This document shows positions 1 to 64,000 of a DNA stretch of 64,000 bases, in pieces. The stretch covers positions 83,651-147,650 of the forward strand of contig JAFUCZ010000030.1 in assembly GCA_017459425.1 (NCBI GenBank), read 5' to 3'. Source of the stretch: Bacilli bacterium (GTDB taxonomy: Bacteria > Bacillota_I > Bacilli_A > RF39 > UBA660). Position numbers and translations under genes: made by a program. Each line of letters begins with the position of its first letter. Position 1 is the first letter of the stretch. The notes under the pieces were generated by a model. That model was given only the letters and a program-made list of their open reading frames with translations. It was not told the origin of the DNA and ran no database searches.

Positions 1-2
1 GG

Positions 3-320
3 GAATTTCCAGGTGGAAGAAGAGTTGGATTGGAAGATGAGAAAAAAACTTTAGCTAGAGCATTTGATGAAGTGTTGGGGATTAAAGTTGATATTAACAA
101 TTATATTACACATAGTATATGTGAATACCCAGGTCATATTGTAGACTTAAAACTATATGAATGTGATTATATAAGTGGTGATTTTAAGTTAAATATTCAT
201 TCTGAATATAGATGGGTTAATATTGAAGAATTACTTGATTACGATTTAGCAGATGCAGATGTTATTTTATCAAAATTTTTAATAAAACAATATATAGAAG
301 AATCTAGAAAAGATAAGTAG
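3..320 (+). CDS. NUDIX hydrolase (MutT-like), 5'-truncated by the window edge
   Basis: The frame is open from the window start. The Nudix box reads GGx5Ex7REx2EExG (FPGGRRVGLEDEKKTLARAFDEVLG). Confidence 0.6.
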   Translation, partial: EFPGGRRVGLEDEKKTLARAFDEVLGIKVDINNYITHSICEYPGHIVDLKLYECDYISGDFKLNIHSEYRWVNIEELLDYDLADADVILSKFLIKQYIEESRKDK

Positions 321-328
321 GTGAAAAT

Positions 329-631
329 ATGATGGATTTTAAAAAATTACAAAAAGACGTATATGAAAATAAAGTAAATCATGGGTTTAATGTTACTGAC
401 ATTAATATGGAATTTTGTCTAGCATACGGTGAACTTGGTGAAGCGTATATGGCATGGTTACAAAAAAAAGAGGATTTGGGGGAAGAACTAGCTGATGTAG
501 CAATTTATTTAATGGGTATTTCTGAAATTCTAGAAATAGATTTAGGTAAAGAAATTGAACACAAAATAGAAAAAAATTCTAAAAGAGTATATAAAAAAGT
601 TAATGGGGTTTTAGTAAAAGAGGAGGGTTAA
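329..631 (+). CDS. MazG-like nucleotide pyrophosphohydrolase, small form
   Basis: A 100-aa protein with an EELADV/EAYMA helical MazG-type signature and a preceding RBS. Confidence 0.55.
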   Translation: MMDFKKLQKDVYENKVNHGFNVTDINMEFCLAYGELGEAYMAWLQKKEDLGEELADVAIYLMGISEILEIDLGKEIEHKIEKNSKRVYKKVNGVLVKEEG

Positions 632-632
632 T

Positions 633-1496
633 ATGGTTAATTTAAATATGCATAAAAATGAAATAATAGAATTATTTAATAAATTTAATATAAATACATT
701 GGAGTCAATTGATTTATTGTTATCTTACGTAAAAGAATATAATTTGGATGATACAAATATAGCTTATAAAAATGTTTATCAAGAAAAGTATGAAAAAAAT
801 AGAAATAAATTTGAAGGTATGAATGAGTATGATTTTGTAAATAAAATGATTAATTTTGATTTATCAGAGGTAATAAATAATGCAGGATCATTGAGTGAAG
901 AAGAAATAATTTATTTACAACAAATAATAGATGATTCACTTAAAAATATTGTTAATAGGACTGAACTTGAAGGTAATGTTATTTCTAAATTAATTGATTG
1001 TAAAAATGTTATTACAGATCAATTAGTATTATCGGAAGAATATGAAGTAGATAAACTTAGTGATGATGAATTAGAAAAATTATTTGACAAATATAGCATT
1101 AATGAATTAGATGTACTTGGAAGTGTATTTAAGTATGCTAAAGATTATAATTTATCAAATGCATTAAAAATTGCAGAAAAAGCATACAATAAAAAATATG
1201 AAGAGTGTATTAATAATTATGAAGTACCTATTGAAAACTATAAAGCAATAGATATTACAAATAAAAACTATTTGTTATCTGCTAAGGAATTAAAATATTT
1301 ACATACTTTAGCTGACAATGCATCATTTTACTTATCAGAAATTAGAAGTGATGGATATGAATATGAAGATGTTATTGATGATTTTGATGTTAGCAGTTAT
1401 CCTATTAAATTTATGTTTGACTTCGAGCAGTCATTAAAAATGGAAATTGAAAATAGAAAACAAAGTCATAAAGTTAAAGTAAAAATGAAACATTAA
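633..1496 (+). CDS. hypothetical acidic protein
   Basis: A long ORF with a GGAGGG RBS and a K/E/D/N-rich product. No recognisable motif. Confidence 0.4.
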   Translation: MVNLNMHKNEIIELFNKFNINTLESIDLLLSYVKEYNLDDTNIAYKNVYQEKYEKNRNKFEGMNEYDFVNKMINFDLSEVINNAGSLSEEEIIYLQQIIDDSLKNIVNRTELEGNVISKLIDCKNVITDQLVLSEEYEVDKLSDDELEKLFDKYSINELDVLGSVFKYAKDYNLSNALKIAEKAYNKKYEECINNYEVPIENYKAIDITNKNYLLSAKELKYLHTLADNASFYLSEIRSDGYEYEDVIDDFDVSSYPIKFMFDFEQSLKMEIENRKQSHKVKVKMKH

Positions 1497-1664
1497 GCTG
1501 TTTCTTTTTTTAAATAACTTTAAACATATACAATTTTTATAATGAATAATAAAAAATAACAAATTATATTGTTTTGTAAACATATGTTTGATATAATTAA
1601 TTTAGGAACATTTGATGTGGGTGTCGTCCTCCAATCTTGAAAAAAAGAAAGGAGGTAGATATTG

Positions 1665-1757
1665 ATGAAAACTAAAACTTTTATTATAAAAGTTCTAAAG
1701 CTCATTGCTATCATTTTATTACTTTCTACCTTACTGGTGTTAGCAATAAAAAAATAG
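1665..1757 (+). CDS. small hydrophobic peptide (30 aa, MKTKTFIIKVLKLIAIILLLSTLLVLAIKK), candidate type-I toxin-like or membrane peptide
   Basis: A strong RBS AAAGGAGGT lies 8 nt upstream. A TCCTCC element upstream can pair with the RBS. A hairpin/T-tract terminator follows. Confidence 0.3.
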   Translation: MKTKTFIIKVLKLIAIILLLSTLLVLAIKK

Positions 1758-2107
1758 ACACTCTTCAACATTGATAGAGTGTCTACTCACTGATAGAGTT
1801 TAAAAACTCATTTCATAGAGGCGACATTCACTTGTGGAATCGAATGTTCCTCTTTTTTATTATATGCAATCTCTCTTGCTAAATACATAATAACACAAAT
1901 AATTATATTTGTCAAAAGTTTCCCTAATAGAAGAAAAAATTATAAATATTATTTTATATGATATAATATTATATAATATAGATAGAGGTGGTTAACTGTG
2001 GATTATAAAAAGTTAGATACTATATTAAATAATTTTATTAATGAAAACGATTAAAAGCTACAAAAAAAGATGCAGAAGCTGTTATACTTGAAAGTGAATA
2101 TATAAAA

Positions 2108-2404
2108 ATGATCCAGTCTGGATTAGAAAAAAATGAACAAAATTTACAGAATATTATATTGAAATTTATGGATGATCAAATTAGAAGCAATATAATATCA
2201 GAAGAATATAATAGTGGAAAATATACTTTCGATATTTTAAATAAAAATAATTTGCAATTTCCAATAAGACAACGATATGTTATTGCCCAGCATTTATCGG
2301 AAACATTTGATTATAGTCAAGAAAGTATAAAAAAATTTTTATATTTACATAATGAAGTGGGTAATATTGATTCGGATTTAAAAAAAGTTACAAGGTCATT
2401 ATAA
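2108..2404 (+). CDS. hypothetical protein
   Basis: A 98-aa ORF. No motif recognised. Confidence 0.3.
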   Translation: MIQSGLEKNEQNLQNIILKFMDDQIRSNIISEEYNSGKYTFDILNKNNLQFPIRQRYVIAQHLSETFDYSQESIKKFLYLHNEVGNIDSDLKKVTRSL

Positions 2405-2480
2405 GAAACTATAATAATTTAATTATAGTTTTTTTGTGCTTTATAAGCATTTTTTACATATACTTTATAGAGGTGAGATT

Positions 2481-3326
2481 GTGAATCAAACATATACTGT
2501 TAAAGCAGGCGATACTCTATATGGTATAAGTAATCAATTTGGAGTATCTGTTACAGAACTTGCTGAACTTAATAATGTAATAGGGACTAATTTAAAAATA
2601 GGCCAAGTACTTACTATACCAAGTAAGTCTGGTACTAATCCTAATAATTTATTTATGTATACAGTAAAATCAGGCGATACTCTATATGGTATTGCAAGAA
2701 AATACAATACAACAGCACAAAAAATTCGTGATTTGAATTATTTAAAAAATGATAATTTAAGTATTGGCCAGGTGATTAGGATACCCGAAATGTATACACC
2801 TGAAGATGAAATGATTATGCCAAATTATAAAAATTATATAGTGCAAAAAGGCGATACTTTATATAGTATTGCTCGAAATAACAACATTGATGTAAATACA
2901 TTAATTAAAGATAATGGACTTCAAAATAATAATTTAAGTTTAGGTCAAATTATTAGAATAAGAATACCAAGTAGCGAAGTAGAAATTGAAGAATGTATTG
3001 GACCGGATTATATACCGCCAGAAACAACACCAACAATCATTTATACAGTAAAGTCAGGCGATAGTTTATATAAAATTGCTAATAGATATAATACTAGTGT
3101 ATCAGTATTACAGAGTTTAAATAATTTAACAAGTAATAATTTAAGTATAGGGCAACAGTTAAAAATACCTGCAAGTAGTACTAGTTCAAGTAATACATAT
3201 ACAGTAAAATCAGGAGATAATTTATATTCTATAGCACGTAAATTTAATACTACGGTTGATGCTATAAAAAGAAAAAATAATTTAAAAACTACAGTTTTAT
3301 CTGTAGGTCAAATTTTAAAAATATAG
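2481..3326 (+). CDS. LysM-repeat protein (5 LysM domains), possibly spore or cell-wall associated
   Basis: Five repeats of YTVK(A/S)GD(T/S/N)LY(G/S/K)IA...LN. A GTG start lies after the RBS AGAGGTGAG. Confidence 0.8.
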   Translation: MNQTYTVKAGDTLYGISNQFGVSVTELAELNNVIGTNLKIGQVLTIPSKSGTNPNNLFMYTVKSGDTLYGIARKYNTTAQKIRDLNYLKNDNLSIGQVIRIPEMYTPEDEMIMPNYKNYIVQKGDTLYSIARNNNIDVNTLIKDNGLQNNNLSLGQIIRIRIPSSEVEIEECIGPDYIPPETTPTIIYTVKSGDSLYKIANRYNTSVSVLQSLNNLTSNNLSIGQQLKIPASSTSSSNTYTVKSGDNLYSIARKFNTTVDAIKRKNNLKTTVLSVGQILKI

Positions 3327-3334
3327 AGGTGATT

Positions 3335-3751
3335 ATGAATACATATAATATAAATGATGAAAGTTTTAAAAATTCAGATGAATATCAAAACTTTTTAAAA
3401 GAAAATCCTGGTATAGGATATTTAAGAATCAGAGCTTCGGCTGCTGGTGGAGCTATACCTATTAGTGGACTGCAAGTGTCTATTTCTAAAAATATAGATA
3501 ATGATAAAGTGGTTTTTTTTGAAGGAGCTACTGATATTTCAGGATTAATAGAAGGAATAGCGCTTCCAGCACCTACAATAAACACTGATAATATGATGTC
3601 TCCAACTAGTACTGTGTATAATATAACTGCTACCTATGAACCTGATAAGGCAGTACAATTATATAGTGTTAAAATATATGAAAATTTATATGTTGTACAA
3701 AATATAAGTATTGTACCAGATATTCAAAGAGGTGGTTTAAATTGGCAGTAA
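3335..3751 (+). CDS. hypothetical protein
   Basis: The ORF follows the LysM gene with an RBS AGAGGTGA. Confidence 0.3.
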   Translation: MNTYNINDESFKNSDEYQNFLKENPGIGYLRIRASAAGGAIPISGLQVSISKNIDNDKVVFFEGATDISGLIEGIALPAPTINTDNMMSPTSTVYNITATYEPDKAVQLYSVKIYENLYVVQNISIVPDIQRGGLNWQ

Positions 3752-5085
3752 GACTTCCTATTGTTCCTAATAATATCACAGTTCATTTAGGGGCTCCAGA
3801 TCAGGCAGCAAAGGATATCACAGTTCCTTTTACTGAATATATTTCTAATGTGGCAGCATCTGAGTTGTTTCCAACTTGGCCAACTAATTCACTGATTGCA
3901 AATATTTATGCAATAACGTCATTTGCTTTGAATAGGGTGTATAATGAATGGTATAGGTCTAAAGGATATAATTTTGATATAACTTCTTCACCACAGTATG
4001 ATCAAACATATACAGAAAATGGTTCAACATACGAAAATATTAATAATTTAGTTGGTGATTTGTTTGACAATTATGTTGTTAAAGGAGATCAAATACAACC
4101 TTATTTTACAAGATATTGTGATGGAAGAGTTACAACGTGCGAAGGGCTTTCGCAATGGGGAACTGTAAGTTTAGCCAATCAAGGTAAAAGTCCACTTGAT
4201 ATTTTAAAGTATTATTATGGTAATGATATTTCTATTAAATATGATGCTCCAGTAGGTGATTTAACAGGAGGGTATCCGGGATATGAAATAGGACTGGGTG
4301 ATTTTGCTAATCCAGTACTTGCAATTCAAAGAGATTTAAGACGTATCAGTCAAAATTATCCGGCGATACCATATATTACTTCTACCGTTGGAATATATGA
4401 TGAGCAAACTGAACTTGCTGTAAAAAAATTTCAAGAAATATTTGGATTACCTATAACGGGTGTAGTTGATAAGGCTACATGGTATAGAATCAAGTATGTG
4501 TATACTAGTGTAAAGAAATTGTCAGATTTATATTCTGAAGGATTGTCAGAAGAAGAGGCAACATTTTTATATACTGATGAACTTGATTATGGAGATACTG
4601 GAATAGAAGTTGAATATTTGCATTATTTTTTAGATGCACTTGCTTTTTTAGATAAGGATATACCTAGACTTCCAACAAATTCAATTTATACAAATAATAC
4701 AGTTACTATGGTTAAGGCTTTTCAACAAAAATATAATTTACCAGTAACAGGTAAAATTACATATAGTGATATTTTAGTGCTTCAAGATGCATATGATACT
4801 ATTTTAAAATCATTTCCAGTTGAGTATCAAGATTTTGTAAGTGAACTATATCCTGATTATTTTTTAACAAGAGGTACTACAGGTAATGATGTTAGACGTT
4901 TTCAAAAGTTTTTGCTTGCTATATGTAAATATGATAAATCAATACCTGGGGTTAGAGTAAATGGGGTATTTGATGAATTAACTGAAAAATCCGTAAAGAA
5001 ATTGCAACAAGATTATGGCTTTGAGATTAATGGTATTGTAGGGCCTTTATTATGGAGAAAGGTTGTTGAATTATCTAAAAGATAA
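3742..5085 (+). CDS. SpoIID/LytB-like domain protein with three C-terminal peptidoglycan-binding (PG_binding_1-like) repeats
   Basis: The N-terminal region resembles SpoIID. There are three repeats of the ...L..FQ...GL...G..D..TW.. type. The TTG start overlaps the upstream stop. Confidence 0.5.
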   Translation: MAVRLPIVPNNITVHLGAPDQAAKDITVPFTEYISNVAASELFPTWPTNSLIANIYAITSFALNRVYNEWYRSKGYNFDITSSPQYDQTYTENGSTYENINNLVGDLFDNYVVKGDQIQPYFTRYCDGRVTTCEGLSQWGTVSLANQGKSPLDILKYYYGNDISIKYDAPVGDLTGGYPGYEIGLGDFANPVLAIQRDLRRISQNYPAIPYITSTVGIYDEQTELAVKKFQEIFGLPITGVVDKATWYRIKYVYTSVKKLSDLYSEGLSEEEATFLYTDELDYGDTGIEVEYLHYFLDALAFLDKDIPRLPTNSIYTNNTVTMVKAFQQKYNLPVTGKITYSDILVLQDAYDTILKSFPVEYQDFVSELYPDYFLTRGTTGNDVRRFQKFLLAICKYDKSIPGVRVNGVFDELTEKSVKKLQQDYGFEINGIVGPLLWRKVVELSKR

Positions 5086-5180
5086 AGATTAGTTAATATG
5101 AATAAAAAAATTACATATAATAATATAAAAGACTTGACGTACGCAAAAAAGTACATTATAATGCAAATAGAGGTGAAAAT

Positions 5181-5438
5181 ATGAATACTATTAATATAAC
5201 AAATGCAAGAGCAAATTTGTTTCAATTAGTATCTGATGTTAATGTTGGGTATAATCCAGTTACAATAGTTAACAATAAAGGTAAGAATGCTGTTTTAATA
5301 TCTGAAGATGAGTGGAAGAATATTGAAGAATCTTTATTTTTATCAAGTATTCCAGGATATGTTGAAAACATAAATAACATTAGAGCTAATGAAGTTTGGG
5401 AAGATGCAGAGGAATATAAAAAAAATGAAGAATGGTAA
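5181..5438 (+). CDS. Phd/YefM-family type II antitoxin
   Basis: An 85-aa protein with N-terminal ...ITNARANLFQLVSDV... typical of YefM. Confidence 0.7.
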   Translation: MNTINITNARANLFQLVSDVNVGYNPVTIVNNKGKNAVLISEDEWKNIEESLFLSSIPGYVENINNIRANEVWEDAEEYKKNEEW

Positions 5439-5703
5439 TTATGTTATAAAATTTTCTAAAATGGCGGTAAAAGATAAAAAGAAATTGAAAAGTGCAGGAT
5501 TGGAAAATACTTGTAGAAAAATACTTGATCTAATGACTACTAATCCTTTTTGTTACCCACCTTCATATGAAAAACTGGTAGGAGATTTATCAGGTTTATA
5601 TTCGAGAAGAATAAATAGACAACACAGAATTGTTTATGAAGTTAATGAAGAAAAAAACGAAATACATATTATAAGAATGTGGACGCATTATGATAATGTT
5701 TAA
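5425..5703 (+). CDS. YoeB/Txe-family type II toxin
   Basis: The C-terminal RRINRQHRIVYEV...IIRMWTHY signature is present. The gene overlaps the antitoxin stop. Confidence 0.7.
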   Translation: MKNGNYVIKFSKMAVKDKKKLKSAGLENTCRKILDLMTTNPFCYPPSYEKLVGDLSGLYSRRINRQHRIVYEVNEEKNEIHIIRMWTHYDNV

Positions 5704-5771
5704 ACTCTATTAAATAGAGTTTTTTTGTCAAAAAAAATTAATATTCATATATTGTAACTAGGGGGTATTTT

Positions 5772-6692
5772 ATGGATTACGATTATGCATTTGGAAATGA
5801 TTACTATAATTATTATGGTGATTATGGAATAAAAAGTACGGTATATGATATTTTAGCGCCAGAACAATCTCAAAATATTCAACCAGGGATGGAATATGTT
5901 ATGAATCCGCTTCCTATATTTGATAATCCAGAATATAAAGGTAGTGGTAAATTAAAAGATAAGGTTGCGATAATTACTGGTGGAGATAGTGGGCTTGGTA
6001 GAGCATGCAGTATTGCATTTGTAAAAGAGGGTGCTAAAGTTGTAATTGTATATTATGATGAATATAAAGACGCTAATGATACTAAAGAATATATTGAATC
6101 ACTTGGTGGAGAATGTCTTCTTATAATGGGTGATATAACTAATCATAATTTTTGTCGTGAAATTGTAAATAAAACACTAGAGAAATTTGGTAAAATTGAT
6201 GTTTTAGTTAATAATGCTGGGGTTCAATATCAAGCTGATAAGTTAGAAGAAATTAGCGATAAACAATTTGATTGGACGATGAAGGTAAATGTTTATGGAA
6301 TGTTTTATTTAACTAAAGAAGTTTTGCCTTATTTAAGAAGTGGAGCATCTATTATTAATTTATCTAGTGTAACAACTTTTTATGGCGATCCTCAGTTAAT
6401 AGATTATGTTTCTACAAAAGGGGCAATAGTTGGTTTTACTAGAGCTTTGGCACGTAATTTAGCACTTAAAAATATTAGGGTAAATGCTATAGCACCTGGA
6501 TTTTTTTGGACTCCTTTACAACCAGCTTGTTGGGAGGCAGATAAAATTCCATCTTTAGGCGCGGATGCTGCAATGGCAAGGGGTGCCAATCCTTATGAAT
6601 TAGCACCTACATTTGTATATTTAGCAAGTTCTGATTCAAGTTATGTAACAGGGCAGGTACTTCATGTAAATGGGGGAGAGGTAATGGGATAA
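5772..6692 (+). CDS. SDR-family oxidoreductase (YhdF/glucose dehydrogenase-like)
   Basis: A TGGDSGLGRA Rossmann motif and an NNAG motif are present, with catalytic Y/K spacing. Confidence 0.8.
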   Translation: MDYDYAFGNDYYNYYGDYGIKSTVYDILAPEQSQNIQPGMEYVMNPLPIFDNPEYKGSGKLKDKVAIITGGDSGLGRACSIAFVKEGAKVVIVYYDEYKDANDTKEYIESLGGECLLIMGDITNHNFCREIVNKTLEKFGKIDVLVNNAGVQYQADKLEEISDKQFDWTMKVNVYGMFYLTKEVLPYLRSGASIINLSSVTTFYGDPQLIDYVSTKGAIVGFTRALARNLALKNIRVNAIAPGFFWTPLQPACWEADKIPSLGADAAMARGANPYELAPTFVYLASSDSSYVTGQVLHVNGGEVMG

Positions 6693-6774
6693 TTCATTTT
6701 ATGGATTATTCTTTTTTGTTATATTGACAATATAATGTTGTATGATATAATGAAAACCGAAAGAGGGTTATGGT

Positions 6775-7647
6775 ATGAAACAAAATAATAGTCGAATAGA
6801 GAAAATAGAAATGCTACTTGAAAAAGTTTTATCAATTTCTACTTCAAGGGATATTATTGCAAAGTACGAAATAAAAATTCTAGAATTAAATAATCCTAGA
6901 TTATCATATTTTTTTGCTAAAAATATGATAGGATCTGATATAAGTGCACACGAAAAAATAGTAATTAAAAGTAAAGATTCAGTATATAATTATATGTTTG
7001 CACGCGATATAAATGGGGCTGATGTGGCATCTCATGGTAAAGCGGTTATAGAAAGTAAAAATTTAGAGTATAATTATAAATTTGCACGTGATATCGAAGG
7101 GACTGATGTAGCAGCACATGGTAAAGTAATAATTCAAAGTGAGAATTTAGAATATATTTATCGTTTTGCACATGATATTGAAGGAATCAATATAAAAGAT
7201 TACAGTGATGCAATAGTAAAAAGTAAAGATCCATATTATAACTATAAATTTGCATATAATTTTTTTGATAAACTTGAAATATCTGATATAATGGCTCATG
7301 GCAGAGTGGTAATAGAAAGTAAAGATTTAGAACATAATTACAAATTTGCACGTGATGTAAAAGGTGCTGATATTGAAACTCATGGAAAAGTAATTGTTGA
7401 AAGTAAAGATCCAAAATATAATTATAAATTTGCACGCGATATAAAGGATTCTGATGTGTTAGCGCATATACATGTGATTGATGAATATAATTGTTTTGAT
7501 TGGTGTTCAGATATGCTTCAACAAATAGAAGAAATCAAATATACTTTGGATAAATTAAGAAATTTATATGAGACATTTAAAATGTTAGACGAACTGATAG
7601 ATGAGGAATTAAAAGTAAAAGTTTTAAAAAATAATCAATTAGGATAA
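6775..7647 (+). CDS. tandem-repeat protein (about six repeats of 29 aa: KSKDxxYNYKFARDIxGADVxAHGKVVIES)
   Basis: An internal periodicity of about 87 nt is visible in both the DNA and the protein. Confidence 0.45.
   Translation: MKQNNSRIEKIEMLLEKVLSISTSRDIIAKYEIKILELNNPRLSYFFAKNMIGSDISAHEKIVIKSKDSVYNYMFARDINGADVASHGKAVIESKNLEYNYKFARDIEGTDVAAHGKVIIQSENLEYIYRFAHDIEGINIKDYSDAIVKSKDPYYNYKFAYNFFDKLEISDIMAHGRVVIESKDLEHNYKFARDVKGADIETHGKVIVESKDPKYNYKFARDIKDSDVLAHIHVIDEYNCFDWCSDMLQQIEEIKYTLDKLRNLYETFKMLDELIDEELKVKVLKNNQLG
6945..7460 (+). repeat. about 87-bp tandem coding repeats inside the 6775-7647 gene
   Basis: The motif aaagtaaagatxxxxaatataattataaatttgcacg(c/t)gat recurs in phase. Confidence 0.6.
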
Positions 7648-7698
7648 TTCATTTTATGGATTATTCTTTTTTTCATATTATAAATTAGGAGGTGATTT

Positions 7699-8454
7699 AT
7701 GGAAAAGGCTAAATTTCCAATGCCTACTATGCGTATCACACAAGGTTATAATACTGGGACACATAAAGGTACTTTTGCACTTGATTTAGCTGGTGAAGAT
7801 ACAGGTAAGGACTGGGTGCTTGCTCCTTTTACAGGTACTATAAAAAAAGTACTTAGTGGAACATATGGTAATTGGTATTGGTTTGAATCAAATGATAAAG
7901 TATTATGCGCTAATGGTGAAGTTACAAAATTAGTGGCACTTTTTGGACATGATGATAGAATAAGACATAAAGTGGGAGATGTTATAAAACAAGGTGATAA
8001 TTTATGTGCAGAAGGAACTAGTGGTGATGCTACAGGGAATCATTGTCATTTAGAAATAGGAATAGGATCTTATGTTGGGACATGGTATAAAAATGGATAT
8101 GGAATATATATGTTATATAATTCGGTAAAACCTAATGAGTATTTGTGTTTACCAGATGATTATACTGTAATTAATACAGGTGGATATAATTGGGTAAAAG
8201 AAAGTATGGTTAATGAACCTAGTAGTAATTTAAAATTGTATTTACCAAGTGACGCTATATCATGGAGAGTATATCCGATGAATAAGGCTCCTGTTAAAGG
8301 AAACGAATGTGGATTTTTAAAACCAAGTAAATTTGGTGGACTTGTTTATGATATACTTGGATGGACTCAACCAAGTGTTGCTATTATTAAAACTCGTGAT
8401 TTTGGAAAAGTTCAAATATATGTTGCTAAGTCTACTGGTGCAATAATAAAATAG
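7699..8454 (+). CDS. M23-family peptidase domain protein
   Basis: The sequence GTSGDATGNHCHLEIG matches the M23 HxH region. An upstream H..G..ALD motif is also present. Confidence 0.65.
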   Translation: MEKAKFPMPTMRITQGYNTGTHKGTFALDLAGEDTGKDWVLAPFTGTIKKVLSGTYGNWYWFESNDKVLCANGEVTKLVALFGHDDRIRHKVGDVIKQGDNLCAEGTSGDATGNHCHLEIGIGSYVGTWYKNGYGIYMLYNSVKPNEYLCLPDDYTVINTGGYNWVKESMVNEPSSNLKLYLPSDAISWRVYPMNKAPVKGNECGFLKPSKFGGLVYDILGWTQPSVAIIKTRDFGKVQIYVAKSTGAIIK

Positions 8455-8469
8455 TTTTGACTTTAAATT

Positions 8470-8690
8470 ATGAATATGCTAAAATATCTTTAGAAACGTT
8501 GATTGAGACATAGTTTATAGATTGTTTTTAAAGAGAGTTAGTGCTAGGTGAAAACTAATATAATGATTTATAAATTCCTACTCATGAGTAAAATGTAAAC
8601 ATTTTCGGGTAATGCCGTTATACTAATTAAGCAAAAGAAAGGATGGTACCGTCTATAAGACTCCTTGTATCGTTCTTTTTTTGCTTTTAA
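8470..8690 (+). promoter_or_regulatory. T-box riboswitch leader (proline specifier CCU likely)
   Basis: An AGAGA box and a specifier-like loop ...AAUUCCUAC... are present. The T-box motif AAAGGAUGGUACCG is followed by a terminator hairpin and a U-tract. Confidence 0.6.
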
Positions 8691-8700
8691 GGAGGAAAAT

Positions 8701-9984
8701 ATGAAATTAAGTAATTTAAATATTAGAAAGATGAATTTAAATGATGTTGATCAGTCTTATGCCGCACAAGATATTTTAATGAAGTTAGGTGAGTTATATC
8801 AATATGAAAGTGGTATATATGGGTATGGTAATTTATGGACTAAATTAGAAAGAACTGTTGAAAATATTATAATCGATGAACTTGATAAAGCAGGATGTAT
8901 TCAAGTTGAATTTCCAAAGTTACAACCTAAAAAAGTTTGGGATAAATCAGGTAGATGGAAACTATATACTGATGAAAATGATATAATGTTTACTTTAGAA
9001 AATAATTTAGGTGAATATGGACTTGCTCCTACAGCTGAAGAATGTGCGACTATATTTGGAGCTAATAGATTATCTTCTTATAAAAATTTACCAGCTATTT
9101 ATTACCAAATAAGTGAAAAATTTAGAAAAGAAATAAGAACTAGAGGATATTTATTTAGACCAAGAACTTTTGTTATGATGGATGCATATTCATTTGACAA
9201 AAGTGAAGAAGATATGCATAAAACATATAATTTAATGCATCAAGTTTATTTAAATATTTTTAAACGCCTTGGAATAAATATTATTCCAACAGTAAGTGAT
9301 AATGGTACAATGGGTGGTAGTGTATCAGAAGAATTTCAAGCTATAACTTCTTTAGGTGAAGATTTGATTTTATATGATGAAAAAAATAATATTGGTATAA
9401 ATAAAGAAGTACTTGATTTTCCTGATAGAGATTCATATTTAAAACAATTAGGTATTACTGATATTTCTAATTTAAAAGAATTTCCTTCAGTAGAATTAGG
9501 TAATAATTTTGAACTTGGAACTAAGTATTCTGAAAGTATGGGTTTATATTTTACTGATAATGAAGGGAATAGTAAACCATATTACATGGGATGTTTTGGA
9601 ATCGGTGTAGGTAGAATTATAGCTACAATTTTAGAAAATAATGTAATTAAAGATAATGATAAAATAAAGGGATTTTCTATACCTTTAAATGTTGCACCAT
9701 ATAAAATACAAATTGTTTATAAAGAAGATAAAAAAGAGGCAGCATTTAAAATATATAGTGATCTATTAGGTAATGGTATTCCTGTTATAATAGACGATAG
9801 GGATGGTTTTTCTTTAGGAAATAAAATAAAGGATGTTTATGTAATGGGGACTCCATATATTATGGTATTAGGCAATAACTTTGATGGAACTAGTGTTGAA
9901 TTAGAAAGTACAAAAACTGGAGAAAAAATTAGTATAAAAATAGATGAAGTTGAAAAATTTATTAATAATAGTATTAAAAAATAA
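8701..9984 (+). CDS. proS: prolyl-tRNA synthetase (short form lacking an insertion/editing domain)
   Basis: A colinear match to bacterial ProRS class II motifs (ESGRW, FRDE-like FRKEIRTRGYLFRPRTFVMMDAYSF). Confidence 0.85.
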   Translation: MKLSNLNIRKMNLNDVDQSYAAQDILMKLGELYQYESGIYGYGNLWTKLERTVENIIIDELDKAGCIQVEFPKLQPKKVWDKSGRWKLYTDENDIMFTLENNLGEYGLAPTAEECATIFGANRLSSYKNLPAIYYQISEKFRKEIRTRGYLFRPRTFVMMDAYSFDKSEEDMHKTYNLMHQVYLNIFKRLGINIIPTVSDNGTMGGSVSEEFQAITSLGEDLILYDEKNNIGINKEVLDFPDRDSYLKQLGITDISNLKEFPSVELGNNFELGTKYSESMGLYFTDNEGNSKPYYMGCFGIGVGRIIATILENNVIKDNDKIKGFSIPLNVAPYKIQIVYKEDKKEAAFKIYSDLLGNGIPVIIDDRDGFSLGNKIKDVYVMGTPYIMVLGNNFDGTSVELESTKTGEKISIKIDEVEKFINNSIKK

Positions 9985-10021
9985 TTAAATTTAGTGTATA
10001 ATGATTGGGAGGGGATGAATT

Positions 10022-10357
10022 ATGGCAAAAGCATACTCTACCTTTGAAGGTAAAAAAGTTCGAAAAATTTATATTAATGATTGTTGGTATTTTTGCCTTA
10101 GTGATGTTGTGCATTGTATTACAAATTCTAAAGATTCAAAATTATATTTAAAAGATTTAAGACGAAGAAAACCAAATATAAAAGAAAAATGGAACTTACT
10201 TTGCCCTTTATATCCAATTCAAACTAAAGGTGGATATCAAAAATTAAAATGCGTAAATTATGATAGCTTGCAAATTCTTTTTGAAACTAGTAGAAGTGTA
10301 AAGAAAGAAAAATTCTTTAAGTGGGTTAGAAGAGTTAGTAAGCAAAAAAATGATTAA
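10022..10357 (+). CDS. Bro-N / phage antirepressor-like domain protein
   Basis: A 111-aa protein. The pattern FEGKKVRKIYINDCWYFCLSDVV is BRO-N-like. Confidence 0.45.
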   Translation: MAKAYSTFEGKKVRKIYINDCWYFCLSDVVHCITNSKDSKLYLKDLRRRKPNIKEKWNLLCPLYPIQTKGGYQKLKCVNYDSLQILFETSRSVKKEKFFKWVRRVSKQKND

Positions 10358-10391
10358 ACTACATGTGTAGTTTTTTCTTTAAGGAGTTAAT

Positions 10392-11219
10392 ATGGAATAT
10401 TATAAAGAAGTAGAAAGAAGTATTATAAAAAAGTATAGAAAAGAAATATGGTCTAAATTTGTTAAGGCAGTAAGTGATTATAAACTGATAGAAGAAAATG
10501 ATAATATTATGGTTTGTATTAGTGGTGGTAAGGATTCATTTTTAATGGCTAAATGTATAGAAGAATTAATAAAACACGGTAAATTTAAATTTAATGCACA
10601 TTATGTAGTAATGGATCCAGGATATAATCCTTTAAATAAAAAAAAGATTTTAGAAAATGCGAAAAAACTAAATATAAATATTGAAATGTTTGAAAGTAAT
10701 ATATTTGATGTAGTTAAGGATATCGAGGAAAGCCCATGCTATTTGTGTGCTAGGATGAGAAGAGGGTATTTATACAATAAGGCAAAAGAATTAAAATGCA
10801 ATAAAATTGCTTTAGGACATCATTTTGATGATGTGATTGAAACTACACTTTTGTCTATGTTTTACGGCAGTGAAGTTAAAACAATGCTTCCAAAACTTCA
10901 TAGCACAAATTATAAGGGTATTGAATTAATTAGACCTATGTATTTAATTCATGAACAAGACATTATTTCTTGGAAGAATTTTAACAAATTAAATTTCTTA
11001 AATTGCGCTTGTAGATTTACGGAAGATTATTCTTTAAATAAAACTGATAGTAAAAGAGAAGAAATAAAAAAATTAATTAAAGATATGAAAAAAATTAATA
11101 AAAATGTAGATCATAATATTTTTAAAAGTTTAGATAATATTAATTTAGATTGTGTACTTGGATATAATAAAAATAAAGAATACCATTCTTTTTTAGACGA
11201 GTATGATTTGGAGGATTAA
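10392..11219 (+). CDS. ttcA: tRNA 2-thiocytidine synthetase TtcA-family PP-loop ATPase
   Basis: A PP-loop CISGGKDS and CxxC pairs are present. Confidence 0.7.
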   Translation: MEYYKEVERSIIKKYRKEIWSKFVKAVSDYKLIEENDNIMVCISGGKDSFLMAKCIEELIKHGKFKFNAHYVVMDPGYNPLNKKKILENAKKLNINIEMFESNIFDVVKDIEESPCYLCARMRRGYLYNKAKELKCNKIALGHHFDDVIETTLLSMFYGSEVKTMLPKLHSTNYKGIELIRPMYLIHEQDIISWKNFNKLNFLNCACRFTEDYSLNKTDSKREEIKKLIKDMKKINKNVDHNIFKSLDNINLDCVLGYNKNKEYHSFLDEYDLED

Positions 11220-12401
11220 GTGAAGAAATTATTAATTGTTATTTTTTGTTTAATCTTTATATTTTCATGTTTTAAATTATATAATTATATTAGAATTAAG
11301 ACTGCTAAAATAGAGGTTGTTTTAAATGATGATTTGAATTTAGAATTTAGTTCGAAAAGAAAAGTATCTAGTTTTATTAAAAATATTAATGGAACAATAA
11401 TTGATGACTATGTAATTGATTCTACAATTTTAGGTGAAAAGAAAGTAAAATTTAAATTTATTAATGATGATAATATAGAAGTATCTTATCAATATAAAGT
11501 AAATGTAGTTGATACTAAAGAACCGTTAATATGGTTAGGTAAAAGTATTAGTATAGCAAAAGGTGAAAATATAAATTTAGAAAAAACAATTTTATGTGGT
11601 GATAATTATGATCCTACACCTAAGTGTTTTGTTGAGGGAATTTATGATATCAATACAGTTGGGGATTATGAATTAGTATTTAAAGCTGTTGATAATAGTG
11701 GTAATAGTGAACAAGTTCCATTTACATTAAAAGTATATGAACCAGTTAATACATATGATGAAAAAAAAGAAAATAATTTTACTGATTTTACCGAAGTTAT
11801 TAATAAGTACAAAACTAATAATAATAAAATAGGTATAGATGTGTCTCACTGGCAAGGAGAAATCGATTTTAAAGCATTAAAGAATGCGGGTGTAGAATTT
11901 ATTATGATTAGATTAGGTGGTACAAAAGGAACCAATGGAGAATATTTTGTTGATAAATATTTTAAAAGAAATATTAAAGAGGCAAAGAAATATAATATAA
12001 AAGTTGGTGTATATTTTTATTCATATGCAAATAGTATTAAATCTTCATTAAAAGATTCAAATTGGGTAATTAAACAATTAAAGAAATATGATTTAGATCT
12101 TCCTATAGCTTTTGATTGGGAAGAATGGAGATATTTTAATGATTATAATTTAAGTTTTTTTGGACTTACATCTATTGCTGATGCTTTCTTAGATAATATT
12201 GAAAAACATGGATATAAAGGAATGCTTTATAGTAGCAAAAATTATTTAGAAAAAATTTGGATGGAAAATGATTATGATATTTGGTTAGCCCACTATACTG
12301 ATAAAACAGATTATGAAGGTACTTATAAAATGTGGCAAATATGTGAAAATGGTAAAGTTGATGGTATAAATGGAATGGTTGATATAGATATTATGTATTA
12401 A
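11220..12401 (+). CDS. GH25 muramidase (lysozyme) with N-terminal TM and Ig-like region
   Basis: The GH25 catalytic region is GIDVSHWQGEIDFKALKNAGVEFIMIRLG. Confidence 0.75.
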   Translation: MKKLLIVIFCLIFIFSCFKLYNYIRIKTAKIEVVLNDDLNLEFSSKRKVSSFIKNINGTIIDDYVIDSTILGEKKVKFKFINDDNIEVSYQYKVNVVDTKEPLIWLGKSISIAKGENINLEKTILCGDNYDPTPKCFVEGIYDINTVGDYELVFKAVDNSGNSEQVPFTLKVYEPVNTYDEKKENNFTDFTEVINKYKTNNNKIGIDVSHWQGEIDFKALKNAGVEFIMIRLGGTKGTNGEYFVDKYFKRNIKEAKKYNIKVGVYFYSYANSIKSSLKDSNWVIKQLKKYDLDLPIAFDWEEWRYFNDYNLSFFGLTSIADAFLDNIEKHGYKGMLYSSKNYLEKIWMENDYDIWLAHYTDKTDYEGTYKMWQICENGKVDGINGMVDIDIMY

Positions 12402-12470
12402 AAGCTAAAAAGCTTTTTTTCTTTTATATTATTGATTAAATTAGGTTATTGGTTTATAATTATATTGCAT

Positions 12471-12544
12471 TGCCCCATAGCCAAGCGGTAAGGCAGCGGA
12501 CTCTGACTCCGATATCGTTGGTTCGAATCCAACTGGGGCAGCCA
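12471..12544 (+). tRNA. tRNA-Gln (anticodon CUG)
   Basis: The cloverleaf was parsed by hand. The acceptor is TGCCCCA/TGGGGCA. The anticodon loop is CUCUGAC. The T-arm is GTTGG-TTCGAAT-CCAAC and a CCA end is present. Confidence 0.85.
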
Positions 12545-12565
12545 AAAAAAATAAGGAGGAAAAAT

Positions 12566-14215
12566 ATGACTACAAAAGATTTAGCAAATTTAATATTTCC
12601 TGATATAGATAAAACTATTGAAGATTATAAAAATATGTATCCAGAAAGAAATCTAAAAGAGGGGGCTAAAGTAACTCGTTTCGCACCTTCTCCTACAGGA
12701 TTTATGCATATTGGTAATTTTCAAAGTGCTTTAATTGATTATGTTATAGCTAAAAATAGTGAAGGTGTTTTTTATTTAAGATTTGAAGACACTGATCAAA
12801 TGCGTGAAGTAAAAGATGCTTATTCTGTAATTTTTAATATTTTAAATGATTATAAAATGCTTCCTGATGAATATGAATACGATGGAAAAACTGTTGGGAA
12901 TTATGGCCCATATGTTCAAAGTAAAAGAAAAGAAATATATCATACTTTTATAAAACATTTGATTGAAATAGGTAGAGCATACCCATGTTTTTGTTCAAAA
13001 GAAAAACTAGATGAAATGAGGGAGAGTCAAACATCTAGAAAAAAAAGAATTGGATATTATGGAGTATATGCGACATGTAGAAAACTATCAGTTGAGGAAC
13101 AAATTGAAAAAATAAAAAATAATGAACCATATGTTATAAGATTTAAATCTAATGGTAATAATGAACAAAAATTTAAATTTGATGATTTAGTTAGAGGTAC
13201 GTTATTAATCCCTGAAAATGATATGGACTTTATTATTATGAAGTCAAGTGATAAATTACCTACGTATCATTTTGCTCATTTTGTAGATGATTATTTAATG
13301 CATACTACTCATGTTGTAAGAGGTGAAGAATGGTTATCTTCTGTTCCTATTCATGTAGAATTATTTAATGCATTTGGAGTTAAACCACCTAAGTATATAC
13401 ATACTCCATTGATACTTAAAAAAGATGGAGAAAATGTTAGAAAGATAAGTAAAAGGAAAGATCCAGAAGCTTCAATGTCTTATTATAAAGAAAAGTGTTA
13501 TCCAATAGAATCAGTAATTGAATCATTAATGACAATTATTAATTCCAATTATGAACAATGGCATGAATCTAATTTAGAAAAAACTTATTTAGATTTTACT
13601 TTTAGCCCTAAGAAAATGTCGGCATCAGGTGGTGCTTTATATGATATTGAAAAATTAAATAATATTTCTAAAAACTTTATTAGTAAGTTAAGCGCCAGTG
13701 AAGTATATGATAGAGTACTTAATTGGGCCAAGATATATGATAATGATTTTTATGAACTACTTTCTAAATATAAAGAATATTCAATAAATGTATTTAATAT
13801 TGAAAGAGAACAAAAGAAACCTCGTAAAGATTATGAAAACTATTTTAGTGTAAAAAAACAGGTTTGGTACATGTATGATGAATTGTTTGGTGATAGTTTA
13901 GAGTATAATTTTGATAAAATAAATGATAAAGAAGAAATTTCTAAAATATTAAAAACATATATTGAAATGTATAATGAATCAGATGATAAAGATACATGGT
14001 TTAATAAAGTCAAAGAATTAACTGAAAAGTTAGGGTATTGTTCTAATATGAAAGAATATAAATTAAATCCTGATAAATATAAGGGAAGTGTAGCTGATAT
14101 TAGTACTGTGATTAGAGTTGCAGTTACAACTCTTACTATGACACCAGATTTATATGAAATTTTAAGATTACTTGGTAAAGAAAGAATTGAAAAAAGATTT
14201 GAAATGTTGTATTAA
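12566..14215 (+). CDS. gltX: glutamyl-tRNA synthetase (probably non-discriminating)
   Basis: Motifs PSPTGFMHIGN (HIGH) and KISKR (KMSKS) are present. The RBS AAGGAGG lies 8 nt upstream. The ORF-track N-terminal extension, which covers the tRNA, is spurious. Confidence 0.85.
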   Translation: MTTKDLANLIFPDIDKTIEDYKNMYPERNLKEGAKVTRFAPSPTGFMHIGNFQSALIDYVIAKNSEGVFYLRFEDTDQMREVKDAYSVIFNILNDYKMLPDEYEYDGKTVGNYGPYVQSKRKEIYHTFIKHLIEIGRAYPCFCSKEKLDEMRESQTSRKKRIGYYGVYATCRKLSVEEQIEKIKNNEPYVIRFKSNGNNEQKFKFDDLVRGTLLIPENDMDFIIMKSSDKLPTYHFAHFVDDYLMHTTHVVRGEEWLSSVPIHVELFNAFGVKPPKYIHTPLILKKDGENVRKISKRKDPEASMSYYKEKCYPIESVIESLMTIINSNYEQWHESNLEKTYLDFTFSPKKMSASGGALYDIEKLNNISKNFISKLSASEVYDRVLNWAKIYDNDFYELLSKYKEYSINVFNIEREQKKPRKDYENYFSVKKQVWYMYDELFGDSLEYNFDKINDKEEISKILKTYIEMYNESDDKDTWFNKVKELTEKLGYCSNMKEYKLNPDKYKGSVADISTVIRVAVTTLTMTPDLYEILRLLGKERIEKRFEMLY

Positions 14216-14329
14216 AACCTATTTTATAATAGGTTTTTCTTTAAATGTTAATGTTAGTTGACAAATTTCCAAGTACACTTGGTTGAGCGCAACTGAAATT
14301 TATAGTAAAATTTTATTCGAGGTGAGAAA

Positions 14330-14932
14330 ATGAGTTTAGGTGAAAGACTAATTAGTTTTAGAAAAAAACTAAATTTATCACAAGAGGAGGTAGCTGAAAA
14401 GTTAGGCGTTACTAGACAAACTGTTTCAAAATGGGAAACTGATCAAAGTACACCAGATTTTGATAAGATAGTTCCTATTTGTGAACTTTATTCAATATCA
14501 ACTAATGAATTAATTAATGGTGAAGCTGAAGAAATTAAATCTGTAGATGTAGGTGATAACAATAAAAGAACTAAAGGAATAATACTTGGTGTATTTTTGT
14601 ATTTTGTTGCTGTTATATCCATAATGATTACTGTACCAGTACTTACAATAAATCCTGTAGTAGGAGCTGCAATATTTTTAGGTGTTTGCGCTATAGCTAC
14701 ATGTATAATAATATATACTTGTATAACTTATAAAAAAGAAAAGAAAGAAGAAGATACGTTATATAAACAAATTGATAATATTATAGCTATAATATTTTTG
14801 ATAATTTATTTATTAGTTAGTTTTATTAGTATGGCATGGCACATTACATGGATAATATGGATTATATATGCACTTGTGAGTAGTATAGTAAAATTAATTT
14901 TATCTTTAAGAGGTGATGATAATGAAAAATAA
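14330..14932 (+). CDS. XRE-family HTH regulator with C-terminal transmembrane segments
   Basis: An N-terminal LSQEEVAEKLGVTRQTVSKWE HTH is followed by hydrophobic helices. Confidence 0.7.
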   Translation: MSLGERLISFRKKLNLSQEEVAEKLGVTRQTVSKWETDQSTPDFDKIVPICELYSISTNELINGEAEEIKSVDVGDNNKRTKGIILGVFLYFVAVISIMITVPVLTINPVVGAAIFLGVCAIATCIIIYTCITYKKEKKEEDTLYKQIDNIIAIIFLIIYLLVSFISMAWHITWIIWIIYALVSSIVKLILSLRGDDNEK

Positions 14933-15803
14933 ACCACTAATAATTGTATTAATAGTATTACTTAGTATTATAACTTTATGTGTAAGTAGTGTATTTGTAT
15001 TTTTACTTGTTAATAAGAATTTTAGCTTTAATATAGGTAGTTATAAAGTAAGTAAAAAAATAGTATTTGATAAAACATTTGAAGAGGATTTTAATGAAAT
15101 AAGTATAAATTCAAAAGCAAGTGAAATTAAAATTCTTGAAAGTGATAATAATAAATTTAGAGTAGTTATATATGGATCTAAGGATAAATTTAGTGTTGAA
15201 AATTATGATGGTAAATTAGATATTAAATTAGATAAAAAAACATGTAAAGGTATTTGTTTAAATAGAACAATATATAGTACTCTAGTTTATATTCCAAAGA
15301 ATTATAATAAAAAAATAATTATTGATAATAAATACGGAGATATTCATATTAATGATTTTGAAAGTATGAATTTAGATGTTAAATTAAATGCTGGTGATAT
15401 TAAAGTAGATAGAGTTAATATTGCTAAAATAACGAATGATTATGGAGATATTTTTGTTAATTATGTAAAAAAGATAAATGTACTTGAAAAATGTGGAGAT
15501 GTTGAAATTAAATCAGGAAATAGTATTACAGTAAAAAACAATTATGGAGATATTGATATTAATAAAGTAAATGAATATTTAAATGCAGAAAATAATTGTG
15601 GAGATATAAGTATTAATAATTTAAATATTTTGAAAAATTCAAAAATTAAAGATGATTATGGAGATATTGAAATAGGAAGTACTAATGAAATAAGAATAAA
15701 TGCAAGTACTAGTTTAGGTGATACTAAAATAAGAAACAATTATAAATCAGATATTACACTTGATATAAAAAATAGTTGTGGTGATATTGAAGTTAATAAT
15801 TAA
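14913..15803 (+). CDS. DUF4097-like putative adhesin/beta-helix repeat protein
   Basis: The motif (N/K)YGDI(D/E/F)I repeats about ten times. There is an N-terminal TM segment. Confidence 0.5.
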   Translation: MMIMKNKPLIIVLIVLLSIITLCVSSVFVFLLVNKNFSFNIGSYKVSKKIVFDKTFEEDFNEISINSKASEIKILESDNNKFRVVIYGSKDKFSVENYDGKLDIKLDKKTCKGICLNRTIYSTLVYIPKNYNKKIIIDNKYGDIHINDFESMNLDVKLNAGDIKVDRVNIAKITNDYGDIFVNYVKKINVLEKCGDVEIKSGNSITVKNNYGDIDINKVNEYLNAENNCGDISINNLNILKNSKIKDDYGDIEIGSTNEIRINASTSLGDTKIRNNYKSDITLDIKNSCGDIEVNN

Positions 15804-15857
15804 GTAAGTATAATATACTTACTTTTTTTGATATAATAATTTAAAGAAGGTGTAGAT

Positions 15858-16583
15858 ATGTATGATTTATATTTTGAATGTTTTAATGGTATAAGTGGTG
15901 ATATGACAGTTGCGTCACTTTTAGATTTAGGTGTTCCAACAGATAAATTGTTAGATACTTTACATGAATTGCAAATAGATGATGAATTTGATATAAAAGT
16001 ATCTAAAGTTAATAAAGTAGGTGTTTTAGCAACTGATTTTGATGTTATAGTAAATAATACTAATGTATCTGAGCGTAATATTGATGATGTATTTGAAATA
16101 TTAAATAGATTAAGTGATGAAAGTGTAAAAGAATTGTCAAAGAAAATTTTTATGATAAATGCTGACGCATTATCTAAGGCACATAAAGTAGATATAAAAG
16201 AAGTTACTTTTCATGAAAAAGGTGCAATTGATTCTATGATAGATATTGTAAGTGCTTCGTTTTGTATTAACTATTTAAATGTAAAAAATATTTATTTTTC
16301 AACTTTATATGATGGAAGTGGATATACAAAGACAAGAAAAGGGTTGTTAAAAGTCCCGGTACCGGCTGTTATTAATATTACTAATGACTATAATATACCA
16401 ATAAAAATAACGGATAATATTGGTGAACAAATAACACCAACTGGAGCTAGTATTGTTGCTGCGGTAAGAGATGGTAATGTAAAAGAAAAATTTATTGTTA
16501 AAAAAATTGGAATAGGTGCTGGTAAAAAGTATAATGATAGGCCTAGTGTATTAAGGGCAATGTTAATTGAAAATGATAATTAA
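15858..16583 (+). CDS. LarC-family (DUF111) N-terminal domain protein
   Basis: The LarC N-terminal signature FECFNGISGDM..ASLLDLG is present. Only about 240 aa, so the C-terminal domain is absent. Confidence 0.5.
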   Translation: MYDLYFECFNGISGDMTVASLLDLGVPTDKLLDTLHELQIDDEFDIKVSKVNKVGVLATDFDVIVNNTNVSERNIDDVFEILNRLSDESVKELSKKIFMINADALSKAHKVDIKEVTFHEKGAIDSMIDIVSASFCINYLNVKNIYFSTLYDGSGYTKTRKGLLKVPVPAVINITNDYNIPIKITDNIGEQITPTGASIVAAVRDGNVKEKFIVKKIGIGAGKKYNDRPSVLRAMLIENDN

Positions 16584-16639
16584 GATATTTACTTTATTCT
16601 ATAATAAATGTTAAAATATATAATGAAAGGATTGATAAA

Positions 16640-17527
16640 ATGGAAAAATCAATAGTTTATTTTACAAAAGAAATTACACCAAATTCTTTAATAAGAATAT
16701 ATGAAAAATTAGGTGTAGAATTAAAAGGTAAAGTAGGTGTAAAGATATCAACTGGAGAACCTGGGGGAAATAATTATTTGAAACCCGAATTAATTGGTGA
16801 CTTAGTTAAAAAATTAAATGCTAATATAATAGAATGCAATACTGCATATAGTGGTAAAAGAAATACTGCAAGTGATCATATGAAAGCAGCCCAAGAACAT
16901 GGATTTACTAATATTGCTACTGTAGATATTATGGATAGTGATGGTGAATTTGAAATACCTGTTAATGGTAAACATTTGGATGTAGATATAGTTGGTAATC
17001 ATTTGAAAAATTATGATTCAATGTTAGAATTATCACATTTTAAAGGTCATGCTATGGGAGGCTTTGGAGGAGCATTAAAGAATCAATCAATAGGTGTTGC
17101 TTCTCGTAATGGTAAGGCATATATTCATAGCGCAGGTGTTACTAGTAATCCAGATGAATGTTGGAATAAATTACCTTTACAAGATGATTTTTTAGAGTCT
17201 ATGGCTGAGGCTGCTAAAGGTGTAGCTGATTATTTTAAAAATAATAATAAAACAATTTTATATATAAATGTTATGAATAATTTATCTGTAGATTGTGATT
17301 GTGATTCTAGTCCAGAAGATCCATGTATGGATGATATTGGTATACTTGCATCAATTGATCCAGTAGCCCTTGATCAAGCATGTATTGATAAAATATGGAA
17401 TTCTACTGATAGAGGTAGAGATCATTTTATTGAAAGAGTAGAAAGACAAAATGGACGTCATATACTGGAGTATGCTGAAAGTATAGGATTTGGTTCAAGA
17501 GAATATGAATTAGTTAATATAGATTAG
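16640..17527 (+). CDS. DUF362-domain protein with Cys-rich (CDCDSSPEDPC) cluster
   Basis: Similar to the DUF362 family. A Cys cluster is present. Confidence 0.45.
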   Translation: MEKSIVYFTKEITPNSLIRIYEKLGVELKGKVGVKISTGEPGGNNYLKPELIGDLVKKLNANIIECNTAYSGKRNTASDHMKAAQEHGFTNIATVDIMDSDGEFEIPVNGKHLDVDIVGNHLKNYDSMLELSHFKGHAMGGFGGALKNQSIGVASRNGKAYIHSAGVTSNPDECWNKLPLQDDFLESMAEAAKGVADYFKNNNKTILYINVMNNLSVDCDCDSSPEDPCMDDIGILASIDPVALDQACIDKIWNSTDRGRDHFIERVERQNGRHILEYAESIGFGSREYELVNID

Positions 17528-17534
17528 GTGCAGT

Positions 17535-18101
17535 ATGGAAAAAAGAATTGAATTAGATAATGGAAGAGTTATTATTTTAAGTATTGTGCCAGGACATGCT
17601 TGTTCTACTATAACTTTACAAGAAGGATTTTTAGTTAATGATAATTTAGAAAAAAGTTATACTTTATCTAAGTGGGATGATTATGGATTTAATGCGTTTA
17701 GTTATGAAGATAAAAATGAATTGTCATTTGATTTTGATGTTAATCATCCACTATATTTTCCTTTGTTACACTTACTAAATGAAGATGAATTACTAATAAT
17801 AGATGATGATGGTACTAATGAATTGAATAAAAAATATTTAGAAGTAAAGAAAGTAAATGATATTATTCAAATTACATTTGTAAATAACTTAGATTTAGAA
17901 AGTGATATGGATTTTGAAAAATATAATGTTTTTATAAAAAATATTTTATATGATGGAAGAAGTAAAATTGATCAGCAATGTAAAGATACAAAAGAGAGAT
18001 TAATTAGGTTTTTTGATGAATGTATTAATATTTTAACTGAGGAATATCATCAAGTAACTTTTGAAGAATACATGGTTAAAAAGAAAGTATATAGAATTTA
18101 A
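17535..18101 (+). CDS. hypothetical protein
   Basis: An ORF with an RBS. No motif recognised. Confidence 0.3.
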   Translation: MEKRIELDNGRVIILSIVPGHACSTITLQEGFLVNDNLEKSYTLSKWDDYGFNAFSYEDKNELSFDFDVNHPLYFPLLHLLNEDELLIIDDDGTNELNKKYLEVKKVNDIIQITFVNNLDLESDMDFEKYNVFIKNILYDGRSKIDQQCKDTKERLIRFFDECINILTEEYHQVTFEEYMVKKKVYRI

Positions 18102-18291
18102 AAAAGTAATTGTTAAACTAATGAGTTTTCGGTATAATTAAAATGTATTAAATAGTTTTCCTGATATTTATATGACAATTTATACGGTAAAGTGTATTTC
18201 TAGAGGCAAAATATAAATATGTATGATGCGGAGATACTTATTTTAAAAATAGTGTCTCCTTTTTTTGTTATTTTAAAAAGGAGGCTATAGA

Positions 18292-18468
18292 ATGAATGAA
18301 ATAATAGAAAAAGAAATAATTAATGTCGAGAATATGATTCATGAAATTAATGGAGTAGAGGTGATGTTGGATTCAAATTTAGCTAAACTATATCATGTTG
18401 AAACTAAAAGAATTAATAAATTATTTGATAAGTTTAATCCAAGAGATAGTATAAATATAAAAATATAA
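18292..18468 (+). pseudogene. ORF6N/KilA-N-like domain fragment (58 codons)
   Basis: The sequence GVEVMLDSNLAKLYHVETKRINK matches the ORF6N consensus. The reading frame terminates early. Confidence 0.35.
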
Positions 18469-18490
18469 CATATAATAAAAATGTAATTCT

Positions 18491-18517
18491 TTAGCACTCC
18501 CTCTTGACAAGTGCTAA
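18491..18517 (+). promoter_or_regulatory. CIRCE operator (HrcA binding site) TTAGCACTC-N9-AAGTGCTAA
   Basis: 26 of 27 match the CIRCE consensus. It lies about 90 nt upstream of the hsp20 gene. TTGACA is embedded in the spacer. Confidence 0.7.
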
Positions 18518-18605
18518 AGAAAGTGATATTATTAGATTGTAGTGAAAAGCTACTGTATTAATATTATATTGTGCTACCAATTCGTAACACTATTATGAAA
18601 GGAAG

Positions 18606-19031
18606 ATGATAAATATGATGTTAGTACCAAGAAGAAATAGTTTTGATTTATTTGATGACTTTTTTGATGATGGATTTTTTCCTAAAAAACAAAGAAATTT
18701 AATGAGAACAGATATCAAAGAAAAAAAGGATGAATATGTAATTGATATTGATTTACCTGGTTTTAGTAAAGAAAATATTAATTTATCTTTAAAAAATGGA
18801 TATCTTGATGTAAGTGCTAAAGTAGAACAAAATAATGATGATGAAGAGGAATCAAAATTTGTTCGTAGAGAAAGATTTTATGGAGAATGTTCAAGAAGTT
18901 TTTATGTAGGTGATGATATTACTGAAGAAGATATTAATGCTGAATTTAAGAATGGTATCTTAAAAATTGAAATACCTAAAAAAGAAGAAGTCAAAAAATT
19001 AGATGAAACAAAACAAATTGAAATTAAGTAA
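18606..19031 (+). CDS. Hsp20/alpha-crystallin small heat-shock protein
   Basis: An alpha-crystallin domain pattern with a C-terminal I-x-I (IEI) motif. The start may be ATG 18615. Confidence 0.8.
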   Translation: MINMMLVPRRNSFDLFDDFFDDGFFPKKQRNLMRTDIKEKKDEYVIDIDLPGFSKENINLSLKNGYLDVSAKVEQNNDDEEESKFVRRERFYGECSRSFYVGDDITEEDINAEFKNGILKIEIPKKEEVKKLDETKQIEIK

Positions 19032-19142
19032 TTAAGGTAATTTATTTACCTTTTTATTTTTGTCTAAATATGTTAATATAATTATGTATGATTTAGAATA
19101 CTTAATGTGTCTACATGTAAGAAACTATTTTTTTAAAGGAGA

Positions 19143-19613
19143 ATGAAAATGAAGGAAGTAATTGACATATTAACTAAAAAGAATAAAACTATTAGTACTA
19201 TGGAATCATGTACTGGTGGAGGAATTGCTAATGCGATTACTAATATAGAAGGTGCAAGTAATGTAATTAAATTTAGTGCTGTTACTTATTCTAATGAATA
19301 TAAAATTAAAATGGGTGTTAGTAAAGAAGTAATTGATAAGTATTCAGTATATAGTATTGAAACAGCTATGGAAATGAGTAAAAATATAAGTGATTTTTCT
19401 AATTCGGATTATGGAATTGGTATTACTGGTAAATTAAATAGAATAGATGAAAATAATTTATATGGTGAAGATAATGTAGTATTTATAAGTATTTATGATA
19501 AAGAATTTAATAAATATTATAATTATGATTTAGAAGTAAAAAAATCTAGTAGAAAAGAAAATAAAGAATTAGTAATTAATTTAGTTGTAGAAAAATTATT
19601 AGAAATAATATAG
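19143..19613 (+). CDS. CinA C-terminal domain / PncC-like nicotinamide-nucleotide amidohydrolase
   Basis: The sequence TMESCTGGGIANAITNIEGAS is typical of CinA_C. Confidence 0.6.
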   Translation: MKMKEVIDILTKKNKTISTMESCTGGGIANAITNIEGASNVIKFSAVTYSNEYKIKMGVSKEVIDKYSVYSIETAMEMSKNISDFSNSDYGIGITGKLNRIDENNLYGEDNVVFISIYDKEFNKYYNYDLEVKKSSRKENKELVINLVVEKLLEII

Positions 19614-19621
19614 GAGGTTTT

Positions 19622-20560
19622 ATGAAAAAAGTAATAGAGGTTAATAATTTAACAAAAGAATATAAGGGAGTAAAGGCCGTAGATGATTTATCCTTTGATG
19701 TAAATGAGGGTGAAATTTTAGGATTACTTGGGCCTAATGGTAGTGGTAAATCAACAACTATAAATTCTATATTATCTTTATTAAATTATAAAAGTGGTAA
19801 TATAAAAATATTTGGTAAAAAAATGGATACTAATGCTTATGATATTAAATCTAAAATAGGTGTTGTTTTTCAGGATGTAGCTGTTTTCGATGAATTAACT
19901 GTATATGAAAATATTGATTATTTTTGTGGATTGTATATAACCGATAAGAATAAAAGAAAACAATATGTAAGTGATGCACTTGATTTAGTAGGATTAAAAG
20001 AGTTTACTAAGTTTAGACCTAAACAATTATCAGGTGGATTATTAAGAAGACTTAATATTGCTTGTGGTATAGCTCATAAACCAAAACTTATATTTTTAGA
20101 TGAACCAACAGTAGCAGTTGATCCTCAAAGCAGAAATAATATTTTAGATGGTATAAAAAAATTAAGAGATAATGGTGCTACTATAGTGTATACTACTCAT
20201 TATATGGAAGAAGTAGAAATACTTTGTGATAGAGTAATTATTATAGATAAGGGTAAAATTATAGCCACAGGTACAGTAGATGAACTTAAAAATTTATCAA
20301 ATATTAAAGAAAAGGTTACTGTTGAAGTTTTAGATTTAAGTGATAAATATATTGAAGAAATTATGAGTTTAAAAAATGTAGATTCAGTAATTTATCAGAA
20401 TAATGAGTTATTTGTTACATATAAGAAGGGTAAGAATAACATTGTAGAGATGATTGATTATTTTAAAAATAAAAGAATTAATTATAGCAAAATATTTGTG
20501 GAACGTCCAACTTTAAATGATGTATTTTTAGAACTAACTGGTAAGGAATTAAGAGACTAG
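19622..20560 (+). CDS. ABC transporter ATP-binding protein
   Basis: Walker A is GPNGSGKST. The signature is LSGGLLRRL. Walker B is IFLDEP. Confidence 0.85.
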   Translation: MKKVIEVNNLTKEYKGVKAVDDLSFDVNEGEILGLLGPNGSGKSTTINSILSLLNYKSGNIKIFGKKMDTNAYDIKSKIGVVFQDVAVFDELTVYENIDYFCGLYITDKNKRKQYVSDALDLVGLKEFTKFRPKQLSGGLLRRLNIACGIAHKPKLIFLDEPTVAVDPQSRNNILDGIKKLRDNGATIVYTTHYMEEVEILCDRVIIIDKGKIIATGTVDELKNLSNIKEKVTVEVLDLSDKYIEEIMSLKNVDSVIYQNNELFVTYKKGKNNIVEMIDYFKNKRINYSKIFVERPTLNDVFLELTGKELRD

Positions 20561-21718
20561 ATGTTTTTACATAATTTTATATATGCACTTAAAATACTTT
20601 GTAAAAATAAAGTATTGATATTTTGGACGTTTGCATTCCCAATAATTTTAGGGACATTGTTTAATTTAGCGTTTTCTAATATTTCAAATAGTGAAAAGTT
20701 AGATGTTATTGATATAGCTGTTGCAGGTGAAAATATAAATTCTAATTTTAAAGAATCTATTGATATACTTAGTAATAAAGATAATTCTGATAAGTTATTT
20801 AATACAAAATATGTAACACTTAATGAGGCTAAAAAATTACTTGATGATGAAAAAATTGTTGGATATATTTATAATGAAAAGATTGTTGTTAAAAAAAGTG
20901 GAATTGAACAAACAATTTTTAAATATGTTGTTGATGAGATTAATAGTAAGATTAATATGTCTTCATCTATTTTTCAAGCTGAAATAAGTAAAGAAATAGA
21001 AAATGGTAATTATAATATTAATTATGAATTAATAAATAAAAAAGTTAATGATCAATTAAATACGAAAGTTAGTTTAAATGATACATCAAATAAAAATTTA
21101 GATTATGTAATGATAGAATTTTATACTTTAATAGCAATGGCTTGTTTATATGGTAGTCTACTTAGCATGACTTGTCTAAATAATATTATGCCAAATATGT
21201 CAAATGAAGGAAAAAGATTATCTATATCTAAAACAAAGAAAGTTAGTTTAATATTAAGTAATTTATGTGCTAGTTACTTAGTACAGTTAGTTGGTTTATT
21301 GATTTTGTTTACATATACAATTTTTGCTTTACATGTAAATTATGGTTCTAATTTAATTTATATTATATTATTATCACTTGCTGGAAGTTTAGCAGGGCTA
21401 TCACTTGGTGTAGTTGTATCAATTAAATTTAAAGTTGGTGAAAATGCAAAGATAGGTATATTAATTGGTATAGTCATGTTCTGGTGCTTTTTATCAGGTA
21501 TGATGGGTATTACAATGAAGTATATCGTTGATAAAAATATTCCAATTCTAAATAAAATTAATCCAGCTAATATGATAACTGATGGATTTTATTCGTTATA
21601 TTATTATGATACTTTAGATAGATATTTATTAAATGTAATTAGTTTAATTGTATTTAGTTTACTATTATTAGTTATATCTATATTAAATTTAAGGAGGCAA
21701 AAATATGACAGTATTTAA
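20561..21718 (+). CDS. ABC-2 type permease
   Basis: A multi-TM product, translationally coupled to the ATPase. Confidence 0.55.
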   Translation: MFLHNFIYALKILCKNKVLIFWTFAFPIILGTLFNLAFSNISNSEKLDVIDIAVAGENINSNFKESIDILSNKDNSDKLFNTKYVTLNEAKKLLDDEKIVGYIYNEKIVVKKSGIEQTIFKYVVDEINSKINMSSSIFQAEISKEIENGNYNINYELINKKVNDQLNTKVSLNDTSNKNLDYVMIEFYTLIAMACLYGSLLSMTCLNNIMPNMSNEGKRLSISKTKKVSLILSNLCASYLVQLVGLLILFTYTIFALHVNYGSNLIYIILLSLAGSLAGLSLGVVVSIKFKVGENAKIGILIGIVMFWCFLSGMMGITMKYIVDKNIPILNKINPANMITDGFYSLYYYDTLDRYLLNVISLIVFSLLLLVISILNLRRQKYDSI

Positions 21719-22850
21719 AGCATTCTTAAAAATACTAAATAGAAATAAAGGAATTGTTATTATGTATACAGTTATACTTTTAGTATTTGGTGTAACTAAT
21801 ATGAGTACAAATAATAGTAATAATTTATTTACAGCTAGTAAGCCTAGTGTATTAATTGTAAATGAAGATAATGGTAATATTTCAAAAAATTTAGTTAAAT
21901 ACTTTAATGAAAATAGTGAGATTAAAAAAATAGCAAATAATGAAGAAGCTCGTAATGATGCATTATTTTATCAAGATGTAAGTTATATAATATATATACC
22001 TAAAAATTATAGTAGTGATTTTCTATCAGGTAAAAATATAACTTTGGATATTAAAAAAACTGATACTTATAATGGAGCATATGCAGAAATGCTTTTAAAT
22101 AGGTATTTGAATGTTGCAAATATTTATCAAAAAAGTGTAAGTGATGAAAATGAACTTATAAATAAAATAAATGAAACTTTAAAAAAAGAAGTCAAAGTAG
22201 AAGTCACATCTAAATTAAATACAGGTGAGTTAGATAAAGCTAGTTTCTATTATAATTTTATGAGTTATAGTATGCTTGCTTGTTTAATATATGTAATATG
22301 TTTAATACTTCAAGTATTTAATCAAGATAAAATTTCTAAAAGAAATATTATTAGTAGTACAAATTATAAAAAAAGTAATAGAATTTTATTATTATCTAAC
22401 TTTTTATATTCATTTGTATTATGGTTATTTTACTTTATAGTAAGTATGTTTATTGTACCTGAAGTTATATTTAGTATGCATGGGGTACTGTATTTAATTA
22501 ATTCATTTATATTTATGATAACATGTATTACACTTTCATTTTTACTTGGAAATTTAATACGTAATAAAAACGCTATAAGTGGAGTAGTTAATGTAGTAGC
22601 ACTTGGTTCTAGTTTTCTTTGTGGAGTATTTGTTCCAGTTAATTTGTTACCAAGTTTTGTACTAAGTGTAGCTCATATATTTCCTACATTCTATTATGTA
22701 GAAGGTAATACTTTAATATCTTCTTTAGAAGATTTTAGTTTTATTAATTTAAAACCATTATTTATGAATTTCATTATTATGATTATATTTTGTATTGTAT
22801 TTATAATACTTACTAATATTGTATCTAAAAAAAGACAAAAAATAGGATAA
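21705..22850 (+). CDS. ABC-2 type permease
   Basis: A multi-TM product that overlaps the previous gene. Confidence 0.55.
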   Translation: MTVFKAFLKILNRNKGIVIMYTVILLVFGVTNMSTNNSNNLFTASKPSVLIVNEDNGNISKNLVKYFNENSEIKKIANNEEARNDALFYQDVSYIIYIPKNYSSDFLSGKNITLDIKKTDTYNGAYAEMLLNRYLNVANIYQKSVSDENELINKINETLKKEVKVEVTSKLNTGELDKASFYYNFMSYSMLACLIYVICLILQVFNQDKISKRNIISSTNYKKSNRILLLSNFLYSFVLWLFYFIVSMFIVPEVIFSMHGVLYLINSFIFMITCITLSFLLGNLIRNKNAISGVVNVVALGSSFLCGVFVPVNLLPSFVLSVAHIFPTFYYVEGNTLISSLEDFSFINLKPLFMNFIIMIIFCIVFIILTNIVSKKRQKIG

Positions 22851-22869
22851 TTATTTATCCTTTTTTTAT

Positions 22870-22897
22870 TGAAATAGTTTGAATTTATGATATAATA
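22870..22897 (+). promoter_or_regulatory. sigma-A-like promoter (TTGAAA-17-TATAAT)
   Basis: A near-consensus -35/-10 lies just upstream of the tRNA-like fragment. Confidence 0.45.
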
Positions 22898-22906
22898 ATT
22901 TTACTT

Positions 22907-22945
22907 GGTCCGTTGGTGAAGTGGCTTAACACATTGCCCTCTCAA
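22907..22945 (+). pseudogene. tRNA-Glu-like 5' half (acceptor/D-arm/anticodon loop CUCUCAA) with no T-arm or 3' half
   Basis: The sequence GGTCCGTTGGTGAAGTGGCTTAACACATTGCCCTCTCAA resembles Firmicute tRNA-Glu up to the anticodon loop. A hairpin CTCTCAAtttTTGAGAG follows. Confidence 0.3.
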
Positions 22946-23195
22946 TTTTTGAGAGAAATTTTTAAAACTTCATAATTTGAAAAAATGAATGTTTGAAAAC
23001 CCTTTATTTATAAGGGTAAATTGAATATCTAATTTTTGGACGAAAAATAAAAAACCAACTTGGACAGTTTAAAGTTGGCGAAATTTTTTTAAATGTTTTG
23101 AAAAAATTTGAAAAATTTTGAAAAAATCATCAAATTTTGGACTATTTTTGCCTCACGGTTAAATTCGTGGGGCATTTTTAATTTTTGCGATTTTT

Positions 23196-23465
23196 TTAAT
23201 TATTAACTGTTTCTTTTTTTTCTTTCATTAATTCTTCATATCCATCAAAGAATAATCTAATATCAAAGTTATATTTTTGTGCTAAGAAGAATAGAGTATC
23301 TATTGATATACCTGTATCGACATTTGGACTTTCAATATGAGATATAAAACTTCTACTCATATCTGTATCTTCAGCCATCTTTTCTTGAGATTTTCCTATT
23401 ATTTCTTTTCTAATTGTTTTCATATTTTTACCAATTAGATCAAATAATTCGTATGTGCTTTTCAT
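23196..23465 (-). CDS. XRE-family HTH regulator
   Basis: An HTH ...SQEKMAEDTDMSRSFISHIE is present. Confidence 0.7.
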   Translation of the reverse strand: MKSTYELFDLIGKNMKTIRKEIIGKSQEKMAEDTDMSRSFISHIESPNVDTGISIDTLFFLAQKYNFDIRLFFDGYEELMKEKKETVNN

Positions 23466-23608
23466 AATTGATTCCTCCTATATATAATTTTATAGGAAAT
23501 AGGGAATTAATACTGCTCCTTAATAGTGAGCAAAATTATTGTGTAAGATTTAATTATTTGTGCTATAATTGAAGTGGCATAAAAAAAGAATACAACTAAT
23601 TGTATTCA

Positions 23609-23869
23609 TTATCGTCTTGGTATTCGACGATTTTCAATGTTTTCTCTTATTTCAAATAATTGAAATAGTTCTACATTAAGTATTTTTGCGATGTGATCGA
23701 TATAATCGATTCTTGTATTTCTTTTAGCATTTTCTAAATTAGATACATAAGTAGGAGTAGTTCCAAGTCTATCTGCAAAATCTTCTTGGGACCAACCTTT
23801 TTGTAATCTAAAGTAAACGATATTATTTGCTAAAATATTACGAGCATTTGATGGTTTTATTATAATCAC
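23609..23869 (-). CDS. XRE-family HTH regulator
   Basis: An HTH ...WSQEDFADRLGTTPTYVSNLE is present. Confidence 0.7.
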   Translation of the reverse strand: MIIIKPSNARNILANNIVYFRLQKGWSQEDFADRLGTTPTYVSNLENAKRNTRIDYIDHIAKILNVELFQLFEIRENIENRRIPRR

Positions 23870-24017
23870 ATCCTTTCAATTACTTACTACTATTGTAATA
23901 AGTTTCTGATAATTCAACCATACTAACTATGTAGTAAGTTATAATGATTATAATAAGAACTAAATAGGAAAAATGTTGTATTTTGTGCTGATAATAAAAA
24001 AGGTAGATAGTGTGTGA

Positions 24018-24521
24018 TTGGAGCTAGATATGGATAAAGAAAAAATTAATGATTATGCTAGTAAATTATCAGAAGCTTTAGAAGATAAAATAAAAGTGAT
24101 TACTTCTATAAAGTATCACTATGATTTAGAAGAATTAGCATCTTCTATAAATAAATTATCTGAAAATGATGCAGAAGTTATTTTAGAACAATTAATTAAT
24201 GAAAGACTTGAAGAAATTAAGAATAGTCCAAATAAAGATAAATATAGAGAAAATATAAAATCAATTGATGAAATAACAGATTTTTTTATTTATAATAATG
24301 ACAAAAGTTCATCTGTAGAAGAAGGAAGTTTTGTTGTATCTGATCTAATAAATAAAGTAATAGGTATTAATGGTAGAAATATTAAACTTCCTTTAAAAAT
24401 TGAGTTTATTAAAGATTATTGTATAAGAAACATTATTGATAAAAAAGATATTAAAAAAACTTTATTATGGATTGTTTTAGAATTAACAGTAGTTAGTTAT
24501 TATTTAAATAATGTAGTATAG
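24018..24521 (+). CDS. hypothetical protein
   Basis: An ORF with an RBS. Confidence 0.3.
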   Translation: MELDMDKEKINDYASKLSEALEDKIKVITSIKYHYDLEELASSINKLSENDAEVILEQLINERLEEIKNSPNKDKYRENIKSIDEITDFFIYNNDKSSSVEEGSFVVSDLINKVIGINGRNIKLPLKIEFIKDYCIRNIIDKKDIKKTLLWIVLELTVVSYYLNNVV

Positions 24522-24665
24522 ATGTTTATATGTATTTAATAGTATCTACCTTTTTATATAACTATAGGATTTATTTCTTATAGTTTTTTCGTATTATATC
24601 TATTCTTAATTTATATAAAATAATTATGATTTATGATATAATTCTAAATAAAGCGAGTTGATTGT

Positions 24666-26366
24666 ATGTGTTCTGTTGATAAGAGTAAATATGTTGTTTT
24701 AGATGTTGAAACTAATGGGTTATCATCGTTAAAACATGATTTGTTATCTATTTCTATATATAAGCCAGATGATAAGAAAGAGTATAATAGATTTTTACCT
24801 TTGGAATTGAATGATTTTGTTGAAACAACATATATAAATGGAATTACTGATGAAGATTTAGAAGATAAAACACCTCTTACTCAATCAGAGTTTGATAACT
24901 TATTAAATGTTTTTGAACTTGATAAAAGAACTATATTAGTTTTTGGTAGTATTGATGAGAAATTTATGAAGAATTATATGAAAAGAAAAGGTTTAAAAGG
25001 GTTTGAAAAATTAATTTTTTATAATTTCAAACATGATATTATATCTAGTAGTTTTTCTTCTGGTGAAGTTTCAAAAGATAATTTGTGCATGATGTATGGT
25101 ATAGATGGAATTCAAAAAATTCATTCTGGGATAAATGACTGTATTTTGGAATGGAAATTATTTGAAAGAATGAATAATAAAAAACTTATTGTATTATATA
25201 ACGGTGTATATGAGTTAAGTGATGATTATATTGTTCCTGTTAGTTATTTATCAAATTATCCTAATTTTAAATATATGATTGATAATCTTCCTTTGATTAA
25301 TTATCGTTCTCAAATTATAAAAGAATTTACTATTACTAATTCAAAAATCAAAAAGTTTGAAACAAATATATCTGGTATTGCGATTGAACATTTAATAAAT
25401 ACTATGCTTGATGTAGTTGATAAAAATGAGGAATCATTTAAATTTCAATATGAAAACAAGTGTAAATTAAAATTTGTTGGTCATCTTAATACAAATATTC
25501 ATACGATACCTATTGTTACTAATTCTGATGGAACATTATCTGCTTTAAATGATGAAGATAAGCAAAAGGTTAAAGAGGTAAATAATGTAAATATTGTTTT
25601 AAAAAAAGAATTAAAACCGTTGATTGATTTTATTAAACATAATATTTTTGAAGATAATACTATTTTTTCTCAAGAGTTAGTTGTTGATTATAAGGATAAT
25701 GTTTTAGCAAAGTGCGACTTATCTAGTGAAAATGCAATAATGGAAATAAAGACATTTAATGCTGATTTAGAAAAAATAAAATATCAATTATATTATCAAT
25801 CAAAGGGTAGAAAAATTTATTTATTACATATTAAATGGGATAAGAAAAAGAGAGGATTAACATTTGTTGTATCTAAGGTTGATTTTGTTAATGAGGAGCA
25901 AATTCTTTTGGAAAGAAAGTATAGGCAGTTACTTAATAAAGAAATAAATTTAAATAAAAAGATAAAAAAACTTCAAGATGATATTGCTAATAAAGATATT
26001 ATTATTAAGGATTTTATTAATATGAGTACACCTGCTACTGTAAGATGCAAAAAGTGTAATCATGAATGGTCTATAAATTATAAGAAATTGTTTGAAAATC
26101 CTGTGTGTCCTAAATGTGAACCTCATAAGTTTTTGAATGATGTTGAGAAAAAGAACTTGAAAAATAAAAAAGAAAAAATAGATTATGGTAAAAAGTTATA
26201 TGATGATGTTTTTAATAAATCAAATGGTAAAATATATGTTTTGAAGTATTATGGTTCAAAATCAAATGCAGAAGTTGGTTGTTCTGTTTGTAATCATATT
26301 TGGAAAATTAGACCTGATCATTTGTTAAAAAGATGTTATTGCCCTAAATGTAGAAACAATAAATAA
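24666..26366 (+). CDS. DEDD-type 3'-5' exonuclease domain protein with C-terminal tandem Zn-ribbons
   Basis: An N-terminal VLDVETNG (Exo I motif) is present. CxxC...CxxC pairs occur twice at the C-terminus. Confidence 0.5.
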   Translation: MCSVDKSKYVVLDVETNGLSSLKHDLLSISIYKPDDKKEYNRFLPLELNDFVETTYINGITDEDLEDKTPLTQSEFDNLLNVFELDKRTILVFGSIDEKFMKNYMKRKGLKGFEKLIFYNFKHDIISSSFSSGEVSKDNLCMMYGIDGIQKIHSGINDCILEWKLFERMNNKKLIVLYNGVYELSDDYIVPVSYLSNYPNFKYMIDNLPLINYRSQIIKEFTITNSKIKKFETNISGIAIEHLINTMLDVVDKNEESFKFQYENKCKLKFVGHLNTNIHTIPIVTNSDGTLSALNDEDKQKVKEVNNVNIVLKKELKPLIDFIKHNIFEDNTIFSQELVVDYKDNVLAKCDLSSENAIMEIKTFNADLEKIKYQLYYQSKGRKIYLLHIKWDKKKRGLTFVVSKVDFVNEEQILLERKYRQLLNKEINLNKKIKKLQDDIANKDIIIKDFINMSTPATVRCKKCNHEWSINYKKLFENPVCPKCEPHKFLNDVEKKNLKNKKEKIDYGKKLYDDVFNKSNGKIYVLKYYGSKSNAEVGCSVCNHIWKIRPDHLLKRCYCPKCRNNK

Positions 26367-26447
26367 TTTTATGAATTAACCATATAATATAGACTATTAT
26401 TTAGGCTTTTGCTATAATTGTCATGGTATGATACAGGTGGTTTTATG

Positions 26448-26951
26448 GATAATATTTTTTTTAAAAAGATTACAATCAATGAAATATATAAATTGAAATC
26501 ACTTTTTCCTGGTACTGAGGAAGTATGGAAAAATTATAGAATTGGTAGATTGAATCAATTAAAAAAAGGCAATATAGATGTATGTGTTATTGAGTATAAT
26601 GGAAAATTTGTAGGGGAATTGACAATCAATTATGTTAGTCATGATTTACCTACTGAAACCATTCCTTATAAAAGAGTTTATTTAGAAACTTTGAGATTAA
26701 GTAAAGAATATCAAGGTAAAGGATTAGGACAAAGATTAGTTAAGTTTGCTTTAGATGATTTAGAAAATCGTGGGTATTGTGAATTTACTATTGGAGTTGA
26801 AGATAGTAATGAAATAGCAAAACATATATATTTTAAATATGGGTTTACTAATATAATAGATAAAGTTCATGTAGAACAGTATAAGCCTTGTGATTATACT
26901 TTATATATGCGAACAGCTAAAAAGAAAATAAAAGTAGGTAATACTATGTAG
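26448..26951 (+). CDS. GNAT-family N-acetyltransferase
   Basis: The motif Q.KGLGQRLV is an acetyl-CoA-binding motif. Confidence 0.6.
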   Translation, partial: DNIFFKKITINEIYKLKSLFPGTEEVWKNYRIGRLNQLKKGNIDVCVIEYNGKFVGELTINYVSHDLPTETIPYKRVYLETLRLSKEYQGKGLGQRLVKFALDDLENRGYCEFTIGVEDSNEIAKHIYFKYGFTNIIDKVHVEQYKPCDYTLYMRTAKKKIKVGNTM

Positions 26952-27036
26952 TTTATCTACTTTTTTTGTCATTATAATAAATAATATTTATCGATAAAAA
27001 TGCTGAATAAGATGACAATAAATTGATACAAAAAAG

Positions 27037-27065
27037 GTTCGTAGAACTATATCACTTCTACGAAC
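27037..27065. repeat. lox-like site 1A: GTTCGTAGAA-CTATATCAC-TTCTACGAAC flanked by A5/T5
   Basis: Perfect 10-bp inverted arms flank a 9-bp asymmetric centre. The site also has bidirectional terminator geometry. Confidence 0.8.
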
Positions 27066-27224
27066 TTTTTAATTTGTTTATGATAAGTCTATTATATTAT
27101 ATATTGCCCTTATTTTCAATATTTTGGTAATGTTTTTTTTAAAAACTATTGACATATTTTGGTAATGTTTTTTTTAAAAACTTGTTCAGTAATTTACAAT
27201 ATTATGTCGGAAGGAGGGAGATTT

Positions 27225-28157
27225 ATGATTTTTAAAAGGATAACATTTAAATATGTTATGTATGAATGGTTAGAAGGTAGAAAGGGTAACATCAAGGAAT
27301 CAAGTTTCAACAAGTATATGTTCTGTATTGAAAAATATCTAGATCCGTATTTAGGAGAGTATGAATTTAAAAAGATAAAGGAGAAGAATATTTTCAATTT
27401 CTATGAAGAAGATGAAATAAATAAACTTAGTAATTCAACTAAGAATATATTATTGATAATTATTCAATCATGTATTAGTTATGGTGTTGAAAAAAAGTAT
27501 CGAAGAAACTCATTAGAATTGGATATTAAATTTCAAAAGAAAAGGAATGAAATTACTTACTTTACTCAAAAAGAACAAAATATAATCGAAGAACACATTA
27601 ATAAAAATATGAATATAAGAAATTTAACTATACTTTTTTCTTTATATACAGGTGTTAGAATTGGTGAATTGTGTGCTTTAAAAGGTACTGATATTGATTT
27701 TATTAATAATACTATAAGTATTGATAAAACTGTTTTGAGAGTAAAGAATCCAGAAGGTAAGCCTAAAACAAAACTAATTATTGGAAAACCAAAAACGAAA
27801 ACATCAATAAGGATTATACCAGCACCAGCATTTATAATAAATCATTTAAAGAAGTATATTAAAGATAAAAATGATTTTATTTTTACTGGTAATGATAAAC
27901 CAAAAGATCCGAGAACATTAGAAAAATATTTTTCTGAATTATTGGATAGATTAAACATTAAACAAATTAATTTTCATTCTTTAAGACATACTTTTGCGAC
28001 TAGGTTAAGAGAACAAAAAGTAGATATTAAAGTTATAAGTGAATTGCTGGGACATTCCTCTTGGAAATTTACACAAGACATATATGTTCATGCTTCATTT
28101 GAGTCAAAAAAGAACTCAATAAATATACTTGGTAAGTCAAGAAAGAAAAGTTCGTAG
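27225..28157 (+). CDS. tyrosine site-specific recombinase (phage-integrase family)
   Basis: The C-terminal HSLRHTFATRL...LGHSS...DIYVH carries the catalytic R/H/Y. The RBS GGAGGGAG is present. The stop codon lies inside site 1B. Confidence 0.8.
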   Translation: MIFKRITFKYVMYEWLEGRKGNIKESSFNKYMFCIEKYLDPYLGEYEFKKIKEKNIFNFYEEDEINKLSNSTKNILLIIIQSCISYGVEKKYRRNSLELDIKFQKKRNEITYFTQKEQNIIEEHINKNMNIRNLTILFSLYTGVRIGELCALKGTDIDFINNTISIDKTVLRVKNPEGKPKTKLIIGKPKTKTSIRIIPAPAFIINHLKKYIKDKNDFIFTGNDKPKDPRTLEKYFSELLDRLNIKQINFHSLRHTFATRLREQKVDIKVISELLGHSSWKFTQDIYVHASFESKKNSINILGKSRKKSS

Positions 28158-28178
28158 AAGTGATATAGTTCTACGAAC
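28150..28178. repeat. lox-like site 1B: GTTCGTAGAA-GTGATATAG-TTCTACGAAC (exact inverse of 1A)
   Basis: The central 9 nt is the reverse complement of the 1A centre. Confidence 0.8.
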
Positions 28179-28230
28179 CATCTCTTGATATTTAAAATAT
28201 ATTGTGTTTTTAAGAGATTTAGGAGGAAGT

Positions 28231-28317
28231 ATGACAAATCAAGAATTGATAGAACTTATTTTAAAAATGGATAAGATTAAATATGAGCTTAAAGATTTAG
28301 AATTGAGGTTGAAATAG
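28231..28317 (+). CDS. small ORF (28 aa, MTNQELIELILKMDKIKYELKDLELRLK) possibly translationally coupled to the next gene
   Basis: An RBS AGGAGGAAG is present. The stop lies 1 nt before the next ATG. Confidence 0.25.
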   Translation: MTNQELIELILKMDKIKYELKDLELRLK

Positions 28318-28318
28318 T

Positions 28319-30799
28319 ATGAAAAAAATAACAGCGGCAAATATTAAAGAGTATATCCAAGAAATTGCAGATGCAATTCAAGAATTTAATCGTCAAATTG
28401 ATGCAATTAATAATCAAGAAGAAGAATATCGTGAAACAGGTGAATTTAAAATTGTAGACCTTGCTACTCATGAACGAGGAATATCTGGTGGTATGGGGAT
28501 AAGCAATGTTAACAATTATATAGATTCATGGAAAGAATATATTGAAAATGGTGGGAAAAATGTTGAAGAGGCAAAACAGAAGATAGAATATTTAACAAAA
28601 GTTCTAGAACTTATAGAAAATGATTCAAAATATGACTTAAAAAAAGAGAAGGTAGATAAAACCTTACAACAATTTAAAGAAAAGAAAGAGAAACTTGAAG
28701 AATTAATTAGTCAGTTAAGAAAAGAAATAAAATCATGTAATACAATTCTTAAAGATATTGCATTTACAAGTATTTTAAATAATCCAGAAGCAATGGGTAA
28801 AGTTATTGATGGACTTATTGCAAACGCAAACGAAGACTTGAAACAGAAAGAAGAAAAGAAAAAACAATTACTAGAAGAATTGGAACAAAAAGAAAAAGAT
28901 GAAAAATTATTATCTGAACTTTCATGTGGTGTTAGAAGTGAATATAACTTTACACCTTTTGGTAGGTTCAATCCTAAGAGCGTGGAATCATTTAGAGAAT
29001 ATTTATCAGAAAATAATTTATATGGACAATTAGAAAGCTTTATCAAAAGATTTGCAAATGATGATACATTAGAAGTTTTAAATTATTTAAAGAATGAACC
29101 AAATGGGGCATGGGAAAAATACTACAATGCATATCCAAATGAATTTAGAACATTGGCAAAGTATACATATGTTTTGATGCAAGCAAAAGCATCTTTGAAA
29201 ATACCACAAGATTATATTGATAAAACATGTGAGAACCAAGATGTTGAATTTGATGATAAAATATATTTTGGTGATCTTAACTTCATATCAAAAAAGGATT
29301 TGATAAAATATATTAAGAATATCACAAGTGAAAGTTTAGGTAAAGATAATATAGACAACTTTAATAGATTATGTAGTTTAAGTTATAATGATTTTTGCAA
29401 ATTAGTATCGAAAATAAATTTGGATACTGTAACATATGAAGAATGTTTACTATTATTTGAAATGGTAAAACCTATGGAGAGAACTTATCTTTTAGATTCA
29501 GAAGGAGAAAATTTTAGTAAAGCATTACAAAGTTACTATAAGCAAGAAAAAAGAAAAGAATATCCACATGATACAGGTCGCATTATTATCTCAAGAGATT
29601 TAGAGAAAATAAGAGAAAGAAGACCTTACATTAAGTCAGAATTATCACGAGTAGAAGATAGTATAGTTCAATCTCAATCATATATAAAATCATTAGAAAC
29701 TGGGGATAAAAAACATTTAATTGAATTGAATTTAAATGGATTTCAAATTAGAGAAGGTGTAATTCCAGTACCTGACAGTGTGGATTGGGCAATAGTTGGA
29801 ATAAATGGTGTTCATAATCGTATAGGTGTAAATCAAGAAGAATTTGATTCTATTAATAGTAAAATTAACGACTTCGAAAACTCTGAATATGGAAAATTAT
29901 TTGTTAAATATGTAAACGAGAATGGAGTCGACTTTGAAGAACCTTATGCACAATTATCAAAAATCGTAATAACATTTAATTCCAATATAAAACATGCTGA
30001 AGGTTTACTACGTTATGAAGAACGAACTGAAAAAGAAAAGTTTGAAAGTCAGATAAAAGAATTAGAAATAGAACTTGAAGAATTAAAAAATAGTGCAGAA
30101 GATAGAAAATTCACAAAGAAAAATGGCGAACTCGTTAAAGGAAAAGTTGGTAGATTTTTATTTAAAATCTTTAACAGAAAACAATACAAGAATAATATTG
30201 AACAAATAACAAATTCTGAAAAGAAAATCAACGAAGAAAAAGAAAGAATAATCGCTGAATCTCAAAGTCCAAGTAGTGTTGTTACTGCAAAGAAAGAACT
30301 TGAAAGATTGATACATGAAAGAGAAAATGCTATAACAAAAATTCTTAATTGCGATTTAGCTACTGCTGAAAAAATAGTTGAAGAACTTGAAAGTATTTCT
30401 CCTTATTCATTAACAGAATTCATGAGTGGTGATACACCTTTACAGAATAGTGAGAATGCTGAAAAAAATAGAGAATATCTTAATCTGTTGCAACGTAGGA
30501 AACAAATGAGTAGTGAAATTAATAGAGATAAATTAAATTACTTTGATTTAATAAAGAAATTGCTGAATGATTCAACACTACCTATTCATATTAGAAAAGA
30601 ATTAGAATTAATTATTTCTAGTGATGAAGTTCGTAGTATTGATGTTTCAAGGGAATCTGTAGCTTATGCCAGAGAATTAGAAAAACATTCATATGATCCA
30701 ACTCTAACGGATTCTATAAGAACAGGAATTATTGATCCAACTATGGATAGTGATGAAGCTGTAACAATATTGAACGAAACACAAGGAAAATCAAAATAA
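28319..30799 (+). CDS. large (826 aa) coiled-coil rich protein, function unknown
   Basis: Long K/E-rich heptad regions. No enzymatic motif recognised. Confidence 0.4.
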   Translation: MKKITAANIKEYIQEIADAIQEFNRQIDAINNQEEEYRETGEFKIVDLATHERGISGGMGISNVNNYIDSWKEYIENGGKNVEEAKQKIEYLTKVLELIENDSKYDLKKEKVDKTLQQFKEKKEKLEELISQLRKEIKSCNTILKDIAFTSILNNPEAMGKVIDGLIANANEDLKQKEEKKKQLLEELEQKEKDEKLLSELSCGVRSEYNFTPFGRFNPKSVESFREYLSENNLYGQLESFIKRFANDDTLEVLNYLKNEPNGAWEKYYNAYPNEFRTLAKYTYVLMQAKASLKIPQDYIDKTCENQDVEFDDKIYFGDLNFISKKDLIKYIKNITSESLGKDNIDNFNRLCSLSYNDFCKLVSKINLDTVTYEECLLLFEMVKPMERTYLLDSEGENFSKALQSYYKQEKRKEYPHDTGRIIISRDLEKIRERRPYIKSELSRVEDSIVQSQSYIKSLETGDKKHLIELNLNGFQIREGVIPVPDSVDWAIVGINGVHNRIGVNQEEFDSINSKINDFENSEYGKLFVKYVNENGVDFEEPYAQLSKIVITFNSNIKHAEGLLRYEERTEKEKFESQIKELEIELEELKNSAEDRKFTKKNGELVKGKVGRFLFKIFNRKQYKNNIEQITNSEKKINEEKERIIAESQSPSSVVTAKKELERLIHERENAITKILNCDLATAEKIVEELESISPYSLTEFMSGDTPLQNSENAEKNREYLNLLQRRKQMSSEINRDKLNYFDLIKKLLNDSTLPIHIRKELELIISSDEVRSIDVSRESVAYARELEKHSYDPTLTDSIRTGIIDPTMDSDEAVTILNETQGKSK

Positions 30800-30822
30800 A
30801 TAATGATATTTAACAAAAAAAG

Positions 30823-30851
30823 GTTCGTAGAACTAACATAGTTCCACGAAC
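30823..30851. repeat. lox-like site 2A: GTTCGTAGAA-CTAACATAG-TTCCACGAAC + T7
   Basis: Same architecture. A-tract and T-tract flanks. Confidence 0.8.
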
Positions 30852-31018
30852 TTTTTTTCATGTCTAAATTGTACTATAAAATAAAGAAATATGCAATATT
30901 ATGGCAGTCTTTTTGTATATGCAATTGTAAACTTTTACATAATTTTTTCAAATTGTATTTTTTTATTATATTTAATTGGTTTATAATAAGAAAAATTGTA
31001 TAATTAAAAAAATAATAG
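30852..31018. promoter_or_regulatory. invertible-module candidate 2 (167 bp, non-coding, homologous to modules 3-5)
   Basis: Bounded by inverse sites 2A and 2B. Shares the ...TAAATTGTACTATAA...TATGCAATAT...TTGTAAACTTTTACAT... blocks. Confidence 0.55.
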
Positions 31019-31047
31019 GTTCGTGGAACTATGTTAGTTCTACGAAT
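31019..31047. repeat. lox-like site 2B: GTTCGTGGAA-CTATGTTAG-TTCTACGAAT (inverse of 2A including the arm variant)
   Basis: The centre is the reverse complement of 2A. The T-to-C arm variant is mirrored. Confidence 0.8.
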
Positions 31048-31088
31048 ATACTTGAAAGATTACTTCAACAATATTGTAGGAGGTATAT

Positions 31089-31541
31089 ATGGGATTGTTT
31101 GATATGCTTAATAAAAATGATATAAAAAAAAAATATTTATCGATTGGTGATAAAAGACTTGATGAAGAAGATATGCTAGAAAGAAAAGATTTATATGAAA
31201 TATTTAAGAAATATCAAGGATATGAAAAGACAATTGATTTATCAGATAACAAAGAAGTAAATAAAAAGATTTTAAGTTTGATGTCAGAACTATTCAATTT
31301 AAAAATTGTTTGCAAAAATTATAATGAATATGAAGATTTATATAATAATTTTAATGAAATAACAATTAATAAAATTAATACTTTAAATATCCTTGAATGT
31401 ATGGCTTTAATAACTTATATTCAAAGACAAGATTATTGGTCTGGTGGATATTCTTCGCCATATTTAAATAATACTAAAAATGGATTTATTCCACAAATAA
31501 TAAATAGAATAATTAGTTTATATGAAAGTAGAGGAAAATAG
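31089..31541 (+). CDS. MGLFDM-N-terminus family small protein
   Basis: Starts with MGLFDMLNK. RBS AGGAGG. Confidence 0.45.
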   Translation: MGLFDMLNKNDIKKKYLSIGDKRLDEEDMLERKDLYEIFKKYQGYEKTIDLSDNKEVNKKILSLMSELFNLKIVCKNYNEYEDLYNNFNEITINKINTLNILECMALITYIQRQDYWSGGYSSPYLNNTKNGFIPQIINRIISLYESRGK

Positions 31542-31543
31542 TT

Positions 31544-32332
31544 ATGAATAAAGATAAAGATAGTGTTATAAAATCAGGCAAAGTTCTTTTTACAATGGGT
31601 ATAATTTTTTCTGTATTATTATTTTTATTACTAATAGTAGCAATTAATGATTCGATTGGAGCAGTAATTTTAGTTATATTATTATATGTTATCATATCAC
31701 CATTATTAATTCTGGGAGTATGTATGAAAAAAAATCCTGAAAAATATATAAAAACATCTATTTCGTATATCTATGGTGCTGATAGTACAATATATTTAAA
31801 TAAAGGATATACTTATGATATTGCTTGCAATTTATATTGTAAAAGAACAGGTAAAACAAATGAAGAATTAACTGAGTCTGATGAAGATGAAATATGGCAT
31901 TGTTCGTATGATGATTTTACTTATTTAATGGCTTGGATTATTGAAAATGGTTATTATCAATATTCTTCTCAACACTATGGTGAGGATGGAGAAAAAGGTT
32001 GGATGAAAACTATTGATAAAATTAAGAATAGAACTTATGAGGCTACTGATTTCTTTCTTTTAACAGATGGAGTTTTATTCAAGGATGAAATATCAGATCA
32101 AATTGTTGATTTTATACAGGAATATTCAAATAGTTCACTATGTAATGATGGGCAATTTTATCTTAAAGAGGAAAATGTAATAGGTGGTTTGGAAGTAGAT
32201 GTACAAGACTTTGCACGAAAACAACTTAATTCTGATATTTATGGCTTTAAATTCAAATGGGATGATTATGATAAATTCAAAGTTTATATAGATACTGCGT
32301 ATAAGAAATATTTAGATAAGGTAGGAAAATAG
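31544..32332 (+). CDS. membrane-anchored hypothetical protein
   Basis: An N-terminal TM helix pair. Confidence 0.4.
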   Translation: MNKDKDSVIKSGKVLFTMGIIFSVLLFLLLIVAINDSIGAVILVILLYVIISPLLILGVCMKKNPEKYIKTSISYIYGADSTIYLNKGYTYDIACNLYCKRTGKTNEELTESDEDEIWHCSYDDFTYLMAWIIENGYYQYSSQHYGEDGEKGWMKTIDKIKNRTYEATDFFLLTDGVLFKDEISDQIVDFIQEYSNSSLCNDGQFYLKEENVIGGLEVDVQDFARKQLNSDIYGFKFKWDDYDKFKVYIDTAYKKYLDKVGK

Positions 32333-32334
32333 TT

Positions 32335-32682
32335 ATGGGATTGTTTGATATGTTTAAAAGTAAAGGAATATATTCATCATTGACTAATGAACAAAAGCAA
32401 GAATTGATTAAGAACGGAGAATTAAAACCATTATATTTAATTGGATTAAGATTTGGTGGCTCTGATAAAATTGATAATATGGTTTATGCTCCATCACAAG
32501 CAGTTGAACAAAAAAATAAGATAGATGATGAATTAGAAAACTATATGAAACAAGGTAGAACTGTTAAAGGATATATGTGCATTCCTTCATATAAAGGAAA
32601 ATGTAGTATTCCATCTAAATTAAAAATACAAGCATTTATTGATGGAACAGAACAATTTGTTAGAAATATAGATATTTGGTAG
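32335..32682 (+). CDS. MGLFDM-N-terminus family small protein
   Basis: Starts with MGLFDMFKSK. Confidence 0.45.
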   Translation: MGLFDMFKSKGIYSSLTNEQKQELIKNGELKPLYLIGLRFGGSDKIDNMVYAPSQAVEQKNKIDDELENYMKQGRTVKGYMCIPSYKGKCSIPSKLKIQAFIDGTEQFVRNIDIW

Positions 32683-32691
32683 AGGTGCTTT

Positions 32692-33366
32692 ATGAAAAAA
32701 ATAGGAAAAATTATTTTTTGGATTATATGGATAGGAATACTTTTATTTTTACATATAGGAATGGCAGCAGGTTCTGAGTATAATGATTCCTCAACAAAAA
32801 CTGTTGGAATAGTTGGAATTGTTATCTGGTGGGTATTGACTATTGGAATAACTGTAATAGTTTTGAAAATTCAAGATAAAAAAGAAGAAAAAAAGAAAAT
32901 CGAATATAAAGAAAAAAATATTGAAACAATTGAGTATGAAGATGACAGATATGGAAAAGTTAGTTTTAAACACAATCTAGAGAAACATATTTTATCAGCT
33001 GATATAAAAAATGTTAATTTTGCTGGAAAAAATTTAGAGGCTAGTATTTTAAATATTGACGATAAGACTGATTTAAAAACTATCTTTGATAATTTAAAGA
33101 AATATAGTGATAATTCAAAATCAATTAAAGAAAGAATTTATCCTGAACTTGCTGGCACTTTAAAAAAAGTAGATAATTATGATAAAGATGGAAATTTATT
33201 TGAACCAAGTGAACAATTTTTAAGAGATAATTTTGAATTTAGTACAATAGTGATTCAAGATTCGAAGACTATAAGCTTGTGGGGAAGTTGGGATTCTCCT
33301 TATGAACAAGATTATTCAATTAATTACAATTCTAGCGATGATACAATTGAAGTTGAAAGTTTATAA
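32692..33366 (+). CDS. membrane protein, hypothetical
   Basis: Two N-terminal TM helices. Confidence 0.4.
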   Translation: MKKIGKIIFWIIWIGILLFLHIGMAAGSEYNDSSTKTVGIVGIVIWWVLTIGITVIVLKIQDKKEEKKKIEYKEKNIETIEYEDDRYGKVSFKHNLEKHILSADIKNVNFAGKNLEASILNIDDKTDLKTIFDNLKKYSDNSKSIKERIYPELAGTLKKVDNYDKDGNLFEPSEQFLRDNFEFSTIVIQDSKTISLWGSWDSPYEQDYSINYNSSDDTIEVESL

Positions 33367-33384
33367 TGTGAATGAGGTTAAAAA

Positions 33385-33840
33385 ATGGGATTATTTGATA
33401 TGTTTAAGAAAAATAAAACAAATAATAATATAAAGCCACAAATTTATATATCACAAGTTGAATATGATGGTATACCAATTGAAATAGAGTTTAACATAGA
33501 TGAGAGTAAAGAACATCTATCAGAAGATTATGCCGTATTACAAAACGAAGGTATAGATAAAATAATAAAAGACCGTTTTATACCATGGTTTAAGACTGAT
33601 AAATTTAAAGATAGAGATGATAATTTAATTTATGAAGGTTTAAAGATTTATGATATAGTATACTGCTATGGTATGATTGATGCTCGATATTCACCTACAC
33701 AACAACAAGAAATGGCTGGGCAATTTACATTTTTCTTTGAAAGTGGAAATGAATATACATCAGATATGTTGGAATCAACAGCAATGGAAATTTATGTATT
33801 AAATGGAAAAATAGTTAAAGTAGATGGATACGAAGTTTAG
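33385..33840 (+). CDS. MGLFDM-N-terminus family small protein
   Basis: Starts with MGLFDMFKKNK. Confidence 0.45.
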   Translation: MGLFDMFKKNKTNNNIKPQIYISQVEYDGIPIEIEFNIDESKEHLSEDYAVLQNEGIDKIIKDRFIPWFKTDKFKDRDDNLIYEGLKIYDIVYCYGMIDARYSPTQQQEMAGQFTFFFESGNEYTSDMLESTAMEIYVLNGKIVKVDGYEV

Positions 33841-33848
33841 GAGGAAAT

Positions 33849-34445
33849 ATGGGATTATTTAGTATGTTTAAGAAAGAAAGTAATGAAAAACCAGATATAT
33901 CAGAAATAGCATATGATTATGATGGGTATGATATAGCATTTGAAAGTGGAAAAACAGAACCAAAATTATATTCTGAAATAAATAATATTGTTACTAATAA
34001 TAATTTTGATATTAATAATATAAGTGAGTATAAGAATTTAAATATTAATTCTGATTATGACACATTTCTAACATTTTATGATTCTTGGTTAGAAGAACTA
34101 AAAAATAATAATTATGTTATACATTTGGATAATTATACTAATATAACTGACTTTGCCAACAAAATAAATCAATTATTAGATAGAATAAATTCCAAAAAAA
34201 AGATAGATGTTGATTTAATTACAAATGAATATAAGGAAGAATTGAAAAAATATTCTTTTATGGGTAATGATATAGAAGAAAATTTTAATTACGATGTACT
34301 TGAGGCAAATATAGTAGCACAGGAATTAAGAAAAATTGGATACGAGTTAATAAATTTCTTTATTGGATATGATAATAATGATAAAACTATTATTAAAATT
34401 GATGATATAGAAAAACTAAAAGAAATAGAAACTAAGATTAAATAA
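33849..34445 (+). CDS. MGLF(S)M-N-terminus family protein
   Basis: Starts with MGLFSMFKKE. Confidence 0.45.
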   Translation: MGLFSMFKKESNEKPDISEIAYDYDGYDIAFESGKTEPKLYSEINNIVTNNNFDINNISEYKNLNINSDYDTFLTFYDSWLEELKNNNYVIHLDNYTNITDFANKINQLLDRINSKKKIDVDLITNEYKEELKKYSFMGNDIEENFNYDVLEANIVAQELRKIGYELINFFIGYDNNDKTIIKIDDIEKLKEIETKIK

Positions 34446-34461
34446 TGGAGGAGTTGTTAAT

Positions 34462-34905
34462 ATGACAAATAAAACTAATTTAGGATTAATTATTGAAAAT
34501 TTAGATTTAGATGCTAATTTACAAGAATTTATAGAAAATGTAGTTGAGGAGAATTTTAGAGAATTAGATCAACCACTTTATGATGAACAAGGAAATTTTA
34601 TATATAATAAAGCACTTGTAGAATTCTTAAAGTCTGATGAAAAAATCAAATCATTATCTAATGATGAATTTAAATTAGTACTTGATATGTTGGTAAAAGA
34701 TATACTTCATAGAATAGAAGCGAAGGGAAATTCTCATATAAGAGCTACTGAAGGTGCTTATGATGAAGAAAATAGAAGTTATTATGGTAGTTCTGAAAGT
34801 GCATATTGGCATTTATTAGAACAATATTTAGACGATTTTAATTATAATAAAAGTATTTCAGATTTCTATGCTGAATATTTAGAAGAAAATGAAAAAAAGA
34901 AGTAA
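34462..34905 (+). CDS. hypothetical acidic protein
   Basis: An ORF with an RBS GGAGGAG. Confidence 0.35.
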   Translation: MTNKTNLGLIIENLDLDANLQEFIENVVEENFRELDQPLYDEQGNFIYNKALVEFLKSDEKIKSLSNDEFKLVLDMLVKDILHRIEAKGNSHIRATEGAYDEENRSYYGSSESAYWHLLEQYLDDFNYNKSISDFYAEYLEENEKKK

Positions 34906-34928
34906 AAGAATAAAGGTGGAGATTATAG

Positions 34929-35645
34929 ATGTTAAACTATAAAAAAATAATATGTAGTATAGCTATATGCTTTATGTGTTTTATTGGTATGAACTCAGTA
35001 ATGGCAGCCGAAGTGACTACTGAGAAACTTGCTGAAATTTTAAGAGAAAGTGATTTGTTGGATGCATTATATTTTGAAGATTCAAAAATTACATTTGAAA
35101 CAACGGACACTACACTTAAAATACATGAAATAAATGGATTTTATGATGATGAAATTGATGATGTTGAAACTGATACGATTTATACATTGATTGATAATAT
35201 CTTAACTTATGAATATCTTGATATGGAAAATCCATCATACGCACAAATTGTTCCTGATGAATTATGGACAGATGAGGTAATAAAAGCAATTTATACTCTA
35301 AAAGGGCATGAAAATGAAACAATAAATTATGAAAATCCAGAATTTATACTTTATGAGAAATTTGAAACTGCTGGGCAACCGCAAGGAACAAAAAGATTAA
35401 AAATAGATTTGAGTAAAATTGAAGACTTAAATCCAGAAACCACATCTGTTGATGATGATAATCAATCTTCTAATGTAGTTGAATCAACAGAAAATAGTGT
35501 TTCGAATAATGTTGATAACAAGAAAACATCTAGTACAACAGAAAATCCTAAAACAGGGGTTTATGGTGGAAGTATATTATTAGTTGTAAGTGCAATTGTA
35601 GGCTATATAGTTATCAGAAGGAAAAATAAATTCAAAAATATATAA
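34929..35645 (+). CDS. secreted cell-wall-anchored protein (signal peptide; C-terminal NPKTG sorting motif + TM + basic tail)
   Basis: An N-terminal signal, then ...TENPKTGVYGGSILLVVSAIVGYIVIRRKNK. Confidence 0.5.
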   Translation: MLNYKKIICSIAICFMCFIGMNSVMAAEVTTEKLAEILRESDLLDALYFEDSKITFETTDTTLKIHEINGFYDDEIDDVETDTIYTLIDNILTYEYLDMENPSYAQIVPDELWTDEVIKAIYTLKGHENETINYENPEFILYEKFETAGQPQGTKRLKIDLSKIEDLNPETTSVDDDNQSSNVVESTENSVSNNVDNKKTSSTTENPKTGVYGGSILLVVSAIVGYIVIRRKNKFKNI

Positions 35646-35653
35646 TAAAAAAA

Positions 35654-35682
35654 GTTCGTAGAAGTACCATACTTCCACGAAC
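35654..35682. repeat. lox-like site 3A: GTTCGTAGAA-GTACCATAC-TTCCACGAAC + T5
   Basis: Same architecture. Confidence 0.8.
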
Positions 35683-35872
35683 TTTTTACTTACACCTAAA
35701 TTATATTATAATTCGTGGATTTATGCAATATAATAATAGTTTTTTGATATATAATAATGTCAAATTTTACATTTTTTTAGAAAAAATTATTGTTTTTATA
35801 TATAAACTTTATAAATTGTCATAATACTGGATTTTATAAGTATTAACACCAATTTAATTGTAGAAAATAAAG
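35683..35872. promoter_or_regulatory. invertible-module candidate 3 (190 bp)
   Basis: Contains TAAATTATATTATAA, TATGCAATAT and the palindromic ATGTCAAATTTTACAT. Confidence 0.55.
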
Positions 35873-35901
35873 GTTCGTAGAAGTATGGTACTTCTACGAA
35901 C
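35873..35901. repeat. lox-like site 3B: GTTCGTAGAA-GTATGGTAC-TTCTACGAAC (inverse of 3A)
   Basis: The centre is the reverse complement of 3A. Confidence 0.8.
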
Positions 35902-35947
35902 AATAGATAATATTATAAGTTATCGGTATTGTATGAGGAGGAAATTT

Positions 35948-36244
35948 ATGAACAATAATCAAGATTATCAAACAACACAAATGTCAAATTTAGGTGTTAA
36001 TGCTTCTGGTAACCCATTACAAATGAGAGGTTTAATGAATGTTTTAAATTCTAGTTATCACGAAGGTATAACACTAGAAGAACTACAAGTAGCAGTTGGA
36101 ACAGCAATTCAGCAACAATTACAACAATCACTACAAGGTATGGATCAAGCATCAGCACAAACAGTTATGTCATTTTTACAAGGAGTAGATTATACTTTAA
36201 CACAAGATTATAATAAGACTGTTCGTTCAGATAGAACATTATAA
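35948..36244 (+). CDS. hypothetical Q-rich small protein
   Basis: ATG after the RBS GAGGAGG. The upstream track extension runs through site 3B and is unlikely. Confidence 0.4.
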   Translation: MNNNQDYQTTQMSNLGVNASGNPLQMRGLMNVLNSSYHEGITLEELQVAVGTAIQQQLQQSLQGMDQASAQTVMSFLQGVDYTLTQDYNKTVRSDRTL

Positions 36245-36260
36245 GAATTAGGAGTTATTT

Positions 36261-36626
36261 ATGATTTACAATATTTATTATAATACTTTAAATAAAGAAT
36301 TAAAGAAGGCAATTTATTCAAAATCAATTTCGATTGAAGATTTAAAAAAAGTGTATGAAAACTTAAAAATAAAAAATAACAAAAAAAGGAAAACTATTAA
36401 TTTAGTTATGATAATAGTAATTGTTATATTTGGTATTTTGGGTATTCCTACATTTATAAATTCAAACAATCCTGAATTTACTAAATTTATGTTATTATTA
36501 TTAATACCTTTAATCGTAGTTATTTATGGAATTGTTTATTTTACACAAGTAGGATTAATAAAAATCCAATTTAATAATGCAATAAAGAAGAATTATCCTG
36601 AATTAGTGAATGAATTAAAATTGTAA
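36261..36626 (+). CDS. small membrane protein
   Basis: Two TM helices. Confidence 0.4.
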   Translation: MIYNIYYNTLNKELKKAIYSKSISIEDLKKVYENLKIKNNKKRKTINLVMIIVIVIFGILGIPTFINSNNPEFTKFMLLLLIPLIVVIYGIVYFTQVGLIKIQFNNAIKKNYPELVNELKL

Positions 36627-36639
36627 ATAGGAGGTTTAT

Positions 36640-36942
36640 ATGGGAAATAATGAAAAATTAGACCAAATGGTGCATGATGAAATGTATAAGAATTTGAATA
36701 GAACAGAAGAATTACTTAGTCACTTATATGAAATGATAAAAAATGATCCAGAAAATAAAGAATTAACTAGAATTTTTGAAGGAGTTCTTTATATTGCACA
36801 AGGTCAAGTAAGAACTAATGCAATTGTTAGTGAAACATATTTTGGTAAGGGAATTAAGGAATATTCAATGAAGATTGCAAAAAAAAGAGAAGAAAACTTG
36901 AAAAGTTTATCTGAACATGCCAAAAAAGGAAGAACAAAGTAA
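36640..36942 (+). CDS. hypothetical protein
   Basis: RBS AGGAGG. Confidence 0.35.
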   Translation: MGNNEKLDQMVHDEMYKNLNRTEELLSHLYEMIKNDPENKELTRIFEGVLYIAQGQVRTNAIVSETYFGKGIKEYSMKIAKKREENLKSLSEHAKKGRTK

Positions 36943-36957
36943 GTTGGAGGAAATAAT

Positions 36958-37506
36958 ATGCAAGAAGAATTAAAAATGTTAGAACAAAAAAAGACAGAGG
37001 CTTTAAGTAAGTCATTGACACTTCATTCACAAGCAAGTGATAAAGAAGCTAAGATGGAAAATTTTATTCAGAAATGGTTAAATGATGAATCAGAATTAAA
37101 TAATGAAAGTATGCAACAATTACTTGATTCTGTTAATGAACAAGTTGCTGAATTAAAAAGACAAGCAGAAGAGTCATGGAAAGAATATAAAAAATTAGAT
37201 AGTGAAATATCATTAAAACAAAATGCAGTTTATAGTGTAAGAACAAATTTAGGAATGAGTCCTGATGAAATTGTTATAACAGGAGGAGTACTATCTTCTA
37301 ATGCAAGTGAATCACATTTAATTGGAAGAAGTAAAACACCAGAAGAATTAGAAATAGATAGGTTAAATGCTCTTGCAATGATTAGAGAAAAAGTTGCTAA
37401 AAAAGAAATTACATTAGCTCATGCATCTAAGTTAAAAAATGATGTTAATATTGCTTATGGATATGCACCACAACAACAAGAAAATCAAAATGGTATGTCT
37501 AAATAA
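36958..37506 (+). CDS. coiled-coil hypothetical protein
   Basis: RBS GGAGG. Heptad-rich. Confidence 0.35.
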   Translation: MQEELKMLEQKKTEALSKSLTLHSQASDKEAKMENFIQKWLNDESELNNESMQQLLDSVNEQVAELKRQAEESWKEYKKLDSEISLKQNAVYSVRTNLGMSPDEIVITGGVLSSNASESHLIGRSKTPEELEIDRLNALAMIREKVAKKEITLAHASKLKNDVNIAYGYAPQQQENQNGMSK

Positions 37507-37620
37507 ATTATGGATAGTAAAAAAATACTATCTTTTTAATTTCTTTATCAAAAATTAAAAAAATATAGTATAATAAGTAAGTAAATTAGTGTTTTTTAAT
37601 TTTTGAGGGAGAAAAGTGTT

Positions 37621-38538
37621 ATGAGAAAAATTATAACAAGTTATATTAATCCTGATATGGATGGTATAGCTTTAATGTATGCTTATTGTGAGTATTTAAG
37701 AAAAAAAGGTGAAGATGCCTATTATTATTTTGAAGGAACATACAAAAAAGAAGTTGGAATTGTTTTGGATACATTTAATATATCATTAAATCCAATAGAT
37801 AAAGTATTAGATGATGATAAGATAATTTTAGTTGATACAAATTATATTCAAGAAATTCCTAATACAATAACTGAGAATAAGATTGTAGAAGTAATAGATC
37901 ATCACAAAAGAGAACAATGGATAGATGAATATAATGTAAAAGCACAAATTGAGCCTCTCGGTTCAGCTTCAACAATAGTTGCTGAAAGATTTAAAAATAG
38001 TAATTTAGAGATTTCAAAAGAATCAGCAATTTTATTGTATTATGGTATTATATCAAATACAATGAACTTAAAAATCAAATTAACAAATCAAAGAGATATT
38101 GATATGGCAAATTGGTTAAAAAGTTTAGTACCCGAAATCACAGACAGTATTACTAATGAGATTTTTGTAAAAAAATCTGAAATTGGTAACAATTTAAGGG
38201 AAGAAATGGAAGTAGAATTTAAAGATCAATTTATGACTATATCATGGTCTATGGGACAATTAGAAGTTGCAAATGTTGAAGACTTTTTAGAAAAATATGA
38301 AGATAGTATTAGAAATGTACTAGAAACTGTTAGTAAAGAAAAAGAAGTTGAATATATGTCTGTTAATTGTATGGATATAATTAATGGTTATAGTATTATT
38401 GTCGCATTAAATGATAAAACAGCAAATTTAATTTCAAAATCAATTGGAGTGAACTTTATTGAATTGAAAGCAAAGATTAATGAACTTATAAGTAGAAAAG
38501 AAATTGTGAAAGTAATCAGAAATATATATAGTAAATAA
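37621..38538 (+). CDS. DHH-family phosphoesterase (family II inorganic pyrophosphatase-like)
   Basis: An N-terminal NPDMDG motif, a DHH motif VIDHHK and a GSASTIV motif are present. Confidence 0.6.
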   Translation: MRKIITSYINPDMDGIALMYAYCEYLRKKGEDAYYYFEGTYKKEVGIVLDTFNISLNPIDKVLDDDKIILVDTNYIQEIPNTITENKIVEVIDHHKREQWIDEYNVKAQIEPLGSASTIVAERFKNSNLEISKESAILLYYGIISNTMNLKIKLTNQRDIDMANWLKSLVPEITDSITNEIFVKKSEIGNNLREEMEVEFKDQFMTISWSMGQLEVANVEDFLEKYEDSIRNVLETVSKEKEVEYMSVNCMDIINGYSIIVALNDKTANLISKSIGVNFIELKAKINELISRKEIVKVIRNIYSK

Positions 38539-38558
38539 TTATGATTTAGGAGGTTTTT

Positions 38559-39119
38559 ATGATATATATAACAAGACACGGACAAACAAATTGGAATGTA
38601 CAAAAGAAAGTAATGGGTAGATGTGATGAACCATTAAACGAAACGGGATTAAGTCAAGCAGAAGAAACAAGAAATAACTTAATGAATACAGATATTGATT
38701 TGATTATTTGTTCACCATTAAAAAGAGCAAGACAAACAGCAGAGATAATTAATAGAGATAGAAATATTCCTATAATATATGATGAAAGAATTATCGAAAG
38801 AGATTTCGGTGAATTTGAAGGAATGGAAACAAAGAATTTTGATTTCCATGGTTATTGGAATTATTATAAGAATATGCAATTTGAGAGTGCTGAAAATATT
38901 CAAGTATTCTTTAAAAGAGTATATGATTTTTTAGAAGATATTACTGAAAAATATAAAGATAAAAATGTATTATTGGTTGCGCATGGTGGAATTAGTATCC
39001 CAGTAGCATGTTTCTTTAATGGAAATATACCAGAAGAATCACTCGTTGATGCAGGATTAGTTTTAGGTAATTGTCAAGTTGCATCATATACAGTGAATAA
39101 TAAAAAAATAAACAAGTAA
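38559..39119 (+). CDS. histidine phosphatase (phosphoglycerate-mutase-like) family protein
   Basis: An N-terminal RHGQTNWN catalytic motif is present. AHGG lies near the C-terminus. Confidence 0.7.
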   Translation: MIYITRHGQTNWNVQKKVMGRCDEPLNETGLSQAEETRNNLMNTDIDLIICSPLKRARQTAEIINRDRNIPIIYDERIIERDFGEFEGMETKNFDFHGYWNYYKNMQFESAENIQVFFKRVYDFLEDITEKYKDKNVLLVAHGGISIPVACFFNGNIPEESLVDAGLVLGNCQVASYTVNNKKINK

Positions 39120-39132
39120 TTACATAAAAAAG

Positions 39133-39161
39133 GTTCGTAGAACTCTATAACTTCTACGAAC
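39133..39161. repeat. lox-like site 4A: GTTCGTAGAA-CTCTATAAC-TTCTACGAAC + T6
   Basis: Same architecture. Confidence 0.8.
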
Positions 39162-39342
39162 TTTTTTCTATGATTAAATTATACTATAAGATATTGTTTT
39201 ATGCAATATAGCAAATAATTTTTTATTAATGAGTTATGTCAAATTTTACATTTTTTAATTCTAATTTGTATATATTTTTTTTAAATCATGGAATTCTATT
39301 GTGTACCAAATGAAAAAGGAATTTATAACATTATTAAAATAG
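39162..39342. promoter_or_regulatory. invertible-module candidate 4 (181 bp)
   Basis: Contains TAAATTATACTATAA, TATGCAATAT and ATGTCAAATTTTACAT. Confidence 0.55.
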
Positions 39343-39371
39343 GTTCGTAGAAGTTATAGAGTTCTACGAAT
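39343..39371. repeat. lox-like site 4B: GTTCGTAGAA-GTTATAGAG-TTCTACGAAT (inverse of 4A)
   Basis: The centre is the reverse complement of 4A. Confidence 0.8.
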
Positions 39372-39405
39372 AATGATTAGTAAATATATTTTGTGGAGGT
39401 AAAAT

Positions 39406-40431
39406 ATGAGAAAAAAGATATTTATTATGATTTTAGGAATAGTAATGTTTATTCCAATAGCACACGCAAAAGATGTTACAAAAGAGGAATTTGTTAGTAA
39501 TTTACAAAAATATGTAGAAGAATTTAATTCAGGTTCACCTACATATGAAGAATATCCATATGGTTCTGGAATTAGAAAAAATATGAAACAAATAATACTC
39601 ACAAATAATGATGAAGGAATTAATTTAAAAAATGGTGATTATGAAACTAATGTTGTATTCAATGAAACAGAGCAAACTGTAAATGGTATAGCAATGAATA
39701 TAGATAATATTAATGATAATTCTACTGAAGTTGAAAAAAAATTATATTATGAAAATATTATGTATAAATATATTCAATTACAAATGATAGGCTTATCTAT
39801 AATTGATTCGAAAGGAATAGATAAAGAATTAGGTTTATCGTCATATGATGTTTATGGTTTAAGAACAGGGACAGATACAATACTTAAAGATCTTTCATTT
39901 AACTTTAGTATTGATTTATCTAAAGTGGAGGTAATAGATGATGATGGATATGAATATCTTGTTCCAAAACTATCAATCGAAAAATTAAGTGATACTAAAT
40001 TAAGGATTTATTTTGATTTTGAAAGATATGATGAAGAACGATTTGATTGGGATAATATACCGATTGATTTATTAATTTTTGAAGATTCATCTTCTGTTTC
40101 AACAAATAGTATTACGCAAATTGAAGATGGATATGTTGATGTAAATATATTGCCAGATAAAGAATACATGTTTAAAGGTGTTGCATATCATCCAACATTA
40201 TTAGGTTATTTGCGATTAAGTGAGCCAGTATATTATAATGTACCATCGCAACAAGATAATCAAGCGACAGATAATAATAATGATAATAATGCTACTAATA
40301 CACAAAAAACTATATCTAATACAATAGACAATCCAAAAACAGGTGTGAAAAACTATATGACAGTTGGTATATTAGCAATCTTAATATTAGGAATAACATA
40401 CAAATTATATAAGAAAAAGGAAAGTATTTAA
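39406..40431 (+). CDS. secreted cell-wall-anchored protein (signal peptide; C-terminal NPKTG motif + TM + basic tail)
   Basis: An N-terminal signal, then ...IDNPKTGVKNYMTVGILAILILGITYKLYKKKESI. Confidence 0.5.
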   Translation: MRKKIFIMILGIVMFIPIAHAKDVTKEEFVSNLQKYVEEFNSGSPTYEEYPYGSGIRKNMKQIILTNNDEGINLKNGDYETNVVFNETEQTVNGIAMNIDNINDNSTEVEKKLYYENIMYKYIQLQMIGLSIIDSKGIDKELGLSSYDVYGLRTGTDTILKDLSFNFSIDLSKVEVIDDDGYEYLVPKLSIEKLSDTKLRIYFDFERYDEERFDWDNIPIDLLIFEDSSSVSTNSITQIEDGYVDVNILPDKEYMFKGVAYHPTLLGYLRLSEPVYYNVPSQQDNQATDNNNDNNATNTQKTISNTIDNPKTGVKNYMTVGILAILILGITYKLYKKKESI

Positions 40432-40442
40432 GGAGGACGATT

Positions 40443-41099
40443 ATGGGATTATTTGATATGTTTAAGAAAAAAAAGGTAGAACAAAAATCAAATCTACCTG
40501 AGAACAAATATTATAAAGGAAATGATATTTTTAAAGATGATGAGGTAAAGGGTAATGAAATATCAATTAGAATTATAAAGAGTATTGAAATACCTGGACA
40601 TTCTAATCTTTATGAATGTACTGTCCAATATGGAATACCAAGTGCACTGATTACAGATGCTTGGGAAAATGAAGATTTACGCTTTTTTGAAAAATTAATT
40701 ATGGAGTTTGATAAAAATGAAATGATTAATAATCCTGATTATGCTAAATTTGTTTTAACAAAATTATTAAGAAGGGAAAGAGTAAGAGAATTACACGACA
40801 TTGAATTTGGTTTAATCGATGGAAAGAAAAATGGAAATTATATTGGTTCTGTTTCAAAAAATAATGGTAATTTATCTATTACAATGAATGATGAAATAGG
40901 AACAGTAATAGAAACATTACCAGCAACAAAAAAGCTTCAAGAAAATTATAAAGAATATATATCTGAAAAAGAGCAAGTACAAAGAAATATAGACGAAAGC
41001 ACATCTACAAGCAGAAAAGAAAGAATTGAATATTTAAAACAAGAACTAGCAAATCTAGAAAAAAGAGAAGAAGAATATCAGAGTTCTAAAAATAAATAA
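40443..41099 (+). CDS. MGLFDM-N-terminus family protein
   Basis: Starts with MGLFDMFKKKK. Confidence 0.45.
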   Translation: MGLFDMFKKKKVEQKSNLPENKYYKGNDIFKDDEVKGNEISIRIIKSIEIPGHSNLYECTVQYGIPSALITDAWENEDLRFFEKLIMEFDKNEMINNPDYAKFVLTKLLRRERVRELHDIEFGLIDGKKNGNYIGSVSKNNGNLSITMNDEIGTVIETLPATKKLQENYKEYISEKEQVQRNIDESTSTSRKERIEYLKQELANLEKREEEYQSSKNK

Positions 41100-41161
41100 A
41101 TGATTTATGACTATTTAATATTGAAAATTAGATAGTCTTTTTTTATTTAGTAATAAAAAAG

Positions 41162-41190
41162 GTTCGTAGAACTACAATACTTCTACGAAC
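41162..41190. repeat. lox-like site 5A: GTTCGTAGAA-CTACAATAC-TTCTACGAAC
   Basis: Same architecture. Confidence 0.8.
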
Positions 41191-41370
41191 TTTCCCCATG
41201 TATAAATTATATTATATATTTCTTAAATATGCAATATGTTAATTAAATTTTTTGCTCATGAAAATGTAAAATTTTAACATTAATTTTTTTAATTACTAAT
41301 ATGTAATATGAAAAACTGTATTTTATTATTTTGCAATAGTAAAACATATTTTAACTTAATAATAGTTAGG
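41191..41370. promoter_or_regulatory. invertible-module candidate 5 (180 bp)
   Basis: Contains TAAATTATATTATATAT, ATATGCAATAT and ATGTAAAATTTTAACAT. Confidence 0.55.
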
Positions 41371-41399
41371 GTTCGTAGAAGTATTGTAGTTCTACGAAT
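41371..41399. repeat. lox-like site 5B: GTTCGTAGAA-GTATTGTAG-TTCTACGAAT (inverse of 5A)
   Basis: The centre is the reverse complement of 5A. Confidence 0.8.
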
Positions 41400-41433
41400 A
41401 ATGATGAATAAATATGTTTTTTGGAGTGAGATT

Positions 41434-42369
41434 ATGGGAATAGAGGAATTAAAGCAACTTCAATTACAAATTATAAGAAAGAATAAAACTTGTAATATTA
41501 TTGGGGTATTGTTATTTATATTTTCATCATTAGTTTTATGGGTTAATTATTTGTCTAAATATAATTTAATAGAGTTAACAATAATGGCGATATTAATTGA
41601 TTTAGTATTTTGTGTTATTATCATGGCATTTGTTAAAAGTAGAGTTAATGGTAAGAATATTCGAACTTTCTATAAAGAGTTTAAAAATGTTTTCGTGTTA
41701 AGTTCGCTTCAAAATGTTTTTGATAATATAACATACTATCCAACAAAAGGTTTTTCTAGAGAATTTGTAAAAAGTATCGGAATGATTGATACTGGTGATA
41801 GTTTTAATTCGAATGATTATATATCTGGTAAATATAAAAATATTTCATTTGAACAAGCAGATATGCATATTCAAGAAGAACATGAAGAAGAAGATAAAGA
41901 TGGAAAAAAAGAAACTGTCTGGGAAACAACTTTTTTAGGCAGATTAATGATATTTGATTTCAATAAGAGTTTTAAATCAGATATACAGGTAGCAAGTCGT
42001 TATTTCTCTGCTGAATCATTACCTTGGAGTAAAAGATTCTCAAGAGTAAGAATGGAAGACATTGAATTTAATAATTCATTTAATGTTTTTGCTGAGAGTG
42101 AACATGAAGCATTTTATATTTTAACCCCACAATTTATGGAAAAAATAAAAGATATAACAAAGAAATTAGGATGTAGTGTTATGTTTTGTTTTGTTAAAAA
42201 TAAATTGCACATTGCAGTGAATAATTATGAAGATTCTTTTGAACATAATGTTTTTAAAAAAATTGATGAGAAGAAAATTCAAGAAAACATAACAAGAGAT
42301 ATAAAATTGATTACAAACTTTGTCGATGAGTTAAGTTTAGATAATAACTTATTCAGAAGGGAGGTGTAG
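41434..42369 (+). CDS. membrane protein (DUF3137-like partner of LemA)
   Basis: ATG after the RBS GGAGTGAG, which follows site 5B. Two TM helices. Confidence 0.4.
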   Translation: MGIEELKQLQLQIIRKNKTCNIIGVLLFIFSSLVLWVNYLSKYNLIELTIMAILIDLVFCVIIMAFVKSRVNGKNIRTFYKEFKNVFVLSSLQNVFDNITYYPTKGFSREFVKSIGMIDTGDSFNSNDYISGKYKNISFEQADMHIQEEHEEEDKDGKKETVWETTFLGRLMIFDFNKSFKSDIQVASRYFSAESLPWSKRFSRVRMEDIEFNNSFNVFAESEHEAFYILTPQFMEKIKDITKKLGCSVMFCFVKNKLHIAVNNYEDSFEHNVFKKIDEKKIQENITRDIKLITNFVDELSLDNNLFRREV

Positions 42370-42370
42370 T

Positions 42371-42919
42371 ATGAGTCTTACAATTATTTTAATTATTGCA
42401 AGTATAATAATACTCATAATATTAGGCTGGTATATATCAGTTTCTAACAAACTAAATAGAGCAGTCGTTAAAATTGATGAATCATTATCAGGAATTGATG
42501 TGGCATTAACTAAAAGGTATGATGTTTTGACAAAAATGATTGATGTAGTTAAAGCATATACTAAACATGAAAAAGAAACACTATTTGAGGTAATTAAACT
42601 TCGCAAGGATATGTCTATACAAGAGAGAAACAATGTAAATCATGTGATGGATGAGAATTTTAGGAAAATTAATGTAGTCGCAGAAAATTATCCAGAATTA
42701 AAATCAAGTGAAAATTATAAAACATTGCAACAATCGATAGCAGATGTTGAAGAACATCTACAAGCATCAAGAAGACTTTATAATTCAAATGTCTCAATAT
42801 TTAATCAATTATTAGTTTCATTCCCAACAAGTAGTATTGCTAAAAGTAAAGGACTAACTAAAAAAGATTTCTTTGAGGCAGATGAGATAAAAAAAGAGGA
42901 TGTAAAAATCAATTTATAA
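42371..42919 (+). CDS. LemA-family protein
   Basis: An N-terminal TM followed by the LemA signature SNKLNRAVVKIDESLSGIDVALTKRYD. Confidence 0.7.
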   Translation: MSLTIILIIASIIILIILGWYISVSNKLNRAVVKIDESLSGIDVALTKRYDVLTKMIDVVKAYTKHEKETLFEVIKLRKDMSIQERNNVNHVMDENFRKINVVAENYPELKSSENYKTLQQSIADVEEHLQASRRLYNSNVSIFNQLLVSFPTSSIAKSKGLTKKDFFEADEIKKEDVKINL

Positions 42920-42935
42920 AATTTGAATAGAGGAG

Positions 42936-43454
42936 TTGAAAATAATGGAAAAAAAGAAAAAAATAACATTACCTATTAAGGTAACAATTGTAGGGTGTTT
43001 AATTGGTTTAGTTGTAGCTGGAATTGGTGTATTTAAACAACTTGATTCCAAAAGAATAAATGAAGAACGTCATGACGAAGCATTAAAACAATCTCAAGCA
43101 ATGGTTGATAAAGCAAATGAAAGATTGGCTGAAATTGAAAAGGAATATAATGAAATAAAGGCACAATATGATGCAAAAAACCAAGAATGTAATGCTGATA
43201 AAACAAATTTTAGTGATCCAAATTGGTTTAATAATCAATCAAATTGTAATCAAGAATTATTTGAATTAAACTCTAAAATGTCTGATTTAGAATTAGAGGA
43301 TTCTTCAATTAAAGCAAAAGATTATACAGTTTACTATGATGAAGTAAAACCTATGTCTTATTATATATTTTATATAATTGGTGGTTCTATAGCTGGTTTA
43401 GCAATATTAGGAGCATTCATTATATATTTAGTTAAAGGCGAAAAAAGATATTAA
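42936..43454 (+). CDS. bitopic membrane protein with coiled-coil
   Basis: N- and C-terminal TM helices. Confidence 0.35.
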   Translation: MKIMEKKKKITLPIKVTIVGCLIGLVVAGIGVFKQLDSKRINEERHDEALKQSQAMVDKANERLAEIEKEYNEIKAQYDAKNQECNADKTNFSDPNWFNNQSNCNQELFELNSKMSDLELEDSSIKAKDYTVYYDEVKPMSYYIFYIIGGSIAGLAILGAFIIYLVKGEKRY

Positions 43455-43592
43455 TAGTTATTTATAAATTTAACAAAAAACTTTGAACTTCTTTAATTAG
43501 AAGTTCTTTTTTTTGATTATTTTTATTATAACTTTAAAATTAAAAAAATAATCGAATGTATTTAATTTGTCCGTCATAAACAAAAGAACAAA

Positions 43593-44261
43593 CTACAATT
43601 GTTTGTTCTTTTCTGTTACTATGCTATATAAATCAATTTCTTTACCATCTATTTGAAATATACAATTTCTATTCAAATACTTTGACATTTCAGTTGGTTT
43701 AATAACTACCTTTGAATGATCCTTTAGACAAGAATAATCGAATGAACCATCAGTAATAATATTTACCGTAATATTATCATTATCTACATTTAAATCAACT
43801 TTTAAAATGTGTTTTACATTATCGTGATAAGGTATTCCATCAATAAATCTCATCATTCTTTCTCTACCCATATCTATTTTGTCAGCAAATGTAAGACTTG
43901 CACCAACAACTGATTCTAAATTTGTTCCTCCAGAATGATTTCTAATTGCATGTTCAATAATATGAATATCTTCGTCTGGCATTCCAATTTTCTTTAAATA
44001 CATTAAAGTAAAATCAGCACTTCTTTCAGCATGTCCTTGTTTTCCCATAACAGCACCAATATCATGTAGGTATGCTGATATTTGACCTAGTTCTATTGTA
44101 TGTTCATCACATCCAATACCAACTAATATTGTTTTTACATAGTTCATAACTCTTGTAATATGTCCCATTCCATGACATCCACAGTTATTGACAATTATAA
44201 CATTATTTACATTGTTAATAATTGCTTTAACTTCTTCATCTTTTAGAATTGTTTCTAACAT
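43593..44261 (-). CDS. HD-domain phosphohydrolase
   Basis: An H...HD motif (AYLHDIG) is present. Confidence 0.6.
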   Translation of the reverse strand: MLETILKDEEVKAIINNVNNVIIVNNCGCHGMGHITRVMNYVKTILVGIGCDEHTIELGQISAYLHDIGAVMGKQGHAERSADFTLMYLKKIGMPDEDIHIIEHAIRNHSGGTNLESVVGASLTFADKIDMGRERMMRFIDGIPYHDNVKHILKVDLNVDNDNITVNIITDGSFDYSCLKDHSKVVIKPTEMSKYLNRNCIFQIDGKEIDLYSIVTEKNKQL

Positions 44262-44375
44262 AAAATTCCTCCTTGTTACTTTCTACAAAGATTCAATAAT
44301 TAAGTGTTTTAATTTTATTATATTTATTTTGTTTTGTCAAATAATTTGCTATAATTATTATAGTAAAAGGTAGTG

Positions 44376-45314
44376 ATGCTAATGAATATTGATTATGATA
44401 AAATTCAACAATCTATTAATGAATACGGAAATTATATTTTGAATTGTATAAAGAGTCAATATAATTCCTCTTTAACTCAAGAACAATTACAGAATATAGA
44501 AGACTTACTAAATATGCAATTCATTGTAATTGAGAAATCATCAAATGAGGATATTGAGTTTTTTAGCAAACAGGCTGGGGTTACTAATCCTGAGGATTAT
44601 AGTGTAGATTATATTCCTTCTGCACATGGTGGTAGAGCTAAAGGGGATAATAAAATTCATATTTATCCATATACAAAAGCATTTGAATCATGTAAAACAG
44701 ATGATGAAATAATTAAATCTTGTATTGGTAATATAGTTGTTCACGAAATATTTCATTATTTCATAAGACCTAATTTATCAGATGAGAACAGAACTAAAAA
44801 AGATGAATTTGGTCATTTTATTACAGAAGGATTAGTACAATATTATTCAGAAGAGTTTGCAAAAAAATATAGATTAGGTGAACCAAAATCTAATTATGGA
44901 AAAAATGTAGAATTTGCTAAACAATTAATTGCATCATTCCCTGAAAATATGACACAAACTGAAATTGATAGGATTATTTTTACATATAATCAGGATCAAT
45001 TATTAGAATTATCAAAAAATGGTAAGCAGTTGTATGATAGTTATATTGAAAATTCAATATTCCAAGATAATATATCTCTATTTATTATTGAAATGGGCAA
45101 AGAAATAGGAATGGATATTAATGATGAGAGATTAAAAAGTATAATAAGACACTATAAGAAAATGGATAATCGTGATGAGATACTTAGTGAATTATACAAG
45201 GGTATAGAGGTAACATTTAATAATAATGAGTTATTAAAAAATAATTATATTATGAAACTTAATAATATTACATCAAATGGTTCTAATGAAGATGAAATAC
45301 ATAAGCATAAATAA
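44376..45314 (+). CDS. hypothetical protein with HExxH (VHEIFH) motif
   Basis: A zinc-metallopeptidase-like motif. Confidence 0.35.
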   Translation: MLMNIDYDKIQQSINEYGNYILNCIKSQYNSSLTQEQLQNIEDLLNMQFIVIEKSSNEDIEFFSKQAGVTNPEDYSVDYIPSAHGGRAKGDNKIHIYPYTKAFESCKTDDEIIKSCIGNIVVHEIFHYFIRPNLSDENRTKKDEFGHFITEGLVQYYSEEFAKKYRLGEPKSNYGKNVEFAKQLIASFPENMTQTEIDRIIFTYNQDQLLELSKNGKQLYDSYIENSIFQDNISLFIIEMGKEIGMDINDERLKSIIRHYKKMDNRDEILSELYKGIEVTFNNNELLKNNYIMKLNNITSNGSNEDEIHKHK

Positions 45315-45367
45315 AAATGTATGTATAAAACAATTATTCAAGGTAAATATTCAATGGAAGTGATTAA

Positions 45368-46717
45368 ATGTTGAAAGATGAATTATTAGATCTTATTTCT
45401 GAGTTTGAAAAAGAAACATGGAAATATCCTGAATCTGATGAATTATTTAATGATATGGATTATATTTATAAAATTCAGAGAAATATAAAAAAGAATGAAG
45501 ATATTGATTTAAAACAAATGTATATAAAAATATCTTCATTAATTGGTATGATGAGATTTAAATATGGATATGAAGGAATGATCGTACAATCAAATCCAGA
45601 TTTGGTTAATTTAAAAAATGTTATAGATTCTATAACTATAAATAGTGATGATATTGTTAATCAATATAACTATGTATCAACACTTTATAGCAATTCTGTT
45701 TCCAAAATAAAAAATCTAGATTTTATAGTAAATAAACATAATAATGAACATGGAAACGAAGGTTTATATCTTGCTATTGAGTCATTAAAATCATTAATAA
45801 CAAATAAGGATTATAGAAATATATTAAATTCAAAACAAATTGGTGAAGTAATAATTGATTGTATAAAATTAAATGAAGGTATTAGTAATATTAAATTTTT
45901 AGAGAATAAGTATCGTGATATTATATCAATGATATGGAATAAATCATTATCTAATGGAGTAGAAAATAAAGATAAATTTAATATTTTATTTTCTAATATT
46001 AGTGGTGGAGTTTTTACTAATCAATTACAAAATCTATTAAATAGATCTGAACAAAACTCATGTAGTTTAATTAGTGATGATTTTATGGAAATATATGGTT
46101 CTGAAACAAGCAGGATTGGATTAATTTATCCTAATAATTCTCAAATATTAATGGCAAGTGCTTATGATTTAGGTTCTAATGTTTTTGGTAATGGTTCTGT
46201 TAATGCAGAAAAAGGAACATCATTGGCAACTCCTGAGGTTTTGTTTAGAATTGGAAAAGAAAGAGTAAAGTCGAAAGAACAAACAGAAAATACTTCAAGT
46301 TGTTATAATGAAGTATTAGTAGATGCTAAACCTTGTGGTGTATTAATTCTTGGCATTGGAGAAAATGATTTGAATATTAATTATAATGAAGCATTATTAT
46401 ACTCTCAAAAAAATGGATTACCATTATATCAAATAGATGTAATGGATTATAAAGATAAATTGAGTGTTGCTGATAAGAGATATATTGCATTTCATTCTTT
46501 GATGTCTTATTTTGGATTAGATTCTTCTATCTTTAATGGAAATGATGCTACAATTGGAACTAATATAAGTAAATTGGTAGAAGAAAAATACGAAGAGATA
46601 ACAAATTTGTTTTTAACATTAAAAAGTAATGGTAATTTAAGTAAAGAAAATATGTGTCAAGCATTATCAAATATAATGGATATGTCTGTTATTAACGAGC
46701 AATCTAGAACAAAATAG
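45368..46717 (+). CDS. hypothetical protein
   Basis: A long ORF. Confidence 0.3.
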   Translation: MLKDELLDLISEFEKETWKYPESDELFNDMDYIYKIQRNIKKNEDIDLKQMYIKISSLIGMMRFKYGYEGMIVQSNPDLVNLKNVIDSITINSDDIVNQYNYVSTLYSNSVSKIKNLDFIVNKHNNEHGNEGLYLAIESLKSLITNKDYRNILNSKQIGEVIIDCIKLNEGISNIKFLENKYRDIISMIWNKSLSNGVENKDKFNILFSNISGGVFTNQLQNLLNRSEQNSCSLISDDFMEIYGSETSRIGLIYPNNSQILMASAYDLGSNVFGNGSVNAEKGTSLATPEVLFRIGKERVKSKEQTENTSSCYNEVLVDAKPCGVLILGIGENDLNINYNEALLYSQKNGLPLYQIDVMDYKDKLSVADKRYIAFHSLMSYFGLDSSIFNGNDATIGTNISKLVEEKYEEITNLFLTLKSNGNLSKENMCQALSNIMDMSVINEQSRTK

Positions 46718-46877
46718 TATTTATTTGGTATCTGAAAGCAAAACATTAGGTTTTTTTGCTTTTTTTTGTTATAATTATTATAGCATACCATAAAAGATAT
46801 ATGTATTGTTGCAAAATGTTAAAATTTTTACTAACCAAACATCATTTATTTATACTATATAAGTGAAAGGTGATAAA

Positions 46878-47351
46878 ATGAACGATATTTACGATAAGTA
46901 TTACGATAAATTATTTAATTGGTCTAAGGCTAAAACAAATAATATAAGTGATGCAGAAGATTTGACAAATAGTGTATTCTTGGCATTATTTGAGTATTTA
47001 AATAAGAATATTGATGTTGAAAAATTAGATAATTTAATTTGGAAAATTGCTTATAATTTATGGTGCACCAAAGCAAAATCCTATATTAAAGATAAGAACA
47101 ATGTTCTTTTTGATGAGAATTACTATACATACTCAAATGATGAAATGATTGATAAGATAATTTATAAAGAAATAGTTGACAATATTAGTAATGTTGGTTT
47201 AACTGAAAAAGAAGAAACATCTTTTAGACTATATTATATTGATGACCTTTCAATAAAAGAAATAAGTAGTAAATTGTGTACTACTGAATCAAATATAAAA
47301 TATTACTTATACAATGCAAGAAAGAAAATAAAGGAGAGATATTATGAATAA
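46878..47351 (+). CDS. sigma-70 family (ECF/SigI-like) RNA polymerase sigma factor
   Basis: A C-terminal region-4 HTH LSIKEISSKLCTTESNIKYYLYNARKKI is present. Confidence 0.55.
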   Translation: MNDIYDKYYDKLFNWSKAKTNNISDAEDLTNSVFLALFEYLNKNIDVEKLDNLIWKIAYNLWCTKAKSYIKDKNNVLFDENYYTYSNDEMIDKIIYKEIVDNISNVGLTEKEETSFRLYYIDDLSIKEISSKLCTTESNIKYYLYNARKKIKERYYE

Positions 47352-48030
47352 TTTTAATTTCGATAAGTATTTAAATATTGTTAATGAAGAAAAAAAGAAA
47401 TATGGGCTTGATTTATATGCTCCATTATATCCAATGTTTAGAATGGAAAATGGTAAACTTTATGTTGGAGTTATGCTTGTTAATGATGATGATAATGTAT
47501 GGAGTAAAGAAAGCAAGGTTAAACCTGAATATTGGGCTTTAATCGATATTGATACAGAAAAGATTGTATCTTTTAATAAAACTGAAGAAAAAGATTTTGT
47601 AGTAGGTGAAATCATACCTAAAACATATGATAATAAAGAAAAAGAAATATCCAAATATACAGTAGAAAAGACAATACAATATAGAGATTATTTGAAAGAG
47701 GATATTAAGAATTTCAAGGCTCCATTACAAGTAAAATTAGAAGAATTACTTGGTGAAGAAGTTGAGATTGATGGAGAAAAAATAAATATTAGTGATTATG
47801 TTTTTGCTAATATAGAGGAAGAAATCAATGATAAACTTAATAAATTAGTTGAAATGTTGATTTGGACAAAGTATGGTTCAGTTGTATTCTATTATGATTT
47901 GTTATATAGACAAGTTATTGAAGAACATAAGAAAGGTAATACAGATTTAGATAAAATTAAATTATGTGCTGAAATAATGAATAATTATTATGCAGGTGTT
48001 ACATATATTGATAATTTCTTTAATGTTTAA
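47344..48030 (+). CDS. hypothetical protein overlapping sigma gene stop (possible cognate regulator)
   Basis: An ATGA overlap is present. Confidence 0.3.
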   Translation: MNNFNFDKYLNIVNEEKKKYGLDLYAPLYPMFRMENGKLYVGVMLVNDDDNVWSKESKVKPEYWALIDIDTEKIVSFNKTEEKDFVVGEIIPKTYDNKEKEISKYTVEKTIQYRDYLKEDIKNFKAPLQVKLEELLGEEVEIDGEKINISDYVFANIEEEINDKLNKLVEMLIWTKYGSVVFYYDLLYRQVIEEHKKGNTDLDKIKLCAEIMNNYYAGVTYIDNFFNV

Positions 48031-48249
48031 TTATTAAAAATAGGGGGTATTAATATGACTAGACAAGAGAAAATTATAAGATTAAAAGAATTAAAATATT
48101 ATCTTATAATGTATAAAGAATATAAACCACAAGATGTAGAAGAAAAGATTGAGGAAAAAGAAAATGATTTAGATAAACCAAAAGTTTTGGTATTAAAAAA
48201 ATCATATCATGGAAAAATGTTAAAAGTTGGATAGTAAGAGGTGTGATTT

Positions 48250-48528
48250 ATGGCAAATTTTTGTTCTGATTGTGCTAATTTAGATACAAAAGATAAAAAA
48301 GTTGATGGTGTTTATAAATGCAAGAAATTAAAGGAGTATGTTCCTGCAAATACTCCTTCTTGCGATAAGTTTGAAAAATCTTATTCAAGAGATTGGTATG
48401 AAAAAGAAAAACTATATGATGATGGTAAGGAAGCATCTAATAAGTTTAGTGGAAAAGAGATTAGTATTATTGTTCCTATTATACTTATTGTTTTATTGAT
48501 AATATTAAAGTTGCTTAAGGTTGTTTAG
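48250..48528 (+). CDS. Zn-ribbon (CxxC...C) + C-terminal TM small protein
   Basis: The sequence CSDCANLD...CKK...C is followed by a TM helix. Confidence 0.35.
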   Translation: MANFCSDCANLDTKDKKVDGVYKCKKLKEYVPANTPSCDKFEKSYSRDWYEKEKLYDDGKEASNKFSGKEISIIVPIILIVLLIILKLLKVV

Positions 48529-48545
48529 ATTGGAGTGTGATATTT

Positions 48546-49394
48546 ATGAGTGAAAAAATGATATATATTGATGTAATAAATAATATTATGCCTTATGTTA
48601 TATCCCATACTAATATGTATTCATTAGAAAATAAAATTGATTCAAGTAAATTATCAAATATACATTTTAGTGAAAAGAATAATCATTATATAATTGAAGT
48701 AAAAGATACTTCTGATAGAAAGTTGTATTTTGTAGCAAATATTGATGGTATTATTGAAAAAATATATGAATCATCTTTAGATGGAATTTTGTTATATACA
48801 AATACAAAACAAAATAGTGAAAATAGTATTAACGATTATAATAAAAATAGTAAACCTGAATTATTAGATAAAAATACTTTTTATAAATTATTAAATGATA
48901 ACGACAATAATTCAAAGAATATAAATATAAATAATATGCATGTAACACCTGAACAAAATGAAAGAATTAAGGATATTGTAAAAGATTTTGATATTAATAA
49001 TAGAGAAGATGCTTTAAATAAGCTTGATTCAGTATTTGATGTATTAACTGAGGGAATGGATAAAGAGGAAAAAGAAAAACTAAAAAATGATATTAATGAT
49101 AATAAAACTGTTTCAATTCAAAAAGAAGAATTACTTAATAATGTAAAGAAAGTATTATTAGAATGGATTAATTCATTAAGAAATCTACAAGATGACATGT
49201 GGGTACAAAATTCAAGAATTTATCGTGCTAAATTAGATTATTATCTATCGTTTTTGATAAAAGATTCTACGGATTCTGTTTCTTTAAAAAGATATAATTA
49301 TCTGCCAATGATAGATGAAATTATTAAAGAAAAAAATAAAGAAAAATTATATAAAGTTATTCAAGAATTAATTGCTATGGAATTAGATTATTAA
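48546..49394 (+). CDS. hypothetical protein
   Basis: An ORF. Confidence 0.3.
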   Translation: MSEKMIYIDVINNIMPYVISHTNMYSLENKIDSSKLSNIHFSEKNNHYIIEVKDTSDRKLYFVANIDGIIEKIYESSLDGILLYTNTKQNSENSINDYNKNSKPELLDKNTFYKLLNDNDNNSKNININNMHVTPEQNERIKDIVKDFDINNREDALNKLDSVFDVLTEGMDKEEKEKLKNDINDNKTVSIQKEELLNNVKKVLLEWINSLRNLQDDMWVQNSRIYRAKLDYYLSFLIKDSTDSVSLKRYNYLPMIDEIIKEKNKEKLYKVIQELIAMELDY

Positions 49395-49413
49395 AATATT
49401 AGAGAGGTATAAT

Positions 49414-50598
49414 ATGAGTTTAGAAAGAAGTCGTAGTAATAGTATTGATGGACAATGGATTATTGATAATGAAACAAATGAAAAATTTGTTGGTCCCAGT
49501 ATTAATAGACAAAATTTTAGTGATCAAGTGATTGAACAGGTAAAGCGAATTCAGGAAGGTTTAAATCAAATTGATGTTCCTTCTTCATCTTCTACTAATC
49601 CGGGTAATAATAGTACAGTCGATGACCCATTGGATGCTGATGACCCATTGGATGCTGATATTGAAGATTTGATTAGTGATTTAGATATTTTATTTGATGG
49701 TCCTGTCCCTTCAAAACAACATCATAATAATGATAATCAACTTTTGATTAAAATAAGTAATATTGAAAAGGAATTGGAGGAATTAAATAAAAAAATTAAT
49801 TCAATTTATTTTGAATCTATAGGTTCACATTTTACAACACTTGTATCAGAACAATATCCCGATATATATTCTAGTTTTATGAAACAGCAAGAAGAATATA
49901 AAAGAACAATGGATGATGTTAAATTTTTAAATACAGAAGATAAATATAGAAAACTTTTAGAACAATTAGAAATTGCAAAAGAAACATTAAAAATATATGA
50001 ATTGTTTTATGGTAAATTTAAAGAAGTACAAAAGGAATATATAAAACAACAAACTCAAAGCAATAATTTGAATAGTCAGATTAATACTTCAAAAAAAGAA
50101 GATATAACTTTAAATGGAAAAAAAATTATTGATGGTTTACTACAACAATTTCCAGATATAACATCTATTGATCCAAATAATCCAAATTGTTTAAGGACTG
50201 TCGATGGAAAATATATTTTGAATGTTACTAATAATTATATAGCAACTCTTGGTATTCCAATCAGTAAGGAAGACTTTTTAACATTAGTTGATTATTTTGA
50301 GATACATCCTGAACGCATTAGATTTAATGATATTAAAATGCCAAAACAACAAGAAATAAAAAATGATGAATCGCAAGAGGATTTGATTAGAAAAAAGCAA
50401 GTAATAAATGAGATAGTAGTTGCAATGATGAATAATGGAGAATTTCCTGAAACAAATATGGATGTAGATAAAAGATTATGGGATATGCGAGTTGCAGAAG
50501 AACAATTAAAAAAGAAATCTTTAGAAGAATTAGAATTACTTTTATCTACTTATAATAAAACAGATGAGAATACTAATTCGTCTGGATTAAGAAAATAA
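49414..50598 (+). CDS. hypothetical protein with DDPLDA tandem duplication
   Basis: An ORF containing an 18-bp tandem repeat at 49621-49656. Confidence 0.3.
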   Translation: MSLERSRSNSIDGQWIIDNETNEKFVGPSINRQNFSDQVIEQVKRIQEGLNQIDVPSSSSTNPGNNSTVDDPLDADDPLDADIEDLISDLDILFDGPVPSKQHHNNDNQLLIKISNIEKELEELNKKINSIYFESIGSHFTTLVSEQYPDIYSSFMKQQEEYKRTMDDVKFLNTEDKYRKLLEQLEIAKETLKIYELFYGKFKEVQKEYIKQQTQSNNLNSQINTSKKEDITLNGKKIIDGLLQQFPDITSIDPNNPNCLRTVDGKYILNVTNNYIATLGIPISKEDFLTLVDYFEIHPERIRFNDIKMPKQQEIKNDESQEDLIRKKQVINEIVVAMMNNGEFPETNMDVDKRLWDMRVAEEQLKKKSLEELELLLSTYNKTDENTNSSGLRK

Positions 50599-50611
50599 CG
50601 GAGGTAATAAT

Positions 50612-51193
50612 ATGGAAATGATGTCGGATAGTTCTTTTAGAAAAATTAATGAGAATAAAACAATTGAAGAACTTTATTCAATGAAAAAAGATTATGAACA
50701 AAAAGTTAAAGAATATGAACAAATAAAGGATCAACCTTCACCTTTTGGAGAAGGCGCAAATATGGTTAAATACAAAATGTTTCAAAAGTATTTAAATGTG
50801 ATAAATGAACTGATAGATGAAAGTGAAAATAATAAAAGATTAATCGAAGAAGATTTTGAAAATGGTTTAAATAGATTATTTTATGGACATCTTGGGACAG
50901 ATTTTAACCGTGAATATCAGAGAAAAGCTGAAGCCCAATTGATAGAATGGTGTGAAAATTTTAAAAAGGGAGAATTTGATTATTTAAAATTTGTAAAAGG
51001 TGCTATTAAATTATCTTACGATATAGAATATCTTAATTCGACAGCTTTAGTAGACTTTGAAGATAGATTAATATATTGGGATGATAACAAACAAGAACAC
51101 TCTTTAAAAGTCGCTGACAAGTTGATTGAATTAATAAAAACAGAAGGTTCCGATGCTTTTGAAGTTAAAATATATGCTGATGATAAGAAATAG
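50612..51193 (+). CDS. hypothetical protein
   Basis: An ORF with an RBS. Confidence 0.3.
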   Translation: MEMMSDSSFRKINENKTIEELYSMKKDYEQKVKEYEQIKDQPSPFGEGANMVKYKMFQKYLNVINELIDESENNKRLIEEDFENGLNRLFYGHLGTDFNREYQRKAEAQLIEWCENFKKGEFDYLKFVKGAIKLSYDIEYLNSTALVDFEDRLIYWDDNKQEHSLKVADKLIELIKTEGSDAFEVKIYADDKK

Positions 51194-51210
51194 ACATAAG
51201 GGGATGAATT

Positions 51211-51861
51211 ATGTTAAAGCATATAATTAATGATGATATTGAAATATTTTATAATGAATGTGATCAGAAATATATAGGAAAAATAATTAGTTATTTTGAG
51301 TTGTACTACAAAGATGTAATGAATTATTTCAATATCAGTAAAATGGATAAAAAAATTATTATCAGGTTATGGGATAATTCAGATTCTTTTAGAGATGAGT
51401 TAAAGAAAGTGACAGGCAATGATATGCCATTTTGGGCTATAGGTAGTTCTAAAAATGATAGAAATGATGAATATTCTAGAATTGACTATTTATCTTTAAA
51501 AGAAATTAAAAAGATAGATTATCATAAAGATGAAACTGTTGCTGATTTAAAAAAAGGTATTTTGCACGAATTTGTACATACTTGTAATAGTCAGTCGTGT
51601 AATTATAATTATCCAAAGGAATATTTTCTGACTGAGGGTGTTGCTACTTATTTAGCTCATCAATATGATAATTGTGAGCTTAATGTTCCTATTAAAACAA
51701 TATTAGACGATGTCGATTATGTTGAATATGAGAATTATAGGTATTTGTTTAATAAATTGGTTGAATTATACAGTCATGATGATTTATTGGATATTTTAAA
51801 TAATAAAACTAAATTAGATTATGAAAAAGTAATAAATTATATAAATGACTTTAGTAAATAA
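51211..51861 (+). CDS. hypothetical protein with HExxH (LHEFVH) motif
   Basis: A metallopeptidase-like motif. Confidence 0.3.
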   Translation: MLKHIINDDIEIFYNECDQKYIGKIISYFELYYKDVMNYFNISKMDKKIIIRLWDNSDSFRDELKKVTGNDMPFWAIGSSKNDRNDEYSRIDYLSLKEIKKIDYHKDETVADLKKGILHEFVHTCNSQSCNYNYPKEYFLTEGVATYLAHQYDNCELNVPIKTILDDVDYVEYENYRYLFNKLVELYSHDDLLDILNNKTKLDYEKVINYINDFSK

Positions 51862-51887
51862 AAAATATTATTTGAAAGGAGAGTAAA

Positions 51888-52244
51888 ATGGAAAGTTTAT
51901 TCTTATTAAATGAAGGTAATGATGTAGAAATTAAACTTACTAAATCTAGTAATTCTGGAATTAGTAATGATAGTTTTTGGTATAAGTTTTATTTTGCTGT
52001 TAGAAATGGTGAAATGATTCAAATAGAATATTGTGATGAAACTTTGTTGACTAATGAATTGAAAAAAATAGTAAAAGATATAGAATTTCTTAATATGGAG
52101 AAAAATGTGGAATTTAAAAAGGTTAATGGAATTAGATATTTATGTATTAAATTTTATCCTTCTTCTGATTGGTATATGTTAAGGATTTCTGATTATAATT
52201 TCAATTTATTAAAAGAGTATATTGAGAAAAAACTAAATGATTAG
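51888..52244 (+). CDS. hypothetical protein
   Basis: An ORF. Confidence 0.3.
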   Translation: MESLFLLNEGNDVEIKLTKSSNSGISNDSFWYKFYFAVRNGEMIQIEYCDETLLTNELKKIVKDIEFLNMEKNVEFKKVNGIRYLCIKFYPSSDWYMLRISDYNFNLLKEYIEKKLND

Positions 52245-52393
52245 TTATTTATAAAAATATAGGGCAAATTATATAAAAGTTTGTCTTTTTTTGTTATAAT
52301 TGTATATATAAGATAGAGGTGGATTGATTTATATAAATAACTGGGTTTATGTGATAAGGTTAAAAAAATCTTAAGGTATTTATGGAGGTTTTT

Positions 52394-53209
52394 ATGGAAA
52401 ATGAATTTTATTATAATTTAGTAAATAAGTATTTTAAAAATAAGGTTGTTAGGAAAAAGTTTTATGAGCAAATAGATATGTTTTTTGCTGCCCTGCCAGT
52501 AAAACCTAAAAATTATAAAATAGGTGATTATGTAGAATTAAGAGAAAACTATTTAATACATGGTACTAAAATAAAACCAGAAGAACTTATTAAAATTAAG
52601 AATAATGGCTTATTAGGTGTAGAATTTTATGATAAAGAGTATAGCAATCAAAAGAAACCATATACTTGTGAATTTTGGCATATAAAGGAGAAAACTTTAT
52701 TAGGTGATTATATTAAAAAATATACTGGTGGTACTATTTTTTATGAAACAAGAGAAGGTATGATTGAAAATGTAGTTGCTTTTGATCAAATAGAAAATGA
52801 AATAAAAACAACAAATTTGGATTATTTTCAATGGCAAGTATATCAAACAAAAGAAGGTAGATTCTTACCAACTAATAAGAAAGTTACTATGTCTTTTATT
52901 ATAAATGGAACAAACAATACTAAATTATTAAATAATTCAATTCAAAGTGATGACTTAGATGAAAATATTAAGAAAAAAATATTACCAAAATGGTTTTATG
53001 ATAAATATGTTAAGGGTGGTTTTCATAATTATGACTCATATGAAACAAGAAGAGAATCAGCGATTTTATTTGGAATACCAAGTAGTTTGATTGAGGGAAT
53101 ATGTGTTAATAGTTTTATAGAAAAAGATACTAATACACTAAAACAGATAAAAGAAATTTTCCCTAATTGTTATATATGCAATGTTGAAGGAAAGGTCATT
53201 GTTGAATGA
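52394..53209 (+). CDS. hypothetical protein
   Basis: ATG after GGAGG. Confidence 0.3.
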   Translation: MENEFYYNLVNKYFKNKVVRKKFYEQIDMFFAALPVKPKNYKIGDYVELRENYLIHGTKIKPEELIKIKNNGLLGVEFYDKEYSNQKKPYTCEFWHIKEKTLLGDYIKKYTGGTIFYETREGMIENVVAFDQIENEIKTTNLDYFQWQVYQTKEGRFLPTNKKVTMSFIINGTNNTKLLNNSIQSDDLDENIKKKILPKWFYDKYVKGGFHNYDSYETRRESAILFGIPSSLIEGICVNSFIEKDTNTLKQIKEIFPNCYICNVEGKVIVE

Positions 53210-53470
53210 TATAAAAAAAGTATTATTGGAAATAAATAGAAAAAAGTATTTGTAATTTTATAAATTTTATGTTAAAATACCTTTCAATTGGAAAGGAGTG
53301 TGATTAACATGATTAAATTAAATAACAACAAATATGAATATTTTGATAGTAATAGTGGGTTAATTGCACTCTTTTTAACTATATAATTTTTTAGGTTAAA
53401 TGATTTCTTTTGGCTCTCTATTACTAGAGGGTCTTTTTGTATATAAAAGACTTTAGAATGGAGAGATAGT

Positions 53471-54325
53471 ATGGATATAAAAGAAATTATTGAAAATGAA
53501 CTTGGGATAGTAGTGAATAATATTTCTATTTTAGGACAAGGATTAGATAGTATTGCTTATAGAGTTAATAATGAATATATTTTTAAAATGTCTAAGCATA
53601 ATGAGGCTAGAGAAAATCTTAAGAAAGAAATAAATGTTTTAAATTATTTAAAAGGAAAACTATCATTACAAATACCAACTATTGAATTTTATAGTGAAAA
53701 ATATAGTGTTTGTGGATATAAAGAAATTAAAGGTGAAAAACTTACTAATGAAATATATAATTCTATGTCTATAGAAGAACAAGAAGATTTAGCACGTTCA
53801 ATAGCTCAATTTTTAAAGGAATTACATTCATTACCTTTACCAGAAATTGAAGATTTAGAATTAGATGTTATTGAGGATTATAAAGGTGATTATGAATCTT
53901 TAAAAGAATTAATATATAATGATATTCCTAAAAAATCTCAAGAATATTTAGATAGTTTGTTTAGAAGAATATTATCTGATGAAAGAATTATAAAGTATAC
54001 AAGAGTATTATGTCATAATGATTTAAGTTGCAATCACATTATAATGCAAAATAATAGAGTTGTTGGAATAATCGATTTTGGTGATGTTGCTATTACTGAT
54101 AGAGATAAAGATTTTATATATTTACTTGAAAATAGTAGTGAAGAATTAGGAAGAGATTTTGGATTAAAAGTATTGGATTATTATAATCATCCAAATAAAG
54201 ACATTGCAGTATTAAAGTCTGATTTAAATGATGAATATTATCCAATTGAACAAATATTAGGTGGACAATCAAAAGAATTAAAAGAAATGTATAATGATGG
54301 ATTAAATAAGATAAGAAATATATAA
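53471..54325 (+). CDS. aminoglycoside/antibiotic phosphotransferase (APH-family kinase)
   Basis: The catalytic loop HNDLSCNHI and the IDFGD motif are present. Confidence 0.7.
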   Translation: MDIKEIIENELGIVVNNISILGQGLDSIAYRVNNEYIFKMSKHNEARENLKKEINVLNYLKGKLSLQIPTIEFYSEKYSVCGYKEIKGEKLTNEIYNSMSIEEQEDLARSIAQFLKELHSLPLPEIEDLELDVIEDYKGDYESLKELIYNDIPKKSQEYLDSLFRRILSDERIIKYTRVLCHNDLSCNHIIMQNNRVVGIIDFGDVAITDRDKDFIYLLENSSEELGRDFGLKVLDYYNHPNKDIAVLKSDLNDEYYPIEQILGGQSKELKEMYNDGLNKIRNI

Positions 54326-54337
54326 GGTGGTGATTTT

Positions 54338-54844
54338 ATGGGTAAAGTCATAATAGTATGTGGCAAAATATGTAGTGGTAAAAGTTATTATTCTAAAATG
54401 ATAAAAGATTCTTTGAATGCTGTTATTATTAGTCCTGATGAGGCTACATATGAACTAATTAATAATGAACAAGGAGAATTTTATAATGTTTTTTCTAGTA
54501 GGCTTAATAAATATTTAACTAAAAAAGTTGGAGAAATTGCTAAAGCTGGTGCTAATGTAATTTTTGAAAGAGGTCTTTGGTCTAAAAAAGATAGAAAAGA
54601 TATTAAAGAATATTACAAAAATATGGGAATAGACTCTGAAATACATTATGTATGTGTAGATGATGAAACTTGGAAACAAAATATTACTGAAAGAAACAAA
54701 AGAGTTTTAGAAGGTAACGGTGGATCTGATTTTTATTTAGATGAAGGCTTAATGAAAAAGTTAGAGTCTAAGTGGGAAGAACCTACTCGTGATGAAGTTG
54801 ATGTAATATATAAAGTTGATAGAAATAAGAATAAAAAGAAATAA
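54338..54844 (+). CDS. P-loop kinase (AAA_33 / chloramphenicol-phosphotransferase-like)
   Basis: Walker A is GKICSGKS. Confidence 0.5.
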   Translation: MGKVIIVCGKICSGKSYYSKMIKDSLNAVIISPDEATYELINNEQGEFYNVFSSRLNKYLTKKVGEIAKAGANVIFERGLWSKKDRKDIKEYYKNMGIDSEIHYVCVDDETWKQNITERNKRVLEGNGGSDFYLDEGLMKKLESKWEEPTRDEVDVIYKVDRNKNKKK

Positions 54845-54854
54845 GGTTGTTTAT

Positions 54855-55364
54855 ATGGAATATGTAATTAGAAGAAAAGAACAAAAAGACTGTTATGCTG
54901 TTGCTCATGTTGTAACAGTAGCATGGCAAGAAACATATAGGGGAATAGTTAATGATGAATTTTTAGATAATCTTCCTAATACTGAAAAAGAAAGAGGAGA
55001 AAGATCTTTCAATAGTTTTGATGAAAATGATAATCATCAATTTGTATTAGAGGTTGATGGAGAAATTGTAGGATTTGTTAATGTTGGTTATTCAGATGAT
55101 GAAGATTATAAAAATCAAGGAGAAATATTTGCTCTATATATGATAAAAAAATATAAGGGGAATGGTTTTGGAAGAAAACTAACTGAAATAGGAATAAAAG
55201 AATTAAAGAATCTTGGTTGTACTAAGATGATTATAGGTTGTTTAGAAGGTAATCCATCAAATGAATATTATAAGCATATTGGTGGTAAGTTTATAAAAAC
55301 TAGAACATTTAAATTGCCAAATCAAGAATTGGTAGAAAATGTTTATTATTATGATGAAATATAG
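54855..55364 (+). CDS. GNAT N-acetyltransferase
   Basis: The motif KGNGFGRKL is present. Confidence 0.6.
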   Translation: MEYVIRRKEQKDCYAVAHVVTVAWQETYRGIVNDEFLDNLPNTEKERGERSFNSFDENDNHQFVLEVDGEIVGFVNVGYSDDEDYKNQGEIFALYMIKKYKGNGFGRKLTEIGIKELKNLGCTKMIIGCLEGNPSNEYYKHIGGKFIKTRTFKLPNQELVENVYYYDEI

Positions 55365-55386
55365 TGTAAAAAAGGATGTGGTATAA

Positions 55387-55803
55387 GTGAATTATATAAT
55401 AGAAAATGGTATAGACCCTTTAGAATACAATAGACTTAGAAATACGATAGGTTGGGATTCTAAAGATGAAAGTTTAATAAAAGATGCAGTAAATAGTAGT
55501 GCTATTGTAAAGTCTATAAAAATTGATGATAAAACTATTGGTATGGCAAGAGCAATTGGTGATGGAATATATTATCTGATTGTTGATGTTGTTGTTGACA
55601 AAGAATATCATGGAAAAGGATTTGGTAAGGTACTTATTGATGAAATTTCAAAAGAGGTTTATGGCAGAACACAAGTAGGTCAAAAAGCAAGTATAATTCT
55701 AATTTCTATGCAAGGAAAAGAAGGTTTTTACGAAAAATGTGGATTTAGAAAAGTTCCATTTGATTTTACTGGATATGGAATGATGAAAAGCATTCAAAAA
55801 TAG
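55387..55803 (+). CDS. GNAT N-acetyltransferase
   Basis: The motif HGKGFGKVL is present. Confidence 0.6.
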   Translation: MNYIIENGIDPLEYNRLRNTIGWDSKDESLIKDAVNSSAIVKSIKIDDKTIGMARAIGDGIYYLIVDVVVDKEYHGKGFGKVLIDEISKEVYGRTQVGQKASIILISMQGKEGFYEKCGFRKVPFDFTGYGMMKSIQK

Positions 55804-55850
55804 AAAAATATGTTTTTTTAAAGTTAAGAAAAATGGAAAAGAGGGATATT

Positions 55851-56768
55851 ATGAAAGAATATTATAAGATGTTTAAAGAACTGTTCCCTTATATCAATAG
55901 AGAAGAAGGTAAACACTTTGAAATTATTTGTAATGAAAATAATGAGTTTTTTGAAGAAAAAACAGAAGATGGTAAATTGGTTGGATTTGCTATTGTTAAT
56001 AAGAATACTATTCTTTTATTGATTGTTGATAAGAGTTATAGAAATCAAGGAATAGGAACAAAATTATTGGATAAGTGTGAACAGAGTATAATTTCAAAAG
56101 GTTATGATAAAGTTATTCTAGGTGTTGGCTTTGATTATTTAATGCCTGGTGTTCCAACTAGCGAAAAATATACTAATAGTTGTCATGAAAATTTAGATTC
56201 TTTAGTTAATGATAATGCTTCATCATTCTTTGAAAAGAAAGGATATCATCATTCTTGGGGAGAATGCAATTGCTTTGATATGAAAATGTCTTTAATTAAA
56301 TTTGTTAAAAATGAAAATTCAATTGGTGACATTATTAATGGTATTAATTATAGATGGGCAACTATTAATGATTTAGAAGGTATTATTGAATGTTCTGATG
56401 ATGCGTGTCAGTATCAAGATGAAAAGTTTTCTAAATATTATAGAAATGAAAAATTATATGATGAAAGTAATAATCAAAGAGTTTTAGTAGCAGTAAAAGA
56501 TAATAAAATTGTAGGTACTCTTATTATATCAATAGAAACTGAAGGAAAAGACTTAGGATGTGTAGGATGTACATGTGTATCATTTAAAGAAACACATCAA
56601 GGAATTGGTACAAATATGGTAAGATTAGGTACTAAATATCTAAAAGATATTGGTCTTAATAATGCTAGTTTAAGTTATACATATACAGGATTAGATAAAT
56701 TATATGGTGATTCTGGATATGAGATAAGTACATACTATTTTATGGGTGAAAAAAGATTAAAGAAATAG
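55851..56768 (+). CDS. GNAT-domain protein (two-domain)
   Basis: The motif RNQGIGTKLL is present, plus a second half. Confidence 0.5.
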   Translation: MKEYYKMFKELFPYINREEGKHFEIICNENNEFFEEKTEDGKLVGFAIVNKNTILLLIVDKSYRNQGIGTKLLDKCEQSIISKGYDKVILGVGFDYLMPGVPTSEKYTNSCHENLDSLVNDNASSFFEKKGYHHSWGECNCFDMKMSLIKFVKNENSIGDIINGINYRWATINDLEGIIECSDDACQYQDEKFSKYYRNEKLYDESNNQRVLVAVKDNKIVGTLIISIETEGKDLGCVGCTCVSFKETHQGIGTNMVRLGTKYLKDIGLNNASLSYTYTGLDKLYGDSGYEISTYYFMGEKRLKK

Positions 56769-56780
56769 GGTGATTTAGTT

Positions 56781-57563
56781 ATGAATATATATGAACTAAT
56801 GGAACAAGTTAATAACTGGATTAAAGAAATTTTACAAGATAATTATGTTGGTGTTTATTTTCATGGTTCACTAAGATTAGGAAGCTTTAATCCTAATAAA
56901 TCAGATTTAGATTTTATAATAGTAGTCAAAGATAAAATAAACTCTGAAACAAAAGAATTAATTTGGGATAAAATGTTAGAAAATGAAAAATTATTTCCAA
57001 AAAAGGGATTTGAGTTTAGTGTTGTTTTAGAAGAAAATTGCCAAAATATAAAACATCCTATTGCTTATGAATTACATGGTAGTAGAGATTGGATAGAAAA
57101 ATATAAAAAAGATAAGTGGATAGTTATTAATGATGATTATAAAGTTGATCCAGATTTAGCAAGTCATTTTAATGTTATAAATATTCCAAATGATAAAATG
57201 GATTTTGGTAAGCCATCAAAAGAAGTATTTGAAATGGTTCCCAAAGAATATATTATAGATTCTAATTATCAAGATACATTAGATTGTGTGGAAGAAATTG
57301 TTAATAATCCTGTATATTGTATATTGAATTTGTGTAGATTTTATGCACTAATTAGAGATGATTTAACATTATCAAAATATGATGGTGGGAAATGGGCTTT
57401 AGAAAATATGAATTCAAGTTATAATGATATTATAGAAAATGCTATGAATGATTATATGAGTGATGTTAATATCACTTATGATAATGTAAGATTAAAAGAA
57501 TTTGCACAAGAAATAATTGATAAAACTAATAAGTGTATTAATTCAAGTAAATTAAGGAAGTGA
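56781..57563 (+). CDS. aminoglycoside/lincosamide nucleotidyltransferase (ANT(9)/Lnu-like)
   Basis: The motif [27 protein letters not shown] is a polymerase-beta NTase motif. Confidence 0.6.
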
Positions 57564-57568
57564 TGGTT

Positions 57569-58081
57569 ATGGATAATTTTATTTGTAAAGTAGCAAATAG
57601 AGAAGAATTGTTAAGAAGATGGGATTATTTAATTAAAATTCATCCAAATAATAATAAGTGGGTTGAATTCAAAGAGAATACACTAAAAAAATATGATGAA
57701 AATAGTATTATTTCTTATTTAGGATTTTTAAATGATGAAATTATATGTGAAGCAACAGCATATATAAAAGAATCAGCCTTTATTGGCGATATAAGTGATC
57801 CGTCTAATTTATTAAACGATAATATGGCATATTTAGCTGCTTTCAGAACAAATAAAGAATTTGAAGGCAAAGGATATTTCAGCAAGTTATATAATTTTGT
57901 TGAAAATGATTTGAAAGAAAGAGGATATAAAGAATTATCTTTAGGTGTTAGTCCAGAAGCAGTTAGAAATATAGAAATATATTTTCATTTAGGATTCAGA
58001 GATTATATTAAAACTTTAATAGAGTGCGAACAATCAAAAGAAGAAGAGGCAATTATTTTCTATAAGAAGAAAATAAGGTAA
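57569..58081 (+). CDS. GNAT-like acetyltransferase
   Basis: The sequence EFEGKGYFSKL is present. Confidence 0.45.
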   Translation: MDNFICKVANREELLRRWDYLIKIHPNNNKWVEFKENTLKKYDENSIISYLGFLNDEIICEATAYIKESAFIGDISDPSNLLNDNMAYLAAFRTNKEFEGKGYFSKLYNFVENDLKERGYKELSLGVSPEAVRNIEIYFHLGFRDYIKTLIECEQSKEEEAIIFYKKKIR

Positions 58082-58136
58082 AAACATGAAAAGAGTATTT
58101 TTAAAAGTTATATTAGGATAATAAAAAGGACTTGGA

Positions 58137-58589
58137 TTATTTAATTTCCGAGTCTTTTGTTTTACCACATAACCAATCTATTGATATATTATAATGTTTA
58201 GCAAACTCAATAATATAAGATGTTAATATTAATGTTTCTCCTCGTTCATATTTAGAGTAGTTTGTTTGTATAGTACCAATTATTGTAGCAATATATTCTT
58301 GAGTATCATTATTTGCTAGTCTTATTTCTTTAAGTCTATTACCAACATTTATTTTATCTATTTCTTTTTTAATTATCTTTGTATTCTTGGTTTTAGATAA
58401 ACCACATATATAATCTAAACTTAAATTAAAATAATTACAAAATTCATTTAATTTAAGTAGGGGAATGGAATCTATACCGTTTTCCCAACCTGAATAAGTA
58501 GTTCTTTTAGTATTAAGTATATTTGCCATTTCTTTTTGCGTCATATCTTTATCTGTTCTAATATTCTTCATTAATTTTGTATAATACAT
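58137..58589 (-). CDS. XRE-family regulator with two HTH domains
   Basis: Two ...TQ.E.A..L...R.TYS..E blocks are present. Confidence 0.65.
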   Translation of the reverse strand: MYYTKLMKNIRTDKDMTQKEMANILNTKRTTYSGWENGIDSIPLLKLNEFCNYFNLSLDYICGLSKTKNTKIIKKEIDKINVGNRLKEIRLANNDTQEYIATIIGTIQTNYSKYERGETLILTSYIIEFAKHYNISIDWLCGKTKDSEIK

Positions 58590-58697
58590 AATGCTTTACA
58601 CCTCTAAAATAATTTTCCCATTTTCAGTAAAATTATTTAACAAATGACGGATATAGTGTTAAAATAATGATGTATAGGAAATGAAAAGAGGTGTTAT

Positions 58698-58952
58698 ATG
58701 TATTATTATAAAGAAGATGAGTTTAATTATAGTGATATTATAAAGATAAGTCTTGTTTATTTATTATTTGTATTATTGCTAGTAGTAAATTTTCATATTG
58801 CAGAAGTATTATGTAATATAGGTAATATTTCTTTTAATCTTGAATTATCTATTATGAGTATTGGGTTCGGATACGAGTTAACACTTGTATTATCATTAAT
58901 TGAATTAAGTGTATCGTGTTATTATATTTCTAAATTAGTTAATAAGCATTGA
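58698..58952 (+). CDS. small membrane protein
   Basis: Two TM helices. Confidence 0.3.
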   Translation: MYYYKEDEFNYSDIIKISLVYLLFVLLLVVNFHIAEVLCNIGNISFNLELSIMSIGFGYELTLVLSLIELSVSCYYISKLVNKH

Positions 58953-59139
58953 AAAATAAATGATTTTATGATATTCTTTAATTGTTAGAAGTTATTTCTA
59001 ACATTGAACCATTTTACTTTATCTTTCATATTCCTTCGGTTATGTTAGATAAAGAATAATAGCCTTTTAAAAGGCTATTTTAGTAAGATAACGGTAATAT
59101 ATATTTTATATATATTTGCTTGAATATAAAGGTGAGATT

Positions 59140-59601
59140 ATGAAACAAGATTATATTGATTTAGTAAATAAAATTAAACAAAAACAAAAAGAAAAAGAAG
59201 AACATAAAGGATTAAACGAAAATGCTAAAAAACTAATGAATGCTATTTTAACTGAACCTTTAAATGATATGATAAAAGAAGAAAATGAAAAGAAAGCATT
59301 AGATAATGTTATTTATATGAAAGAATATAAAAAAGATGATGTTGTTTTTGGTGTAGTATGTATAAAAAAAGACATTATTAAAAATATCGATCTAGGTGAA
59401 AAATATGAAATGTACTATGAAAATGAAACAGTATATGATTCATATATTATAATGATTGATAAAGAAAATGAACTAGATCATATAATGTTTAAAAGAACTG
59501 AAAAGAAAAAAGAAGGATTAGAGTATGCTGAATCTCTGTCAAGTATTATTGAAGAAAATAATCTGGATTATATTGTAAAGTTTATTAGTGAATCAATATA
59601 A
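59140..59601 (+). CDS. hypothetical protein
   Basis: ATG after the RBS AGGTGAG. Confidence 0.3.
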   Translation: MKQDYIDLVNKIKQKQKEKEEHKGLNENAKKLMNAILTEPLNDMIKEENEKKALDNVIYMKEYKKDDVVFGVVCIKKDIIKNIDLGEKYEMYYENETVYDSYIIMIDKENELDHIMFKRTEKKKEGLEYAESLSSIIEENNLDYIVKFISESI

Positions 59602-59720
59602 AACTATTTGCAATTGGTAAATAGATTTGATATAATTGGAATGTAAAAATTAAAAGGTAGTAAAGTTTTGAGAAATTTTACTACCTTATTTTTTTTATGA
59701 GAATGGAAAGGGCTGTTGTA

Positions 59721-59987
59721 ATGAGAAAGCATATTACAATAGAAACAAATTATGGCATGTTACATTCTAATTTAAAAAGGGTAATGGATAGGAAAAATAT
59801 ATCAATAAATATGATGAGCAAGCTCACGGGAATTAAGTATGATGTAATAAAAAGACATTATTATAATGAAACTTTTCAGGCAGATTATAATACTTTAGCT
59901 AAATTTTGTTATGTTTTAGGATGTAAGATTGAAGATATTTTAGCGTATGAGTGTACTGACGAAAAGCAAGAAAAACAAAGGGTTTAA
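59721..59987 (+). CDS. Cro/CI-type HTH regulator
   Basis: The sequence ISINMMSKLTGIKYDVIKRH is present. Confidence 0.45.
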   Translation: MRKHITIETNYGMLHSNLKRVMDRKNISINMMSKLTGIKYDVIKRHYYNETFQADYNTLAKFCYVLGCKIEDILAYECTDEKQEKQRV

Positions 59988-60380
59988 AGACTTTTGCAAT
60001 ATTTATAATTTAGATTATAAATAGATTATAAAATGGTTTTATAAAGGAGCATTTTAGGGCTTGATTTTCGATATGTCAAGGGCTATAATGTGTATAATGA
60101 GTGATAACTCTAAAGAGAGGACAACAATGCTACAAATGTTCGTTCCTTTAAAAAGGAATTGACATTGATATTTCAGGGTGCTAGTATAGAAACCAACAAA
60201 ATGAATTTGGCGATTTTCTATACTTTACTAGGAGGTTGTTGTCTATGGTGTTATTATTCATTAATCAATTTATTCCTTATATTAGATTTGATGTGCATGT
60301 ATTTGTTTATAATGTAAGTTAGGAGAATTATTGACTTTTTATGTCTGTAATTCTCTTTTCTTTATTTAGGGGGAGGTATT

Positions 60381-60845
60381 ATGAGAAGAAGAAAAAGTAT
60401 TTATTTGAGTAGTAATGTTGCAAATCAATATCCAACAGAAACATTAAAAAATATTATCTTTGATGTAGTTGATATTGTAGATAGTTTTATATTAGACTTC
60501 GGCGAAGAAGAAAATATTGATTCATCATCAATAACTAAATATGAAGAAAAATTAGGAAGTTTTCAAAGAGTTACTTCATCAAAAGTCGAAGCAATATGTT
60601 TAAACAAAATTAAAGATGACGAAAAGAAAAAAGAATTTATTCTTAAATATGGACTAGCACTAGAAAATCTAAATGAAATGGAAAAAAAGGTATTTGTTGC
60701 TACTTTTATAGACGGACTTACAAATAATGTAATAATAAAAACACTAGGACTTAACTCTGAACTACTTACCACGATTAGAAAAAGTGCCATTATAAGATTC
60801 AGTTTAAAAATGGGGCTAAATAAATTTATACATTTATATCAATAG
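60381..60845 (+). CDS. ArpU-like / sigma region-4-like small transcriptional regulator
   Basis: The sequence LNEMEKKVFVATFIDGLTNNVIIKTLGLN is HTH region-4-like. Confidence 0.4.
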   Translation: MRRRKSIYLSSNVANQYPTETLKNIIFDVVDIVDSFILDFGEEENIDSSSITKYEEKLGSFQRVTSSKVEAICLNKIKDDEKKKEFILKYGLALENLNEMEKKVFVATFIDGLTNNVIIKTLGLNSELLTTIRKSAIIRFSLKMGLNKFIHLYQ

Positions 60846-61068
60846 GACTATCAGCAGTATCGATGGTCTTTTTTTTATGTATTTTTTTGAGTTTATAGGG
60901 ACCTCATATAAAAAACTAACATGAGAGGAGGGAGAATATGCTATATAAAATACTAAAAATTCCTTAAAAATGCAAAAAACTGAAAATTGCCCTTGCAAAA
61001 TTTAATATTTTGAGAGATAAATAGTATAACAGATTTTATTATCTTGCTATTTAAGGAGGGACAACAAG

Positions 61069-61800
61069 ATGAAGAAAAAAATTATATGTATTGCTATTTG
61101 TATACTAATATTTATGGGTGCTTGTGTATGCGTTTATAATAATTATTCTAAAAAAGAAGTTAATTCATCAAACGAAGAATTAATTGATAATAAGGAAGAT
61201 ATTATTATAAATAAAGATGAAGAACAAACACAAGATAATAAGGTTGATGAAAAGGAAAAACAGGAAAAACAAGAAACAACAGAAACTAATGATGAAAAGA
61301 AATCAGATTTAGTTCAACCTAAAGAAGAATCAAGTAATCAAACAAGTAATAAAAAAGAAAATATACATGTAGAAGAACAAATACATAATGAAAATATTTA
61401 TAAGGAAGAAAATACAAATACACAAATTATTGAGGAAACAAAACACGAAGAACAAACTATTCAACCAGAGGTTGTAGATAATTCAGTAGATACGAATTCG
61501 TTAGATTATAACGAACATAGAGGTAGAATAGATTGTTATAGTTCTGATGAATGTATGAATATTTCTTTACCTATGCAATTTAAATTTAAAAAGTCTATTA
61601 CAAATTCACAATATATAACAGTAATGTCTAAGAGTGGAAATGTATTAGGATATTTCATTGAATATATGTTTAAAGAAAACACTTATTCAAGTAGTGAAGA
61701 ATGTGAAAATATAGGTAGAGAGATAAAACAAACATTATCAGACAAAGTTACAAGCTATCAATGTAATGGTAGCACACTTAAAATTTATACAAGTTATTAG
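61069..61800 (+). CDS. putative lipoprotein
   Basis: A signal with a Cys lipobox-like region (FMGACVC) and an E/K-rich linker. Confidence 0.4.
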   Translation: MKKKIICIAICILIFMGACVCVYNNYSKKEVNSSNEELIDNKEDIIINKDEEQTQDNKVDEKEKQEKQETTETNDEKKSDLVQPKEESSNQTSNKKENIHVEEQIHNENIYKEENTNTQIIEETKHEEQTIQPEVVDNSVDTNSLDYNEHRGRIDCYSSDECMNISLPMQFKFKKSITNSQYITVMSKSGNVLGYFIEYMFKENTYSSSEECENIGREIKQTLSDKVTSYQCNGSTLKIYTSY

Positions 61801-61838
61801 GAACATTAGGTTGTTCCTTTTTTTTATGGGAGGAAAAA

Positions 61839-64000
61839 ATGAAAAGATTAAGAAAGGTATTATTTGCACTCTCAATGATATTTATGTTTGGATTAGGAAT
61901 GGGAAGTGCAAAAGCAAGTGTTGATGATACATGGCTTGATCGAGATAGATTTGATGGTGTATATGAAGTTATTAATACTCAAAATAATACTTATTTATTT
62001 AAAGCAAATAGGTTTTTAATGAACGGTATTACAGCATACTGCATCGATCCAGGTGTCGCAATCAATACTGATATTTATTCTTCAACAGAGGATTGGAGTA
62101 TAGCCAATTTATCTAATGAAGTAAAACAAAAAGTAAGATTATATGCTTATTATGGATATGATTATCCAGGTCATCAAAGTAGATATTATTATATGGCATC
62201 ACAAGAGTTAATTTGGGAAACTATAACAGGTAGAGATACTTATTGGGTTACTGACAATTATTATGATGCTCCAAGAATTAATATTGAAAATGAGAAAAAC
62301 GAAATAATTAATTTAGTTAATAATCACTATGTAACTCCATCATTTGATGATACTACATTAGAAGTAAATATGGGTGATGAAATAACTATAACAGATAACA
62401 ACGGTGTTTTAAACAACTATGAAATATATAGTAGTAGTTTAAATGGGGTAGAGATTAATGGAAACACATTAAAAATTAAATCAAATAATACATCTGGAGA
62501 AAATGAAATACAATTTATAAAGAAAAATTTTGATAATAAGGTTACATTAATTTACTATAATGGAGATAATCAAAAAATGGCAAGTTCTGGAATGTTAGAT
62601 CCAGTTATTGCTAATGTTACTATTAAAACTACTGCTGGTACTATCACAGGAAATAAACTTGATATTAAAACAGGAAGTACACCACAAGGGGATGCTACTT
62701 TAAATGGTGCTAAATACGGTATTTATAATTCAAATAATGAACTTGTAGATATATTAGTAATTGGTACTAATAATACAAGTAAAACCTTACCTTATGGTAC
62801 TTATACTGTAAAAGAATTAGAAGCAAGTAAGGGTTATACTTTATCTGATAAGGTAGAAACCGTTACTATTAACTCTAATAATCAAAATCCAACTATTGAT
62901 TTATATGAAAAAGTTATATCAAATAAATATGAATTTCATAAAATTCTTACATCAGATTTAACTAGTATAATTAAAGCAGAAAAGAATATTAAATTTGATG
63001 TATATTTAAAATCAAACAACCAATTATTTACATCATTTACAACAGACGAAAATGGTAAAGCAACAATTGAATTACCTTATGGAACTTATGTAGTAAAACA
63101 AGTTAATTCTACAAAGAATTATAGAAAAGTAAAAGACTTTGAAATAGTGGTTAATAAAGATAGTAATGAAGAAAAAAGTATGCTTTTAACTGATAATGAG
63201 ATTACTGCTAAATTAAAAGTAATTAAAATAGATGCTGATACTGGAAATGTTGTAAAAAGAGCAAATATTAAATTCAAAATTAAAAGTTTAGATACAAATG
63301 AATATGTATGCCAAACTATATCATATCCAAATACTGTAGAAGTATGTGAATATGAAACTGATGAAAATGGTGAGTTTATAACTCCATATCCATTACATAG
63401 TGGTAAATATACTTTAGAAGAAGTAGACCAAAAGATTGATGGATATTTATGGAATAAAGAAAGTAAACCATTTGAAATAGGAGAAAATTCAAAATTAATT
63501 ACTGATGATAATGGAATCTTATTTGAAGTAAATTTTGATAATAAAGAGGTAAAAGGTAAAGTTAATATTATTAAAACTGGAGAAGAAATGGTAATTGAAG
63601 ATGGTTCTTATCATTATGAAAAAGCTAATATTGATAATGTATCTTATCAATTATTTGCAAATGAAGATATTAAATCAGCAGATGGAACAGAGATATATAA
63701 GAAAAATGATTTAATTGGTACATATAAAATTAAAAATGGAAAATTAAGTATAAATGATTTATATTTAGGTAAATATTACCTAGTAGAAAAAACAACAGAT
63801 AAAAATCATGTGTTAGATACTACTAAACATTATTTTACTATTAAATATAAAGACCAATATACTCCTGTTGTATCAGTAGATTTATCTTTTGAAAATAGTT
63901 TAAAGAAAGGTACTATTGAATTTACTAAAACAGACCTTGTTAATGGTGATGTTATACCTAATACTGAAATAAAAATATTTACTGATAAAAATGAAGAAAT
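61839..64000 (+). CDS. surface adhesin with thioester domain (YCIDPG) and Cna-B/SpaA-type repeats; 3' end beyond window
   Basis: A signal peptide is present. The TAYCIDPGVAIN region is TQXA-thioester-like. Repeated TGxLxIxKxD prealbumin-fold motifs follow. The frame is open to the window edge. Confidence 0.6.
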   Translation, partial: MKRLRKVLFALSMIFMFGLGMGSAKASVDDTWLDRDRFDGVYEVINTQNNTYLFKANRFLMNGITAYCIDPGVAINTDIYSSTEDWSIANLSNEVKQKVRLYAYYGYDYPGHQSRYYYMASQELIWETITGRDTYWVTDNYYDAPRINIENEKNEIINLVNNHYVTPSFDDTTLEVNMGDEITITDNNGVLNNYEIYSSSLNGVEINGNTLKIKSNNTSGENEIQFIKKNFDNKVTLIYYNGDNQKMASSGMLDPVIANVTIKTTAGTITGNKLDIKTGSTPQGDATLNGAKYGIYNSNNELVDILVIGTNNTSKTLPYGTYTVKELEASKGYTLSDKVETVTINSNNQNPTIDLYEKVISNKYEFHKILTSDLTSIIKAEKNIKFDVYLKSNNQLFTSFTTDENGKATIELPYGTYVVKQVNSTKNYRKVKDFEIVVNKDSNEEKSMLLTDNEITAKLKVIKIDADTGNVVKRANIKFKIKSLDTNEYVCQTISYPNTVEVCEYETDENGEFITPYPLHSGKYTLEEVDQKIDGYLWNKESKPFEIGENSKLITDDNGILFEVNFDNKEVKGKVNIIKTGEEMVIEDGSYHYEKANIDNVSYQLFANEDIKSADGTEIYKKNDLIGTYKIKNGKLSINDLYLGKYYLVEKTTDKNHVLDTTKHYFTIKYKDQYTPVVSVDLSFENSLKKGTIEFTKTDLVNGDVIPNTEIKIFTDKNEE

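Follow-up and report, generated by a model that had tools for sequence, protein, structure and literature searches.

Five genes on the + strand of the window, which is the whole stretch of 64,000 nucleotides of Bacilli DNA analyzed here, encode proteins with a common N-terminal peptide (the tag; consensus MGLF[DS]M[FL][KN][KS]). The genes start at positions 31089, 32335, 33385, 33849, and 40443, and their products begin with MGLFDMLNK (M1), MGLFDMFKS (M2), MGLFDMFKK (M3), MGLFSMFKK (M4), and MGLFDMFKK (M5), respectively. When up to three mismatches were allowed, the pattern ATGGGATTRTTTGATATGTTTAA matched the window exactly five times, on the + strand only, with 1, 0, 0, 2, and 0 mismatches in the same order. 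All five matches were the ATG of an ORF, and a Shine-Dalgarno-like GGAGG, GAGG, or AGGAA was located 6-10 nt upstream of each start. In shuffled sequence, 0.01 matches were expected, and none of 100 shuffles reached five. These results confirmed the common start reported in a preliminary description of this DNA, although its exact list of N-termini required K or S at the last position to include M2, and its length range of 150-220 aa was incorrect (150, 115, 151, 198, and 218 aa for M1 to M5, that is, 115-218 aa). The tagged genes make up five of the ten genes of two operons (31089-35645 and 39406-41099). No further copy was detected with a relaxed peptide pattern in all six frames of the window, and the tag was found in none of the remaining 66 window ORFs of at least 90 aa.

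The first operon opens with M1 (31089..31541, +, 150 aa), in which the tag (31089-31115) is followed by an orphan body. Its best family match, DUF6508, was sub-threshold (E 0.0097) and was not reproduced with the homologue in locus L155; the M1 homologues in L120, L162, and L155 begin with MGLFDMFKKK or MGLFGMFKKK. The untagged partner gene of M1, T1 (31544..32332, +), encodes a 262-aa protein with an N-terminal transmembrane (TM) hairpin and a C-terminal domain predicted to be cytoplasmic from hydropathy and the positive flank past the last TM helix. T1 is missing in L162 and replaced in L120, and the gene at its array position in L155 encodes a 2-TM protein with DUF7832 (E 2.6e-13). In M2 (32335..32682, +, 115 aa), the tag precedes a relative of the EsaD / Endonuclea_NS_2 nuclease domain in which Tyr stands in place of the catalytic His. 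Its conserved partner T2 (32692..33366, +, 224 aa) has two TM helices and a C-terminal domain predicted to be cytoplasmic (flank charges +3 / -1 / +3), and the M2-T2 pair occurs on its own in a housekeeping context in L168. M3 (33385..33840, +, 151 aa) consists of the tag and an orphan body with no match in Pfam, NCBIfam, PADLOC, or PDB; the tags of its 22 homologues vary (MGLFD[MAIK]FKK, MSFFDKLKK, MSLFAKLKR). M4 (33849..34445, +, 198 aa) has a divergent DUF6630 body, matched by M4 itself at E 9.3e-4 and by 15 of 26 M4 homologues (best E 5.1e-6), one of which (P0135) is fused to SMI1_KNR4/SUKH_6. The AlphaFold model of M4 gave no PDB or viral fold match. Elsewhere the M4 slot is occupied by a different tagged gene of 185 aa (L176 and L188) or by an untagged DUF6572 gene (L169). 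The operon ends with X (34462..34905, +, 147 aa), an untagged array member with no family match in profile searches that adjoins M4 also in L155 and L169, and a 238-aa surface protein (34929..35645, +) with a signal peptide, a C-terminal NPKTG motif, a hydrophobic stretch, and a basic tail, which matched Rumino_NPXTG weakly (E 0.017).

The other operon, operon 3, comprises a surface protein of 341 aa (39406..40431, +) with a signal peptide and a C-terminal NPKTG anchor, whose translation ends in ...DNPKTGVKNYMTVGILAILILGITYKLYKKKESI, and M5 (40443..41099, +, 218 aa), in which the tag precedes an orphan body with a coiled-coil-like C-terminus. Only four M5 homologues were found; profile searches and PADLOC gave no family match for M5, and its PDB matches were restricted to the coiled-coil region and look like noise. 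Candidate invertible segments lie upstream of both operons. S1 (30824..31046) is bounded by a lox/FRT-like site pair in inverted orientation, with 33-nt arms that are 94% complementary and 157 nt apart and with the spacer TAACATAG reverse-complemented in the partner site. S3 (39134..39370) has 41-nt arms, 88% complementary and 155 nt apart. Alignment of the candidate invertible segments, S3 included, showed the interior sequence of S1 to be conserved with the others. A tyrosine recombinase gene (27159..28157, +; Pfam Phage_integrase, E 6.2e-29) sits between a perfectly complementary 34-nt pair (inverted repeat I7; 27036-27069 and 28146-28179) of the same site type. M1 to M5 are encoded in strain-variable operons behind candidate invertible switches.

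Beyond the tag, the five proteins had no detectable similarity to one another, with BLASTP E values of at least 1.2 for every pair. Because the bodies could not be aligned, the term paralogous, which had been applied to all five proteins, would fit at most the tag. Conservation of the DNA was confined to about 27 nt of the coding start, and no conserved DNA was found upstream of the five starts. Of 54 codon pairs compared among the five tags, 45 were identical versus 35.1 expected, and codon bias in this window of 25% GC accounts for most of the DNA identity, given the peptide.

The AlphaFold model of M2 (pLDDT 88) matched the EsaD nuclease domain (8gun_A) in Foldseek (E 1.8e-5, TM 0.69, rmsd 1.5), and the profile of the M2 family, which comprises 170 representatives at E <=0.001, aligned YLI..FGG..N with HLIARMFGG..N of EsaD. 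M2 shares with EsaD (EssD; Endonuclea_NS_2) the motif xLIxxxFGG....N, including the metal-binding Asn, but Tyr occupies the position of the catalytic His528, and M2 lacks the N-terminal third of the nuclease domain. In addition, M2 is a stand-alone tagged protein, whereas the EsaD domain forms the C-terminus of a secreted toxin. Among 141 relatives, the catalytic-His column contained Y in 69, L in 26, H in 19, and F in 16. The modeled structure and this alignment identify M2 as related to the nuclease domain of the EsaD toxin but catalytically degenerate. Homologues of M2, like those of M4, include fusions to SUKH or SUFU domains. Among the 150 M2 representatives listed, 14 have signal-peptide, lipoprotein, or TM-like N-termini, and therefore the domain probably works outside the cytoplasm in some lineages; in another 47, no N-terminal feature is obvious, which means that an anchor is not obligatory.

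The tag is not peculiar to this locus, as the preliminary description had allowed it might be; it is found across phyla. In two collection scans, the exact start MGLFDMFK was present on at least 25 unrelated body clusters from many phyla. The Pfam families behind it include MinE (4e-26), PTS_EIIA_1 (1.5e-44), TerB, Rhodanese, DUF4178, DUF4428, and DUF6935, as well as Imm33, Imm48, Tdi1_C+SMI1_KNR4, DUF6985, and DUF4299. Collinsella, Azospirillum, and Sphaerotilus, which are GC-rich, encode the same peptide with quite different codons, and hence selection acts at the protein level. The families of M2, M3, and M4 have MG[LI]F[DNS]x[FL]KKK as their consensus, followed by a variable linker. In 84 tagged members, G2 was present in 86% and F4 in 95%; position 3 was L, I, or F, position 7 was F or L, positions 8-10 were K or R, and position 6 was free. 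In the same members, the distance from tag to domain is variable: apart from one outlier at position 13, a conserved body residue lay at position 27-64. Each family simply conserves its N-terminus, but the families concerned are DUFs or orphans and not well-characterized ones.

The structural properties of the tag are those of a short, separate segment. AlphaFold left residues 1-10 of M4 (pLDDT 92) and M2 at low confidence or disordered, with values below 50 for these residues of M4. The hydrophobic moment over residues 2-9 of the five tags was 0.51-0.62, dropping when the span was extended to 10 residues; amphipathicity was comparable in known anchors, as the same calculation over residues 2-11 gave 0.50 for E. 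coli Crr and 0.78 for Vipp1. In some homologues the tag is replaced by TM anchors, namely a TM hairpin in the M3 homologue P0155 and four TM helices in the M2-domain homologues P0189, P0266, and P0287, whose bodies are all predicted to be cytoplasmic by hydropathy and the positive-inside rule (flank charges) only. T1 and T2, encoded in the same operon as M1 to M4, have the same design as these TM-anchored homologues.

Several known membrane-binding N-termini resemble the tag, and for MinE and EIIA the anchoring role of the helix has been demonstrated by experiment. Residues 2-12 of MinE constitute a membrane-targeting sequence of which L3, L4, F6, and F7 insert (PMC5473585). In E. coli this sequence (MALLDFFLSRKK) lies, like the tag, at the extreme N-terminus and has two hydrophobic pairs around Asp followed by basic residues, such that L3 L4 D5 F6 F7 corresponds to L3 F4 D5 M6 F7 of the tag in the same register. 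A Pfam-verified metagenome MinE (L143) begins with the identical MGLFDMFKKK. However, the MinE helix is sequestered and released on MinD contact, whereas the window tag is joined by a flexible linker to unrelated bodies and regulated exposure is not in evidence. EIIA-Glc (Crr) associates with the membrane through an N-terminal amphipathic helix, for which other amphipathic helices can substitute (PMC6123446); its layout of helix, linker, and independently folded core is that of the tagged proteins, although its helix has about 16-18 residues compared with about 9-10 conserved residues in the window tag. EIIA proteins of Collinsella and AT-rich Firmicutes begin with the exact MGLFDMFKKK. The helix alpha0 peptide of Vipp1 (MGLFDRLGRVV...) was assayed on liposomes as the membrane-binding helix of that protein (PMC11919686). 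Helix alpha0 of Vipp1/IM30 (PspA family; MGLFDRLGRVVRANLN...) has the same first five residues as the tag but is much longer and belongs to an oligomerizing ESCRT-III-like protein.

We consider it probable, at roughly 0.6, that the shared start forms a short N-terminal amphipathic helix, portable between proteins, that directs its carriers to the membrane on the cytoplasmic side. Of the readings offered in the preliminary description, a membrane-association helix was the best supported, by the identical start on MinE and PTS EIIA, the unstructured tag in AlphaFold models, and the TM hairpins in its place in some homologues. L3, F4, and F7 (i, i+1, i+4) would form the hydrophobic face inserting into the bilayer, the following lysines would contact anionic lipid head groups, and the variable, polar, low-complexity linker would join the helix to an independently folded body. 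The helix would thereby act as a reversible tether between soluble cytoplasmic domains and the inner leaflet of the membrane. One anchor would thus serve five unrelated bodies, an EsaD-like nuclease domain without the catalytic His (M2), DUF6630 (M4), and three orphan folds (M1, M3, and M5), which would be co-expressed with the cytoplasmic domains of T1 and T2 on TM hairpins and with two NPKTG-type surface proteins. The putative helix is very short (about 8 residues) and its hydrophobic moment falls over the longer span, both of which count against an anchor, as do the M2 representatives with other N-termini or with no obvious feature. We infer that the five proteins bind the membrane and are located at its cytoplasmic face. 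Since the tag is likely a membrane-sticking helix as in MinE and EIIA-Glc, it most likely represents a device of a familiar type rather than a novel signal.

Alternatively, the tag might be a partner-recognition peptide docking one shared protein (T1/T2, a chaperone, a protease, or a transport component) instead of lipid. Tagged genes do alternate with membrane protein genes (M1-T1 and M2-T2), the latter pair being kept alone in L168, and three of the five tags share all 9 residues. This is nevertheless unlikely, as MinE, EIIA, TerB, rhodanese, and other proteins of distant phyla bear the same peptide and cannot share one partner, families preserve no more than the hydrophobic and basic pattern, and no T-type gene adjoins M3, M4, or M5.

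It is similarly improbable that the conserved 21-27 nt act as a recombination handle, that is, microhomology for swapping bodies behind a fixed ribosome-binding site (RBS) and start codon. Some cassette breakpoints do coincide with the tag: the identity of L176/L188 to the window spans the M4 RBS and tag and ends after codon 7-9, where a different 185-aa body follows, and homology in L168 begins 1 nt before the M2 ATG and stops 45 nt into M3. Synonymous codon identity of the tags is also somewhat above expectation, and there is a precedent in tandem esaG and tipC immunity genes, which recombine via homology blocks (10.1101/2022.01.07.475358). However, two tagged cassettes would show homology through the tag wherever the crossover happened, an untagged gene has exchanged at the M4 slot in L169 with a break before the ATG, and 21-27 nt is short for RecA-dependent exchange. 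Retention of the peptide with other codons in the GC-rich phyla also weakens this idea, which had been raised previously.

An export or sorting signal, through a non-classical or type VII-like route or membrane vesicles, is very unlikely, contrary to one suggestion of the preliminary description. Although the 14 signal-peptide, lipoprotein, or TM-like N-termini among the listed M2 representatives stand in the place of the tag and sortase-type surface proteins are encoded in the same operons, the tag contains no hydrophobic core of at least 10 residues, twin-arginine motif, or lipobox, and it is identical on the cytoplasmic MinE and EIIA. Furthermore, a cytoplasmic body is predicted for the TM-anchored homologues, no LXG or WXG domain was detected in the genes scanned, and no window ORF is long enough for an EssC-type ATPase (the longest of the ORFs of at least 90 aa has 826 aa). 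Highly improbable, too, is a leader for expression or turnover with no localization role, in which the codons are selected for translation initiation (A/T-rich, unstructured mRNA) or the peptide marks the protein for degradation or processing. The start is indeed rich in A/T and in lysine, and in enterics the N-terminal helix of EIIA-Glc is reportedly cleaved off by a membrane-associated protease (PMC6123446). However, GC-rich genomes use different codons and still preserve the aromatic/hydrophobic pattern at positions 3, 4, and 7, and AT-rich starts are nearly universal among genes at 25% GC, whereas the peptide is restricted to these five. Finally, chance or an annotation artefact (codon bias, an AT-rich genome, or mis-called starts), for which it may be said that codon bias explains most nucleotide identity once the peptide is given, was refuted by the five matches versus 0.01 expected, the ORF starts with Shine-Dalgarno sequences, and the conservation of the tag in orthologues from other samples.

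If the tag is a membrane anchor, the bodies might be accessory immunity- or defense-type modules acting at the membrane, a tentative reading to which we give somewhat less than even odds. The locus resembles orphan immunity arrays (T7SS esaG/tipC; Bacteroidales AID and rAID-1) in its string of small, divergent, strain-variable genes, in the SUKH/SUFU fusions of the families, and in the occurrence of the tag on Imm33, Imm48, and Tdi1_C/SUKH; as in rAID-1, a tyrosine recombinase and repeated sites are nearby (10.1101/471110). The immunity-like array proposed earlier stood to this extent, but none of the five proteins passed the threshold of a curated immunity family in profile searches, PADLOC returned no matches, and no toxin gene was recognized next to the array, nor was a cognate toxin or secretion system seen. 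The sites in the window are inverted pairs around segments of about 115-180 nt at operon starts, an invertible-promoter layout, and do not flank cassettes, and the DNA comes from a low-GC Bacilli MAG and not from Bacteroidales. If the immunity reading is true, the bodies held at the membrane may meet incoming toxins or phage components at the point of entry.

A search of the window, which has a G+C content of 25.1%, with the DNA pattern ATGGGATTRTTTGATATGTTTAA (up to three mismatches) returned five matches, all on the + strand, at positions 31089, 32335, 33385, 33849, and 40443, against a shuffle expectation of 0.01. Every match coincided with the ATG of an open reading frame (ORF), and the products M1 (31089-31541), M2 (32335-32682), M3 (33385-33840), M4 (33849-34445), and M5 (40443-41099) comprise 150, 115, 151, 198, and 218 amino acids, respectively (exact protein look-ups in the window gave MBQ9181837-52, locus tags IJ134_04315-04395). 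A Shine-Dalgarno-like sequence is located 6-10 nt 5' of each of the five ORFs. The shared start, MGLF[DS]M[FL][KN][KS], is hereafter termed the tag, and in all five proteins it stands at the very N-terminus, immediately following the initiator Met. A relaxed peptide pattern applied to the six frames detected no further copies in the 64 kb. The tagged genes account for five of the ten genes in the operons at 31089-35645 and 39406-41099, and the tag was absent from the remaining 66 ORFs of at least 90 amino acids. The pattern count, the ORF starts, the Shine-Dalgarno sites, and the six-frame peptide search thus confirmed the shared N-terminal start on five small proteins reported in the preliminary description. 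The positions given there were also correct; small corrections are that M2 starts with MGLFDMFKS and is only 115 amino acids long. The conservation at the DNA level held for approximately 27 nt of the coding start and not for the upstream sequences, which have nothing in common.

The five proteins had also been regarded as paralogs. When the first ten residues were cut off, pairwise BLASTP of the remaining parts (the bodies) gave E values of at least 1.2 throughout, and the invariant columns in the multiple alignment of the five proteins were only tag residues M1, G2, L3, F4, and M6 and one chance Gly; paralogy is therefore not demonstrable. Pfam produced sub-threshold matches only, to DUF6508 (M1), the C-terminal part of Endonuclea_NS_2 (M2), and DUF6630 (M4), of which the weak DUF6508 match was dropped because it was absent in an M1 homolog. 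NCBIfam, PADLOC, and PHROGs searches with the five proteins (the latter two also with the neighbors) yielded nothing useful, and neither did PDB sequence searches with M1, M3, M5, and the neighboring 826-amino-acid protein. The match of this neighbor to LmuB in the PADLOC/PHROGs scans was probably a coiled-coil artifact. Homologs of M1 were confined to closely related contigs, M3 had 22 homologs without a family, and only four were detectable for M5.

For M4, 49 homologs were detectable, and DUF6630 was matched by 15 of the 26 that were sampled (best E value, 5.1e-6), whereas M4 itself scored 20 bits (E value, 9.3e-4) against a gathering cut-off of 27. One homolog (P0129) is assigned PF20335 in a precomputed table, and another (P0135) is fused to immunity-type domains of the SMI1_KNR4/SUKH_6 group. 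The AlphaFold model of M4 had a pLDDT of 92 and a pTM of 0.85, with residues 1-10 below 50, and Foldseek detected no fold match at an E value below 0.1 in PDB or BFVD. A literature search found no paper on DUF6630.

The M2 family is larger and comprises, at 50% identity, 170 representatives (E value of 0.001 or better). The AlphaFold model of M2 (pLDDT, 88; mean of residues 1-10, 49) matched the nuclease domain of EsaD, the type VII nuclease toxin of S. aureus (8gun_A; Foldseek E value of 1.8e-5, TM of 0.69, and rmsd of 1.5 Å over 93 columns), and Sda1 was a further match. By the match to 8gun_A, M2 is predicted to adopt the beta-beta-alpha-metal fold. Pfam Endonuclea_NS_2 scored 20.9 bits, below the cut-off of 27, and covered profile positions 59-131 of 132 only; M2 has no equivalent of the N-terminal portion of this nuclease domain. 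In the family profile, YLIPLRFGG..N stands opposite HLIARMFGG..N of EsaD, in which the catalytic His is H528 (PMC9616950), and M2 carries Tyr34 at this position. The H528 column of 141 family members contained Y in 69, L in 26, H in 19, and F in 16, and the metal-binding Asn was retained in 137 of the 141. Based on the 8gun_A match, the His column, and the retained Asn, M2 is an EsaD-like domain from which the general base is mostly absent across the family, and it lacks the N-terminal nuclease part. The family (P0160-P0308) includes stand-alone proteins, proteins with a signal peptide, and, in other organisms, multidomain proteins in which the M2 domain is the C-terminal module, fused to SUFU, DUF7832 plus DUF6985, or DUF6882.

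The occurrence of the tag elsewhere was examined with a degenerate scan of species-representative genomes, in which the matches listed were dominated by one Collinsella EIIA ortholog and show breadth rather than a census, and with an AT-rich scan of metagenome contigs, which listed at least 71 loci. The bodies were translated from each match and clustered. As a result, the MGLFDMFK start was found on at least 25 unrelated body clusters among the matches listed, and the motif is not restricted to this one locus; its absence elsewhere had been named in the preliminary description as a refuting result. According to Pfam, the tagged bodies include PTS_EIIA_1 (1.5e-44; Collinsella and AT-rich Firmicutes), MinE (4e-26; beginning MGLFDMFKKKNSSDVAKDRLKLLL in metagenome locus L143), Imm33 (5.9e-33), Imm48 (6e-11), Tdi1_C with SMI1_KNR4, TerB, Rhodanese, DUF4178, DUF4428, DUF6935, DUF6985, and DUF4299. 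Residues 2-12 of MinE constitute a membrane anchor, of which L3, L4, F6, and F7 insert into the membrane (PMC5473585), and the N-terminal helix of EIIA-Glc serves for membrane association and can be substituted by heterologous amphipathic helices (PMC6123446). The identical start is thus present on two families with experimentally established N-terminal amphipathic membrane anchors. The membrane-binding helix alpha0 of Vipp1 likewise begins with MGLFDRLGRVV (PMC11919686).

The unrelated families of M2, M3, and M4 together contributed 84 tagged members to a profile of the tag. Position 1 is M, position 2 is G in 86% and otherwise S, position 3 is L, I, or F, position 4 is F in 95%, position 5 is D, N, or S, position 6 is free (K, M, I, F, R), position 7 is F or L, position 8 is K or R, position 9 is K, and position 10 is K or N. 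Positions 3, 4, and 7, which are constantly hydrophobic, form one helix face, flanked by the conserved basic residues K8, K9, and K10. The hydrophobic moment of residues 2-9 of the tags was 0.51-0.62, and the same calculation for residues 2-11 gave 0.50 for E. coli Crr (EIIA-Glc) and 0.78 for Vipp1. The linkers after the tag are polar, indel-rich, and variable in length; in tagged members of the M2 family, the conserved body residue lies at position 27-64, with a single outlier at 13. The low pLDDT of residues 1-10 in M4 and M2, the variable linker, and the variety of unrelated bodies suggest that the tag is structurally separate from the body. Where others have the tag, a transmembrane (TM) hairpin is found in an M3 homolog (P0155) and a set of four TM helices in each of three M2-domain proteins (P0189, P0266, and P0287), and the bodies of all four are predicted to be cytoplasmic from the flank charges according to the positive-inside rule. 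The untagged proteins T1 (31544-32332) and T2 (32692-33366) of the same operon likewise consist of a TM hairpin and a predicted cytoplasmic domain. On the comparative evidence of the four homologs, the tag appears to be replaceable by another membrane anchor.

Judging from this analogy and comparative anatomy, the tag is probably a short, portable amphipathic helix that tethers otherwise soluble cytoplasmic domains to the inner leaflet of the membrane, with a probability of roughly 0.6. A membrane-association helix had been among the options raised initially, and it was the best supported of them, by the same start on MinE and EIIA, the TM exchanges in homologs, and the amphipathic profile. 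The anchor reading is complicated by the M2 relatives: among the 150 representatives listed, the N-terminus is of a signal-peptide, lipoprotein, or TM-like kind in 14 and lacks any obvious feature in 47. The shared start is real but largely explained, probably as an N-terminal membrane anchor of a known kind that unrelated accessory proteins have in common.

The array varies among related contigs. Three alleles were found at the M4 slot, which holds a different tagged gene of 185 amino acids in L176 and L188 and an untagged DUF6572 gene in L169. L162 lacks T1, L120 has another gene in its place, and in L168 the M2-T2 pair occurs on its own, surrounded by housekeeping genes. In a contig of a related organism (L155, 3169-10426), an array of an M1-like gene, 2TM-DUF7832, tagged DUF6985, M4, and X (the untagged gene at 34462-34905 in the window) is the cargo of a mobile element that also encodes an MvaI/BcnI restriction endonuclease, an HTH repressor, and an integrase of the phage type; lox-like sites are absent there. 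DUF7832, DUF6985, and the M2 domain are separate genes at these arrays and are fused elsewhere in one TM-anchored protein.

This variation bears on the proposal that the tag DNA is a recombination handle for the exchange of cassettes. The homology between the window and L176/L188 stops exactly after the tag, synonymous codons agree somewhat more often than expected (45 versus 35.1 of 54), and homology blocks are known to drive the turnover of immunity genes. However, tags common to both cassettes give the same picture wherever the crossover fell, untagged cassettes exchange at the same slot, and GC-rich genomes keep the peptide with different codons; recombination is at most a by-product. An export signal, which had also been suggested, has its sole support in the signal-peptide-bearing M2 relatives. 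Unlike Sec, Tat, or lipoprotein signal peptides, the tag has no hydrophobic core spanning some 10 residues or more, and its 4-5 hydrophobic residues are followed by a K-, N-, and E-rich sequence. Tagged members of the M2 family reach a much lower maximum hydropathy than the members with signal peptides, and the identical tag is carried by the cytoplasmic proteins MinE and EIIA. Docking to a partner, a role as an expression leader, and chance are less likely explanations of the shared start than a membrane anchor. Gly2 lipidation of the N-myristoylation type was rejected, as bacteria are not known to have an N-myristoyltransferase, and so was a prepilin-type leader, because the hydrophobic stretch is missing after G-F.

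The preliminary description compared the array with polymorphic immunity loci, and the comparison held in part. None of M1-M5 matched a curated immunity family (Imm, SUKH, SUFU, etc.) in Pfam or NCBIfam, and the matches to such families come from the other tagged proteins (Imm33, Imm48, and Tdi1_C with SUKH). The upstream 826-amino-acid protein showed no toxin domain, only weak matches consistent with coiled-coil repeats; LXG and WXG domains were absent from the genes scanned by Pfam, and these genes revealed neither a cognate toxin nor a secretion system beside the array. In favor of the comparison are the immunity-domain fusions in homologs of M4 (SMI1_KNR4/SUKH_6) and M2 (SUFU), the tag on Imm33, Imm48, and SUKH proteins, and the strain-to-strain cassette polymorphism evident in the M4 slot alleles, the T1 variation, and the mobile-element copy. 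The array resembles orphan-immunity and defense islands (esaG strings and rAID-1; 10.1101/471110) in its SUKH/SUFU fusions, cassette turnover, and mobile carriage, and the tag also occurs on Imm33, Imm48, and Tdi1/SUKH proteins. In rAID-1 and integron-like arrays, a 5' tyrosine recombinase precedes co-directional cassettes with repeated recombination-type sites between them. The window has a recombinase and co-directional genes, but its repeated sites are inverted pairs at operon boundaries and do not lie between cassettes. That the bodies are immunity or defense modules is thus a tentative proposal, for which the odds are slightly below even.

These repeated sites are lox/FRT-like sites of the GTTCGTAGAA type with the form GGTTCGTAGAA[CG]T-6 nt-[AG][CG]TTCTACGAAC. 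The five inverted pairs in the region are located at 27036-27069/28146-28179, enclosing the tyrosine recombinase gene (Pfam, 6e-29), 30824-30856/31014-31046 (S1), 35654-35686/35869-35901, 39134-39174/39330-39370 (S3), and 41163-41223/41338-41398. Each pair has a central spacer of its own (TATATCAC, TAACATAG, TACCATAC, TCTATAAC, and TACAATAC), which is reverse-complementary between the two sites of the pair. The four short segments have a common internal sequence and each lies upstream of a + strand operon, which is, at the sequence level, the layout of invertible promoters. The arrangement suggests five independently invertible segments and one tyrosine recombinase, itself encoded within the first pair. 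The contig is present in the metagenomes ERZ28019087, ERZ28653772, and SRR12529340. When three further assemblies of this strain were examined for the reverse orientation of the putative switch segments, all of them agreed with the window, and a scan of the region for sigma-70 promoters and terminators performed no better than on shuffled sequences. This multi-switch locus is a separate finding that is worth following up.

Several further features were observed around these sites. The left site of each pair lies immediately behind a gene, framed by A and T tracts, and might also serve as a terminator. In an independent assembly of the same strain (L193; Logan SRR12529340), the contig starts at window position 30935, inside S1, a break of the kind expected from heterogeneous reads across an invertible region, though no proof of inversion. 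A perfect 29-nt direct repeat, ATATTTTGGTAATGTTTTTTTTAAAAACT, at 27119-27147 and 27154-27182 (spacing of 35) lies just upstream of the recombinase ORF and overlaps its start, within the first candidate invertible segment, and could be an operator or a duplicated promoter. The coiled-coil-rich 826-amino-acid gene (28319-30799), between the recombinase segment and S1, is replaced in L169 (172-1875) by an unrelated gene of 567 amino acids. Homology between the window and L169 resumes at 30785, approximately 15 nt before the stop of the gene, and the left boundary is a lox-like site; the gene is thus another variable cassette bounded by lox-like sites. L169 also lacks the DHH-family and histidine-phosphatase genes with which operon 2 ends in the window (37603-39119); there, the equivalent of the gene at 36958-37506 leads straight into the region of the S3 site. 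Each tagged-gene operon also encodes one predicted surface protein (34929-35645 and 39406-40431) with a signal peptide and a C-terminal NPKTG followed by a hydrophobic stretch and a basic tail, a sortase-type anchor of the NPXTG variant.

A wider reading, which we consider unlikely as a whole, is that MG[LI]F[DNS]x[FL]KKK may mark an undescribed class of immunity or defense proteins docked at the inner leaflet. Many unrelated immunity-type domains (Imm33, Imm48, SUKH/Tdi1, DUF6985, and DUF6630) would be stationed on the cytoplasmic side of the membrane and would meet incoming effectors at entry. Within this reading, the M2 family might be a dead half-domain mimic of EsaD-type toxins, composed of the beta-beta-alpha finger and the C-terminal sheet with the catalytic His changed to Tyr, and could neutralize such toxins through competition for the substrate or by complementing the N-terminal fragment of the toxin. 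In this Bacilli lineage, the whole repertoire would be switched on and off operon by operon by one recombinase acting on lox-like pairs with pair-specific spacers.

In summary, a shared nine-residue start that resembles a family signature would be a portable localization device and is evidence of neither paralogy nor a secretion signal, and such starts may serve to predict a peripheral membrane association of many small proteins that are still uncharacterized. The recurrent anchor on immunity-type domains and the EsaD-like pseudo-nuclease family are worth following up; the latter is a widespread domain, mostly without the catalytic histidine, that is open to direct testing. The recurrence of the tag on immunity-type domains, together with their TM-anchored versions, suggests that part of the immunity and defense repertoire of Firmicutes acts at the inner face of the membrane, which would be a useful organizing principle if confirmed.
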